Assembly: GCA_023920165.1 (NCBI GenBank)
Contig: CP089275.1
Location: forward strand, 496,001-560,000
Reading direction: 5' to 3'
Length of the DNA stretch: 64,000 nt
DNA from: Curvularia clavata
Lineage: Eukaryota
Numbering within the stretch: the stretch's first letter is position 1; each line of letters opens with the position of its first letter. The notes below the pieces were generated by a model. That model had not been told where the DNA came from. It saw only the letters and a program-made list of their open reading frames with translations, and did not search any database. Positions 1-64,000 of the stretch are shown here, piece by piece. The translations under genes and the position numbers were made by a program.

Positions 1-12
1 CCCCGTCGGCGC

Positions 13-48
13 AGAGGTTCTCGGGCGTAGAGGTTCTCGGCCGAGAAC
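13..48. promoter_or_regulatory. CGG-containing direct repeat plus 16-bp palindrome, candidate Zn2Cys6 binding site
   Basis: AGAGGTTCTCGG occurs at 13-24 and 29-40. Perfect palindrome GTTCTCGGCCGAGAAC at 33-48, about 200 bp upstream of the ATG at 245. Confidence 0.4.
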
Positions 49-244
49 GGTAATGAAGGTACCTACACACAGCATCTCCGAAGCACTTTGACAGCGGCCG
101 CCATCATGGCCCCGTTGTATATGACCGCCCTGCATGGGCGCTTGCTCCTCGCGTCAGAGTGCCGATTTTTTATAAATCTTTATTTTTGGTTTGAAGTCAT
201 ACACCTCGATTCTCGGACGAACGTCGTGCATTCTGACAACCACC

Positions 245-1456
245 ATGGATCACACGGCAGGTTCTACTGACCGCACAACCATTGAATGGTTTGGTGAGGT
301 CACCCCCGGCAGTTGCATGCTTGTGCACACTGACGAGATCTAGGCGCCACAACGTTTCGGCTTCGTGTCAGAGGCATCACCATCTTCTTAGACAGCTGGC
401 TTGACAGGCCCTCCGCCATGCCCAAGTACCTTGCCGCCGATGATGTGAAAGAGGCAGACTATATTTTCATCTCCCATGCTCACTTTGACCAGTAATTCAA
501 TGACATCTTGATACACGTGACAAAGCAAGCTGACGAATTGGGAAGTCTGCCTGGAGCCGACCGCATCGCCATAAAAACCGGTGCCATTGTGATCGCCAAC
601 GGTGAAGCCATTCAATGTCTCCGGAATGCGGGCGTCCCAGAGGAACAGCTGATTCCTGTGGCTGGTGGCGAGCGCATACCGCTTTTCACCCACGCAGTTC
701 GCCAGCGAGCCCGACAGGATCCGTCTCTGCGGGCCAAAGGGTTGCCCGGCGCCCCCATCTTCCCAGTACATACACTGGCTAGCCTCTCGGTGCATGTTTG
801 GCCGTCCCTGCACTGCATGATGCCCGAGGACCACCCACAGGTCATTGATACGGCAACAGTGTACACCGGCTCGGCAACGCCCTATACCTGTTCCTTAGAC
901 ATCACGTTTGGGATGAAGCATGGCCTCTTAAATCTTGGCAAGCTCGTTCCGCCCGAGAAGCTCAACGACGGCCAGCGCTCCTTTATAGAGTACGTTGGTG
1001 ACCGGGAGCGTAATGTATTCTCCCACTATGACGGTGGACAATTGATGTTCAACTTCATCATTGGAGACAAGGCCTTGCTCTGGAGTGCCCATCTTGGCGC
1101 CTACGAGGGCGTCGTGAAAGATATGCAGCCCAAGCCAGATATTGCCATCTTGGCCATTGCTGGACGAGCCAACTTGAACGGGCGACCATTTGACGGCTCG
1201 TCGGCTGAATTCGCCGTGAAAAAGCTTGAGTGGCTTGAAAACCCATCTACAGTAATCTGGGCTCTTCATGATGAAAGGTAGGTATCCAGCCCTTAAACAT
1301 AGCACCATCATGAAAACAATGGACTGACTTGCTTTTCTCAGTTGTATCCCTCCTTACCGAATAGATACGGCAGCAGCCACAGCTGCAGTAGAGAAACTGA
1401 ATGGATCAAAGGTTTTAGATCTGAAGCATGCTGAGGTGGTTGAGCTGGACTTGTAG
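245..1456 (+). CDS. Metallo-beta-lactamase-fold metallohydrolase (UlaG-like), 4 exons
   Basis: Spliced model MDHTAGSTDRTTIEWF|GATTFRL...YIFISHAHFDH|LPGADRIA...WALHDE|SCIPPY...ELDL*. The HxHxDH metal motif is completed across intron 2. GT-AG introns at about 294-343, 492-545 and 1279-1341. Confidence 0.85.
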
Positions 1457-2083
1457 GATTCACCCATGTACGAGTCATGAGGCTCGTAAATATACAAACA
1501 TGCCGCGCTTTATGTCAAAGTTTGCCTTGATTCGAGGATTTTCTGAGGTCACTTACGAACACAGCCCAGCACAGGGTATTAACACGTCGTTCAATGTTGT
1601 CGGTATACATGAGCCCAAGCCAAACAAGCTCTCTGAAGAAGAGATAGCGAGTGCCTCCCTAGCTTGGATTGTAACCTGAGCGCATGATGCGTGCTATTCT
1701 GCACCTTTGGCCTTATCATCTGTGGCGGGGCGTTTGTTTAGTATGATAGAAATAAGATCCTTGTATCACATAGCGCTAGTACTTTGGATTAGATGAGTAT
1801 GCACGTATACGTTTAGGTCGGCGACATAGCTGTGGTGCATAACAGACTTGTACGGAAGCTTCTTTGTCATAATCATTTCCTTTGTAATATTGAATGACTT
1901 TGATGTTGATAACTATATTATAAATACAAAAGAGAGTAGAGAAGCAGTGCAATAGATCAATGCTATGCGATTCCGGATACATGATTCTATGCTCTTGACC
2001 CAAGAGCACGTGATACTTCCATCCACTCGTCAGGCATCTTCGATGTCTTGAAGACGTGTCGTGCTGGCACCAATAAGCCGGGA

Positions 2084-3574
2084 TCACGGGAGCTCAGGGG
2101 CGTCATCCTTGGGCTCCCAACCCAACATTCTAGCCACCTGGGTAACGGTACCTACCACTGCTAGTAATATGCGAACAACAAAGATAATAAATCTGCCTTG
2201 AGTGCTTTCGAGGTCGGGCAACTGTGTATACACTCAGTCAGTTTGATCAGAAAAGAAGGCATTCAAGGGAAGAGGTAAACGTACACTTTGCTGAGCGCTC
2301 TTCTTAACCCAACTCATGGACCGGGGAATCATGGCTTTCTCATACACGGCCAGCTGAGCGCGCACTTCCTCGTCTGTTATTTCGCCATGTTCCTTTCTCT
2401 GCCGCGCCAGTTCGATTAGGGGCCCCAGAATGTCGGCCGTGTCACAAATAGCATTGTTGGCACCCATACCTCGTGACGGGAGCATTGGATGAAAAGAATC
2501 GCCAATGAGCCAAACCCGTGGATGGGCAATGTCAGGATTCGACGCATGCATTTTGTCCGCTCGCGTCCGCTGCCGCCAATCCACAGGTGTGTCCTTAGAT
2601 TGCCGCAAGGTGACAGCCTGAAGCGCATCGGGTTCCAGGACGTCGATGAGCTTCATCAAGTCTGGGTGCCACTTAGCTTCTGCCATCTGCTGTCGCATGT
2701 AACCTTTAGGGTCATCTAGTTTGATGACTTCGCGCGCAGAAAGGCCCCCATTCCAAGTGAAGCCCACCATAAGAGATGCCTGTGCCTCGTCGTAATGCCC
2801 TTTTTCTTCCAAATTTCCATGAGGCTCATATGACGCGTTCTGCTCGGGCGAAATCTTGTTGTCGGGAAGGTAAACGGCAGCGAATAGTGTGCATGCTCGG
2901 CTTGCGGTGTATATCGAGCCCTTTTCCACTAGTGCATGTGGAAGGTTGCGGAGGACAGACCATGGGACGTGACATTTCCCCAAGAGGCCGCCATTCTCTT
3001 TCTGCGAAGGTTCGAGTATGTTGTTGCATCCAAGCTGTCTGTTGATTCGGCTCCTACTGCCTTCGGCAGAGATCAAAATATGGCAGTCCGCACTTGAGCC
3101 ATCGGAGAAATGGGCTCTGATCTTGCTTTCCTGGGAACTCCCAGACTGGATAACTTCGTACCGTACGAAGGTTTTGCCATGATGTATGACGTTCTGCTTC
3201 AGGAGCGGTGCTTGCAGGAAGTTTCGCAGACGAGCTCGTCCAATCGGTGCTGACTTCTGGTATGTCGGGAATTTGCTTAGGTCCAAAAGCAGGTTCAAGT
3301 TAGGATCGAAAATGGCTGGTGCAGAAGAGACAACGCCTCCAGATCGACCAAAACAAAGCAGCAGATCCGTGTATTGCTGCTCCGTCAAGCATGCCCGAAA
3401 TCCGTTAAGCGCATATGACCCTAGGCGTATCTGGTAGCCATCGCGGCCAGAATTTTGCTCGTCCCTCTCGTAGATGGCAACATTCACAAGGTCTTTTGCC
3501 TTGTTCAGAAGTCCATTGGCTAGACAGCTTCCAGCCAGCCCTCCCCCAATGATGATGACGTCTAAAGCAGCCAT
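2084..3574 (-). CDS. FAD-dependent monooxygenase (aromatic hydroxylase-like), 2 exons
   Basis: GGGLAG Rossmann motif, ISAEGSRS (DG-type motif), LIGDSFHPM..RGMGANNA (GD motif). An intron after ...SAQQS splices to LPDLEST...DAPELP* (stop 2084-2086). Confidence 0.9.
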
Positions 3575-4867
3575 CGGTGCTAGAAATTATGAAACTTGAT
3601 AAAGAAAAGGCAAGAACGAGGTTGCTGTTCTGGGGTCTTACGTCTGTCTTGCACCATTTTCTGCTTGCTTAGTGCGATGCTTTTGTTTCTAAAGTATTTC
3701 ACAGAAGCATCCGTATCCCACCGGGTAGCATATTGGTTCAGACGCAGATCTGTAAGTAGGCGGCTTGAAATGGCCTAGTACCCCACCGGCCCCGCCGGTA
3801 CGGTGCAAGGTTCGTGCCGGCGGCAGTACAGCTAATGCAAAACCCCGCCAAAACGGCCGTCTACAAAGCATCAAGCTGTAGAGTCCTACAATACAACTAT
3901 TAGCATGAGACCTTTTGGCAAATATCAAACTATTGGTTTGGTAAGTATATAGCACGAGATAGATAAGGGATAATAGTGAAGAAATAGTTGTATTGTGACG
4001 AGACGTATTACTATTGAGCTACTATAGTAATTGTTAACTATTCATCGGTGTAACCAGCCATAGATCAAATAAATAAGGTAAAGGAAGCCTATGATGGACT
4101 GGACTGGCCCGACTCGATATGGGCCAAGTCCTGACGAGACATATTGCGCGCTTCTTGAAGCATCTATCCTGGTCACGTGCGTCTCATTCTTAGCACCAGT
4201 GGGTTCCTTTGTCCAGGCTAGGTAGTGCTGGGTATTGTGCTGGCCTTTGTGGCAGCATCCAAAACACCTCTCATCTCAATACCCGCATCGAGTAGCGACT
4301 GTGAGTCCATGTTCGGTGAGCTTCGTGATCTACTTGAGCCCCTGCAACAAGATAAATCTCTAAAGCTGTTGACTGCGATCTAGTCCATATGAAAGCGAAA
4401 AAAGGCTGGGTTTGTGCCTGCAAGTAATTCATCTCGATCACAACTAGTTGAGAGTTAGACAGGTCATACGGTTTGTATGAATGGGATGATCATGGTATAC
4501 CATGACTACCGGACGAACCATGGCAATAAAACTATTCTATATATTGAGCAAATGCTACAGAATCCTAGGAAAACTTAAGGAATCAGTTCATTAACAAACA
4601 AGCAAAGTCTCAGAACTCAAAAAAGTGTCCATCTACCTTTTATGTTCTAGTTCATAGGCAAAGAAATTCAATTTAGCCTATGCCAGAGCTGGTAGGCCAC
4701 GTGACACCAGTAAAACGACAAATGATTGGTGGACCCGTCAATATGCCCCGCTTCAGCCTCAGTTCAGAGACTTGACGGCTGCCTGGTCTCCTAACATCTG
4801 ACCTATATCGATTCTATATAGATATTGGTGGAAAGAAGATCGTCACGCCCACTGAACACTCCGCTTA

Positions 4868-6931
4868 ATGGAAAGCTTAATCTATGCGCCATTACCTCCA
4901 CAAGATCCAAACAGAAATGTAACTGCCTACTCTCGACTTCTCGAACTCTGGCCTGGCGAGGGCGCTGACCCATTTTTATGCACCCTTCAAAATGTGGATA
5001 TAGAACATCCTCATGTTCCTTTTGAAGCGCTCTCCTATGTCTGGGGCAAGGAGAAAAGCGACAATGTTCTGCTTTGTGCAGACAACCAAGGGAATATACT
5101 GGGTCAGCTGGAACTCACCAAAAATCTGGAGCAAGCATTACGAGGCTTAAGACATCCGCAGCAGCGCAGGATCCTCTGGATCGATGCCATTTGTATCCGA
5201 CAAGACGATAACGCCGAGCGATCCCGCCAGGTATCTTATATGCGATCTGTATATAACAACGCGTCGCGGGTGATCGTTTGGCTTGGTGAAAAAGATGCAA
5301 CGGTCCGTAATGCGTTCGAATTTGCTCAGAAACTTGTTATGACTGCCGCAGTCCTGGAAGCAAACATTCCACAGGGCTCCCAGTCGCCACAGCAAGTCCA
5401 GGCAGCACGGCTGCAACGCCAAGCTCTTGTCATAAACGCCATGAAAGCCCACCCAGAAGATTCCAGAGCATTGGATGCGTTACTTACAAAGGAGTACTTT
5501 GAGCGCGTTTGGTGCATCCAGGAAGTTGCCGCAGCAAAAGACTGCGTTGCGAAATGCGAAGACCTCGAAATTGATTTCGGAATACTCCTCGCTGTCGTAC
5601 CCTTTGTCTTTGTTAATCGCGGTCTCACCCCTAACGCATCGGGCCTAAGTTTGTGGCAAGCTATGGGAATGGTTAAGGGAGAAGACCACGATGAAACGAA
5701 TCCACTAACACCGACTGGTTCGCTCGGCCCCATGTTGCGAGTCCTCATGTCGGTTCGAAACTTCAAGGCCACAAATCCAGTAGATCGGATTTATGCGCTG
5801 TTAGGCTGCACTGACGAGGGACTGGAACCTATCTTAGGGAGCTTGAATACTTTCGGAGGGAACAAAAGAAATCGCAAATTGGCACTCATGCAGAGAGGCA
5901 TGATTTGGCTCGCAAAGAACTTGGAGGGCCAGCGACGACCTGATGGAAAGTTCTTGCGACATTGGGCACTGAGGCCAGATTACGACAAGTCCGTGCGTGA
6001 TGTCTACCGCGACTTTACAAGGTATTGTATCCGCAGGAGTCCTCGGGTCTTGGATGCTCTCTCCCACGTACAACATCACTCCGACCCAACTGGACAAGAC
6101 GAGTTTCCGACTTGGGTTCCTAAGTTCTACGAGCCTCGCAACGCTTCTTCGTTTGTCTTGGAGGTCTATATGGCTGGAGTGCCGCCTCAAGGGCATTATC
6201 GCTACTTTGCACATTTGCAGGACAGCCCCTTGGTGCAGAGTTCAATCAAAGAACCGAATGTCTTGCAAGCTGACGGTTTCCGGGTCGACGTTGTTGCTAC
6301 TGTTTCCGATACTATCACACCAGGCGCTAGCGAAACAATCTCACCCCAGACCGTCTGGAATCAATTATTCACAATGCCCCTTTCCCCAAGACCCAATTTC
6401 CAATACGAGTTTGGGCCTGAGGCCTTGGATGTTGCTTTTTTCATGACACTGCTCGCAGGTGGCGTGTTGAATGCGCTTGAAGTCGGGTTTGAAGGCGCTC
6501 CAACGACTAGATTGGAGGCAGTAGAGCATTTCACGAGGCAAGCGAAGTGTGACCTATACCAGTGGCTGGAGGGCGAACCTAGCCTTGAAGCACAGGCCTA
6601 TCCGGACCTCATACGTGATTCTCAGGGCGCAAACCTTGAGCAGGGGCGCTCTCGTTTTGAGAAATGCAGCGTGATGTACTCGTTTAACCGGAGATTATAT
6701 CGCACCCGATCTGGAATGTTGGGTCTGGGTCCAATGGTCACGAAACCTGGTGATATTGTAGTTGTTCTTTTTGGCGGAAGATATCCTTTTTTGCTCCGAC
6801 AGCTTGCTTCTGAATGGCTGTTCCTGGGGGAGACATATGTGCGGAATAACCACATTATGCTTGGTGAAGCGGTGATGGAGGTACGTTCAGCAAAAGGAGG
6901 ACAGAGAGTGGAGACATTCCGCATTCGGTAG
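4868..6931 (+). CDS. HET-domain (heterokaryon incompatibility, HET-6-like) protein
   Basis: FEALSYVWG, LWIDAICIRQ, QVSYMRSVYNNASRVIVWLG, YFERVWCIQE. C-terminal LGLGP..TKPGDIVVVLFGG.YPFLLR...FLGETYV is typical of HET-6-like proteins. 687 aa, intronless. Confidence 0.92.
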   Translation: MESLIYAPLPPQDPNRNVTAYSRLLELWPGEGADPFLCTLQNVDIEHPHVPFEALSYVWGKEKSDNVLLCADNQGNILGQLELTKNLEQALRGLRHPQQRRILWIDAICIRQDDNAERSRQVSYMRSVYNNASRVIVWLGEKDATVRNAFEFAQKLVMTAAVLEANIPQGSQSPQQVQAARLQRQALVINAMKAHPEDSRALDALLTKEYFERVWCIQEVAAAKDCVAKCEDLEIDFGILLAVVPFVFVNRGLTPNASGLSLWQAMGMVKGEDHDETNPLTPTGSLGPMLRVLMSVRNFKATNPVDRIYALLGCTDEGLEPILGSLNTFGGNKRNRKLALMQRGMIWLAKNLEGQRRPDGKFLRHWALRPDYDKSVRDVYRDFTRYCIRRSPRVLDALSHVQHHSDPTGQDEFPTWVPKFYEPRNASSFVLEVYMAGVPPQGHYRYFAHLQDSPLVQSSIKEPNVLQADGFRVDVVATVSDTITPGASETISPQTVWNQLFTMPLSPRPNFQYEFGPEALDVAFFMTLLAGGVLNALEVGFEGAPTTRLEAVEHFTRQAKCDLYQWLEGEPSLEAQAYPDLIRDSQGANLEQGRSRFEKCSVMYSFNRRLYRTRSGMLGLGPMVTKPGDIVVVLFGGRYPFLLRQLASEWLFLGETYVRNNHIMLGEAVMEVRSAKGGQRVETFRIR

Positions 6932-7154
6932 GCCGCTTTCCGAGAGACAGAGATGCCAGATGGCATCTGTCTTTTTTATGTGAAAGAGGACGTTTGGGAG
7001 GATGGTACGCGGTGTTTTTACAGCTAACGACGATTGGAAACGCTAATCGCGACCATTGTTGGACGAGGAATATGTAGCAACATCTCTATTAAGGGTGTAT
7101 GGAAATGATGTAGTAGTTAGATTTGAGCTGCTGAATTAGCCCTCGTTCACTGTA

Positions 7155-7417
7155 AAGAAGACTTGTAGCAGCAAGCAATAAATCAGCAAATTACATGGTT
7201 AATCCGCACTCCTCTGGAGCTGTAGCTGCCTAAACTTATAGAAGCAAGTAATATGTCTCTATAGAATGCCTACACTACGCATTTACCATATCGTTGGTGT
7301 GCTGCGCCCTTAGTAGGCGGTTAGATCATTTATCTAGGGTTGACTGAGGTCTTCGTATCTAACGATACACTGTTGCGCCGGTGTCGTGACACTGTCGAGG
7401 TGGCGAGCTCTTATAGC
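7155..7417 (+). repeat. Degenerate dispersed repeat, copy A (~260 bp)
   Basis: Aligns by eye to 12745-12997. The last 74 nt align without gaps at 50/74 identity, and 17 of the 24 mismatches are transitions. Confidence 0.7.
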
Positions 7418-7786
7418 TTTATATAGATCAAATTACTACTTGGGCAATACTTATCCATGTCCCTCGATAGTGGTGGAGCATACCCTTTCTTATTCCTTTG
7501 AATCTCTCCATACAACAAGTATATATTGCAGATATCAGGCAGTGCTTCACACGTATCTCCTCTTCTTAATCGCTCGAACTAGCTGGAACCTTGTAATAGG
7601 TTGATTGTCCCAAGCCAAGATGCATGGAAGCGCTGTGGCGGTCTCGGCTACCCACCCATCTCATGTGTCTCAGCCGCACCATTAAATAATAAGAGCTGGA
7701 CTCAGCCTCGATACAACAGGAAAACTTGATCACCATTCTCCTAGCCCCGAACCTTCATGCTACCTCAGAAATCCTAGAACAAAATA

Positions 7787-9693
7787 ATGACTGGCACGCT
7801 TGACTGTGTACCAAGAGACAAGGTGGAAGCGAGCGCTGACATCGCAGGAAATGGTGTATGTTGTTATCGCCTTTTTCGGGCCCTTATTTTTCTCTATGGT
7901 ATTCCAAGGCTGAGAATTTCAGGTCCTAGTCGCGTTTCTCCTTTCAGCCCTCCTCACACTCGGTGCGGTGGTCTTTGGGTATCTTTCAGAATCGCTACCG
8001 GAAGGATATTTTAATGAGATCGACCTGGCGCTCGTCACCCAGATGCATTTCAAGAATAAATTAGACTCCCTGAGGTCTACTCTCGCAGCTTGGAAAGACA
8101 AGGCTCTCTTCCGAAAGCAGCCTTCACCTAGACGACGTAAACTAAGTCGTGGTGAACGTCAAGAAGCGCTCACTCGGTTCATCCTAGCGTTAAGTGATCA
8201 GCAGCTTGCTACGGGATTTGCGGTGCTGATTGGTGCGATCGCTAATCACAGTTCGCTCACAGCCTACGATTTCAGAATTGCTTTTGGACTCGCATGGTTT
8301 TCAGCAACCACTCACCTCGCAACCCTGGACGCACTTCGAGATTACTTCATTTTCCATACTACCGTAAGGAATTGGCGCATTCGAGGCATGGTCTTGATCT
8401 TGTTGCTCTTGTTTTACTGCCAATTCATTACGTTGGCATCACCTCATGATAGCGTTCCTATGCAATGCCTTTACGACAGACCCGACACTGGGGTGATCGC
8501 CGGCGCCAATAATACAACCGGAGTAGCTGCTCAGTCCAATTATGTTAGCCCGGTCTCCATATCGGGCGTACTTACCCCCTTCTTTATGCTAATAACCGGC
8601 TATGTTACTCGCATATACTGGTCTCGGGGTGGAGGCGCAGATAACGTCTTGCTCGAGCGAATCGTATTTCGTTGGAAATACAGGCCTAGCACCTTCCCTG
8701 AGGTTTTCGATATGGATACGGTCGACCGCACTCTTCTTTTCCGCGAGTTCAAATTGCTGCAACAATCGAGACGGAGGCGGGGGCAGCTCGAACGCGCTGG
8801 TAATTGTATCGGATTTCGACGTGCCTTTTACGTATATCTTTATATCATGGACATCTATGACGAGTCTTTCCTGTCATTAGCTCCTCCGTTGATATTTATG
8901 ATATCCTATGGCCTTGCGCAATTGGTGTTCACTCGGTGGATGTACCCCCTTCCCATAGTTGTGGATGGAGGAATGAGTTTCGGTCAGATTACACCGCTTT
9001 GCTTCCTCGTCATACCTTTTTTAGCTGCCGCTGAAACCTATTACGGTACGATTCTTAGCAAATGATCCCATTAAGGTTGCTGACAATGACAAAGAAGCCA
9101 AAACGGATAACACTACCGAAGAATCACAGAATGAAGCCACCGCAGATGAGGCTACAACTTCTGTAACTTTACCAATCAATCCGATCCGAGTCGACACTAT
9201 CCCTGTGACTCTTCCCACAGACGACGACGCAGTTAAGCACCTATACCGGAGAGAACATGATTACAATGAAGCAGTTAACTCCATTAAAGTTTATCTTCAC
9301 GCTGAAGTAAACGATATCGAGGCTGAATGGAAATCAGCAAATCTTTCGACCGATTTACTGGCGATTCTCCAGAAGAAGGACACTCTACTTTGCAAATATC
9401 AAGTACTTGAGGCATTCAAAAGGTCCCTGCCTATTAAAATGCATTCATGGATTGCGTTCGCTCTCAATTCGGTCCTTTGCGTTACTATGGGAATTCTGCT
9501 CAATTTTCCCAGTCAAAACGGGCTGACTGGGGTCATAGGGTCTGTCATGTTGCTGTTTTACTACAGCAGTAGCGTTACAAGTTCCCTCACGTATTACATG
9601 TCAACGGTCCAGGCCATGAATAAAAGTTCCATCATGGGAGCCTATGAGAAGATACGAAAAGTCCCCATTGCGCCTGATAGCACCTCATCTTAG
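7787..9693 (+). CDS. Uncharacterised fungal multipass membrane protein, 3 exons
   Basis: Exons 7787-7855, 7923-9045 and 9095-9693 join in frame. Motifs ADIAGNGV, LSDQQLATGFAVLI, AWFSATTHL and SFGQITPL, with several hydrophobic helices. Confidence 0.75.
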
Positions 9694-10284
9694 CATGTAG
9701 GTGCGTCTTGAGCAGGTGCGGCGACTCCACTGGGCGATACAACTTCCTAGTCAGCCTCATCATCAGTCCGGGGAGCCTTTTCATGCAGAAGTTCCCACAA
9801 AGAAGTAATTAATAGGCTTCCAATCCATTCGAGAAGATAAATTATATGAGTTCCCTCCTTGTACAGCCTTGGTGGCTTTGGTGTGGAGTCGAATATGATA
9901 TCAAAAAAATTTGCAATAGCCTTTTCTTGAGACAACTCGCTTTCATCTTCCTAGAAATGTGTTAAGGGACGTTTCAAAGGGATCTGAGTGTGTAGTTGGG
10001 CCGAGTAAGTGAAATCTGGGTGTTAGAGGTAGCACCTGGAGTGCATGAGCTACTTTGAAATGCTTTCCAAGACACCACAGTGTAATCCCCTGCTGGAAAG
10101 TTGATATTTTGTCCTTGAGGCTTCCTGATAATACTTTACTAAGTCGTGTGTTGAACTACTACACTGCGCTAAAACAAAGGTTTATGCGCGTGGGACATAC
10201 CCACCTCGCAAAAGTGCACAAGATCCTCCCTATTTTGTAAGTATGCAATTGTTTCAAGGCGATTGAATGCATTTATATCATATT

Positions 10285-12159
10285 CTAGGCTAAAGACTTT
10301 GAAAAGAGATAAGTAAAGATCATTGTGAACAAGCTCATAGCCAGTCCACCGATCCAGGATGCCTCTGCTTCTTCCCTCATCTTGTCACCGCTAACAAAGA
10401 GTACGACCCAAGCCCTGTTTCCCAGCCCCAAGACAGTTCCGGTGCACCAGCAGCTTTCATAGAAACCGATAAGCTCGAATATAGAACTCAGGATGATCCA
10501 GATGGCGTTGATAACGGCAATGGATTTACCAAAGAACCGCATAAGCACGGCGAGTCTACCAATCCACTTGATCTGGGCACTGCGAGGAACTTCGTACCTT
10601 GGACCTGTTGCTCCCTTTTGTCGCTCTGCCTGGTACATAAGCATCACGTGGTGCGACAGAAAGACTGATACTAGTAAAAGAATATGGGCGGACGTAGCAA
10701 GGACGCCGTACAGTAGATAACTCCCAGAGCGACATCCGAGGCCGCGCACCTCCGTCAGGTACGATATAACAATGGCAGATCCAGTAATGCCCCACTGCAG
10801 AAAGACAGCAATGACATTAGAAGTGACGAAGTTCCGCTTCCAGTCGGAGCTCGCTTTAACATCCTTCCATGTCATGTATGGCTCATCAATGTTGTGGGAT
10901 GAGCCTGCTTCGAGCTGCACTGTGTTATTTCGCTGAAGCTCTTGCATCGGCTTGGAAGTGTTTGCTTGGGCTTTCTGCGCCTCCAGCAAAGCGCGCTTTC
11001 TTTCGAACTCATCAACAATTCTGTTTCGTAGTTTTGGGTACGTCAATATCCGTGCATAGTTGTAAGCGGGGCCCTGACATGCTTCGTCTCCTTGCACTTG
11101 ACTCCATAACGCTTGGTGTATTACAGTCAACGGCGGGTTTATAAAGCCAGACTCGGCTTCCAGTGCTTTGATTGGAGCCGATTTCCCACGTATAATCTCG
11201 CCCTGTATTGCTTCGCGCACCGTGTTCTTCCGAGACTGTGTTCCAACAGCCATCCAACCCAAGACCACCGGAACTAACCATGTCCAAAGCGTGCCGGAGG
11301 AGAGCAAAAGAGCTTCTGAATGTTGACCGAGTGACGTAATATACGATCCAACGATAGTCAAAACCCATGCGACGACTGCAAAAAAGGTCTGCGCAAAGAG
11401 GGAAAAGGTGTATTGCCGGCGAGTGTTGTGGAGACGCTGTTCGAGAGGTAGCCATCGATCACGCAACCGCTCTGTATCCTCCTCAAACAGTTGTCGGAAC
11501 TGGTCCTCTTTGATTCTAATGGGGGACTGTTGAGAGCCGCGAAGGAAGTACTCAGCTGACTCTACTGCCTCTCTCAAATGTGATGTCGTTTTACCATTAC
11601 CGAATTTAGCTGCGAAAATTATCGAAGTTGAATGCGCATTTAGAGCTGTCGAAATAAGAGAGAAGGTAGTTAACATTGGACTTCCGACCGCTAGGCAGAA
11701 ACTTTCAAAGTTTCCGGATATGGAATCCGTCTCGTACGGTAGCTGCGCTGTGAGACCAAGCCACGGTAAGAAGTAGTTTGTCACGCCGGATAAGAAGATT
11801 GGAAAATCGAAGACCTGTTAGAAGTTAGCCCTGAAGATACACAACACGGAGTCCAAACCCCTGGTTATATGGGGCAAATCTTTAAGCGATAATTTTATTC
11901 AGTTGTGTTAGTAAAAGGATGACGATACCATAGGAAAGCTCTGCCTGTCACAGTACGTATGACAAGTCTCCATATCAATGCCCCATGCATTCCATACACT
12001 TTTGATTAGTTCCACAGGCTTTCGGCCATTCTGGGCGACCAAACCTCCAGCTATTTCTGTGAGGTTATCAGCCTCGAGAAGCTTGCGTGTACACTTTGCT
12101 GCCCATGATGAGCCCTCACTGATCGGTGTCAGAAAATCTTTCAGAGCTGAATCGTTCAT
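10285..12159 (-). CDS. Uncharacterised fungal multipass membrane protein, 2 exons
   Basis: Exons 12159-11929 and 11814-10285 join in frame across a GT-AG intron with CTAAC. NYFLPWLGLTAQLPY, GLGCRSGSYLLYG and GFYESCWC motifs, about 8 hydrophobic segments. Confidence 0.78.
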
Positions 12160-12744
12160 TTTATAGAAATTTGAAGGTTACATTCAGGTAACAAGTATGT
12201 ATTATGGGAGAGAGTGGACTTATCAGTCCCATCTTAAGGACAAGGCTGACAGGCAGCAGTTGCAGCAGTCTTGCGCGTCAAATGCGCACACCGGTCATCA
12301 ATGAACACGGGTAAATATGATGCGAATATTTGACGCTCCAATCAATCACACTCAGTTAAGTAGGTGGGGGCTGTGCTCTGTGCAGCCACACAGCTTATCC
12401 TCCAATCGCAAGGTGAGCTCGCAAGCCATATGACTTCAGAGAAGTGTGCTTATGATAGCGCATCTGGGGCGATTGGTGAAATAGGAAAATGGTAGCCTAC
12501 ACCGCAACTTAAAACCATCCAAAATTACAGAAGAGTAAGTTTTTGTAATTATAGCCAAATATTCTAAACAGCTTCAAGACCTTTAAGACTAGGATCTCTA
12601 GATTTTTGGAGAGAAACTTCCAATTGTCTGTAGATCTAATAGCTTATCTCCACAGTTGAGATTTTCGTTCTGATCTGACGGTTTCACCAGCCAACCAATT
12701 GAGGCAAAGGCTTCTCAGGGTCAATGATCAAATGCTGCGATCAT

Positions 12745-12997
12745 AAGAAGACTGATAGTAGCGAGCAATGAGTGTAAGATCGACTTATACCCTTCTAGGG
12801 CTCTAAGCTACCTAGGTTTATAATAGCAAGCAGTACATTCCCTTAGGAACCTTCGCAGCGCCCTCACTACATCACAGGTGCGCAGCGCCATTAGTAGGGG
12901 CTGAGTAGTCTAGCTATAGGTCTCTGGAGTTTTTATATCAAGCGATCCATCAGTGCGCCGATATCGCGGCACTATCAAGGGGTCGCGCCATTACAGC
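12745..12997 (+). repeat. Degenerate dispersed repeat, copy B (~250 bp)
   Basis: Same orientation as 7155-7417. Example: AAGAAGACTGATAGTAGCGAGCAATGAGT (B) vs AAGAAGACTTGTAGCAGCAAGCAATAAAT (A). Confidence 0.7.
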
Positions 12998-15089
12998 AAT
13001 ACTGCTTTAAGAAGATAAGCGCCACCGATGCGCTAAGCAACTTCACATGTAAGAAGATACATAACTGTTATGACTAGAAGGCCAACATACCACTGAATAG
13101 AATCCCAATTCAAAGTTGAAATAACCCAGAACAGAAACATGGACGGATATCCCGGCGGATGGCTGAGTGACATAGTGGTCAGCTTTTGGACTTGGCATGT
13201 GCCAAATTGCTGGAGAGCACCTGGCAGCTTTTTGCGTTTTGGTGGACTGCTTCTCATGTTGCGTTGATACTCGTGGGTTGAACATAGGGAAGCTATGTGG
13301 GAAACGGATATCTAAGGTCGAATAGGAATGCTGTCTCAGCGAAGTAAGTTTGTTTTGTCAAGCTGAATACACGTCGAGTCTTTGTGCCCTAATATGAATA
13401 TTCGGGAGACATCTACAATATCCTGAAGGAGATTAGTAGTTCAGAGCTTTGGCGTCTCCTATTTCCAAAACCGCCGAACTTTCCTCATGGAGGGGTTGCA
13501 GGCGGTTCGACCATCTACGTTACTAAACTATTAGGATCCTGGCTAGTTGACCTTAATTGAGGTGGCTACTTGGCACAATACATAATTGGACTCAAGAAAC
13601 CAAATAGTGACCTGCAATCAAATAGTTCAGTAGTAATTCTCAGTGATGAACTCAGTCAAGATGGTGAATTGAGTCAAAAGATCACTATCTTCACTAGAAA
13701 GAAATCCTAATCTGTACAAAAGGTCTAGTCACGTGCTACTTTATTACGTTACATATACTGCTCAACGCAGCGCACCATTAGATCATGGGTAATTCATGTT
13801 TTGTTTTAGTTGTTTAGGTTAGTAGTGTGAAAATGAACTCCGAGATGTGTATATGTTCCTACAATAAAACAACAGAGACAGTATACACCACTGCATGATG
13901 TGGCATTCAAGACGTTCCTCATTTCCAAGGCCAAGCTGACATTGCAACCATATTGCCATCTCTATCGCCGTAACTGTATCCAGCTTGAAAGCGCAAATGC
14001 CTAATTTACAGCCGAAATAGCAATCATGACCTCACGGATGGCTGTTCAATCTTCAAACTTTTAGAATCCTCTTGTACGCCTATTTGATAGCCGCTGGCGG
14101 TGATCTCGGCGCTATTTCAATTCCTTGCCTAGCCTTTTTGAAACATCTATACTTGAAATGGCCTAATACAAGGTCTACCTAGAGGTACGTGCACGGCTCG
14201 GTCACCGCTGGTAGGCCCTCGTTCAACAATGTTGTCTCAGGGTATGCTATTTCTACTGCGCTTCTTCGACAAGGCAGACACCGGTTGCAATGTTTCATTG
14301 TAATGTTCCATTGCGGGGTTTCTTTGCGATCCGAATTCTGTCATGACCCGGGAGGCCGCCTGAAATTTACACTCGTAGCTGGAAGGTGGTCTTGTTAGTG
14401 GCCATAAGCGACAACGGTATTTTTTCCAATTGGTGGCGATGAGATCTCGTCGACAGCGGGAGGATGGAAGCACTCTAAGAGGATCAGTCCAGACCGTGAC
14501 ATCTCCAACTTGCAGGACGCTAAAGTGAATTATGTCTCTACCGGCTGGCTGGGTCGACTTCGGTTAAGTTTTTCACAACTTTGTACCTGCTTGGTGTTTT
14601 AGCGACGGAATACATCGTTCCGCATTACACTTTTCTTGTTAGTAGGAAGGATGGGGTTATTCTTCGAAAGTCATAGAATTTACTGCTACGGCTACAGTTT
14701 TAGTCGGACTCATGTTGGCATAGTTGTGCAGGCTTAGCATTCAGGCTGAATAGTGTGTGTCGTGTGTTGTGTTTTTCAGGCGCCCTATTTTGGACCCTGA
14801 GGCCCCCCAAAGTCACGATACTTAGCCAATACCCAGTATATGGGGATTAAGGCGACCGACACACGTACAGTAAGCGTATACGATTGAGCAAAAGGCAGCT
14901 ATGCTCAGTAAATTAACAGATGTTGGCAGTGGAAAGTCAAGTTGAAGAGAAAAATATATAACTCTTGAACACACCCCTCTGCTTCTCTTCATCACACTCA
15001 CATCAGATTCTCTGATACAGTCTGAGCACATCAAATAAAGAATAATTTTTCAAGACCTCAAACTCAACAATCTCCGAGAAACCGCAACA

Positions 15090-15631
15090 ATGCAACTCAA
15101 CAGCATTCTCTTCTACGCTATCCACGCTGCAGGCGTCCTGTCAGCTCCCCACGCTGGCAACACGGGTGACGCTCCTGACATCGCTAACTCTTCTCTCCCA
15201 CCCCCAACCACCCCATGGATGACCTTCTCTGACAAAGCCGTATGTTGAATCAAGTCTCTCTTTTCATACCTCAACTCAACATCATTTGCAAATACTCCAG
15301 CTCATGCTATGCCTACATTGTCCCATACCTGAAGTGGAAATCACTGAACTATCCTTCTCCCAAGCCGTACTCAAAATAGAGATTTACTGACTCACCCATC
15401 TTGCAGAGCCCCCTCACCGCCCGTGGCTGTGTCTCAACCGCGCCTTACGGATGCGATCTTGGCAAGAAGCGCTGCTGGAAAGTCTGTGGAGATGGCGGCC
15501 AGTGGTGCTGGACTGCTGGCGGTGACGGATCTGGCCCCTGGAATGGATGCAGCGACTGGGGCCAATGCAACCAGCAGCAATCATGCGGCAAGAACTGCCA
15601 CCATCCCGAAGAGTGCGGATGCAGCTGCTAG
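15090..15631 (+). CDS. Small secreted Cys-rich protein, IDI-2-like, 2 exons, 124 aa
   Basis: Exon 1 (15090-15239) is MQLNSILFYAIHAAGVLSAP..., a signal peptide plus pro-region. Intron 15240-15406 (GTATGT...TTGCAG). Exon 2 has 12 Cys with CWKVC..GQWCWTA and terminal CGCSC. Confidence 0.8.
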
Positions 15632-16632
15632 AGTCATGGAGGAAGGGGAAGGATGGTTTAGAGGCATGGTTAATGCTTCGAGACTTGTGATGAAACTTTG
15701 AGAGTCTGTGAGAAAGAGCGCAACTTGTATATACCTATTTGCCAATTATATCTGCAAGTGGTTTAAAGATCGAATATATTGGAGGGCCTCGTGCTGCAAT
15801 GCGTCACTTGGTCGTATGATACGGTACAGAATATTGTATGCTTTATTAGATGTGAGCAATGAATTTAATACAGGAACAGAAACACCGTGCTCAAAGATTA
15901 AAACGATTGGATTGACGATTTAATCTTGATCTCGCTAGCTCCAAACTCTTAAATCAGCTCTGGGTGTCTTCGCTAGCGCTTGAAGATATCTTTCGTCGCA
16001 TCTCATGTCATCACTACTCCTTCAGGTACACCATTGTGAAGAATATTTGGGTGCGAACGCGATCGAATGCCCGTCGCTACACGTCTATTGCGTCAACGGA
16101 TCCCATACTCGAGGGCCAGTGGCAGGACCCAGGGCTTCAAATACGCTGCCGTTTAGGATCTGTATCTGAGCTCATCGTTGATGAAGAGGCAAACAAATCC
16201 CTTGACACGTGCAGTGCAACGGAAGTGACGTACGGCAGTTCCAATTCGACTCCAATTTCTGAATTGAAAAAATAAATTCTTCAATATGCCTCCGTATGTA
16301 CGCTTAATTGTTTAAATTCAATCAAACGCAAGGATGCCGTGTTTGCTGTTCACTTTCACGTCTGCCAAGACCACTCATATCTCTGTCGTCACGATAACTT
16401 AGCCACGTGAGCAGTCACTTTTTCCTTTCACCTTTCACCCGTTTGCTTTATGTAGTGCAAAAAATGAGCGAGTACACATTTCATGACTGGTGCGCAGCTA
16501 TACCCAGCTCTTCCCACCTTAGCCTCTTTTCTACAGCATACACATAACACCCACCCCATGCGCCGAGCTATCCTAAAACACCTATCCAAGGCCAGCGATC
16601 GGATCTACCAAGTCGTTCGTCAAATTAGCGCC

Positions 16633-17468
16633 ATGCCGTCTACAAGTACTCCGCGCGGAGGCAAAGCACAGCCGTGCCCAGTAACGCCGCCCACATGGAA
16701 GTCGGTCCACGAAACAGTCACATACCCACGCATCGAGGTGACTGCGGCCAATAACCCTTGCCTTGACAAATCTCTATCTTTTGAGCATGTCCTAGCATGT
16801 GGTCATCTCATCCTCACTGCCGAACCCAACGAGCCATGCGCTCCAAACTGTCACCACGCTAGCGTAACAAGCGCGCAGTGCCTAGGCACGAAGAAACGCG
16901 AAATCGAGACTACCACGGCTGCGCGCCAGCCATTCTATTGCGACGCATGCATCGAGACCAGTCTCGAAGCCTTGATTCCAGCAGGCGCAACAGCCAAGCA
17001 GGCAGGTATGTCTGTCCCGATTTGATTCTCCGTGTCAAACAAAGCACATTGTATTTGCCTTAGCGCTCTTTCAGACTGATCATGATTGCTAACGTGCGTA
17101 ATAAAACAGAGGAGTTCCGTACCGATATGCGCACCAAAGAAGCTAAGACGCTGGGCAAAGACCTGCACTATCGCAAGTGCTACATTGGAATCAAGCTTAC
17201 CACGGTGCCTTGCCAGACGAATGGAACCCCGAACAGCAAATACACGCCCAGGAAAGATCACCATGCTTTCGATATTTCAATCCCGCAGGTGGGCGACAAC
17301 TTCTTTGAAGACATGTTCGAAAACGAAGATGATGCTAGTTCTGAGGACGTAAAGTTGACTGGGGCTTGTAAGCGGAAGCGAGCTACAGAGACTGCGACGC
17401 TGCAGCGGAAGAGAAGAAAGATTGTTGTAGATGATGATGATTATGACGATGATATTGGGGAGTGTTGA
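16633..17468 (+). CDS. Hypothetical protein with Cys/His finger and basic NLS-like/acidic tail, 2 exons
   Basis: Exons 16633-17005 and 17110-17468 join in frame (GTATGT donor, CTAAC branch, AACAG acceptor). HVLACGH..PCAPNC..FYCDAC motif, KRKR/RKRRK and a DDDD tail. Confidence 0.65.
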
Positions 17469-17858
17469 GACGGCGAAGACGATGGACGTAAGAGAGGAAG
17501 ACGACGGGCCAGTAAGCTGTCACTGGGAATACGATGTGGATCAGCAGAGAGAGGACACGGACACCCAGGGTGTCAGCACTCTTCTTTGAACCCACAAACA
17601 GGTAAATAAGGACGTCGTTCAAATTGGCAAGTTTGGGAGTGGGCGTAGGTCACACATGCATAGAGTATGGGATCGTCGGTGCAAGATGACGCAAGGTTAC
17701 ATCCCATACACCACACGTACTATTGGACCAGACTCTGTGTCTTGTTACATTCATGAATTCATTTCGTTAAAACCGCGCACTGCAATGCAGCGGATCTGGT
17801 AGATATGCAAATACTAAATACTAAAATGACGATGCTACTCTTAAGAGTATGCGCATAT

Positions 17859-19631
17859 TTACACTTTCTGCTCAGCCCTGTGGTTCTGAGACTCAATGTG
17901 CTCGGCATTTTCCATCTCATACGTGGTAGCCTTCTCCCCGGCGTTATCCAGGATCTCAGACATGGCGCCACTTCCCTTTGTAAGTTCCGCACCCTTGCGG
18001 CCAATAAGGTGCCAAGGCAGATTGAACAGCTCGTCGAGCGCCTCGAGCGACTTGCCAGAGGTCTCGGGGAGGAAGAACCAGACCCATACGAGACCCAGAG
18101 CAGTGACGCATGAGAAGAAAAGCATAGTACCGCCGTGGGTCATGGCGATGAACATGAGCGGCACAGCCTTTGAGTTTCCGTACTGGTTGACAAAGTGGAA
18201 TGTCATGGCGATGGAGCCACCAAGCGCACGTAGACGCAGAGGGTAGATCTCGGAGTTGATCAGGTACTGGACGGAGTTCCAGCCCAGAGCCCATCCAAAG
18301 CCGGAGAAGTAGACCATAACGATGGCGCCCATGGCGGCGTGCTTCTGGCTTGCAGTCTGAACAGCTCCCTTCTTTCCAACGCCGGTGTCAATGAGAAGGA
18401 AGATGGCCATGTAGAGCATAGATACGAGCTGCAGCGTGATACCGGTACCGAGGGCACGCTTGCGGCCGATGAAATCGATCAAGAAGAAGGCGCAGATCAT
18501 GGAGCTGACAAACTTAACGACACCGAAGATGGCGGTTGCGAAGAGCTTCTCGTTTTGGCCGGTCGTGCCCATCATGGCGAAGTATTGGGGTGCGTAGATG
18601 GTGATGCCTTGAAGAAAGTTAGAAAACGTCACAATGAGCTTGTACATGGTGAATACATACTGTTTGCGCCAGACCATTGTGCGAGCAGTTGCGACATGAT
18701 GGAAAGCTGAATGCGGTAGAGGTTGGCCTTGCTGCTGAATAGCTCACGGATCGGTCCAAGCCAGGTAGTGCCCATGGTAGCTTCACGCTCACGATTGAGC
18801 TGGTCGTTGATATCCATAATCTCGGAGGTGACGTAGGGGTGGTCGCCGGGAAGCTTGCGAAGAAGAGACAGGTTCTCCAGAGCCTCCTCATGGCGACCGA
18901 CCTTGATGAGCCAACGAGGACTCTCACGGCAGAACATGGAGAGAATGAAGATGATGCCAGCAAACATGAGGTGCATGCTGTTGGGGACGAGCCACTGGGT
19001 GTCTGTCTTGGAGGAGATGTGGATAGACGAGCCCCAGGAAGCAAAGTAGGCAAGCATAATACCAAGGTATACAGCACCAGCGAATGCGCCTACACAGAGA
19101 CCACGAATAGCCCTTGGCGCTGTTTCAGCCAGGTATGTAGGAGCGACGACGGTAGTCTGGCCGATACCAATACCGGCGATGAACCTTCCAGCGTAAACCT
19201 GGCCGATAGATCCAGTCAGGGAGCTGGTGAGGAAAATGGTGATACCAATGACCCAGACGAGGCAGAGTTGGCGTGTAGCCCAGATACGGCCGATCTTGTC
19301 AGTGATGAAGAAGGCAATCAAAGATCCCAAGATAGATCCCATCTGCACCATTGAGGTGATGTTGGACAGCAGCTCTGCCTCCTCATGCTTGCTCTTTGTA
19401 GGGTCGTCGAGACCAAACTTTCGGCGGAAGGGTTCGAGTTCGGCTGTCGTACCGATCAAGCCCTCATCAATACCACGGGCAGCACCCATGAGTCCGAAAA
19501 CTGTGGTTCTGTCAGCTCTGACACGACTATGGAAACAAGACAGAATTCTTACCAAATACTCCATACCAGAGACGCCAGTTAAGGCTCTCCTTGGGGGTAT
19601 CCTTGAGGTTTTCGCGCCAGATGTTGAACAT
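17859..19631 (-). CDS. MFS sugar-porter family transporter (quinate-permease-like), 3 exons
   Basis: Introns 19501-19552 and 18608-18660. DKIGR, GRFIAGIGIG, YLAETAPRAIRG, ESPRWL, DFIGRKR, SEIYPLRLR and PETSGKSLE sugar-porter motifs. Confidence 0.92.
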
Positions 19632-22308
19632 GCTGGGCAAAGTTTTGCAATTGCTCGTGTGAAAACGGTGATTGGTAACTCCGGAGCTGCGAAACCTGGG
19701 TCTGTCCAGCAGTGAGGAGAGGCAGTACAGATTCGAACCCCAGACAGACAGGCTCGACTCTTATATGCAAAAGCGATGGTGGGGTTACGACATGCGGAGA
19801 TGCAATATCAGGCTGTCATACCACGCTATCCTTGATAGACCCCAGAGAACGCTCGTACTCGCCCCCGTAAAACTCCGCATTGGAACATCGCCAGGGGTTT
19901 TCTCGCCCGACGGGAGGGTTACCGGATGACCTTCTGACCTTTCTCTTTCCTCAGCGTTCGATAGGCCAACCCACGTTGTCGACGTTTGCGGGCGTTGCAA
20001 CTTGGCTTCATCTGGTAATCAGGCCGCTAATCAACTGAGCAATAGCGCCCAAGCGACCAGGTCGTGACCTATCGCGTTGCCCGTTGTGCAGTAGGTTACA
20101 TGCCCAGAAGCACAGAAAAGGTTGATCGATGCTTGAGTGGAGAAAGCTTCCTTGTTGGTGCGTCTTGTGGAGCTTCGCGCCGGGCCAAGCACCGAGTCCG
20201 CTATTGGCATCAGCATGGTACGTGCTGCATCCTCGTGTTCTGGGAACCCCGCATCAACCCCAAACCATCCCGCCTCCCGCATTTTCGTCAGTCTCCCAAG
20301 ACACTGGCTACAGTGTTTAGTGGCGGCCGGTAGCTATCGTGCTGTCCTATCATGTCGATGGAAAATACGAAATGGGACGAGCTGAACGGGTGATGTAGGA
20401 AACGACTTCGGCCCATGCCTCGTGACGAGTCCAAGCCGCCGGTAAAAATACCACCGAGGAACAGGTATCGGGGCAAAACTTCGGCGTTTGAAAATTAAGC
20501 TCGCGGACAAGCCCCCGATGGCGGCGGTGTGGTGTGAAGCGATGCGGCTCCAGATCCTTCGGGGCGCTAATTGCTTAGCTCCTTGAGATTCATATGCCGA
20601 CCTACGAATGCTTTCCTGGTTAGAGGGCTGTGGATTAGTTTCGAGCGCGGAGTAGATGTGCCTTGGAGGTGCTGATGTGGTAGCTTGCGAACGTGAAGCA
20701 ATCGGCATGGAAGACACATGTTGTTTCCCCAGGTTTCCCGACCGGATGACACCGACAAGGTACCATAGTCCCTCGTGGAGGCGGGCGGCATCTGTCAACT
20801 CCCGGGGATTTGTGCAGGGTGGCAAGTGACTGGGAATGTCCGCTATCCGACAAGAATCTTCCATCGCAACGGCAACTCATGACTCGCTAGTAGAAAGCTT
20901 GGCAATACCAAGCGTTCTGGCTGGACCATTGGGTGCGTGCAATTATCATGCTGGTAGAGCCTCCAAAGCCGACCCGCTGTTGGTGCTTCTCCGCAAAGCT
21001 CCGCACTCCATCTCCATGCAGGGCAGTGGGCGGCCTGAGTTAAAGAAGAAGTATGCCCGAATTCTTCTGCTTGGCTGATTGAGACTCCACTGGCGCAATT
21101 GGTGTGACCGCAAGCGCTTTTGCCTTCCTTCCTACACAGGAAGGAAATGGTACGATCAAAGCTTGATGAAAAAATTCAAGCCTATCATGCGACCACCAAG
21201 AGTTTGGGACATTTTCCAAAAATATTCAACGCTGTGCTTTCCGTAGCCTGGCTAGATCATTGCTACGTCAATGTCCTACGTCAAAGTCGCTTCGGTTTGA
21301 TTAATGCTGATGATGATGTCCGGTCGCCCTATGTCGGAGCTTCAGCTCTCGCGGCCGCGGCTGGAAGTCTAAACACCCCGAACACGACGGCTGAAGGCGG
21401 AGGTCGTGAGCGATTGGTCCTCCTCTTGCTGATGTGACAATACGACTCCGATTTCTTCCAGCAACACCACAATGTCTGCATGGACGAGGTGACGGATGGT
21501 GCATTATCACGCCATATCCCAGGGGATGGATACCAGATACGTTTCTTGTTGAGAGCCCGGTGCTTGGGTTGAACGTTGCTGACAAACAGGCCTTATCTTG
21601 GTGGTCGGTAGTGGTGGGTATGCTCCATGACTAGGTGGGTAGTGTCCAAGACGCCAATGCTGGGGATGCCCCATTTATACGTCTTGGACACGGCTTAACT
21701 CCAGTCCATGTGAGTCAATGAATTTTTCCGGGGTTACGAGAGGGAATGCAGTTGCATAGAACGCCTGACGGGTCTCTTCATGGCATTGGAGCTTGCTGAC
21801 CGAGGTATCTTGGGTAAACGGTAAAACCGGCAGAGACGGAGAGCACATCGATGTGTGCTGTTGTCTGTATAGGCTAGTTGCTGCCGTAATCATCAAAGGG
21901 TCAGTAAGCAGAGGTCGTACAACATGTCGCTTCGCTGCTTACTGGGTCAGTTACGAGGTTAGTTTGGAGCGCACGTGACGCAATGGCAGGCACCTGGGAC
22001 GTACTTGAGAAGCAACAATGTGACGCACAACACCATAATTGGTAGCGTATATTAAGCTTTTCAATTTAATTGATTGCTGTTACTGTCTTTGGCTATATAC
22101 TCTGCAGGATGGAGAAAAAGTCCGCCCCCGGATACTTTTCCGAGCGCACTGATTCCCATCCACAACACGACTGAACGATTTGCACAAAAGCCCCATGCGC
22201 CCCGTAACTGGGAGGAGTCAGGTATTGCAAATTTTTCTATCCCCAGAAATGTAGACCCTCCCAGTTGCTTTTCCGAGCCGCAGTTGACTACGCAGTAGCC
22301 CGACTGTA

Positions 22309-23595
22309 TCATTCGGCCACAGATTCAGTATCAGAATCCAGATCAGCTCCAAAGCTGACATGCTTTGTGGCACGCCTCCTCTCCTCTTCAAGCCACTGAG
22401 CTCGCTGCGCTTTCTCCCTGCTTGCCTGTTGCATGAACTCGTGATACTCTTCCTCGCCTATTTGGATCTGCCCATCACCGCTCTCTTCCCTGCTATTCGC
22501 GGCGACCTCCCGATAGCACGGCAGTCCATGCTTTGCATGCTCATGATAACGTTTACACCAGGCTCCCTCAGTGCTCTCCTCGATCTTCAGCGTCAGATTG
22601 CGCCTCACTACGCGCAGACTAGTCTGCAGGACATTGAACAGCAGGTCCTGATGCAGATACAAGCCTCGCTTCTGCGCCGCCTCGAAGCCCTTCTCGGTAT
22701 GGTCACCAGCAAGCGACAGTGCATCCGCCCATAGCATACGCGCGCCACTGTCCGATTTTGTGTGCTCGTATAATGTGTTGAGTAGGTCGATGTGCATGTC
22801 CGTCACGTCAAGAGCTAGATCGGGGTCACTGACGTCGAGGCCGTAATATCGTGGCTCTTGGTCAAACTCGGACGGCACGAAGCGGCCCTCTGTACGCCAC
22901 ACTTCGTATGCCTTGCGCTTTCGCTCCTCTAATGCTTTGTTTCGGCGCCAGATCAGGTGTTCGGGGGCCGTCTGGCTCCTCTTACGACGGGCATGGAATG
23001 CGCGGATCCATGTATCAACAATCATATCAGATAGGTTCCACAGCTCGCGCTGGTAGCATGTGATATAGAGGTGAGTCAGTATCTGAGCGCTGTAGGGTTG
23101 GGTTTTGTCCGGCTTGTTGACATGACCAAGACTGGGGAGGTCGAGCTGAATCTTGTCGGTGCTCTGGAGCCTGTCTAATATGGCGTAGACGTCTGGGATG
23201 GGCTTGAAGCTGCCATTTTCACAGACAGGGGACTGGGCTGGGAGTGTGGCTGATGATGCCCATTCTCGGCCTTCATCGATGTCCATTACATCGCCATGTT
23301 TGTTTCCATCTACAGCGTCTGCTTGTTGCTGCTTATGGATCGTTCGTTCATTGCGGGTTGTGGCAGGCGGCGGAGACGTGCTACATGGTGGAGGGCAGTC
23401 AACAGCAAGGCCCAGACCCGCCTCTGCTATAGCGCTGCTGAAGAATCTAAGCTTGAGCTTCAACTTTGGCAGGGGTCCATTTTGATCGGCTTGAGGCGCT
23501 GGTGTCTCTGACAGCAAAGTCCTGCTTCTGGAGACGCTTCGTTTGTTCCGGTTCTTCGATGAGCCCCGAGGAGTGGCGCTCCTTTGCTTCGCCAT
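22309..23595 (-). CDS. Hypothetical protein with disordered N-terminus and helical C-terminal domain ending in C-x2-YHEH-x6-C
   Basis: 428-aa ORF. LTHLYITC, NTLYEHT..SGARMLWAD and WCKRYHEHAKHGLPCY resemble the helical region that follows BTB domains in fungal BTB/POZ proteins. Confidence 0.65.
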   Translation of the reverse strand: MAKQRSATPRGSSKNRNKRSVSRSRTLLSETPAPQADQNGPLPKLKLKLRFFSSAIAEAGLGLAVDCPPPCSTSPPPATTRNERTIHKQQQADAVDGNKHGDVMDIDEGREWASSATLPAQSPVCENGSFKPIPDVYAILDRLQSTDKIQLDLPSLGHVNKPDKTQPYSAQILTHLYITCYQRELWNLSDMIVDTWIRAFHARRKRSQTAPEHLIWRRNKALEERKRKAYEVWRTEGRFVPSEFDQEPRYYGLDVSDPDLALDVTDMHIDLLNTLYEHTKSDSGARMLWADALSLAGDHTEKGFEAAQKRGLYLHQDLLFNVLQTSLRVVRRNLTLKIEESTEGAWCKRYHEHAKHGLPCYREVAANSREESGDGQIQIGEEEYHEFMQQASREKAQRAQWLEEERRRATKHVSFGADLDSDTESVAE

Positions 23596-23986
23596 TGGGG
23601 CGGACGTGTTTAGCTTGCGGTGATGGACTTGAGCAGAGCTGGTGATTTGGTTGTTGTGGCGGTTGAGTTGCGTTTGTTGGCAAAATGGTTACTCAGCTCT
23701 GGTGGAAGATTGAAGTTATAGGTGAAAGGTGAGACATGTCAGTGCTAGAGTGAATGTGACTCGGCACTCACAACGACCTTTGCTGAATCATCGCTAAGAC
23801 ACAGAACTCAATCTTTAGATATTTCAGTGTGCGCTATTTAACATGGCGGCAATCCATACATGCAGTCGCGTCTCAATGCGGCGAGCGAACCAAGTGCGCA
23901 CATATCGCCTTGACGCAACAAACCCCAAGACAAACGGCGCCACCTGACCTCATACCCTACCAAGATGAAAACCAAACCCTCCATAC

Positions 23987-24780
23987 TCACTCCTGATCCA
24001 ACATTTCATAACTCTCATAAACCATCTCAGCCCTCCATACACACTCGCCGCAAAACAGAACACTGTTCCTCTTCTCTCCTCCGTAGCGCAGAATACAACA
24101 CTCCTTACAATCAAATCCACAAGATCGCTCAATTCGGGACCAAACACAGTGTCCGCAGCTCAACTCATGCGGTAAACATCCTGAACTCTCAAACACGGGA
24201 CACAGCAGTGGTTCTACCGCCTGCAGGGGAAGCGTCGTCGCATTCGCGATGAGGGCGCGGGTGAGGGACAGAGAGCGGCAGGGAAATGATATGTAGTTTT
24301 GATAGCCATTTTGTGCAGTTCGCAGCGAAAACATTTTGCGGCGTCTATCCCAGGGAATGCCAGAGCAGATCTCACAATAGAGTGCATCGTAATGTGTAGT
24401 GTTGTTAAAGATAGGGCAGATGGGAGTGGCTGGTTCGCGTCTATCAGAATGCTGTGTTAGTCACCAAGAAGAAGTGTATGCAATAACGATACATACAGCA
24501 AATGAGGTTCTCGTGAAGGGCCTGGAGTTTGTCCTGTAGGTTGCTGGAATGTACCATGGCAGGTTCGGCTGCAGGGATGGTCGGAGTTGTCAACGAAGAT
24601 GACATGGGCGCAGTCAAGGAGGTGAAACTGACTGGTTTGGGCGCAGCCTTTGGTGTGGATAGTAAAGCAAGGGTTCATTGCGATCAGGTCATATGTGTTG
24701 TGTCGATTATTCAAGCTGATACCAGCCGGCTCACTCTGTCCAATATCGTGACTGGGGGCTAGGAGTGCGGTGTAGTCCAT
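23987..24780 (-). CDS. Hypothetical protein with two tandem Cys/His finger units, 2 exons, 245 aa
   Basis: Exons 24780-24497 and 24440-23987 join in frame over a 56-nt intron (GTATGT, CTAAC, TAG). HLLDCAH..PCSRTC..LYCEIC and HELSCGH..SCGFDC..LFCGEC. Confidence 0.65.
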
Positions 24781-25105
24781 GGTTAGGTGGGCTCAATAGG
24801 CGGTTGAGGGGACGATTTAGTCGGTAGGGTCTCTTTGAAAGATCCCAAACGTCCGCTGTAGCGAGTGCAAGGACTACGTGCTACAAACGGCGTACAAACG
24901 GAAGTGAGCGCGACAGTGAGCAAGAGCGACATCTCCTTTCACGCATGTTTGAAACCAAAATTCATTATGTTCTCGAGAAAGGTTCGTGCCTTCTCATGGG
25001 TATCCTGCATTACAACTTGTGGGCGTCTACACATAATATAACATACGCATTGGGATGAAATAGAAGATCAATCACTACTCGGCAGCCCCAACGCATTCCG
25101 GATTC

Positions 25106-26644
25106 TTAGTGGTCGTGTGCAAACGCATCATCATGGTCTGCCGCATCTTGCTCTGAAGAACGTATCGGAGGGCATCCGTTCAGCTCTAGACTAACCTCTA
25201 TGCCATGCAGTTTTCTAAATTGTGTCCTCGCGTCCTGAGTTGTAACGTCCACACTCAGCTCATCTGGGTGAAGCGCAACTAATCGCTCCAAGATTCTACG
25301 TGGGAGGTGGATGATGCACACGATTTTGACTTCGGGGCGGGGTTTGACACTGGACAGTGTAGGAGGGCTCCCCGCTACAGACGAAGATTTGCTGCTGGAG
25401 GACGATTCAAAATTCAAGGATGTGGAAGGCTGCGAATAAAGGGTGTCGCGTAGAAGCAAGCAAAGGGATTCAAGGCCCAGCTCTCGCTCGAAACGGAGAA
25501 AACTTGTGAACAGAGCATGTGCATCTTGTCGACTTGTAGCGCCCGTGGTTTGTCTGGCTTGAGGGTCTCCCATGGGTTCAAGGTGTTGTGGGTTTTGCAT
25601 CAGCGGGGGTGGAGGGCCATTAGGTTGCTGGTGCATCTGCGCATGCTGGAGATATTGTTGAGCAAGTAGGTTAGCGTTCAATGGCTGGTTCTGCTGGCCA
25701 TGTGCATGCGGTGCCGTATTTGCCGGGTGGTGCTGCGGTTGATGTGCCTGGTGATGCGCACCAAGCGCCAAAGCTCCTTGGGCGAATTGCAAGAAGGGCA
25801 TCGGTGGTGCTGGCGGTGGAGGCGGTGGCAGCTGGCCTCCCCCTGGTTGGGCATGGGTACCTCCTCCCCCAACGACTGGTGCGCCGGTGTTAGCCATGAC
25901 TTGTGTAAGGCTCTGGGCCTGCTGCTGAAGGGCATGCATTTGTTGTCCAAGGGCGTTTTGAACAGCCTGGATCTGTCCTCCTAGCCCTCCCAAAAGACCA
26001 GCGGGCGCTGCCTGAAAGGTGTTGAAGGCAGCAGGTAGCCCCATTGCTCCGCACCTCAAAAACACCCATAGACTCTTCAGATTGGGGAGGTCGCTTTTCA
26101 GACTCCTCTCTGGTTGTTTACTCCCCAGGTATGTAGCCCATAACTTCAAGTCTTTCTGTCTGATGCGAAAATAGACGTTCGCTATGTTGACGGATGCGGG
26201 AGATGCGACCACGCGGAACATGTTGCAATCGCTCGGGTGTGTGAAGACGAATTTGTTCTGCGAGTACAGGATATCTACACATTCTCTGTACACTTGCTTG
26301 TTGGCGCGGAGAAGACCGACGCCAACATTGTCGCAGTCGCTCAGCTCGGATTCCGGCGATTTGCCAGGCCACCAGAAGGGCAACTCGGAGACAAGGGCAA
26401 ACACATAGACGCGGTCCCGTAGCTCTCTGGGGAGCGACAAGAGGAGGGAGAAGGACGGATCGGATCGGGCATTGTGGCTGTGCGTGTGTGATGTTGTAGG
26501 AGTGGGGAGGGCGCTCTGCGAAGGGTTGCGGAGGCGCGCCGGGCGGCTTGCGGACGGTGATGGCTCCATCATGGTGGCGTCGAGAGACGAAGAGGTGTTG
26601 GAAGAAGCGCGCGACCGTGACGAAGTGGAATTGCGCGAAGCCAT
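25106..26644 (-). CDS. Hypothetical protein with F-box-like motif and Q/H/P-rich low-complexity insert
   Basis: 512-aa ORF. LLSLPRELRDRVYVFAL and LLRANKQVYRECVDILYSQNKFVF motifs are typical of fungal F-box-like proteins. Confidence 0.72.
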   Translation of the reverse strand: MASRNSTSSRSRASSNTSSSLDATMMEPSPSASRPARLRNPSQSALPTPTTSHTHSHNARSDPSFSLLLSLPRELRDRVYVFALVSELPFWWPGKSPESELSDCDNVGVGLLRANKQVYRECVDILYSQNKFVFTHPSDCNMFRVVASPASVNIANVYFRIRQKDLKLWATYLGSKQPERSLKSDLPNLKSLWVFLRCGAMGLPAAFNTFQAAPAGLLGGLGGQIQAVQNALGQQMHALQQQAQSLTQVMANTGAPVVGGGGTHAQPGGGQLPPPPPPAPPMPFLQFAQGALALGAHHQAHQPQHHPANTAPHAHGQQNQPLNANLLAQQYLQHAQMHQQPNGPPPPLMQNPQHLEPMGDPQARQTTGATSRQDAHALFTSFLRFERELGLESLCLLLRDTLYSQPSTSLNFESSSSSKSSSVAGSPPTLSSVKPRPEVKIVCIIHLPRRILERLVALHPDELSVDVTTQDARTQFRKLHGIEVSLELNGCPPIRSSEQDAADHDDAFAHDH

Positions 26645-27422
26645 GCCCTTTTACTAGAGGCGGGAGGTGAAAGCTGGTGAGAGCCTTGTGGGGCGGTGAT
26701 GCAATGCGATTATGCGGCGCGATAGTCGACAAGGGCTTTCCCGTCGCCTGGCCGGTATGCAGTAAGCCAAGGCGTTGGAGGTTGAGCTTTACAAATACAA
26801 TTCGTGTGACAAGCAAACAGCCGGGTGTTGTAAGACGACAGGCATGCTTATACACTCACCGGTCACCAGGAAAGAGACAAAGAACGTGTTGGGAAGAAAG
26901 TGTTGGGGTAGCCATGCCCGTACCTTTTGCAAGCTGCATGGCTGGCGTCCCATCACCGTCCGCGCGGCTACAGATGAGTCGATCAGTTCTATTGGCATCC
27001 AATCATCTCCATCCTCTTTACATATTGTTCTTTCGGGCTCCGTAGAGGGGCCGTCTTTTCCCTCGTGACAGCTTGGGCGGGGCGCTTGGCAGGGCTGAAG
27101 CGCTGGTATGCAGCTCGGCTTTCATGTGTTCATGACTTCATTCGCAGGAAAACTGTAGCCGATATATTACCCAGAGAAAAATCAGGATCACGGAAGCTTT
27201 TAAATGCTCCGGCCCGTGGCGCTGGCGCCGCATGATTGAACGGGACCGAGTACTCCCTGCCAACCAGTTAAATTGTTCAGCCAACAACCGTGATGTGTTG
27301 GAAATTCAGTCCAGCCTGATGTAAAAATGTCCTCAGATTGTAAATTACCACATGGTGATCTTCATGCGCCCAACACGTGAGCGTCTAGATTCATTTAGGG
27401 GAATACATGAAGCAACCACGGC

Positions 27423-28310
27423 TTATGGCAACACTCTCCATATTGAATACTTTACATGAAATGCCTTTAGTTCCCTAACAATTTCGCCCATGGAACCAAT
27501 ACTTCCATTCCAGCAACGCTGTATTAGCCTACAAAGAGGAAGGTGTGTAACATCGGGAAATTGCCCATTGGTGTACAGCTCTTTGACCCGCGGGGAGGGC
27601 TCATTGCCCGTTAGATATTCATAGTATGGTGGCCGCCCCGTCAAAACCTCATAAATAGCACAGCCAAATGCAAATATATCTGTGAGTTCACTCACTTGTG
27701 GAGTGGATGGACGATAGCTAAACCATTCGTAGCAAGAGTCTGCAGGTTCGCCATCAATACCACAGCCTTCGAAATCAATCAACTTTACGTTCTGGTCTCC
27801 TGTTAGGATCCAGTTGTGGCATCCAACATCGGCATGAATGATATTGAGGCTGTGTAGATATTCAAGGCCTTTGGCTGCGTCTTTCAGCCACTTGAGTTTT
27901 GTCCGTGTAGGTATCTTGTGTGCGGCGGGATCTTGTAATATCGTTCGAAGGGACGTGCCTCGCTCGAGAATCAGAGAACCATCGTTTCGTACTTCCAGCA
28001 ACTTAGTAATATGAGGGTGTCTACCAAGCCGCTCATAAACTCGAAGCTCCTTTTTGTCGGCTTCACATTCGTGGAACTCCTTCAGGACTCTTTTGGAATC
28101 TAGCCCATACACCACTCCTGATTTTCCAGCACCAAGAGATCCTGTCGTACCGGGCGGCTTTCCGAAGCCGGTTTCGCTCCGAGGTCGTAGCCTTTTGATA
28201 TACACAATGAAAAAAGATTCTAGGGGTGAAAAAAGAGAGTGGAGGGATTTCATAGCGCAGACCTGACGTTTGTTATATTGTGATAGCTCCTTGACCGAAG
28301 ACAAAACCAA
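27423..28310 (-). CDS. Protein kinase-like protein (fungal non-RD type); start may be the ATG at 28253
   Basis: GAGKSGVVY glycine loop, VLKEF lysine, IIHADVGCHN catalytic loop, LIDFEG, DIFAFGCAIYEVLTGRPPY. Confidence 0.85.
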   Translation of the reverse strand: MVLSSVKELSQYNKRQVCAMKSLHSLFSPLESFFIVYIKRLRPRSETGFGKPPGTTGSLGAGKSGVVYGLDSKRVLKEFHECEADKKELRVYERLGRHPHITKLLEVRNDGSLILERGTSLRTILQDPAAHKIPTRTKLKWLKDAAKGLEYLHSLNIIHADVGCHNWILTGDQNVKLIDFEGCGIDGEPADSCYEWFSYRPSTPQVSELTDIFAFGCAIYEVLTGRPPYYEYLTGNEPSPRVKELYTNGQFPDVTHLPLCRLIQRCWNGSIGSMGEIVRELKAFHVKYSIWRVLP

Positions 28311-28664
28311 TGGCGCGGAAAATAGTGAAGCCGGCCCAATCCAGGCACTTCAGTCACGGACGTGCTGTGTAATGTTCTTGCTTTTTCCAAAGCGTCAAAG
28401 CTCAGAACTGTCTCACCGTGGAGCGGGTTGCGGGTTTCGATACTTGACATCATACCGCGTTTAGTATGGAGAGGCCTACTTGGATAGACACAGAAGATGT
28501 ATCTGCCAGAGAACAACCAGCGACATAGAGGCAAAATTATTTAGAATCTCTTCAATATTACAAACTACTATTCACACTCAATCAGGTACTGCTAACTTTT
28601 CCAGCCTGAAAAAATATCGAAAAAAATCTGATCCTCTATTTCTTTTCCTTCTATCAAAAGAATT

Positions 28665-31526
28665 TCAACGACTACTTCGCCTACTCGACCTCTCAACCCC
28701 ACTACCCTGCTGCTCTGAACTATACTCCACCCTACTTGCGGCCCGCGTACTCCGACGAGTCTGTCTCTCAACACCATCTTGTCCACTCGCAACCCGCGCG
28801 GGCGGATCATCCAATCTAAACTCCTTACTCTGCGTCACGGGCTGCGGGTTGAAGCTGGCCTTGCGCGGCACCGCACTACGTACGCGATGCGAAGATCTAA
28901 CAGCGGAGAGGCAGGGACCATTGCCCAGGGTGCTTGACTTGCGGCGGAACACTGCGTTGACAAGCGCGTCGATTTGCTCTTGTGTAATGACCGGCGAGTT
29001 GCTGCCTCCGGGTGGAAGTTCAAAATTCTGCCACTCATCGTCATTGGTTGGGAACATATTGCTACAGCTCTCTTTCCGTGCATCAAAGGTTTGATTAGAC
29101 GGTAGGCCGGTTTCTGTGGGTCCAGTTACACTCAGAGTAGGCACGTCAGCCAAGGGCGGAGTATCCTTGGGCTCGGCGTAGTTGACACGTTCTCTCTGGC
29201 GGAGACCTTCACGACTGCTGCGCGATTCTAGTCGTGGTGGGGGCATCTCTTCGATATCGCTGTCTTCGTCATCTTCGAAGACGCCACGAGTGGTCTTGCG
29301 CTTCTTAGGCGCGTACCTGGGAGTTATATCTTCATCTTCTGAATCGCTATAAACAGCGCGCCGCTTGTTAGACCTTCTGGAAGTAACTACGATCGCATCT
29401 TCGACATCAGACCCAGGGCTGCATTTACGAGATTGAGAGCGCTTGTCCTTCTTCCGCTCTTCGCCAGCAATGAGCTTTTCGCGCATCGCGATGCACTTCG
29501 CAATACGCTGTTTGATCTCAGGATGGAACTGATTGTAGTAAGCCGAATAGTTGAAATCCTTCTTGGGCACTTTTTTCAGAAGCTCCTTGACTTCTGGAAG
29601 CATCTCAATCTTCTTGTCCACGAGCCTGACTTCCAAGTCACCACAGTGAACGGGGAAAGAGCCAGGCCGAATCTTACGATCGACAATAAACTGCTTCATC
29701 TGAGAATTGGCACGGAACTTAATGTTCGTCTGGTATAGTTGGTAGACCAGTGTGCGTTCGTGCGGCTTGGGTGCACCCCTTGGATATTCCTCGTGAACGG
29801 GGTAATCAGAGAACTCAGGTGTTTCAGCAAGCCGACCTCTACTCGCAGCATCGACGAACTTATTTGCTAATTGGGCCTCTTGATAGTGCTTGGGGCCAAA
29901 TGCAGATGCGAAGTGGCCCTTGGGCTCCTTCTCCATGCTTACACGCTGGTCCACTCGTACATCGGCAACCTGGCAAATGTATGCAAAATCCAAGAAACGC
30001 TCCATACAGTACAGATGTGCGTAACCAACGCAGTCATAAGGATCTGTGACACCTGCACCATATGTCTTGTGCTTCTCGTCAAACGCGACACGATAGCCAC
30101 CCACTTCAGCCGTACCCTTACCAGTGTATACGCGCATTGGGCATTTCTCAAATCGACAGTGACTATGAGATGCGGATGCATAACGGCGCGCCGAATCAGA
30201 AGCTACCGGCTGTATCCAGATGCGCAGATTGTTGCCAGGGTATTGAGTGATGTACTCAAAGATCTGGCGAGCGGACATGGTGCGCTTCTTGAACTCATGC
30301 ATCCCATTGTTCTGGCTATACTCAAAGGTGTAGCGGGTTGAGGTCCAATTACCGTGAGGGATATCTCTGCTTTTGTACTTGCGACCTTCTTCGGCGTGCT
30401 GATTGATGCGAGCTGTGCGAGTGGTTTCTCCCTTGGTGGTGTTGTTAATACGGACCCAAGGCTTGTCCTCGCATTTCTTTGGCTTTTCGCCAGCCTTGAG
30501 GACGCCCAGTTTTACGGGCTTACTCAGAGAGTTGTCCTCAGAAACAGAGGAGTGGCTACGAGTAGTGAATGGTGACTTGATGGGTCTAACGTTACTACCT
30601 CTCCGTTCTCGCTTGTTGATAGGCATGTTAGCTTCAGAGCTTAAGCTATCGAACTGTGATCGCTTCCGCTTCCGTAATGACTGCACAGCGTTTTGCTGTG
30701 GGATATTATAGTACTCTGCTGGCATTACAGAGGTTTCAATGTAGTCTCCTGTATACTGTTGCTGTGTAGCAGGATAGTAAGGGTTGTTCGTATATACTGA
30801 ACCAGAAGGATCAGGATACATAGACTGTGGTTGACCGAAGTCTAGATATTGCGACATATCTGGTATGAACGAACTGCTTCCAGGAATCGCTGATAGTCCG
30901 AAGGTGGTATCATCAATCTGGGATGTAGCCTGTAGAGTTTCCACGTTCAGGTTGTGAAGAACAGGCTCAACAGGCGGTTCAACAGGCGGATCCAATCCAA
31001 CCTGAAAGTTGTAGGTGGGCTCGACCGAGGGTTGGGGATTACTGTATTCCTCTGGCTGAGTAAAGGATATCCCAAGTCCTTGCCCGGATTGATCGGCCTG
31101 AAAGAGCTCAGTGTACTGGAGATGATTAGCATCAAAACCATCCGTAGCCAAGCTTGTGCTGTTCTCTTCAATCCAGTTATCTAAGGCTTGAAAATCATTT
31201 CCATCGTTGGTCAAGCCATAGTTAGCACCGAGCTGATCTAGATCGAAGAATTGATCATAAAGAGAGGGATCTATTGTGCTAGGCAAACCAAGCACACCAT
31301 TGGAACCATTCCTATTCCGGGATCCCGCACTGGAATGTCGTGTTGTTACATGATCTACTGGCAAATCTGCGCCCCGGGACATCGTCCGAGAAGACTTTGA
31401 ATTGTAGTGGTTACGACCAGACGCGGGCTGTGATGGCCTACGGGCCGGCTCATCGGATTGACTTTGATTGTGTGAAGGCGCTCCCGGAAACACCGGAGAC
31501 CTTTTCGGTATAGAGGTGGAGGACAT
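28665..31526 (-). CDS. Hypothetical 953-aa protein, possibly nuclear/regulatory
   Basis: Long uninterrupted ORF with an acidic/aromatic N-terminal region, RKRKR, and a compact central domain containing CRFEKC...HLYC. Confidence 0.75.
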   Translation of the reverse strand: MSSTSIPKRSPVFPGAPSHNQSQSDEPARRPSQPASGRNHYNSKSSRTMSRGADLPVDHVTTRHSSAGSRNRNGSNGVLGLPSTIDPSLYDQFFDLDQLGANYGLTNDGNDFQALDNWIEENSTSLATDGFDANHLQYTELFQADQSGQGLGISFTQPEEYSNPQPSVEPTYNFQVGLDPPVEPPVEPVLHNLNVETLQATSQIDDTTFGLSAIPGSSSFIPDMSQYLDFGQPQSMYPDPSGSVYTNNPYYPATQQQYTGDYIETSVMPAEYYNIPQQNAVQSLRKRKRSQFDSLSSEANMPINKRERRGSNVRPIKSPFTTRSHSSVSEDNSLSKPVKLGVLKAGEKPKKCEDKPWVRINNTTKGETTRTARINQHAEEGRKYKSRDIPHGNWTSTRYTFEYSQNNGMHEFKKRTMSARQIFEYITQYPGNNLRIWIQPVASDSARRYASASHSHCRFEKCPMRVYTGKGTAEVGGYRVAFDEKHKTYGAGVTDPYDCVGYAHLYCMERFLDFAYICQVADVRVDQRVSMEKEPKGHFASAFGPKHYQEAQLANKFVDAASRGRLAETPEFSDYPVHEEYPRGAPKPHERTLVYQLYQTNIKFRANSQMKQFIVDRKIRPGSFPVHCGDLEVRLVDKKIEMLPEVKELLKKVPKKDFNYSAYYNQFHPEIKQRIAKCIAMREKLIAGEERKKDKRSQSRKCSPGSDVEDAIVVTSRRSNKRRAVYSDSEDEDITPRYAPKKRKTTRGVFEDDEDSDIEEMPPPRLESRSSREGLRQRERVNYAEPKDTPPLADVPTLSVTGPTETGLPSNQTFDARKESCSNMFPTNDDEWQNFELPPGGSNSPVITQEQIDALVNAVFRRKSSTLGNGPCLSAVRSSHRVRSAVPRKASFNPQPVTQSKEFRLDDPPARVASGQDGVERQTRRSTRAASRVEYSSEQQGSGVERSSRRSSR

Positions 31527-34402
31527 TGATAATTTTTCTTACACAGAATGAGTACGGAGTGAACTCACAGCGTAAACGATACCCCGCAGATATATGATCG
31601 TACATGTTCTTTTATTGTCACAGTTACGGGGTTTATTAGACAAAGGAAGCCCGTGTAAGCGCATAGGTCATTGTGCTGGAAGGATATGCCATTGTGCTAA
31701 GCGTACAAAGCACGATGTGAAGGGCGGCAGCTAACGGGAAGCAGCCACATCGACTTTCTTTCTGCCCTTGTTAGATACTCGATTGATAACCCGGGCTTGT
31801 GACAAGGTGCCAACTGAGACACCCTTCTGAAAGGCTTCCTGGTTTACTTGCTCACATGCCGGCGAAGACATCCAGAAACATGTTATCCTGTTTCTCGGTG
31901 TACCGAAACGATGGGATAGAAATGCCCCTTCAAGGCCACGCAGCTCACGGTCAAATCACCAAAGCAGTAGAAACGTCATGTAAAAGAGTATTCGGATTGG
32001 TCTACATGTGTTCGTATTTGCTTCATGGCTCTAATAGCTAGGAAATGGGCGTAATGTTCTTTCGACTGTCTCATGTATCGCGAGCCTGCTGACTGTTAGC
32101 TACTAAGCCCCATAATAGTAGTAGAGCAGCGAAAAAAGATTATGAGTGAATCAGAAGATGTTAAGCAAATTTTTCGACACTATTTTTACGAACAGGTCTG
32201 TGAATTTTTGTCTTTTTTTCATCATAAAACAAAGAATGAGAGACATTGTGAACATACCAGGAGCAGTCTGTGTGACATGCAAGCTAAGCTGGAGGTCAGT
32301 AGATGCCATTGATGCGGCTATGCTGCAGTGCCAGCTCACGCGTCTCAAATAAAAGACGACGGTGAGAGCATCAATCCCATAGCTGGTAGGAAAGACTAAG
32401 GGCTGCACCCAAAGGCGGCGCTTTGAGGTGCGGTTGCGGCGTTGGAGATGTGGCAGAGATTGGACTGAAGCTTAAGGACAAAGAAAACTAAATCCCGAGC
32501 CGCTAACGGAAGGCTGGTTTTTCCGGCCGAACATCAAAGCGTGCTTATGTAATGTCGATGGATTTCTCTTGGCAGGGCTACACCGTTGAAAATCTTGGTT
32601 GGTAGGCTGAGCAGATAAGCGACAATCGCAAAGATGTGCCTGAACGATCAGCCATTGGAGCGTAAGATCTAGAATCAGGGGGAACGACACAGAGATACTT
32701 GCGCTTGACAGGTACAGGGCACTGATTGGCCAAGGAGCTGCGGCGATCATGTCAGCGATCATGTCTTGCAACCGCTTGGATGCCGAGTCCAGCACCACTC
32801 CATGTGCGATTGTTCTACAAGTGTGTATTTCTCCCTCGAGGGAGGGTACAGCATCCTTGGCCATTTTACAATGCACCATTAAAAACGCCGTTTTTGTTTT
32901 GTCTCGTTTGGCCCCGCTCCGAGGACGGATCAGCCCTGTCGGATAGCTGTTACTATGCAAATAGGCAAGCTGTGTCGGCGCGGCAGGCTTGGGTTGCCAG
33001 GCGAAGTGGATCAGGCCGTCAAAAGCATGTCCTTGACTATTCTCGCCGAGTGTCAAAACGGCCAAGACCGAATAGAGTGTACATTCACCTGTCCGGTTAG
33101 ACAATGGCTGGAAGATCGCCTGCTGTACCTCGAAGGTAGTATGCGGCACTACTGCAGCCAGGAAAAGCTTGGCAGTACGTACAGTACGCCTCGTTGAACG
33201 CCTAGCGCAGGGTTCTTGTCGTTGCCGAAAAAGTTGGCCAATCTCATGTGAGCCTGCCTGGACCGATGGCACTTCTTGAATACTGAGTGTGCGGGAGTCG
33301 TTCTGGGCTTTTACTCGAGTACTGACCAGGTCCCTTCCAGGCAGACCAAAAATTACACAAAGTGTGTGCCAAGCACTTGGACGCTCCCAAAAGAAAAGTG
33401 TAGTTGAACCCCGTAATTGAGAGCAAGGGTCAGTCACAAAACGGCCACGCGAGGCGTACGCAATCATGGTGAGTGGCTCGTGTCATACGCGGTTTCTCCC
33501 CGCTTGTATTCTCCGAACTCACGGCAAGATGGGCGCACAGCCCTGGTAAGCTTGTTTCATCTCTATCGAGGCGTTCCTGACGATCCATGATCTAGTACCT
33601 TCGCCAGCCGCCTAGCGAACGTTTTCAGGCGTTGAAAGTTGTTGAGCATCCTTTTTCACATGATACGAATGGTGCATGATCTCCACCTCTAGCCAGAATG
33701 ATACAGACCTGTACAGCGACTTGCCATCCTTCTCCACCATGATAGCACTAGTGCCAAGGAAAAGCAAAGTTGTTTGTCTATTGCAAGTACCATAACGCTC
33801 TGCTTAGCCCCCTCCACCACTTGCGATAGCGACGCAGACCTATGCAATAACATTTTCACCCATTCCCCAAGGCGGTAGCCCAGCTGATTAAGAGGGTTTT
33901 TCTTACGGAGACATAGATCTATGCAATAGTACTTACCATTTTTCCAATCGTGATGAACTTGCCAAGCAATGCTGGCGATACGCCTGACACGAACACAGTC
34001 GTATTCCAGCCTTGGTCCCGGGTATGAGAAGGCCGTGCGCCCACACCAGCACGGCCCTCGATGGCACAAACACCCTCCCGCGACCGTTAGACGCTTACCA
34101 TTCGTTCTTATGTAGTGCTGTGGCGTTCTAGCCTGTGCAGATCTCTATGAGATCCATGATATTGCACCACTGTGCTCCACCTTGCTGCTGGAGGACGATG
34201 CCGTTCTATGAACTACCCAGAGTAATGACTGACGCTTCAGCTACTGCGGACTATAAAGTCATGAAGCCCTCTGGCTGCTTCTGGTCAGTCTTCTTTGGAC
34301 TATTGACAAAGACTTCTTGACCTCCAAAACATTATCACCTCGATTTTCCATATATCCAACACTTCTAGCATTGTCCTTCTCAAGAGAAGTGGAACTTACA
34401 CA

Positions 34403-35542
34403 ATGTCCAAGATAAAGAGAATCTTCAGCAAGCTCATCGGCAAGCTCTTCCGCCACGGTGACAGTAATCCGCCCGAAGATGTTTCGGATGCCTCTGAGAA
34501 TGATGGTGTCGGTCCCGATGTTCTCCATGAGAGCTGCGCTTATCCATCCACTGGAGTGGATATCATCTTTATCCATGGCCTTGGGGGCTCTCGTGTGGAG
34601 ACTTGGTCAACTGGAGGGTGCTTCTGGATAAAGGACTTCCTTTCAGTGGACCTAAAGGACGTGAGAATCATCACTTGGGGGTACGATGCAAACATAGCCA
34701 ATGATTTCCCCCCTGCAAGCAGTGAGAGCATATATGGTCACGCTGAGACGCTGCTCAATGATCTATGTAGGATCCGACCTTCGATTGTAAGACCCCCTTG
34801 ACTGTTACTTCCAAGGTGCACTGTATTGAAAATGCATTCTAGACACGGCCCATCATCTTCGTCTGTCATAGCCTTGGAGGCTTGGTGGTCAAGGAGGCTC
34901 TGATCACAGCTGCCGCATACTGGAACTCTGGCCGCCATCCCAACTTTGCCGTTACCTATACCAACACAAGAGGGATAATTTTCCTCGGTACGCCACACCG
35001 CGGAAGTGAAAAGGCGAGCCTCGCGAAAGTTCTTGCCAATATTGCCTCTCTTCATCGGCCGAATAAAAAGCTGGTACGGGCGCTTCAACAAAATTCTCAT
35101 ATCTTACAGAAGCAACGTGACGATTTCGTTACCATTTCTAAGAAAATTTCTATCGTCTGTGTGAGGGAAGAAATCCCAATGTTTCCTATTGGCATGGTAA
35201 GACCCCTATTATCAGTAATTGTTGTTCTTTGTTAAACTTGTTGAACAGATTGTGCCAGAGGCATCTGCATCCTATGATGGTTTTGATGTGAAAAAGGGGG
35301 CCATTCATGCGAATCATATCAACATGGTCAAATTCAAGACCAGGGATACAAATTATCAAAAGGTTCTTGCGTGGATCAAAGAGATGCAGCGCCAGGCTGT
35401 TGTGGCACAGCCAGGCCATCGCTCCCTTTTAGGACTAGCGCCTTGGCACAGGCCTAGAATACTTGCCTGCTCCATAGTTCTGATAGCACTCACCATACTT
35501 GTACACTACTGTTTTGCCCCTGCTTTGGCTACTTGGCCTTAA
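34403..35542 (+). CDS. SesB/SERAC1/PGAP1-like alpha/beta hydrolase with hydrophobic C-terminus, 3 exons
   Basis: Exons 34403-34786, 34843-35196 and 35249-35542 join in frame. VDIIFIHGLGG, WGYDA, PIIFVCHSLGGLVVK (nucleophile elbow), GIIFLGTPHRGS and ANHINMVKF. Confidence 0.85.
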
Positions 35543-37202
35543 GCCACTGCGGCCATAGCAAGGGCCTCACTTGAGGATACATTGTTAAGAACGATGTCAT
35601 TTCGTTTGATTTTACTGCAACTTTCAAATAATAACTACAGTGATAGAAGTATTACATGTTGAAGTAGGAGAGTAAAGATTCATGTAATACAGCCAGTGTT
35701 ACAAGCTATAACTACCTATGGTACCTCACAGGACCCGGGAGGGCCGAGTAAGGCTATCCAATAGATTGGTAAAATCATCGGGACTCAGCGCAGGCCCTGA
35801 CCTTAGGTACCAAAATCACTTAGTGCTCTACACTTCATAACCTTTCAGGTCCAGAACTCAACTACAATATACTTAACTCCAATAAAAGACGTAAGAGTAT
35901 CTTCTTTGTATTATTTGTTATTATAAAAAGTTTAAAGCTGATGAAGAAGAAGTAGGAAAACTGAATAATCATTGGTGTGAAGTACAGTATTGCAGAGTCC
36001 TGACCATGTTGCCAACCCGATGCTAACCTAGGGAGCTTAGAAAAAAAAGTATAGCAAATAATTTTCGGATACGCAGGAGCCGCAAGCATGCCCGCAGCCT
36101 TGTGAGTGGAGATTAGTGGGGCGAGAGTTATCGCCAGACGATTATTACCTACAATTAGAAATATCCAATAGCAAATGTTGTTACATAGGCTTCTATTGCT
36201 GTCGCATGCTTCACAGACCACGCGCATCCCACATTGGCCATCGTGAACCTCAGCTCCAAAATAATGCCCGCCCAGAATTTAGGTATTGTCCTCTTCGGAT
36301 GCCTGAACTACCAAACATGATGGTCGTCGCTTTATACGTCTCGGCTATTGAGGTTCTTAACTCCGCCGCCACCATGAAACCCAGCCATCAAACACAATGC
36401 GTTTAGTCAAGTGCCCACGCCCTGGCGTGTGCGGTTCCGGCACACGTACGGTGGGACTGATGAGGTGACTCGCAGGGAGAAGAGAGCAAGTCAAGCGGCG
36501 TTGCAGATACGTTTACTGGGGTTACGGTGTAGGAACAGGGTCCTGGTTTTGAAACAGGTATCAAAGTCGACATCTCTGACGAATCGCGCCACAAGGGTTA
36601 CCTATCCGATGGTGCTGCGGGTGCTACTAGAGCGCAGTTAGCTGCGAAAATGGCGCCAAACAGTAATAATGTTTGGGTTGTTATATGCAAACCTTAGAGA
36701 AACGCTACGAACACGTATGCGTTCAACACCCGTTGCGGACATTCACCATCTTTCTTCATCGTGTTCAATTCAACCAACCCAGATATACATCTACAAGATG
36801 CTCATGCAAAGCATTCGCATCCGCTGTCATCAGCACGATGACGAACCACGTGTCGACACGGAAAATCCTTGTTGACAAACCGCTTAAACTCCAAACGTCT
36901 GGGTTCATTCCTGCACAACATCAAAGTGTGTTACAAAACACGTTCTCGTTTGCCATGACTCTGAACGAACCAATTGCCGCCTAGATTCCGAATCACAAAC
37001 TTGTGCAGCCCATCTCACACTTGGACCGACCCTGGTCCGGGTGGCAGCATTACCGGTTGCAGGAATGGCCCATGGTGATGTATTCATTAATGGAACAATG
37101 ACTGGCATAAAGTTTTCTGAGGCCTTTTGCTGTTTGTTTCTCTTCTCATCATCCATCGTAATAATTTCTGTTCTAATCTTCAATGCTTATTAGCACTGCA
37201 TA

Positions 37203-38417
37203 ATGGCAAGCTCGAATCTCGCGGAGCTGGTGTTGCTCGGCTCTATTACGACGCACTTGATTATTGTGCTTCTTGTCTTTGGGTATATTAGCGTCGCGTT
37301 GCGGCTATGGGTTCGGTGTAGCGTTACAAAGTCTCCTGGTTGGGATGATGTTGCTACAGTGGCCACACTGCTGCTGTTCACTACTTACTGCGCCTTCATT
37401 CTTGCTATTCGCCTTCGGGTGAAGGATGACAAGTTCTTTACTCAAGAGAGTATTCGGACAACTCTGATGGTACGTCACTGCAAGACTCCTCCCTGCCGGG
37501 ATGTACTCCATGCCCAGCTCATACGCTGACACTAGACTAGTTTGTTCAACTCTCAGAGGTCTTTTACATTCTCACAACCACACTCCTAAAAGTCTCTCTT
37601 GGTCTTTTCTTCCTACGGGTACTGACCAAAAAATGGCAAAGACTCATTTTTTACATCGTCCTTGGCGTGGGCGTGTTTTTCGGCCTTTTCTACTTCTTCA
37701 TAGTGCTCTTCCAGTGCGGTAACCCTGCACATATTGCTGACAACCTCACGTCACCAGGGGCACCTCGCTGTCTGCCTCGAAGACTTGGCCTAACCAGTGG
37801 TTACATATACGGCATCATCAACATTCTAGCAGACTGGACATTTGTTCTGATACCGATTTCTGTCCTTATGGATAGTGATCTTGATCGCGGAAGCAAGATT
37901 AGTGTGAGCATGGTGATGGGCTTGGGAGCCATCGGTAGCATCAGCTCAATCATGAGACTGGTGTATCTGGATGGACTGAGTCTGAGCGCAATAGGCGCTT
38001 TGAGCGGTATGATCACCTTTTTCAACCATATTCTCTACGAAACATACTGACGACTAGACAGAGGAGGCGATCAAAGCGACCATCTGGGCAACTGCCGAAC
38101 CCGGAACGGGCATCATTGCCGGATCCATTGCCATCTTGCGTCCTCTTGTCCGCCAGGTCGCTTCCGAAGTGCGGAAGCAAGCAACGCTCCACTCGAGATC
38201 GCGCAGTACATCAAAGCCAGACGACTCCATTGCACTGACGAGTCGTGAATCTATAACGCGGACCCAAGATAGCAAGAAGATAAGTATGGACAGCTTGCGC
38301 AGTGAGGATGGTAATGCACCATGGAGCCCGGCGATTGTGGGGACGGCAAACGTGCAGCGCGTGGTTGTTATAGAGGCGGGGAGGGCGAGTGTGACACCAG
38401 AAGCAAAGATGGTGTGA
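37203..38417 (+). CDS. PTH11-like (fungal rhodopsin-domain) integral membrane protein without CFEM, 3 exons
   Basis: VALRLWVR..GWDD, LKVSLGLFFLR, LFQCGNP, NILADWTFVLIPI, SISSIMRL and WATAEPGTGIIAGSIAILRPL. Two GT-AG introns near 37470-37540 and 38007-38057. Confidence 0.85.
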
Positions 38418-39094
38418 GATGATAAGTTGTTAGTAATAGTAAAATGGTTCATGCTTTCAGTATATTAGAATGTAGACCAAACTAATGAGATTTATGAACT
38501 TCAACTCTGGATATCCGATAGTACACACTATTTTGGAAATCTCCGATCATGTCTCTCTGGCTTTTAAATATACCTCGTACTAATAGAAAATATTCTTTCA
38601 GTAGCTCTTGTGGTATTGTAATGGGCAAACCCATCTTGGAACCTTGGCTTTTACGGCAGTAATTCATTAGCTATCTTGGTAGTGTGAATCGAGCCACGCC
38701 AAGGTCTTGTGTCTTGTCCTGGTTGGTCCAAGGCCTTGTCTTCTTTGTACGAGGCCTTGAAGGATAGCAACAGTGCGAGTTGCATCGTTATCATCAGTGC
38801 ACGTGACCTGTCCACCCGCTACCACCTCACGACAACTGGCATAGCTTATTGTATTTTGTGTAATCAAAAGACTCGAGAGGGATTTGCGGCTAGATGAGGT
38901 GTTACCAAGAGGCGAGTGCATGGCGGTCCAATGAGATGACGTAGCGCAAGTCAGATTCGGCAGAGCGGCCCAGGAACAGCGGCGGCGTTTGCTGAGGTCT
39001 TGAGGCTTGGGATTAGGGTCTCCCCCAGCATATCCACACCATGGCATAACCACCTGCTTACCCGCGCCATGTGTTCCTCGCAGCTAGAGACGAC

Positions 39095-40981
39095 ATGTGG
39101 ACATCGACGCTCCACCGATCGCGAGCCAGCATACGGCCTCGGGTTGCCTGCTTACAAGCACTCGCCAGCAGGCTCCCCCCATCCGCATACCACGCCATTG
39201 TCACCTCATGCATAGTTCTTCAACGCCGCCGTTTCCACGACTACTTCATAACGCATATCCCTTCGACGTCGCTGTCTCCCGACTCACGAACGCAACCGGC
39301 GCTGCACCACCGACTCCCGCGCGACAAGAGCACGCCGTACAATGCCGACCAGACGAACCGCTCACCAGCTGCCGTCGTGGGCCCGCCGTCGCGGGACATG
39401 ACGGTCGTGCGAATACCATTGAAGAGCGCAAAGCACCATTTTGGCGTGTCATTGTCCCGAGGAGCAAGACCATACAACGAGGATGCTTTCCAGGCGGGCA
39501 CCATTGACATCCCCGCATTCGCGAAACGGCGACCCATTTCCCTGACCAGAAAGGGACCTGGCGCAGAGGATAGCCAGGTGACTCCAGAAGTGGGCGCAAG
39601 CGGCGATCCCCAGGTGTTTTACTTTGGCGTCTTCGACGGGCATGGTGGTGCCGAGTGCTCTGGGTTCCTGCGCGAGCAGCTACATGACTATCTAGAAAAA
39701 GCGACCAAGCAATTCGAGTTGAAAAGCAGTCTCGCAAAGGACAGTTCCGTGACACATACAGGCGGCAGCCCCAGAGCAAAAGGCGAAGTTTCATCGGGAG
39801 AGCAGAGGAAGAGAGACAAGGAGAGTCTGGATGCCATCGAAACCCATACGCCACCGGGCACGCAAGCCATGAAGCCGCCGCAGCCTGGAACCGAGGACAA
39901 GATGCCGACACCAGGGTCCAAGTCGACTGAGAGAGCAGCAGCTGGAGCGCCGCCGGTCAAGCAATCGGACAGCATACGCAAGGCAGAGGAGTTGGAGCGA
40001 CAGCTGGTCAAGCAGTGGAAAGAGCTGGTGGGTGGATACTTTAGGCGCTTCAAGCCCGAGCATTTTTCCCTGTCAGCAGGCGGACAAGGCCACCCTGCCG
40101 AGAAGGAGGTTGTCGAGAAGCAGCGGGCGGGCATGTCAGAGGATGTCAAGGAGGGCATTGGAATTGAGACGGTGCTCGAATATGCTTTTCTCAAGGCCGA
40201 CTATGACTTTGTTGCAGCGCAAGTAGGCAAGAAGGAAGAGGATCCAGTGCGAGCAGATAAGGCGCTCAACGACGACGATATCCTCGGCCAACCATCGCGC
40301 ACAACGAGCAGGCATATTGCAGGAGAGAATCGATTCAAGGGCGGCAGTACATGCAGTGTAGCGCTCATCTCGACACCCACGCCATCGCCGTTCTGGCACC
40401 CTTCGTCGCCGTCATCACTTGTCACAGCACACGTGGGAGATACCAGAATACTTTTGTGCAACACAGCAACCGGATTGGCTGTACCGCTGACGTCCAACCA
40501 CCACCCCTCGCTGCCCGAAGAAGCAACGCGGCTCCGTAGGTATGCAGCCTCGTTCGTAACGGACTCATTTGGCGAGGAGCGCATGTCTGGACTCGCCAAC
40601 ACGCGGTCGTTTGGAGACATGGCCTCGAAACGAGTAGGCGTATCCGCAGAGCCAGAGATTCGTAGGATCGAACTCTCGCCAGCTGAGTACTCGTTCTTGG
40701 TGCTGTGCTCAGACGGAGTGTCGGGGCACCTGTCGGACCAGGAGATTGTGGATATTGTCAAGGAGGCAAAGACACCGGAGCAGGCGGCAAGGGATGTGGT
40801 GAGCTTTGCGGTCGAGACGTCGCGGGGCAGTGAGGGCGCAGACAATGCTACAGGGCTTGTGGTAAGGCTCGGGGGATGGGAAAGACGAGGTGAGGGAGGA
40901 CTGGGCAGCTTGGGCACAAAGGAAATGCGGGATTGGAGGAGGCAAGAGGCAGAGAACCCGCGGGCTATGGGGAGGATGTAA
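39095..40981 (+). CDS. PTC6: PP2C-family protein phosphatase, Ptc6-like (mitochondrial)
   Basis: RPYNED, FGVFDGHGG, GGSTCSVA, AHVGDTR, LANTRSFGD, LCSDGVSG and ADNAT motifs. Arg/Ser-rich N-terminus resembles a mitochondrial presequence. Confidence 0.85.
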   Translation: MWTSTLHRSRASIRPRVACLQALASRLPPSAYHAIVTSCIVLQRRRFHDYFITHIPSTSLSPDSRTQPALHHRLPRDKSTPYNADQTNRSPAAVVGPPSRDMTVVRIPLKSAKHHFGVSLSRGARPYNEDAFQAGTIDIPAFAKRRPISLTRKGPGAEDSQVTPEVGASGDPQVFYFGVFDGHGGAECSGFLREQLHDYLEKATKQFELKSSLAKDSSVTHTGGSPRAKGEVSSGEQRKRDKESLDAIETHTPPGTQAMKPPQPGTEDKMPTPGSKSTERAAAGAPPVKQSDSIRKAEELERQLVKQWKELVGGYFRRFKPEHFSLSAGGQGHPAEKEVVEKQRAGMSEDVKEGIGIETVLEYAFLKADYDFVAAQVGKKEEDPVRADKALNDDDILGQPSRTTSRHIAGENRFKGGSTCSVALISTPTPSPFWHPSSPSSLVTAHVGDTRILLCNTATGLAVPLTSNHHPSLPEEATRLRRYAASFVTDSFGEERMSGLANTRSFGDMASKRVGVSAEPEIRRIELSPAEYSFLVLCSDGVSGHLSDQEIVDIVKEAKTPEQAARDVVSFAVETSRGSEGADNATGLVVRLGGWERRGEGGLGSLGTKEMRDWRRQEAENPRAMGRM

Positions 40982-42120
40982 GAGCCTTTTTCTGGGGGAG
41001 CAAGTCACGGTGTGTTTCTACATGGAGGGAAGCAGGTCACGGTGCATTTCTGGCGTTTTCTTTTTTCTTTCTCCTTTGTTTCTTCTCGGACGGACAGTGG
41101 AGCGGGTGATGGTGGTGCATTTGCATGTCCATGTAGTGACGAGTGCAGGCCAGCGAACTGTGTCGTGTGATATCACGTGTACCTTTGGCTTCCCGGTGCC
41201 AGCATGCAGTGTTTAGTGGTCCACTATGACGACTGTGGATGGTATACAAGGCCGGCCGGGCAGAAATGGGCCGAGGGTGACTCGTCATGGTGATGATGTG
41301 CGGTGTGGTGCCCAATGGCCTCGTCGATGATTCGTTTCTGGATGTGTAGAGTGGCTTGGCAGAAAGCAGATGGTGCTTGGTGAACGAGTAGTGTGTTGTT
41401 GCATGTAGGGCAGGGTACTTGTCTGTTGTGTGCGTAGTGAGCATGCATATGAGGCATTCGTAGAGCTTCTCTCTGCATCTCTTCCTGGCTAGTCGATCCG
41501 TCGCCGTCTCCAATCCAGAGGGCTGCGTATATTGTCTGGTCCGGCTGTCTCACAGGGCTGCATGGACGTGTTCCGGGCCGTGGGGGAAAAGGCAAGCACG
41601 ATGCGCAAGCGAGCCAATGCGCGGTTGCCAGGCGGGCGCTCTTGCCTCGACTGCGGCGCGCGCAACTGTCCAGCGGCGGTGCCTGGGCGCTTCTGACTTC
41701 TTTCTGCCTGTTTGTTACCTACGCCCTACTTTACTCCAATAACTTGGACATCGGCACATCCACACGCTTCACCCGCCCCATTTGCGTTCTCCCGTCCGTC
41801 CTGTTTGCTGCCCTGGATCGGCCGCCCTTGCTTCTCAAACTCTCCCACCAAAAGCCCGTCCCGGTAGTGGGGCAGACAGACCCTTAACAAGGAAAACAAC
41901 ACGTGAACTAGGCTTGTCTACGCTCGACCTTCGTTCGCTTCAAATTCCCTCCTGACGACCATCCGTTCCACTACTCCTTCTCAAGCTTTCTCTCACTCCC
42001 TCAGCCGCCCCTTCGCCGCATCTCTCTTCTGCTCATTCCGCCAACGCGGCCTTTTTTAATTCTCTTCGCCCTCCAGGATACCCCTCTTCCAGCCCGCGAG
42101 CCATAACCCCTTCACCCAGT

Positions 42121-45063
42121 ATGGATATCAACCAGGTGTTGGAGGGAACTTACGCTGCCGGTACGCCGCCTTGCTTCCCTTGCCCGACCCTGCCTTGTGC
42201 ATAAAGGGCCTCTCCCTGACTGACACGTCCTGTGCAGATGCCAGCATTCGTAACAGCGCAGAGCAGCAGCTGCAACAGGCTGCCGACTCTAACTTTGTAA
42301 GTCGCCGCACCAGCCCCAAGGCTGCACGCCGCCTCGTCACAACGCACCCACTAACCTCGATGCCTCGCTCCAGCCTCAATACCTTACCGTCCTTGGTGGC
42401 GAACTCGCAAATGAACAGGCCGCACCGCAAATTCGCCAGGCCGCCGCCCTGGCCCTGAAGAACGCTTTCACCGCCCGCGAATATGCCCGGTTACGTCAGG
42501 TCCAGGAGCGATGGCTCAGCCTCGACCCCCAGATCAAGCAGCAAGTCAAGGCCATGGCCCTCGGCACCCTGGCCACACCAAACAAGGGTGTTGGCTCTGC
42601 TGCTGCCCAATTCATAGCCTCCGTCGCCGCCATCGAGATACCCCGCAATCAGTGGCCGGAGCTGATGACCACACTCGTCGAAAATGTCGGCCAAGGTACA
42701 GACAGCCAGAAGCAATCTTCGCTCACCACAATTGGTTTCGTGTGCGATACAGACGATGTCGAGCTGCGGGATGCTCTGTCACATCACTCCAACGCCATCT
42801 TGACAGCAGTGGTCCAGGGTGCCCGTAAGGAGGAGACCAACAACGACGTCCGTGTAGCTGCCATCAATGCCCTCAGCGACTCAATCGAATTCGTCCGCTC
42901 AAACTTTGACAATGAGGGTGAGCGTAACTACATTATGCAGGTCATCTGCGAGGCTACACAGGCCGACGACACACGCATCCAGCAAGGCTCGTACGGATGT
43001 CTGAACCGCATAATGGGTCTCTACTACGACAAGATGCGCTTCTACATGGAGAAGGCGCTGTTTGGTCTCACAATCCAGGGTATGAAGAGCGACGAAGAGG
43101 ATGTTGCAAAGCTTGCCGTAGAGTTCTGGTGCACCGTTTGCGAGGAGGAAATCGCTATCGAAGACGACAACACACAGGCTCAAGCAGAGGGCTCCACTGA
43201 ACTGCGAGAATACTTCAACTTTGCCCGTGTCGCTACTCAAGAGGTCGTTCCCGTGCTGCTCGAGCTCATGGCCAAGCAGGACGAGGATGCCGACGACAAC
43301 GAGTACAACACATCGCGTGCCGCATACCAATGTCTGCAGCTCTGGGCTCAATGCGTCGGCAGTGGCGTCATGCCCCCAGTTCTGGCTTTTATTGAAAAGT
43401 ACATTCGCGCAGAGGACTGGCACTACAGGGATGCGTCCGTCTCCGCTTTTGGTGCCATCATGGAGGGTCCCGAGGAGTCGGTTCTGGATCCCATTGTGAA
43501 GCAAGCGCTCCCCACTCTGATTGGCATGATGGACGACCAGAACATCCACGTCAAGGATTCGGCTGCCTATGCATTGGGCCGCATTTGCGAGGCTGTTCCC
43601 AGCGCCTTGGACGCTCAGCAGCACCTTCCACCACTGATTGGCGCTCTCTTCAACGGCCTCGCCAGCAACCCCAAGATGGCCGCGTCTTGCTGCTGGTCTC
43701 TGATGAATCTGGCTGATAGGTTCGCCGGAGAACCTGGATGCCAGAGCAACCCGCTGTCGCCTCACTTTGCCCAGAGTGTCCAGAGCTTGTTGCAAGTCAC
43801 CGAGCGTGCCGATGCCGACAACACTCTGCGCACTGCCGCCTACGAAGTTCTCAACTCGTTTGTTAACAATGCTGCTGGCGACAGCGTGCCGCTGGTCAAT
43901 GAGCTTTCTAACGTCATCCTCGAGCGACTGGACAAGTCCATGGCACTCCAGACTCAGGTTGTCAATGTCGAGGACAAGCTGACTCTTGAGGAAATGCAGA
44001 CCAGCTTGGCCAGTGTCATAATGACCATTATCCAGCGACTGGAGGGTGACATCAGGCCTCAGTCCGACCGCATCATGCAGGCCTTGTTGAGCCTGCTGTC
44101 GTCGCTTCCTCCCAAGTCAAGTGTCCCAGACACTGTCTTTGCTGCTGTCGGATCCATTGCGACCGCGCTTGAGGAGGACTTCCAGAAGTACATGGAGGCA
44201 TTTTCGCCTTTCCTGTACAACGCACTCAACAACCAGGAGGAGCCTGCTCTCTGCTCCATGGCTATTGGTCTGGTCTCCGATATCACTCGATCCTTGGGAG
44301 AGCAGGTTCAGCCCTACTGCGATGCTTTCATGAACTCGCTTCTCAACAACCTCCGCAGCCCTGCCCTCGGCAACCAGCTCAAGCCTGCAATCCTGCAGTG
44401 CTTCGGCGACATTGCGCACGCCATTCACGGTGCTTTTGAGACATACCTTCCCGTAGTCGCCCAGGTTCTTCAACAGGCCGGGCAAGTGACCATCACAACT
44501 GAAGGCAACTACGAGATGATCGACTACATCACCTCCCTTCGCGAAGGCATCATGGACGCCTGGGATGGATGCATTGTCGCCATGAAGAGCAGCAACAAGA
44601 CTCAACTCATTGTTCCCTACATGGACTCCATCTTTGACCTTCTGCGCACCATCCAGCAAGACAGCAACCGCACCGAAGCTCTTCTCCGATCTTCATGCGG
44701 TGTGATTGGGTAAGCATCAAGACAATCACCTACTAAGAAAATTACTAACGTTTCCCAGTGACCTTGCGGACGCTTTCCCTGCTGGTGACTTTAGGGAATA
44801 CTTCCGCCACGACTTCCTTACCGCGTTGGCAAGGGAGACTCGCTCAAACCAGGACTTCAGCGGCCGCACTCGCGACACTGCTCGATGGGCACGTGAGCAG
44901 ATCAAGCGCCAAGTTGGTATGTCATTCTACACCAACCCCTACCTCCGTCCTGCTCTGTGTTAGAGTGGACATCCCACACACGCACCCCTCCCTCAATATA
45001 TATATTATCCAGCCCACTGACTTTTGTCCTCGTTCAGGCGGTAATCAAGGTGTCATGGCCTGA
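42121..45063 (+). CDS. KAP95: Importin beta-1 (karyopherin beta), 5 exons, 872 aa
   Basis: Exons 42121-42160, 42238-42296, 42374-44709, 44759-44916 and 45038-45063 join in frame. IBN_N start (AEQQLQQAA), AVEFWCTVCEEE, acidic loop QDEDADDNEY, HEAT repeats. Confidence 0.95.
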
Positions 45064-46235
45064 GTGTCTTGACACTCTGCCCCCTCCCCCAGCGCCGTAG
45101 GCTTTGAGTCATGCATTGGCTATGATGTTAGATGGTCTCCATGGAGGCAGTGTCTAGCGTGTGGCTAAATCATGAATTCTAGTTCCCTCTGGCGTTCCCC
45201 AGTACGTTTAAGATCGGCCTGAACCACGTCGCCGTGTACAGAACCGCGGTCCCCTCACGGTACTTGCTCTAGAGAGTTTTTGTACTTTTCTGGAGCTACG
45301 GCCGACGTACCCCGATCACGCCTTTTGAGAGGCTGGATATCAAGATGCTCCGAGTGTCTCGTATCCACGACCCATTGCTTTGTTCAGAGTCACGGCCTGA
45401 TTGAGCGACTGCACGATGTGGACACGACCGTCTGCCAGAGCATGAACGATCACGATACGGATGGACGAACACATTTGGCACGCCTCCAACGGCTCACGAC
45501 AACGACAAGAGGAACAAAAGTCGATGAAGATGAGCCTCTTCCCCCCTTCCTCACCCCCCTTGTACACCAGCCCACAGCATCATCCCCCCCTTAGCACCGC
45601 GGCACAACCCGACCCACAACCCCCCTAAGCACCATGCGTAAGCCCCCCAAACCCGAATCGCATAGCCCACATTCTCCAACACCGTCATGTAGCACCAAAA
45701 GTCTTGTAAGGCAGAGAGCAATGTTTCCTGCCAGGAGAAGGAATAGATTATTCGTCCTCTATCTGTGTGAGTTTTTTTTTTATTTAATTGTTTAAACACC
45801 AGTCTTGTCTGTGTAGTTCACGGAGCAGGCTGGGAGATGGTGGATTTTTTCTTTCTTTCTTTCTCTTCTTCTATAGTTGTAATGATAGATCTGGAAATTT
45901 TGTGATTGTGCGTGTGAAAGTGATGTTGCAGATTTGAGAGAAGTGATGTGTGTTTTGTCTTTCTTTCTTTTCTAAGGGATTACTGTGATTGTAATAGGTC
46001 CGTCGTCATGGTAAATGTTTAAAAAGAAGAATTTATGTACAAGAATAGGATCGCATCGTGACGAAAGGAGAAAAGGTAAAGTGTCCCCATGTCCTCTCCT
46101 GCTCTCTCTCTCTCTCTCGCTCGCTTGCTCTCTCTGTCTTACCCTGGTCTATCCACCCACGTTCTTACCAACTCTAACACATCATCCTCTTCCTCTGTTT
46201 CTCTATCCCTCTCTCTCTACGAGCTTAATAACCAC

Positions 46236-47705
46236 CTACAACTCCTTCTTCAAAAAGTGCTCCGGGCGATGATCCGTCTCATAATCCACATGGACATAAG
46301 CACGCTCTACATCGGGCAAGCTCTCCAACTTCATCTGCAGCTCCTCTGCGACATCGTGGGTAGCACGCAGCGTAGCATCCGGGTCCATGACGATGTCGAC
46401 CTCGACAATGAGGCGGGGCCCGCTATGGTACGCGCGAACGGTGTCGATTTGCAGGATAGTCGGGGAGTGTGTCATTGCTAGTCTGTATGTTAGCATTGCG
46501 GAAGGGAAACCAAGGGGTGGGAAGGAAAAGAACGCACAGATATAAGTAATATGCTGTAGCATATTTGTATCAGCCGTGACGCCAATCAAGAGCTGGAATT
46601 CCGAATACGCAGTGCGACTCCAGAGGAAGATGATGAGAACGGAAAGTATCATTGCGCCCATGGGGTCTATCCACCATTTAAGTTTGGATCCGCCGACGCT
46701 GGTAAGCACACCGAAGCCATTGATGAAGAGGTCGTTGCGGTGGTCTTCCCATAGAATACGCACTTGGCTGTACTTGTTGCGCAGCGCCCAGCAGTACAGG
46801 AACAAGCTGAATTTTGTGGCAAAGGCGATGCTGACGGCTATCACGGAGGGGAGATAGAAGTCGTTGGTCTCGGGCCCGGAGTGCTCGGCGACGGTGCGGA
46901 TGGATTCGACGATGATGACGACCGAGACGGTGATCATGAGGGCGCAGAAACACAGGTTTCCGGCTGTCTCGATGCGTGCTTTACCAGAGGGGAACTTTCG
47001 CGCGTCGACGCGGGCTACGGCGCGGTTGCACAGGATCAGGGTTAGGTTGGATAAGGGATCGAAGAGCGAGTCGGCCATCGTGGTGAAGAGGGAGAGAGAC
47101 TGAGAGGATATGGCTGCGTAGAGCTGTAGCACGGCGAGCAGGATGTTGGCAGCGAAGGAGCCAATGACGGCGATTTTGTACTTGAGGTGGTTGGCATGGT
47201 CTTCTTCTTTGGCTGCGCGCCGGTGGTCGTCGACGGGCTTGAGGAGCCGCTCGATGTTTTCGTTCTGAGCAGAGTAGAATTCCTCGAGTTTCTTGGCCGT
47301 CCGCGCTTTGGAATTGAGGCTGATAGGGCCGCAACCATCGCGCTTCCGCGACGTGTTGGCTCGGATGAGGGCGAGTTCGGATTCGGGCTTGATGGCGGCG
47401 GCGAGTCGGTAGGGGTCCGTGTCGGATGTGTAGGCGGGTGGGGACTGTGATTCTACGTCTTGAGAGGCAGAGGCGGGGACATGGCGAGCATGGTGGTCGG
47501 TTGCGGTGGAGGGAGAGCGCTCAATGGCAGTACTACTGGCGGCGGGCTTGGCTTGGCCGGGTGCGCTGTCGACGTGCGAGGTGCTGTTGCTGCTGCTGGG
47601 GTGCAGATGCACGTGAGGGCTGGACGTGCGTTCAATGCGGTCCGGGTGCGTGTGGAAGGGATGCGGTTTCATAGAAATGGCATGGTGCAGATCGGGCTCC
47701 GTCAT
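46236..47705 (-). CDS. Cation diffusion facilitator (CDF, Mn-type MTP8/11-like) transporter, 2 exons
   Basis: SLFTTMADSLFD, WEDHRND, VRAYHSGP, VEVDIVM, ERAYVHVDYE..H.PEH. Probable 60-nt intron at 46478-46537. Confidence 0.92.
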   Translation of the reverse strand: MTEPDLHHAISMKPHPFHTHPDRIERTSSPHVHLHPSSSNSTSHVDSAPGQAKPAASSTAIERSPSTATDHHARHVPASASQDVESQSPPAYTSDTDPYRLAAAIKPESELALIRANTSRKRDGCGPISLNSKARTAKKLEEFYSAQNENIERLLKPVDDHRRAAKEEDHANHLKYKIAVIGSFAANILLAVLQLYAAISSQSLSLFTTMADSLFDPLSNLTLILCNRAVARVDARKFPSGKARIETAGNLCFCALMITVSVVIIVESIRTVAEHSGPETNDFYLPSVIAVSIAFATKFSLFLYCWALRNKYSQVRILWEDHRNDLFINGFGVLTSVGGSKLKWWIDPMGAMILSVLIIFLWSRTAYSEFQLLIGVTADTNMLQHITYICAFFSFPPLGFPSAMLTYRLAMTHSPTILQIDTVRAYHSGPRLIVEVDIVMDPDATLRATHDVAEELQMKLESLPDVERAYVHVDYETDHRPEHFLKKEL

Positions 47706-48527
47706 GGTTTCGCTGACGTAGTGGCGTGTCGTATCGCTATGACAGGGGCGCGTATGTTGGACGCTGCAAGAGAGAGAAAGAGGGCGAGAGAGAGGCGGAC
47801 GGTCAGCAGCAAGACGGACAAAAAGGTTATGTGCTTTTGCCAACGATTGCCAACAGCGCCCAGTTCACAGATTGGTAGCGGTGGAATAGGCCCGAGGGTG
47901 GCCAAGCTGCTAGGCTGCGATCGACGGAGGGCGGACCGCGCTTGGGACTTGGATGCTCTGCACGTGGGGAGGCGTGGTGGAGGAATTGAGGGGCACTTGC
48001 TGGGCTTGTCTGAATGTACGCGGGAACGAAGGCACGAGAACAAGCAGTTGCTATGCCACCACGGGGTTGGAATTGCAATGATTCTGTGTGCAGAGGCTAA
48101 ATAGTTCAATTTGCGAGGCGACCGCCCAACAACATCCGCTTTCCAGAGCTCGTAACGATACGCCATGTATACGTCCTTTATCGATAACGGTATACCCATC
48201 TTGGCTAGATGGTATATCACGTGATTATGGGCCCCACAATAACTATCGTGGAGTCTCCTTCATATCGGTGTTGACGTTTATTATTTTTTTACATCCTTCC
48301 GCTCTCGTTAAAGGAAGAGTCTTTGCTTGTTTACAATAATTAGCCACTCCCAAGTCAGAATGTTATATCACAGAGAACTAAAATAGGTCATTCGCCATCT
48401 CGTAGTGAATGCCTAGTTTACACATGCCCTTTAATAGAACTTAATAGTCTCAAGTAAAGAATGAGCAAAACTACGCAGCTAATTAATGTTATGTATCTCT
48501 ACAGACTTATGTCAGAAATACCACTCC

Positions 48528-50256
48528 TTAGCAAAACGGATCAAAGGTGTTTGGATCGTAGTCCCTCCCTTCTTCGCGCATCTCAACCTCGACTCTACTC
48601 TTCCATATCCCATCCGAAGCTCTCTTCTGCCATTTCTGGAACACACTATAATACCATATCTTTGTGCTGCCACCTGGCGAAACAAAAGTCACTTCGATTC
48701 GTTCAAGTGGGCTTTTCCGACCAAAGTCGTGCCACAAGCGCAGCATCAGGTCCCGGACAACCTTTTGTTTGATCTGAGGCGAGCCCCATTCATCTGGGCC
48801 TGGGTACGAGATGAGCTGGTATGAGTCATATTCCAGGTACATTTTGAGATAAAGCTGTCTGAGGTGGCGAAGCGAAGTCAACGCTGAGTGAATAGATCGA
48901 CCAGCCGCAGAGCTCGACGCTGTCCATGGCGAGTTACCATGCTTCTGTGGCCTGTAGCTGGCGAAGAGCTTCTTCAGACGTGCGACGGCCCATGTCTTCT
49001 GCGTAGCGCTTTCGTCCGGCCACACACTCAATTTATTATTTCCTTGCTTTTTCTGCACTTTCATTGGTAATCGTAATATCTCTATCTCTGGAGCTGTCTC
49101 TGCTAAAGCGTAAAAATGCTCGGGTTCCCATGCTACACTCTTCAAATAATCTGCCTCCAAACTGCGCAGACTCCGTCCATGCTTGGCCAGAAGTGTAGGT
49201 CGTACCTTTTGCATAGCATCGTCATCCAAACTGTGCATCCTCACGTTTCTCAACGCATCAATTGAATTTATAAAGCGCTCAAGAACCTCAATGTCATCGC
49301 TCGCATTCCAAAGGGCGCTGGCAGCCCCATAGTTGTTCTCGAAGCCAAACTTGATTGTCTTTAGCTGTGCAACACGTCCTGTCAATGCTTGAAAAAGGGC
49401 TGTCGGGGTACCCCAGCCAAAATCCAGGGTATGTAGTTGACTCCAATCCATGCAACGTGACCATATCTCGCAGTGCCCTGCAGTTGGAAAGTAATTCTGG
49501 AGCACTGGGTCTAACTTCAATTCTTCGAGTGCCGGGAATATATCACCGTCTCGAAACGGAAGGTTGAGTGGGCCTTCTCGAAGGTCATCGTTCGGTGCGC
49601 CGGAAGCGACACCAACGCGCAAACATAGTATCTTCAGGTTACGGGCTTGAAGCAGACAGCGTTTCAGCTCGTACATTTCCGAAAAGCAAATGGCCTGTGG
49701 TTGGTTTGCAAGAGCAGTAAAGTCCAGGTGGTGCAGATTTGAGGACGAGAGAATAGCTTTATCCATTTTATAAGGTCCACGATCATTGTTGATGTATGTA
49801 AGTCGCAAATTGGGACTATCTGCCAAGAGTGATTGTAACGAAGGTGGGAAAGGACATGGAGCCTCCCATCTGTAATGTGTCAGCCCTTATAACCGTAATA
49901 TGATCCTGTGGAATGTACATTATTTCTTTCAACTGCACCAAATGGCTCCAGCAGTCTACTAGTAGCCTCGCGAGCTCTCCACAAATCGTAGGATTCTGCC
50001 GGGGAGGTTTGACTCGAACACACTGCACTCTCTCGCCGACTGCCTCATTTGGTATGCTCATTCTTTGCAGAAATGTTCTTTCCACATCGTGCGCACCTGT
50101 GAGCGTGATATCACGAAAAAGGAACTCCTCGGAAAGACTTCTGCTTGCGCGACACGCCGCCCGAAGTGCGTGAAAAGCCGCATAATCGTAGTAAAAGAGC
50201 TGTGCAAAGATCTTGGAAATAACGCTCTGTGGTAGGGCGAGAAGTCGAGCAGGCAT
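48528..50256 (-). CDS. F-box-like / LRR-like hypothetical protein, 2 exons
   Basis: LLALPQSVISKIF..LRAACR..LFRDITL N-terminus. Intron 49870-49918 joins in frame (..KEIIWEAPCPF..LADSPNL). LRR-like L..L.L segments follow. Confidence 0.72.
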
Positions 50257-50701
50257 TTTCAGTGATGTGCGCATGTCTCGCGTAGGGGAAGATAAACGTT
50301 ATTGTGGCTGAAGGCAGCCTATCCTTGTTCAAGACGAGGGACTTTGTGTATGTCAGCACTAAACACAATCACGGTATACCCTGGCTATAGCTCCCTGAGT
50401 GTTACAATGGCAAAGTCAGTGCGAGTACCAATAGACTTTTGGAGAGATTATCATCGGCTATATAGTAAGTCAGATATTACTGTATTGCCGGTGAAGCCGA
50501 ATCCCTGGTCCAAGGTGACGGAGCCAGTGATACGTCAAGGGGCTGCGCTCTGGGCCTATTGCCGGAGCAGCTAAATAAGACATACGAGGTACTTAATGAA
50601 TTCCATGTTCGTATCCTCTCCCGGGCATTCTACGCACTCCACAAATCCAAAATAAAAAAAACGATTCTGTTTCTCGATAGCAGGCTTGTTGATTATTCGC
50701 A

Positions 50702-51739
50702 ATGTCAGGCTTCTTACAGTGCTTGTCACACACCCCTTTGATTGGGAAGTATAATCCAGCTGAGTCGGTCTTAGATGAAATCAGCAGCTACACGAGAGAA
50801 GTACGAAAACAGATCGAAAACTTTGACCCGCAGTTGGTCGTCTTGTCTGCACCTGACCACTTCAATGGCTTTTTCTATGACGTTATGCCACCATTTTGCA
50901 TTGGAATAGAGGCAAACTCCATAGGCGACTATGACACTCCCAAGGGCCCCGTTTGCACGGACAGAGACACAGCTGCGAGGCTGGCAGAGTACTGCATGGA
51001 AGATGATATCGATATTGCAGTCTCTCAGCGGATGCAAGTGGACCATGGATTCGCGCAGCCTCTGGACTTCTTACTCGGCGGTATCGATAAATATCCAGTG
51101 ATCCCCATTTTCATCAATTGTGTTGCTCCTCCTTTACCACTCTTCAAAAGGACAAGGGTATTTGGGGAGACGGTGGGCAAGTTCTGCAGTACGTTGGGCA
51201 AGAGAGTTCTCTTCTTAGCGTCAGGTGGGCTATCTCATCAGCCACCCTTGCCTGAGTACGCTACAGCAACGGAGGTTGTCAAACTTCAACTCTTAGGAGG
51301 TCAGAGGAACATGTCGCCGGAAGCTCGCGAAGCTCGAACCCTTCGTACTATCGAAGCTGCGAAAAGGTTTGTTGTAGATCAGAACACACTGCACCCACTA
51401 GCCCCAGAGTGGGACATGCAATTCATCAACAAAATCTCCGAAGGGAACATATCAGCACTGGATGACTTGAAAAACGACACTGTTACGGAGGTCGCTGGAG
51501 CTTCCACGCATGAGGTGAAAACCTGGGTAGCAGCAGCCTCAGCGATGTCAGTTTTTGGTCCATATGAGTCTCTTGGTCAATATTACAGACCGATTCCTGA
51601 ATGGATTGCAGGGTATGGTGGCTTTACTGCAAAATCCATGGAGAACAGAAAGAATACAGCCAGTAATTGCGATCACGACGTCAAGGCGCCGGGGCCTGAC
51701 CTTACTTCTTCTGCGGTAACGGCTCCACTACAATCTTAG
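50702..51739 (+). CDS. mhpB: 2,3-dihydroxyphenylpropionate 1,2-dioxygenase (3-carboxyethylcatechol dioxygenase; LigB/MhpB family), bacterial-type and intronless
   Basis: CLSHTPL, APDHFNGFFYDVMPPFC, MQVDHGFAQPL, SGGLSHQPP, LHPL, STHEVKTWVAA and YYRPIPEWIAG. H10, H53, H115, H179 and E271 fall at the residue numbers I recall for the catalytic and Fe-binding residues of E. coli MhpB. Confidence 0.93.
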   Translation: MSGFLQCLSHTPLIGKYNPAESVLDEISSYTREVRKQIENFDPQLVVLSAPDHFNGFFYDVMPPFCIGIEANSIGDYDTPKGPVCTDRDTAARLAEYCMEDDIDIAVSQRMQVDHGFAQPLDFLLGGIDKYPVIPIFINCVAPPLPLFKRTRVFGETVGKFCSTLGKRVLFLASGGLSHQPPLPEYATATEVVKLQLLGGQRNMSPEAREARTLRTIEAAKRFVVDQNTLHPLAPEWDMQFINKISEGNISALDDLKNDTVTEVAGASTHEVKTWVAAASAMSVFGPYESLGQYYRPIPEWIAGYGGFTAKSMENRKNTASNCDHDVKAPGPDLTSSAVTAPLQS

Positions 51740-51972
51740 ATTGGATTACCGACTGTCGCAGCCTACTTAGGGTCAGAAACAATGAGTTTAGCTGAGCAAA
51801 AGCAACAGTCGTTTCGCTATTTGATGTGCAGGCATGGAGCCCGCTCAGGAGGAACAACACCTCGAGTCGGCCATGCAATTCACTGTGAGTGCGTAGTAGA
51901 GACAGGACAAGATCCAGTTCTACCCTACAGCAGTCCTTCACTAGACTTGTTCTACAAAACAACGCATTGCCT

Positions 51973-52915
51973 TCATACAAGCAGGATGTTCTCATAAGTG
52001 CCTTTTCTGTCGAACAGCTGCTTGCGTTGTTGCCATTCCAGATCAAAAATAAACACCCTGTACATGTACCGGTATCCATTGCCACTGGGTCGAAGACCTA
52101 AAACCCAACGGCACTCGGGGATGAGATACAACCTGTCACCACGCCGCCAAGAGGGTAGCGAATCTTCAAACATATGCCCCACGATGTTTGATCCGATAAC
52201 AAGATCACAAGCTTGCTCGAAGAAGTTGCTTATTTTCGCAATCGAGGAAGAACTCGGCTCTTTGTGGATTACTTGCTGGGTGGGAACTCTGCGATCGCGT
52301 TTTTGATTTTTTCTTTTCCTCGGTTTTCTTTCGTACTGAAGGAACTCTTCCAGCGTCTCGATATGCTCGGATGAATATAAACCTTTCGTTGTATCGGTAT
52401 CCCAAAATTTGAGGCGGAGATAGTCCGGAAATCTTCGTAAGTGTGATTTTGCATCCGCGTGAGGTATGTGCATAGATCTCAGAGCTGCTAGGGTTCTCTC
52501 TTCGATCTCGAGAATTGCTTCGCGTAGCACGTCTGTGTCCTGCTTTTTTTGTACTGCCAGAACTTTTACCGTCATGATCACCTGTCTAAGCGCTAGCGCA
52601 TTGTATACTTTTATTTCAGTACATCTTACGTTGATGTCGTAAAAACTTTTCCGTCTTCTTTTTATACTTTGCAGTACAACCAGGACAAATATCAATCGAC
52701 GATCGGTTCTATATTTTTACCATTGAAGCACTTTGAACAAGGACATAATACTCAATTTCTGGCGTTACGTTGTTTTTATCCTTCCCACACCGTTGTTTTG
52801 ATTTCCATGTTGGAACGTAGGACGGTAACCCCTCGATGCTACTAGGCCCGCTTTCCAAGATCCGTATAAGGTATGATTGAGATTCAGGATCAAAAAGGAT
52901 CCAATCAACAACCAA
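51973..52915 (-). CDS. Hypothetical protein, exon structure unresolved
   Basis: A protein-like 240-codon frame plus an upstream 68-codon frame with candidate splice sites. No recognisable motif. Confidence 0.35.
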
Positions 52916-53116
52916 GCGATAGAAGTCGGCGGCGTCGTGAACACTAAGATATTATCATGGCAAACCCCCGCCCTAGGTGCAGTTGGTATGATCCGTTCAT
53001 GAGCGAGAATCTAAAGCAAGTTCACAAATACGGTCGGGATGGGATTTATCTATGCACTAGACAATGTAAGAATACGTAATGCTGAGCCAGTATTCCCCCT
53101 TCATGTGTCCTGTATT

Positions 53117-54967
53117 CTACGAAATCTCCCATTCTATGTCGGACGTTGTTTGAAGCAGCGCAGCTATGCTGCTCCGGATCTTGCAAGAATTATATCTCTT
53201 CGGATGTCCAAATATCTTGGCGTCAGGGTCCCAATGCCGAGAATCAAGCACGATGATGCCAGATCGTACGCGATACTCGCCCTCATGATTCCAGATCCAG
53301 ATGCAGCCCTTATACCCTGATTCATCGTCGTTGTCCCACCAATTGACCAATGCCAGCCTGTAAAGCCCAGTCTCAAGGCCAAGTAAGATTTGAGGAGCAT
53401 CTATTACTTCGGACAGCTTTACCGAACAATCGTGGTCTAGAAGAGAGTAGGGGAGATTGTTGTCTGAGGATTCACGTGGATAGTACGACAGCCAGTGAGA
53501 AGGAATTTCGGGAGCTTTAAAATGCAGCCTCGCTACCTCGGTCGTACAATGTACGTCGTCCATTGCGATTTGATGTTCCCGATCTTCGTTTGTAGTGAAA
53601 TGCGCATGTGCGATGTAAAAGCCGGCTTCGCAGCCCTTCCATCGGTCGTACATGGGGTACCAGGAGTCATGGAAATACACTCGACCCTTCCAGCCAGCCC
53701 AAGTCCATGATGGAAATCTCTGACGACGTATAGGATGGGCGTCATCCCTGTGGTACCATGACAGCGCACACACCAGGCTTTGTCTTCGAGCATCGATAAA
53801 GCGCAGATCTTCGAGCACAAGTGGCAAACCCATAACTGTCGTAGAGCGGTAGATGTCTTGGGATTTTGGGAATAGTAGGACGTTAACCGCTTCCACCACA
53901 CCCATCATCGCGTAAATGGCGTCATCGTCGTAGGAGATTTCCCTGCGGGTGTAGTCAGATATTAGATTGCACACAACTCTCATGTAATTGCTAGGGGTCA
54001 AGTAAGATAAATTCGCAAAATGTGAGCGTGGTCCAAAGGGCAAGCTACTCGAGACCTCGGAGAGTTTGGTCTCACGATACTCCCGCTTCTCATGTGCCTT
54101 CCACACCCCTGCATCAAGACTGAAAAGCTCCATACAAGACATAGTACGGCACTCTCAATAGCATTGGTCTTCAATGAAACAAAGTAGTCTTCGTGAAAGT
54201 CTGGCCTCCTGGAAAGTCCACCCGCGAGTACTCCATTTGCTGCCACTTATCTTTTCAACGACAGATGGAAACATTATAGATGGGAGCCGGAATTTGACTG
54301 GGCTTCTTGTCGCGCAAGCCCAGTCATCGTACGTATATCGTGATTGGTTCACTCCTGGAAGGCCATCATTCGCATTAAGTCCACAAGCGGCCACTATGGT
54401 CACTTCAGCTTGACTGTAAACAAGATGCATGTTGACCAGTTGTGAGGCTCTAGCGCTGTGATTCGTCTGCTCGATGCAATATTGATCTACCCAAAGGTAA
54501 TGAAACCCAATCTTCTTCGTGACTTCCATTGCATCCGTGATGACCGCAGATGCATTCGGTGGGACTTTGCCATCTTGTATAGGCGGCTGACTGACACCGC
54601 CCCAGACATAACTCAATGCAATGTACGGTTTTGAAAAATTATGTCGACGAATCTCGCGAGTGTTGCAATCGATTACGAATAGTTCGAACGGCGTCTGGTC
54701 CGGTCTTCGGCAGTGTGAATGTGAGTGATATTTTCTGCAATTTCGTAGCCACTGCTTGGCCACAGAACCATCGAAATACGTAGGTATTTCTTGCCTCTGC
54801 CAGCAGGTCTTTCGAGATGGGTACCAAGTGAACAGCTTTCTCAGTTCTTCCATATCGGCCAGATGAACGATAGCGTAGGACGTGCAAAGGCGAGGACCGG
54901 ATGGAGAGTGCGAGCGTCTTAGAAAGGTACAATTGCAATGTGACAACAGTGATTCAATAGAATTCAT
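53117..54967 (-). pseudogene. HET-domain gene (TOL-like) interrupted by one in-frame TGA
   Basis: YIALSYVWG, LWVDQYCIEQ, MHLVYSQA, RGWTFQE, then QCY*ECR (TGA at 54157-54155) continuing in frame to FPSWTWAGW. Confidence 0.85.
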
Positions 54968-56101
54968 ACGCCAGGCTGAGAATAAAATTAGCTACGAGGC
55001 TGAGGATGCAGAACCCCGCACAATCAAACTCAAGGCAGCCACATCGCGCACGACTAAGCTGGATTTGAAAGTCGGTGTAAGCGGTGCATCTTTGCATAGC
55101 CACCTTGTAAATTCAACGATTCTACCTACGAGGGATTGACTTACCTATTTTGCTCTGAAATTGAGCATCGTCTGAAATCATCATCTTCCATTAGCATTTC
55201 AGTGTTGTCGCAATTTATCGAACTCACTTGGGTTGCTCTAGTCGGCATCTAGGGATCCGAATCATAATGCGACCATGAATGAATTGTAATGTATAGGCAT
55301 TTAAATGCTGACATGACTTAGTGGTCGTGTAAACAGGACTCGGGTTCCACGCTACTTGATGCAGAAACGGTAATCCGCCATTCCATATTCAGTCACCCAA
55401 CTCCTTGTCGGGTGTCTTCCGGATACTGTTTTCTGTCAGCCACGGCATATAGGTCGTTACAACGTACTTCAAACCCCAAACTTTGAAAGAAATGCGAAGA
55501 AGTCGAGGCGCTATACTCAATCTGATTTCTTTCTTGGTGGCTCATTAGCTATGCTATAGGGTGACTAGCAGCAAGAAAGAGTATGCGTTGAAAAAACAGA
55601 AGAATCAAGAGCTTTTCACTCTGGTAGTAACTCGGCGGTGACTTTAGTGCGCAGGGGCAACAACAGAGCGGTACTTAATATTCTAGGTTTTCTTTGCGTC
55701 TTTGGACAGGGTATTCCCTTGATTTGGCTGCTTCAGGTGGCCAAAGACCCATAAATGGACTCACACAGACACTAGAAGCATAACAACGGTGTGACAGAGG
55801 CTAAGATCTCCTTTAGCGAGGCTCGGCGCTGGTGGTGGAAAATACAGCTTTTATCCGCGCAGCGATGTTCGTAGAAAGGCATAACGCTCGCTGATTGGTG
55901 AGGGCGCTGGTAATCAACAAACCTCCAGCGCTTAACGCTGGCTGGACCATTTCACAAAGTAAAAGGAGGGTAACAGTAGAAAACATAATCGGATAGATCC
56001 TTGTACGAACCGATTCGACCAACTCCACCGGTAGTCCTGGACTCTGCTCTGCGCTCTATTGGTGCACCAGTGTGAGGCCGACGCAAGGCTGTATATCCAC
56101 A

Positions 56102-56180
56102 GCACTGCCCCATAGACAAGTTGCACTGCCCCACAGCTGAATTGCACTACCCCACAGCTGAATTGCACTGCCCTAGAGAC
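56102..56180 (+). repeat. 21-bp tandem repeat (~3.8 copies) upstream of a HET gene
   Basis: GCACTGCCCCATAGACAAGTT / GCACTGCCCCACAGCTGAATT / GCACTACCCCACAGCTGAATT / GCACTGCCCTAGAGAC. Confidence 0.85.
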
Positions 56181-56278
56181 AAAACGAGTTTAAACCCCTC
56201 CCATTCTCGCCGTTAATCTCGATCTTGGATTATCAACACACCTGGATATACCTGCCGAAAGACTGAATTCAGTTCAGA

Positions 56279-58378
56279 ATGTTATGTCAAACTTGTCTTA
56301 CTACAATCAAAGCTGCTTACGAACACTTGGATTTCGCCATTCCCTGGATAACATCTTGCCAGTCCCTACACACACCCAAAAACCTACTGTTTGATCTCTA
56401 TCTATCGGCCCTAAAAGGCTGTTGGGTTTGTCGACAACTGTGGGCACGGATTGTACCTCACGACAACAACAACATCACGGAGTATGAGAGCGACTTCTCA
56501 GAACAAGATAGCAACTCCGCTCAGCTTGATGATCGCCTTAAAACTGCATTCCAGTTTCTAAAGAGGCTGCGAAAGGGCAGAGATCAGCCGATCCAATTCG
56601 TGATGTCGCGCAAAGGTGCCTTCTTTACCCTGAGAGTAGGAAGATTGGATCTCGTTCTCAAGCCAACATCAACGAACGAAGCAGTTCTGAATACTTCTAA
56701 GAGACTCGATACCGCTAGCGGGTCATCTTCAGCGACAGGGAATCCCAAATTGTGGAGGCACTGGCTTCGTACCTGCTCAAGGACTCACAACAAGTGCCAT
56801 GGGTCGAATCACAAGCTGCAGCCATTCGCGCCTGATAGGCTTATCGAGGTAATTAGTGATGATGATGGGAATTCGTTCGCGTGGAGGCTTGTTTGTCGCG
56901 CTGACATTGGTAACGTTGAATACCTCACACTAAGCCATTGCTGGGGCTTATCTGTGCACACTAGCCTAACGAGGGAAACCTACTCTGTTTTTACAAGGAC
57001 CAACAAATCTTCCGGACTGCCCAAATCCTTCCAGGATGCATTTTGTATTACCTTCTCATTAGGATTTCGTTTCGTTTGGATCGATTCGTTATGTATCATC
57101 CAAGATGATCCAATGGACTGGAAAGCTCAAGCATCAATGATGCGATTGGTCTACCAAAATGCTTGCTGTAATATCGCTGCGACATGGGCAGCCGACGGCG
57201 ACGATGGCTGCTTTACGACAGGAGGATCCCAGATAATCACATTGGATCTCGGACACGGTGAATCAACCAAACACCAGCTATTTTCACGATTTCTCTACCA
57301 CGATGATAATACAGAAGCTCCACTTAACACACGCGGATGGGTCGCTCAGGAGCGATACTTGGCAAGGAGGCAGCTCAATTTTGCTAAGAGCCAGGTATAT
57401 TGGGAATGCCGAGAACTCATCGCTTCTGAACAATTTCCTGCAGGCATCCCAGAACCTTTACGGGACTTTCTGCCTTACAATCAAGCGTCACCACCCAATG
57501 GAAAGCCAACCTTGGCTTATACAAGTGAAGAAGAACGTCGTCAAGCCTGGGCCGCACTGGTGGACTTCTACTCAAATTGCAACTTTTCTAGATTATCAGA
57601 TAAAATGATTGCCCTTACTGGCCTAGCAGAAGATATGAGGCATGCAATGGGAGATGTATATCTGGCAGGACTATGGAAAAAAGATCTCCACAAGCAGCTA
57701 TGCTGGTCAACAGATTTTGATGTGCGAGCAAGAGTCAATCGCTCTAGGACACCAACCTACCTGGCGCCAACCTGGTCTTGGGCGAGTGTGGATGGGCCAG
57801 TGATGAGTGATCAGGCATATTACATCGCAAACATGGAAGTTTCACTTTGCATCGAGATCCTGGATGCATCCATCCTCTCAAGACACTCTTCTGGGCTACA
57901 TAGCTTCGTCGCATCCAGCTTAGTCCTGAGAGGAATCGCCTTTTGGGCTCAGGCTATCATGTTAGAAGGGTATGTCGACGGCCTTTGGGAACTTCAATTC
58001 ACTGATCTTGACAAAATTCCCTACTGCTTGATGAACATGCATGTCTCTATTCACTGGGATGAGAACATGTCTGGTTCCGAAGAGAATCCAGAACGATGGC
58101 CAAGTTTCCTTGAAGAGCGAAATTCAAATCTTCTATGTATGTTTGTGTATATCGATCTTGCGGATTTAGTCTCGAAGGGTTTATTGCTGAGAGCGGTACC
58201 TAGCGCAACAAATGAGGTTACATATGTTAGAATGGGCACCTTTACAGCCTGGGATGGAAGTATCTGTAATTTGTTGTCTGTGAGTCCCAATTATCCAATG
58301 GGTTGTTCAATTGCGGAAGATATAAATCTTGACGATGCTGGCTTAGCAGATTTAGTTCATACTGTTACTATTGTTTAA
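56279..58378 (+). CDS. HET-domain protein
   Basis: N-terminal C-x2-C..C-x2-C, YLTLSHCWG, VWIDSLCIIQDD, MRLVYQNA, PLNTRGWVAQE, QVYWEC, YLAGLW and APTWSWAS. 699 aa. Confidence 0.92.
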   Translation: MLCQTCLTTIKAAYEHLDFAIPWITSCQSLHTPKNLLFDLYLSALKGCWVCRQLWARIVPHDNNNITEYESDFSEQDSNSAQLDDRLKTAFQFLKRLRKGRDQPIQFVMSRKGAFFTLRVGRLDLVLKPTSTNEAVLNTSKRLDTASGSSSATGNPKLWRHWLRTCSRTHNKCHGSNHKLQPFAPDRLIEVISDDDGNSFAWRLVCRADIGNVEYLTLSHCWGLSVHTSLTRETYSVFTRTNKSSGLPKSFQDAFCITFSLGFRFVWIDSLCIIQDDPMDWKAQASMMRLVYQNACCNIAATWAADGDDGCFTTGGSQIITLDLGHGESTKHQLFSRFLYHDDNTEAPLNTRGWVAQERYLARRQLNFAKSQVYWECRELIASEQFPAGIPEPLRDFLPYNQASPPNGKPTLAYTSEEERRQAWAALVDFYSNCNFSRLSDKMIALTGLAEDMRHAMGDVYLAGLWKKDLHKQLCWSTDFDVRARVNRSRTPTYLAPTWSWASVDGPVMSDQAYYIANMEVSLCIEILDASILSRHSSGLHSFVASSLVLRGIAFWAQAIMLEGYVDGLWELQFTDLDKIPYCLMNMHVSIHWDENMSGSEENPERWPSFLEERNSNLLCMFVYIDLADLVSKGLLLRAVPSATNEVTYVRMGTFTAWDGSICNLLSVSPNYPMGCSIAEDINLDDAGLADLVHTVTIV

Positions 58379-60208
58379 TGTAGTAGGAACAAACATAGAA
58401 CGTTTCTGATAACACCAACGTATCTTTGATTATACCTTGTCCAGAATTCTTTACTATTATGTGGAGTTTGTTAACTGCTCCATGTGAGGATCTAATACTA
58501 TGGCATTCATTGCAATGTAAGTTATCTAGAAGTGCAACAAGGCTTGCGAATTGTGTATATCAAGGATCTGCCGGTACTTAGACGTGTCACCCGTGAGTTT
58601 AAGAAATGGACGCTGTACCTCAGAATCTCATCCATCCTCCGAGACACCTGATCTGTGATTGTGCTTTCGTGCAGTTCCCACGTTGTCAAGCAGATGCGCC
58701 ATCGAAGGCACAGCACCCATGCACATCATTCGCCCAAGAATCCCCAAATCTCATCCTGTTCATTGGAGTGAGGGTAGGCACGACTGCACTTATATCACAA
58801 TACCCTAACATACCGATACCGTCTACGAATCGCTGCATGCCAGAGGGCATAACCGTAACATCCTCCAGCTCCTCTCACTCTCACCCGCCATAGGAATTAG
58901 AGCAGAGAACGGTCTGGTCTTCGGAGTCCTCTAGTGACTCAAGTTGAACTCACGGGAAGAAGGTTGGAGTATTCCCACATGGAGGAAAGACGACGATACG
59001 ATCTGTTTGTTTGTGAAGAGGCCGTTGGCTCAATCAGCCTTGCGGATCATCTAATCCATCAACAATTTTACATCCACTTCTTTGGCGTGCATGTGGCGCT
59101 GTACGAACTCTTGGTATGCCTTGGGATAGAAATATAATGTGGACGATCACGTGCCGTGTCTCTAGGAGCTCCAAAGCATGGTTTAGAAGAGTTGGCGAGT
59201 GCGATTTTGTTCCGACCATGTCAGTCCTCACATCACGTAACACAGCTACAGTAGCCAAAACATATCCGGAGAGCCACAGGAACTTGATATAGAGTACATA
59301 TATTCGCCTAAAAACAAGTCCAAATCATACTACTTCTTCCCCGTTTATATGCTGAACAACATAAACATCTCCACACATCATGACCACTATCATCATCATG
59401 TTCTCAGACTCAGCCACTCAGCTCGAACCAGTTCATTCGGGTATCAAAATGCAGCAAACCCTATCGTCTCTATCTATGCGAATAGCGACCGTTTCGAAGA
59501 ATGGAAAACAAAAAGAAGGGGGACATAAACATACAAGCTCACTGTTGAAAGCAGTGGAGAAGACGTGTAAAAAAGTGGGGATGCGGTTAGGCATACAGAA
59601 GGTAGAAGAGAAGGTAACGTGAACATGAAGAAGAGGCCGTTGAATGAGACGTGAAGAACGAAAAAAAAAGTACATAATAACAACATGAAGAAGTGAAAGA
59701 AGATACCGAAATAGAAGAAGAGGAGAAAAACGTATCCTCGGCGGCTCGACCGAACCACGGAGAGGGAAACAACTAGCTTCGCTCCAACCGCCGAATCGCA
59801 CGTAATCCGCCAAGGAAAAGGAGCCATGTTAACACAAAAGTGCTAAGATCCATCCGGATGTATTCCGCGTCTCCCCGTTAACCACGTGAAGGATGTGTGC
59901 CGTGTGAGAATGTATTTTGAGGTAAAGTTTAGCAAGGGGTGTGTATTTGGCCCCTGTGTAAAAATTATGAATGGGCGGAGTTATCCCCGTTGAAAGGATA
60001 AACTCTGTATTCCGATGGAAGCCGTGCGGTTTGATAAGCTTGTTTTTGGCCGAGAGGGGCTGGACCATTTTGTGCAGTCTAGCTGCTTTGCGTTGTAGAG
60101 TTCCTTGCTTGCTCCCCCGTCACCCAGGGATGCAACGCTGCCCAGCATAAAATAGCCATGTGCACTTTGGCTGACGCACCAGAAAGGCGACTTCCGCCAG
60201 TAAGAAGG

Positions 60209-62689
60209 CTAGCTGCCATTCATCCAACATGGCCCACCCGATCCAGACTCCTGCACCGCACTCGCATAGTCATATTCATTGCCCAGTCCAAACGGTGTCT
60301 CAAGCATGTCCGGGATATTGGCATCCCACATCATGTCGTCCCAGAAGTTGTTCAGTATAGTAGGGTCGTTTCGCATATTGGACCAAGTCGGGGTTGCAGG
60401 GTTGAAATGGCTGAATGCAGCGGCATGTGGTTGAGTGTAGGCGGCGGCGGCATCGGTGTTGAGCATCGAGGGTGCCTGCGTCCCCGCAACGCCAAAGTGA
60501 GTATGCATCTGGGGATGCCCTTGTTGCTGTTGAGGATATGCCATTCGCAGCGTCTGGGCCTGAGACTGATGAGAGGCTGTCGATGCATAGGTCTTGTATG
60601 CGGCGTATAGTCGTGTAACAACGTCTCCACTGCGCTTGGCGGCAATGCTCCAGTCTTTGACCTGCTCAAAAAAGGCCAGCGCCGTCTCGATGCTGGACTT
60701 CCATTTCTCTGTCTCCTCGGGCATGCTGGCGTCGCTGAAGAGTGATACGAGTGGAACCATACAAGCCTGGAAGCAGAACCATACTGCATTCCAACAGCAT
60801 ATCAGATCGGGCATGCACTCTCGGCTGATGTCTCCAATCGTCTCCAAAGCAATATGTCGACATTTTCTGACAGCAATCTTCTCCTCAGTGCTCAAGGCAG
60901 CCCATGGTGCGCGGCGAAGTGCCGCGGTGAGCAGAAAGGGTCGATGGAGGATGATGCGGAGGTTTTGGAAGCGCCACTTCATAACCAGTCGGGTTCGGCG
61001 CAGGAATTCCGGACACGGCTCGCTGGGGTTGGAGAGGATCAGAGGCAGCTCATCATGCCACTTGACCAACTGGGCATCGTAGCTTGCTGTCTCTGCAGCA
61101 GGGAGGTTCGGGCACTCGACAAGACGGTCCTGTATTCTGGTAGCAATCTGGCAAAACGCAGAGGCGTGAACCAAAGGGAGGATCTTCAGTTGCTCAAGGT
61201 ACTGAGGGCTATTGGGTGGTGGCATCGTCTGTGTCTGAAAAGCAGATTAGTTAGCAAGTACAGATTTTAGAAAGGGGTGATTCTTACAGCATTGGCAGTT
61301 GTCCCAGGTCTCAGGACAGTAATGGAAGGACCCATTCTCCCCAGCGAAGGCCGCCCTGTTGTGGTTGATGCCCAAGAGTCGAGACAGAAAAGACTCCACC
61401 AGATGCGCCTCCTCATCTCAGGAGAAATGGAGTCTTCCTCCCCAAATGCCCCAAACTGTCTGCCCGGATCGCTTCTTTCGGAATATTCACGGTGTAGTCC
61501 TAGTGCCGTGGCCATGCGAAGCGTGGCGCCCATGAGCGAGTGCGCCTCGTTCGGTCGATTTAGATAATGCATGTAATATCCGCCCATAATGGCCAATGCT
61601 TGGAGGACTTCCAGATTGCCGCTTCCAAACGACTCTAGCGATAAATGCCGCCGAGATCGGTTGAAGTAGACATAATGTGCCTCGTTGTCTGCACCAGACG
61701 ATGCAAGTGATCCGAGCGCGAAGACCATGTTCAAAAGTGCCAGCCATGCCGAGTCCTTTCGGTTGCCATACAGAAAGCAAGACCAAAACTTGGCTTCGTC
61801 GATCATGGGAAAGAAGGGGTGTACACGATCAAAGTAGATCTTGATTAGTTTCTGGCCCTCTTCAACAGATGGTAAGGCATCTGGCCGGTTGTCTGTAAGT
61901 TCGGGCTTGGGAGACCCTGCACGGCTGGGGAGTGCAGTCTCCTGTCGGTTGTACGAAATGAGCGATCGGGTCTGGGGATCGCATCGTACAATGACCTTGA
62001 GCGCTGCGGTAATGGAAGAAATTCCGACGTAGGACGAAAGTCGGTCGACTGACATGGACAGACCGTTCACATCGTCGGAAATACCCTGGACTCGAAGCTG
62101 GTGTTTACGTGCCTCGTCCCAGTACGGATCTTCAGGTGGAGCTTGTTCGAGCGCCTCCAGACTTTCAGGCCCGTCAGAAGCAGCTGGAGCGTCAGACAAG
62201 GCCTGTGATTCTGTTGCAGATGTGGTTGCTGCTGATGGTGATGTGATTGGGTTGTTTGCTCCAGACGACAGAGCGAGTTGCAACAGCTCTTCACGTGGAA
62301 GATCAGTCAAAGACTCGAGGTTCTTTACGCCATAGAGCTTGGTCAGGACACTCTTGTACTGTTCAATGTTGTTGGAGAGTTTATCGACCAACCTTTTGGA
62401 TCAATTAGTACAATACATTCAAAAAAAAGGGGGTCTGGCACACTAACTTTCTGCTAGGCACAACTCTCTGTGCAGGTTTTGAATAACCACAAGCTTCTGG
62501 GTGTTGGTACCACTGGCACTGGCCACACGGCTGTAGACCATCGCACCGAATCTTGCGTCTTCTGCATTCGACACAGGCGTTGCTGGTAGAAATCCGACGT
62601 GATCCTGGGGGCCGTGTTGGTTTTCCTGGGCTGTCACTGTCCGCACCAGGCGAGCGAACCCCCACGGACGACTGGAATGTATGAAACAT
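60209..62689 (-). CDS. clr-2: Zn(II)2Cys6 transcription factor with fungal MHR domain, CLR-2/ClrB-like, 3 exons
   Basis: Exons 62689-62448, 62392-61288 and 61234-60209 join in frame. MFHTF start, ACVECRRRKIRCDGLQPCGQC..C cluster followed by QRVVPSRK, DDVNGLS..SYVGISS, and EMRRRIWWSLFCLD..TTGRPS. These resemble N. crassa CLR-2 and Aspergillus ClrB as recalled; orthology is untested. Confidence 0.75.
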
Positions 62690-64000
62690 GCTGGCGACAG
62701 TGTGGAGGGTAGCTTGGCGGGTCGAGTCGCTAAGGGACCACCAGGGCAAGTAAGAGAAGAAGAGGAAGAGCGTGGCAACAGTGCACGCGTCAAGTGGCTG
62801 TCAAGCCAGGAACCAGGAGCCAGGCACCAGGTCGAGGTGTAGGGACAGTCAAATAGTATGTCGCGTCTCTGAATACGAGTTCGGGTAGGCCAAATGATGG
62901 TACGAAGGATGAGTACCAGTCGGTATGCCGAGAAGCAATATAGTTCTTGTGGGACTAGGAGGGCGATGAAGCCGGGGTAGTTGATATACCAGAGACGATG
63001 GGTCAAGCGTATGTGGGTAGCCTTGGAGGGCGCATAGCAAGCTGGGCGTGTGCAAAATTACTACGAGGCACATCCGACGGGGCTCAGGCGTGCACCGTCA
63101 TGATGGAGCGGGATGCGCGTGAGAGTGGATGCAGTTTGCGGCGGGAAGCGGAGCTCATAGGGCCGGAATGATGAAGAGACAGAGCAGCGAGTTGCATGGG
63201 AGCGGTATAATCCCCGCATTATAGCCCATGAACCCTGATAGCCCCCTTGGATCCTTGCGCCCGTGCAGCCAGGGTTTTGTGCTCGTGGAGGAGAAAAAGA
63301 GGCGAACGTTGGACACGGGGCGGACGGGAACGATTGCGTCTGCGCAGCCAAGCGAGATTGCCATGGGACGCGCCACCACCCACGCCTCCACAGGCTTCGA
63401 GAAGGGTTGCAGAAGGAGTGGACAAAGTATTGCGGCTATTGCTATGGGAGGGGTCAACCACTGGACAGGCGATGGACGAGCCCACATACACCAGCACGCT
63501 CATCGTGCCTCTCGAATCATCGACCGCCGTCAGCCATCTCTAGCTCCTACTCTACCTGAACCTCCTCTGGCGGCGACGGCACTACTGCACGTCGTTTCAG
63601 CAAGGTGCGGACCATCCTTCCCGCCACGCTGAAGCAGACGGCGCCCTGGATCGCAGCAGAGAAAGAGGAGCAGGAGGCGACGGCAATGCCCTCGTATCTG
63701 AGAGCCCGAACGGCGATGCTATCGGGGAAAGAGAACTGGTACAGAAAAGAAGAAAAAAAAAGACGTCAGGGGTACCCCCTCCCAAACCGACGCCTCAAAC
63801 GTAATCGCACAGTGTGCCCATCCACACGTCTCGGGATAGCAGCAGCCGATGGATGAGTGGATGAATGGTTCCACCCCAGGTGCCAGGCCACCTCCTCTAG
63901 TTCTCGCTACCGCCGCCTTCTGCCGACATACCATACCAACGGCCGGGTCGAGATCGAGCCTGGGCCGACCAACACACCGTCCGCCGTTCGCCGCTGCCGC

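What the first reader, a model, noticed from the sequence alone, without database searches (positions are those of the whole stretch)
50702..51739. Bacterial mhpB extradiol dioxygenase embedded alone in a fungal chromosome: candidate horizontal transfer
Seen: an intronless 345-aa ORF about 430 bp from an intron-containing fungal F-box-like gene and near fungal HET genes. No mhpA or mhpC neighbours are visible, and the ATG context (TTCGCAATG) has no Shine-Dalgarno sequence. Knowledge: the sequence is colinear, apparently without indels, with proteobacterial MhpB (the meta-cleavage enzyme of 3-(3-hydroxyphenyl)propionate/cinnamate catabolism). H10/H53/E271 (Fe ligands) and H115/H179 are retained, and about 30 aa are added past the bacterial-like ...MEN end. 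Fungi mostly use intradiol, gentisate or homogentisate ring cleavage. Inference: an intact captured bacterial gene may give this fungus a meta-cleavage route for plant phenylpropanoid catechols, with upstream and downstream steps supplied by fungal enzymes.
Basis: partly seen in the sequence, partly recalled or inferred. Interest (0 to 1): 0.88.

Follow-up and report, generated by a model that had tools for sequence, protein, structure and literature searches.

The report
Bacterial-type MhpB ring-cleavage gene in fungus
A fungus of the order Pleosporales carries an intact, apparently transcribed copy of a bacterial-type enzyme that cuts open plant-derived catechol rings; the gene belongs to a small, scattered fungal group that came from bacteria long ago, and in some other fungi it still sits beside its bacterial pathway partners.

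Summary
Window 50702-51739 (+) is an intronless 345-aa ORF that aligns without gaps to solved MhpB (8k04, E 8e-117). All catalytic residues are kept, and it lies in a clearly fungal chromosome. The transfer reading is right in kind but not in detail. The protein belongs to a monophyletic group of 21 fungal-type proteins (Zymoseptoria, Exophiala, Rhinocladiella, Fusarium, 12 unnamed; 59-88% identity). This group has 100/100 support and a long stem inside proteobacterial MhpB (54-58%). So the transfer is old and shared, not a private capture. GC3 (0.51) matches the host genes. DNA contigs from other studies bridge both junctions, which rules out a chimera. Contigs from two runs that also carry the neighbour gene's spliced form cover the whole ORF unspliced, pointing to transcription. 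New here: in a Rhinocladiella-like relative (L024) the gene sits between MhpC-type and MhpA-type genes, near an MhpD-type gene. In the window it is solitary, with no partner remnants in 64 kb. The window allele carries Ser49 where all 26 aligned relatives and four other runs have Phe. I found no paper describing this fungal clade. It is a new member of a known kind (bacterium-to-fungus metabolic gene transfer), of moderate interest.

The parts
50702..51739 (+). MhpB-type class III (LigB-fold) extradiol dioxygenase gene: 345 codons plus stop, no intron
   Evidence: no joint inside it, table 5
50622..51826 (+). Span covered by contigs of runs X5/X6, the runs that also hold the spliced form of the neighbour gene. 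X5 record 19 covers 50646-51810. X6 records 23 and 24 cover 50622-51634 and 51633-51826. Contig ends are not transcript ends.
   Evidence: table 8
50846..50848 (+). Codon 49, TCT = Ser in the window. The other four runs read TTT = Phe, and 26 of 26 aligned relatives have Phe.
   Evidence: (table 3, place 50847)
51644..51736 (+). C-terminal tail (residues 315-345) beyond the end of bacterial MhpB. It is present but poorly conserved in most fungal members, and absent in the Fusarium group.
50275..50701 (.). 427-bp divergent intergenic region between the MhpB ATG and the ATG of the minus-strand neighbour
48528..50298 (-). Fungal neighbour gene of no known family, with a 49-nt GT..AG intron at 49870-49918. 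It is much more polymorphic between runs than the dioxygenase.
   Evidence: table 5 joint; table 8 records 18, 22

Best explanation
The ORF encodes an Fe(II)-dependent MhpB-type extradiol catechol dioxygenase (3-carboxyethylcatechol 2,3-dioxygenase).

Origin: it descends from one old transfer of a proteobacterial mhpB into filamentous ascomycetes. Today it survives in a few scattered lineages: Pleosporales (this window), Zymoseptoria, the Chaetothyriales genera Exophiala and Rhinocladiella, and Fusarium. The patchiness arose by loss, by fungus-to-fungus spread, or both. The gene has been domesticated: host-like codon composition, its own mRNA, and a fungal-specific C-terminal tail.

Inferred mechanism: it binds iron through H10/H53/E271. 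It uses H115 as acid and H179 as base to cleave 2,3-dihydroxyphenylpropionate or 2,3-dihydroxycinnamate next to the diol. This gives the 2-hydroxy-6-oxonona-dienedioate ring-fission product.

Context: in some fungal relatives the gene is still flanked by MhpA-type hydroxylase, MhpC-type hydrolase and MhpD-type hydratase genes, so a bacterial-style pathway exists in fungi. In this fungus the gene stands alone, and its partner steps, if any, must be encoded elsewhere.

Shown: identity, integrity, chromosomal integration, clade structure, presence in RNA-type contigs.
Inferred: substrate, in vivo role, number and direction of later transfers.
For: Family identity:
- PF02900; NF009910 above its cut-off; gapless match to 8k04.
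- Catalytic residues are invariant in 27 of 27 sequences. The roles of H115 and H179 come from passages in PMC5291488 and PMC3962378 citing Mendel et al. 2004.

Fungal clade:
- 21 rows, SH-aLRT 100.
- 19 rows, 100/100, stem 0.55. This clade lies inside a 58-row clade (100/99) with Pseudomonas, Marinobacter, Halomonas and Lampropedia MhpB. Burkholderiaceae-type MhpB lies outside it.
- At 50% clustering, the best representative is only 54% identical.

Fungal host:
- Pfam hits on neighbours.
- The importin-beta ORF is 91% identical to Setomelanomma holmii and 79-84% to other Pleosporales.
- The exact protein sits on a 5.88-Mb contig.

Junctions: X3 record 4 (49626-51061), X3 record 8 (51160-52931) and X4 records 10 and 11 bridge both sides.

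Composition: GC3 is 0.507, against 0.438-0.694 for 15 window ORFs and 0.69-0.86 for 5 bacterial relatives.

Transcription: X5 and X6 hold the neighbour's intron-less joint and also contigs covering the whole ORF.

Cluster in relatives:
- L024 carries MhpC-type (1u2e, 4.4e-125), MhpA-type (NF004827, 777.9 bits) and MhpD-type (NF008461) genes around MhpB.
- In E. oligosperma the MhpB and MhpC locus tags are adjacent. For 7 MhpB entries, an MhpC-type protein lies on a contig of identical length.
Against: - Strict nesting among the 39 closest bacterial sequences is not significant. The AU test does not reject a tree with them as one clade excluding the fungi (delta lnL 15.2, p 0.14). The sister relation to P0112 is weak (91/63). 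So no donor genus can be named.
- The order inside the fungal clade is unresolved in the careful tree. Loss and fungus-to-fungus transfer cannot be told apart.
- No partner gene lies in the 64 kb. No Pleosporales MhpC-type protein is among the best 120 of 2502 hits. A complete pathway in this fungus is therefore unsupported.
- The window allele has Ser49 at a position that is Phe in all 26 relatives and in four other runs. This particular copy may be impaired, or the base may be an assembly error.
- Both differences from the other runs inside the ORF change the protein.
- X5 and X6 are only guessed to be RNA and come from one study. Contigs cannot give expression level.
- The scores for NF009908 (434 vs 467) and NF009907 (419.8 vs 549) fall below their cut-offs.
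Confidence: 0.75

Rival explanations
1. Recent, private capture: this fungus itself took the gene directly from a bacterium.
For: The gene is solitary and intronless. It aligns to bacterial MhpB without indels.
Against: The closest relatives are 20 other fungal-type proteins at 59-88% identity. The best bacterial hits reach 54-58%. The fungal clade is monophyletic on a stem of 0.55-0.57 substitutions per site. GC3 is host-like, far from the 0.69-0.86 of bacterial relatives.
Confidence: 0.04
2. Contamination or chimeric assembly: a bacterial contig was joined to fungal DNA by error.
For: None beyond the bacterial affinity of the protein.
Against: DNA contigs of runs from other studies (X3, X4) cross both junctions. 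Composition matches the flanks. The contig is 5.88 Mb. The same gene occurs in several fungal genomes.
Confidence: 0.01
3. Orphaned relic: the gene once belonged to an mhp-like cluster. It lost its partners in this lineage and is now drifting, transcribed but without a useful role.
For: There are no partner genes or remnants in 64 kb. No Pleosporales MhpC-type hit is among the best 120. The window allele has Ser49 at an otherwise invariant Phe, and both ORF differences between runs are nonsynonymous. In L024 the MhpD-type gene is itself broken by a frameshift, so such clusters do decay.
Against: The frame is open over 345 codons with every catalytic residue intact. The ORF differs from other runs at only 2 of 1165 bases, against 35 of 853 in the neighbour gene (table 8). 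A relative at 88% identity (P0002) is also intact. The other four runs carry Phe49.
Confidence: 0.15
4. Re-purposed enzyme: the solitary copy cleaves a different catechol. Examples are a secondary-metabolite intermediate or a plant defence catechol. It would serve detoxification or biosynthesis, not an mhp-type catabolic route.
For: The gene is solitary, without the hydrolase needed to process the ring-fission product. The fungal clade has its own substitutions and a new C-terminal tail. Recalled, not tested here: other fungal LigB-fold enzymes (DOPA-type) act in pigment biosynthesis, as also stated in PMC12420386 (passages).
Against: There is no biosynthetic gene (PKS, NRPS, P450) next to it in the window. 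Sequence conservation with MhpB runs end to end without gaps, active-site residues included. In relatives the gene keeps MhpA/MhpC/MhpD-type neighbours.
Confidence: 0.1

Closest known systems
Escherichia coli MhpB (2,3-dihydroxyphenylpropionate 1,2-dioxygenase; PDB 8k04, 9kti) and the Pseudomonas/Marinobacter/Halomonas 3-carboxyethylcatechol 2,3-dioxygenases
   Same: LigB fold. Full-length gapless alignment (2-312 on 2-312). Identical positions of H10, H53, H115, H179 and E271. 54-58% identity to the gammaproteobacterial enzymes.
   Different: Encoded in a fungal chromosome as a single gene with its own transcript. It has a tail of about 31 aa, host-like GC3, and no mhpA/C/D/E/F neighbours in the window.
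Fungal-type MhpB group found here: Zymoseptoria tritici, Exophiala aquamarina, E. oligosperma, Rhinocladiella similis, Fusarium beomiforme, F. austroafricanum, F. sp. DS 682, and 12 unnamed entries
   Same: One clade (100/100). Shared fungal substitutions. Most members have the tail. Intronless in the one relative whose DNA was seen, L024.
   Different: The window protein is 59-72% identical to all of them except P0002 (88%). It is the only member traced here to Pleosporales. It lacks the MhpC/MhpA/MhpD neighbours seen in L024 and implied for Exophiala. It carries Ser49.
Fungal DOPA-type (DODA) LigB-fold extradiol dioxygenases
   Same: Same superfamily (PF02900), and they occur in fungi. According to PMC12420386 they are the only LigB-type clade that survey identified in fungi (passages).
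   Different: The window protein's significant PDB and NCBIfam matches are MhpB, LigB and gallate dioxygenases. No DOPA-type entry appeared at E <= 0.001. It groups with bacterial MhpB, not with a fungal-wide family.
E. coli mhpABCDFE operon (3-hydroxyphenylpropionate meta-cleavage pathway)
   Same: The relative L024 has MhpC-type, MhpB, MhpA-type and MhpD-type genes within 5.4 kb (7627-12998).
   Different: Gene order and strands differ: C(+) B(+) A(-) D(-). The aldolase nearby is HpaI-type. Fungal genes (P450, a Fungal_trans_2 factor) are interspersed. The MhpD-type gene is frameshifted. None of this is present in the window.

Membership tests
MhpB (3-carboxyethylcatechol 2,3-dioxygenase), class III extradiol dioxygenases | LigB catalytic domain over the whole protein | tested here: met
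   PF02900, E 3.3e-48, residues 7-304 on profile positions 4-267 of 269
MhpB (3-carboxyethylcatechol 2,3-dioxygenase), class III extradiol dioxygenases | Score above NCBI's curated equivalog cut-off | tested here: met
   NF009910: 392.6 bits against a cut-off of 291. Two sister equivalog models fall short: NF009908 434 vs 467, and NF009907 419.8 vs 549.
MhpB (3-carboxyethylcatechol 2,3-dioxygenase), class III extradiol dioxygenases | Colinear with an experimentally solved MhpB | tested here: met
   8k04_A, E 8.2e-117, 2-312 on 2-312 with no gaps
MhpB (3-carboxyethylcatechol 2,3-dioxygenase), class III extradiol dioxygenases | Catalytic acid His115 and base His179 | tested here: met
   Both are invariant in 27 of 27 sequences. 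Their roles are taken from passages in PMC5291488 and PMC3962378.
MhpB (3-carboxyethylcatechol 2,3-dioxygenase), class III extradiol dioxygenases | 2-His-1-carboxylate iron site | tested here: inconclusive
   H10, H53 and E271 are invariant. H53 aligns with His61 of LigB 1b4u_B. That these three are the ligands is recalled and inferred by homology, not read from a structure here.
MhpB (3-carboxyethylcatechol 2,3-dioxygenase), class III extradiol dioxygenases | Cleaves 2,3-dihydroxyphenylpropionate / 2,3-dihydroxycinnamate | not testable with these tools
   Needs an enzyme assay.
mhp catabolic gene cluster | Adjacent mhpA, mhpC, mhpD (and E, F) genes | tested here: not met
   In a tblastn of 14 L024 proteins against the window, only mhpB hit; all others had E >= 0.011. 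The feature is met in the relative L024 for the A, C and D types.
Bacterium-to-fungus horizontal gene transfer | Recipient sequences form a clade inside the donor domain's family | tested here: met
   The fungal clade (100/100) lies inside a 58-row clade (100/99), with further bacterial MhpB outside it. Nesting among the 39 closest bacterial rows is not significant (p-AU 0.14).
Bacterium-to-fungus horizontal gene transfer | Patchy distribution in the recipient group | tested here: met
   There are 21 fungal-type entries, with names from 4 genera in 3 classes plus the window. No other named Pleosporales appears. Only called proteins of public records were searched, not all fungal assemblies.
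Bacterium-to-fungus horizontal gene transfer | Physical integration in the host chromosome, not contamination | tested here: met
   Fungal genes lie on both sides. The contig is 5.88 Mb. Junction-spanning contigs come from other studies.
Fungal DOPA-type (DODA) LigB dioxygenases | Closest sequence relatives are DOPA 4,5-dioxygenase-type proteins | tested here: not met
   Only 4 distinct PDB sequences match at E <= 0.001: MhpB, LigB and two gallate dioxygenases. The NCBIfam best hits are all MhpB models.

The most novel reading that the evidence does not exclude
A whole proteobacterial mhp catabolic block (mhpA, mhpB, mhpC, mhpD) entered a filamentous ascomycete as one piece and has since moved among or been eroded in distant fungal classes. 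The black-yeast relatives keep a bacterial-style meta-cleavage pathway for phenylpropanoid catechols. The Pleosporales copy in this window is a dispersed survivor that still feeds a fungal route for such compounds. This would be a fungal extradiol pathway of a type that a 2025 cross-kingdom survey did not detect.
Probability: 0.3. Interest if true: 0.7.

Novelty: new member of a known kind. Interest (0 to 1): 0.5.

Why it matters
Extradiol (meta) cleavage of catechols is regarded as a bacterial speciality. A 2025 cross-kingdom survey states that it is 'limited in fungi' and found only a DOPA-type LigB clade there (PMC12420386, passages). This finding adds three things:
- an MhpB-type clade in ascomycetes;
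- evidence that it came from Proteobacteria;
- evidence that in black-yeast relatives it sits with MhpA-, MhpC- and MhpD-type genes.

This gives a concrete, testable candidate for a fungal meta-cleavage route for plant phenylpropanoid breakdown products. It is also a possible case of multi-gene bacterium-to-fungus transfer. For this particular window the gain is more modest: one more domesticated bacterial metabolic gene, already present as an annotated protein in public databases.

Tried and rejected
- Whole-genome search for partner genes: no genome is held for this window. Whether MhpA/C/D-type genes exist elsewhere in this fungus stays open.
- Scan of bacterial genome contigs with the single protein: it returned 22 mostly distant relatives (23-51% identity) and none of the closest Pseudomonas-type genes. 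I used these only as named outgroups.
- Sequencing-run search: no listed holder is on record as RNA. X5 and X6 are RNA only by the tool's guess.
- In X5 and X6 there is no cover over 50316-50569, although X3 and X4 cover it (table 2).
- CAI-like codon index: uninformative. GC-rich bacterial genes scored as high as host genes. Only GC3 was used.
- AU test for strict nesting among the closest bacteria: not significant, so I dropped any claim of a donor genus.
- The quick tree suggested Zymoseptoria, then the window, at the base, with Fusarium nested among Chaetothyriales-like rows. The careful tree leaves these forks open, so I do not claim an order of fungal transfers.
- I first read the two MhpD-type ORFs of L024 as exons split by an intron. 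The sequence leaves only about 10 nt between them, so it is a frameshift with a small deletion, not an intron.
- Literature searches for a description of fungal MhpB found none. For some searches I saw only listings and abstract starts. Subscription journals are not covered.
- Earlier scan notes hold only E. coli mhp operon notes and nothing fungal.
- A structure prediction was not run, because a 393-bit match to a solved MhpB made it unnecessary.
Full report
**The observation**

The window holds, at 50702-51739 on the + strand, an uninterrupted ORF of 345 codons. Its ATG is the first in frame, three codons after an upstream stop. The sequence before it (…TTCGCAATG) has no Shine-Dalgarno-like purine run.

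The protein has a LigB catalytic domain over its whole length (PF02900, 3.3e-48). It passes NCBI's curated cut-off for one of the three MhpB equivalog models (NF009910, 392.6 vs 291 bits). It falls just short for the other two: NF009908 at 434 vs 467, and NF009907 at 419.8 vs 549.

Against solved structures its best match is MhpB (8k04), with E 8.2e-117 and residues 2-312 aligned on 2-312 without a single gap. The only other matches at E <= 0.001 are LigB and two gallate dioxygenase sequences. This includes the extra tail of about 31 residues beyond the bacterial end.

**The host and the integrity of the locus**

The rest of the window is plainly fungal. It holds three HET-domain ORFs, importin-beta, PP2C, a cation-efflux protein, a Fungal_trans factor and a sugar transporter split into two ORFs. 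The importin-beta ORF is 91% identical to Setomelanomma holmii, 84% to Phaeosphaeriaceae sp. PMI808 and 79-83% to other Pleosporales. This places the host in that order of the Dothideomycetes.

The exact protein is already in NCBI/UniRef, on a contig of 5,880,203 bp. I laid contigs of four public runs on 49300-53100:
- A run with another organism label and from another study (X3) has one contig from 49626 to 51061 and another from 51160 to 52931.
- X4 has contigs 49712-50518 and 50489-50731.

Both junctions between the dioxygenase and its fungal flanks are thus bridged independently of the assembly, and no indels were reported. GC content is flat across the region. The ORF's GC3 (0.507) lies within the range of 15 fungal ORFs of the window (0.438-0.694), far from the five bacterial relatives measured (0.69-0.86). 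Contamination or chimerism can be set aside.

**Transcription**

Two runs carrying the same species label as the probable source (X5 and X6, one study, guessed by the tool to be RNA) each hold a contig of the upstream minus-strand neighbour. That contig skips 49870-49918. The skipped piece is 49 nt with CT..AC ends on the + strand, which is GT..AG on the gene's own strand. X3 and X4 show no such joint (table 5). These runs therefore contain spliced RNA.

In the same runs, one contig covers 50646-51810 (X5). In X6, two contigs cover 50622-51634 and 51633-51826. Together they span the entire ORF, with 56-80 nt before the ATG and 71-87 nt after the stop, and no joint inside (table 8). This points to an unspliced, single-gene transcript. 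Three limits apply:
- contig ends are not transcript ends;
- no expression level can be read;
- DNA carry-over in these libraries cannot be excluded.

**Relatives and phylogeny**

A search of 5.8 billion protein clusters gave 1429 hits, of which the best 120 were listed. The top 19, plus one cluster member (P0122, Rhinocladiella similis), are 59-88% identical to the window protein. Those that carry names are from Zymoseptoria (2), Exophiala (2), Fusarium (3) and Rhinocladiella (1). Twelve are unnamed. From rank 20 down the hits are 54-58% identical, and the named ones are Pseudomonas, Marinobacter, Halomonas, Zestomonas, Lampropedia and compost metagenomes. In a library clustered at 50% identity, the best representative is 54% identical. 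So the fungal proteins are not separated from the bacterial MhpB cluster at that level.

The first tree (quick search, LG+C20 PMSF) had 87 rows:
- all 21 fungal-type proteins;
- 38 of the 101 bacterial-type hits (every named one and every fourth unnamed one);
- 21 deeper representatives;
- 7 named genome loci.

It puts the 21 fungal-type rows in one clade (SH-aLRT 100, stem 0.57).

The careful tree had 64 rows. Before building it I dropped 21 long-branch or distant rows and the two defective rows P0018 and P0020. It gives the 19 remaining fungal rows 100/100 support (stem 0.55). It places them in a 58-row clade (100/99) with the Pseudomonas/Marinobacter/Halomonas/Lampropedia sequences. Cupriavidus- and Paraburkholderia-type MhpB lie outside. 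Its bootstrap had not fully settled (correlation 0.985).

Three limits apply:
- The sister relation to the unnamed P0112 is weak (91/63).
- An AU test does not reject a tree in which the 39 closest bacterial rows form one clade that excludes the fungi (delta lnL 15.2, p 0.14).
- The branching order inside the fungal clade is unresolved in the careful tree.

The safe reading is one origin of the fungal group from within proteobacterial MhpB. There is no named donor and no resolved history among fungi. Because no other named Pleosporales appears among the hits, the distribution is very patchy. However, only called proteins of public records were searched.

**What the relatives add: a cluster**

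One fungal-type protein (P0019, in the same 90% cluster as the Rhinocladiella similis protein) lies on a 91-kb metagenome contig, of which 21 kb were fetched (L024). There too the gene is one uninterrupted match. Its neighbours are as follows:
- **8800-9720 (+):** an alpha/beta hydrolase immediately upstream. Its best solved match is E. coli MhpC itself (1u2e, 4.4e-125, colinear).
- **11322-12998 (-):** a 558-aa flavoprotein immediately downstream. It matches the MhpA equivalog model end to end (NF004827, 777.9 bits, model positions 13-540 of 554; below that model's cut-off of 966).
- **7627-8704 (-):** two ORFs that together match MhpD (NF008461, positions 5-142 and 148-262 of 269; best structures 8ih6, 2wqt, 1sv6).
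- **Further out:** an HpaI-type aldolase fragment, a split aldehyde dehydrogenase, a P450, an SDR, a KstD-like flavoprotein and a Fungal_trans_2 factor.

Only about 10 nt separate the two MhpD-type reading frames. That gene is therefore frameshifted with a small deletion, either by decay or by assembly error, and is not split by an intron.

A search with the MhpC-type protein found 11 fungal-type relatives (70-100% identity) above the bacterial ones (67% and lower). They include Knufia peltigerae, Exophiala aquamarina and Exophiala oligosperma. In E. oligosperma the locus tag (LTS17_009965) is adjacent to that of its MhpB (LTS17_009964). For 7 MhpB entries (P0005, P0006, P0008, P0009, P0014, P0016, P0019), an MhpC-type protein lies on a contig of identical length. 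No Pleosporales, Zymoseptoria or Fusarium name is among the best 120 of the 2502 hits.

In the window, a tblastn with 14 L024 proteins found only mhpB (1.45e-140). Everything else had E >= 0.011. The window's gene is thus a solitary member of a family that, in black-yeast relatives, forms a bacterial-style mhp cluster.

**Function**

H10, H53, D114, H115, H179, H270 and E271 are invariant in all 27 aligned fungal and bacterial sequences. His115 and His179 are the catalytic acid and base of E. coli MhpB. I take this from passages in PMC5291488 and PMC3962378, both citing Mendel et al. 2004. H53 aligns with His61 of LigB. That H10, H53 and E271 are the iron ligands is recalled and inferred, not tested here.

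From established knowledge of the mhp pathway, I infer the following. The enzyme cleaves 2,3-dihydroxyphenylpropionate or 2,3-dihydroxycinnamate next to the diol. In bacteria the product is then hydrolysed by MhpC. Neither the N-terminus (which starts as in bacteria, with ligand H10) nor the tail (…APLQS) suggests a targeting signal. That is inference only.

The tail is present in most fungal members, poorly conserved, and absent in the Fusarium group and in P0014, P0015 and P0017.

**A blemish in this copy**

Inside the ORF the window differs from all four laid runs at two places (table 3):
- 50847 C>T changes codon 49 from the window's Ser to Phe.
- 51476 G>C changes Asp259 to His.

Position 49 is Phe in all 26 other aligned sequences and lies four residues before H53. 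Position 259 is variable. The reference allele may therefore be functionally weakened, or the base may be wrong.

Against decay, the ORF contig of X5 differs at 2 of 1165 bases, whereas the same run's contig of the neighbour gene differs at 35 of 853 (table 8).

**Comparison with what is known, and novelty**

The enzyme is a member of the MhpB family by every sequence test I could run. The operon context, a feature of the bacterial system, is not met in the window.

Bacterium-to-fungus transfer of metabolic genes is a well-known phenomenon, so this is a new member of a known kind. I found no paper that describes an MhpB-type clade or an mhp-type cluster in fungi (searches; open-access library only). 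The 2025 cross-kingdom survey PMC12420386 reports only a DOPA-type LigB clade in fungi and calls fungal extradiol cleavage poorly characterised (passages). Its supplementary trees were not read and could contain these sequences. Several of the proteins are already named '2,3-dihydroxyphenylpropionate 1,2-dioxygenase' in NCBI records, so their existence is visible in databases. Earlier notes of this scan concern only E. coli mhp operons.

**Verdict**

- The horizontal-transfer interpretation is supported in kind. It should be re-dated: the transfer is old and shared by a scattered fungal clade. It should also be re-framed: the gene is part of a cluster elsewhere and solitary here.
- The physiological role in this fungus remains inferred.
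- Interest is moderate (0.5). It would rise if the block-transfer reading and enzyme activity were shown.

Noticed in passing
window 49300-50300 versus 50646-51810: There is a sharp step in between-run divergence. The X5 contig of the minus-strand neighbour gene differs from the window at 35 of 853 bases (about 4%), and X3 record 4 at 34 of 1436. The dioxygenase contig differs at 2 of 1165, and X3 record 8 (51160-52931) at 2 of 1772. The same variants recur in all four runs, so the window carries a distinct haplotype of the neighbour gene. That gene sits near HET genes, so this could be a highly polymorphic, possibly allorecognition-linked, locus.
   Followed up: partly
L024 7627-12998 (and 3405-3878, 15451-19105): A Rhinocladiella-like fungal contig carries MhpD-type, MhpC-type, MhpB and MhpA-type genes side by side. 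Nearby are an HpaI-type aldolase fragment, an aldehyde dehydrogenase and a KstD-like flavoprotein (652 bits to a 3-ketosteroid dehydrogenase model). This is a candidate multi-gene block of bacterial origin in a fungus.
   Followed up: partly
L024 7980-8075 (minus strand): The MhpD-type gene changes frame between '…EIVGS' and 'LVDTISDNAS…', with only about 10 nt in between and about 5 model positions missing. This is a frameshift plus deletion (decay or assembly error), not an intron.
   Followed up: yes
protein P0018 (residues about 54-98 in alignment A1): One fungal-type MhpB has a garbled stretch where all others are conserved, then returns to the family sequence. This looks like a double frameshift, either in a pseudogene or from a sequencing error.
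   Followed up: no
proteins P0399 and P0404: Two different MhpC-type proteins (77% and 72% identical to the L024 one) lie on contigs of the same length (43382) as the MhpB entry P0008. This suggests a duplicated hydrolase in that fungal cluster.
   Followed up: no
window 4856-6931, 53117-54991, 56267-58378: There are three HET-domain ORFs within 64 kb. The middle one is split into two adjacent stop-to-stop ORFs (53117-54154 and 54155-54991), with the HET domain in the upstream part.
   Followed up: no
window 47001-48000: A local GC peak (0.607) with strong GC skew (+0.334) lies over the 5' part of the cation-efflux gene on the minus strand.
   Followed up: no
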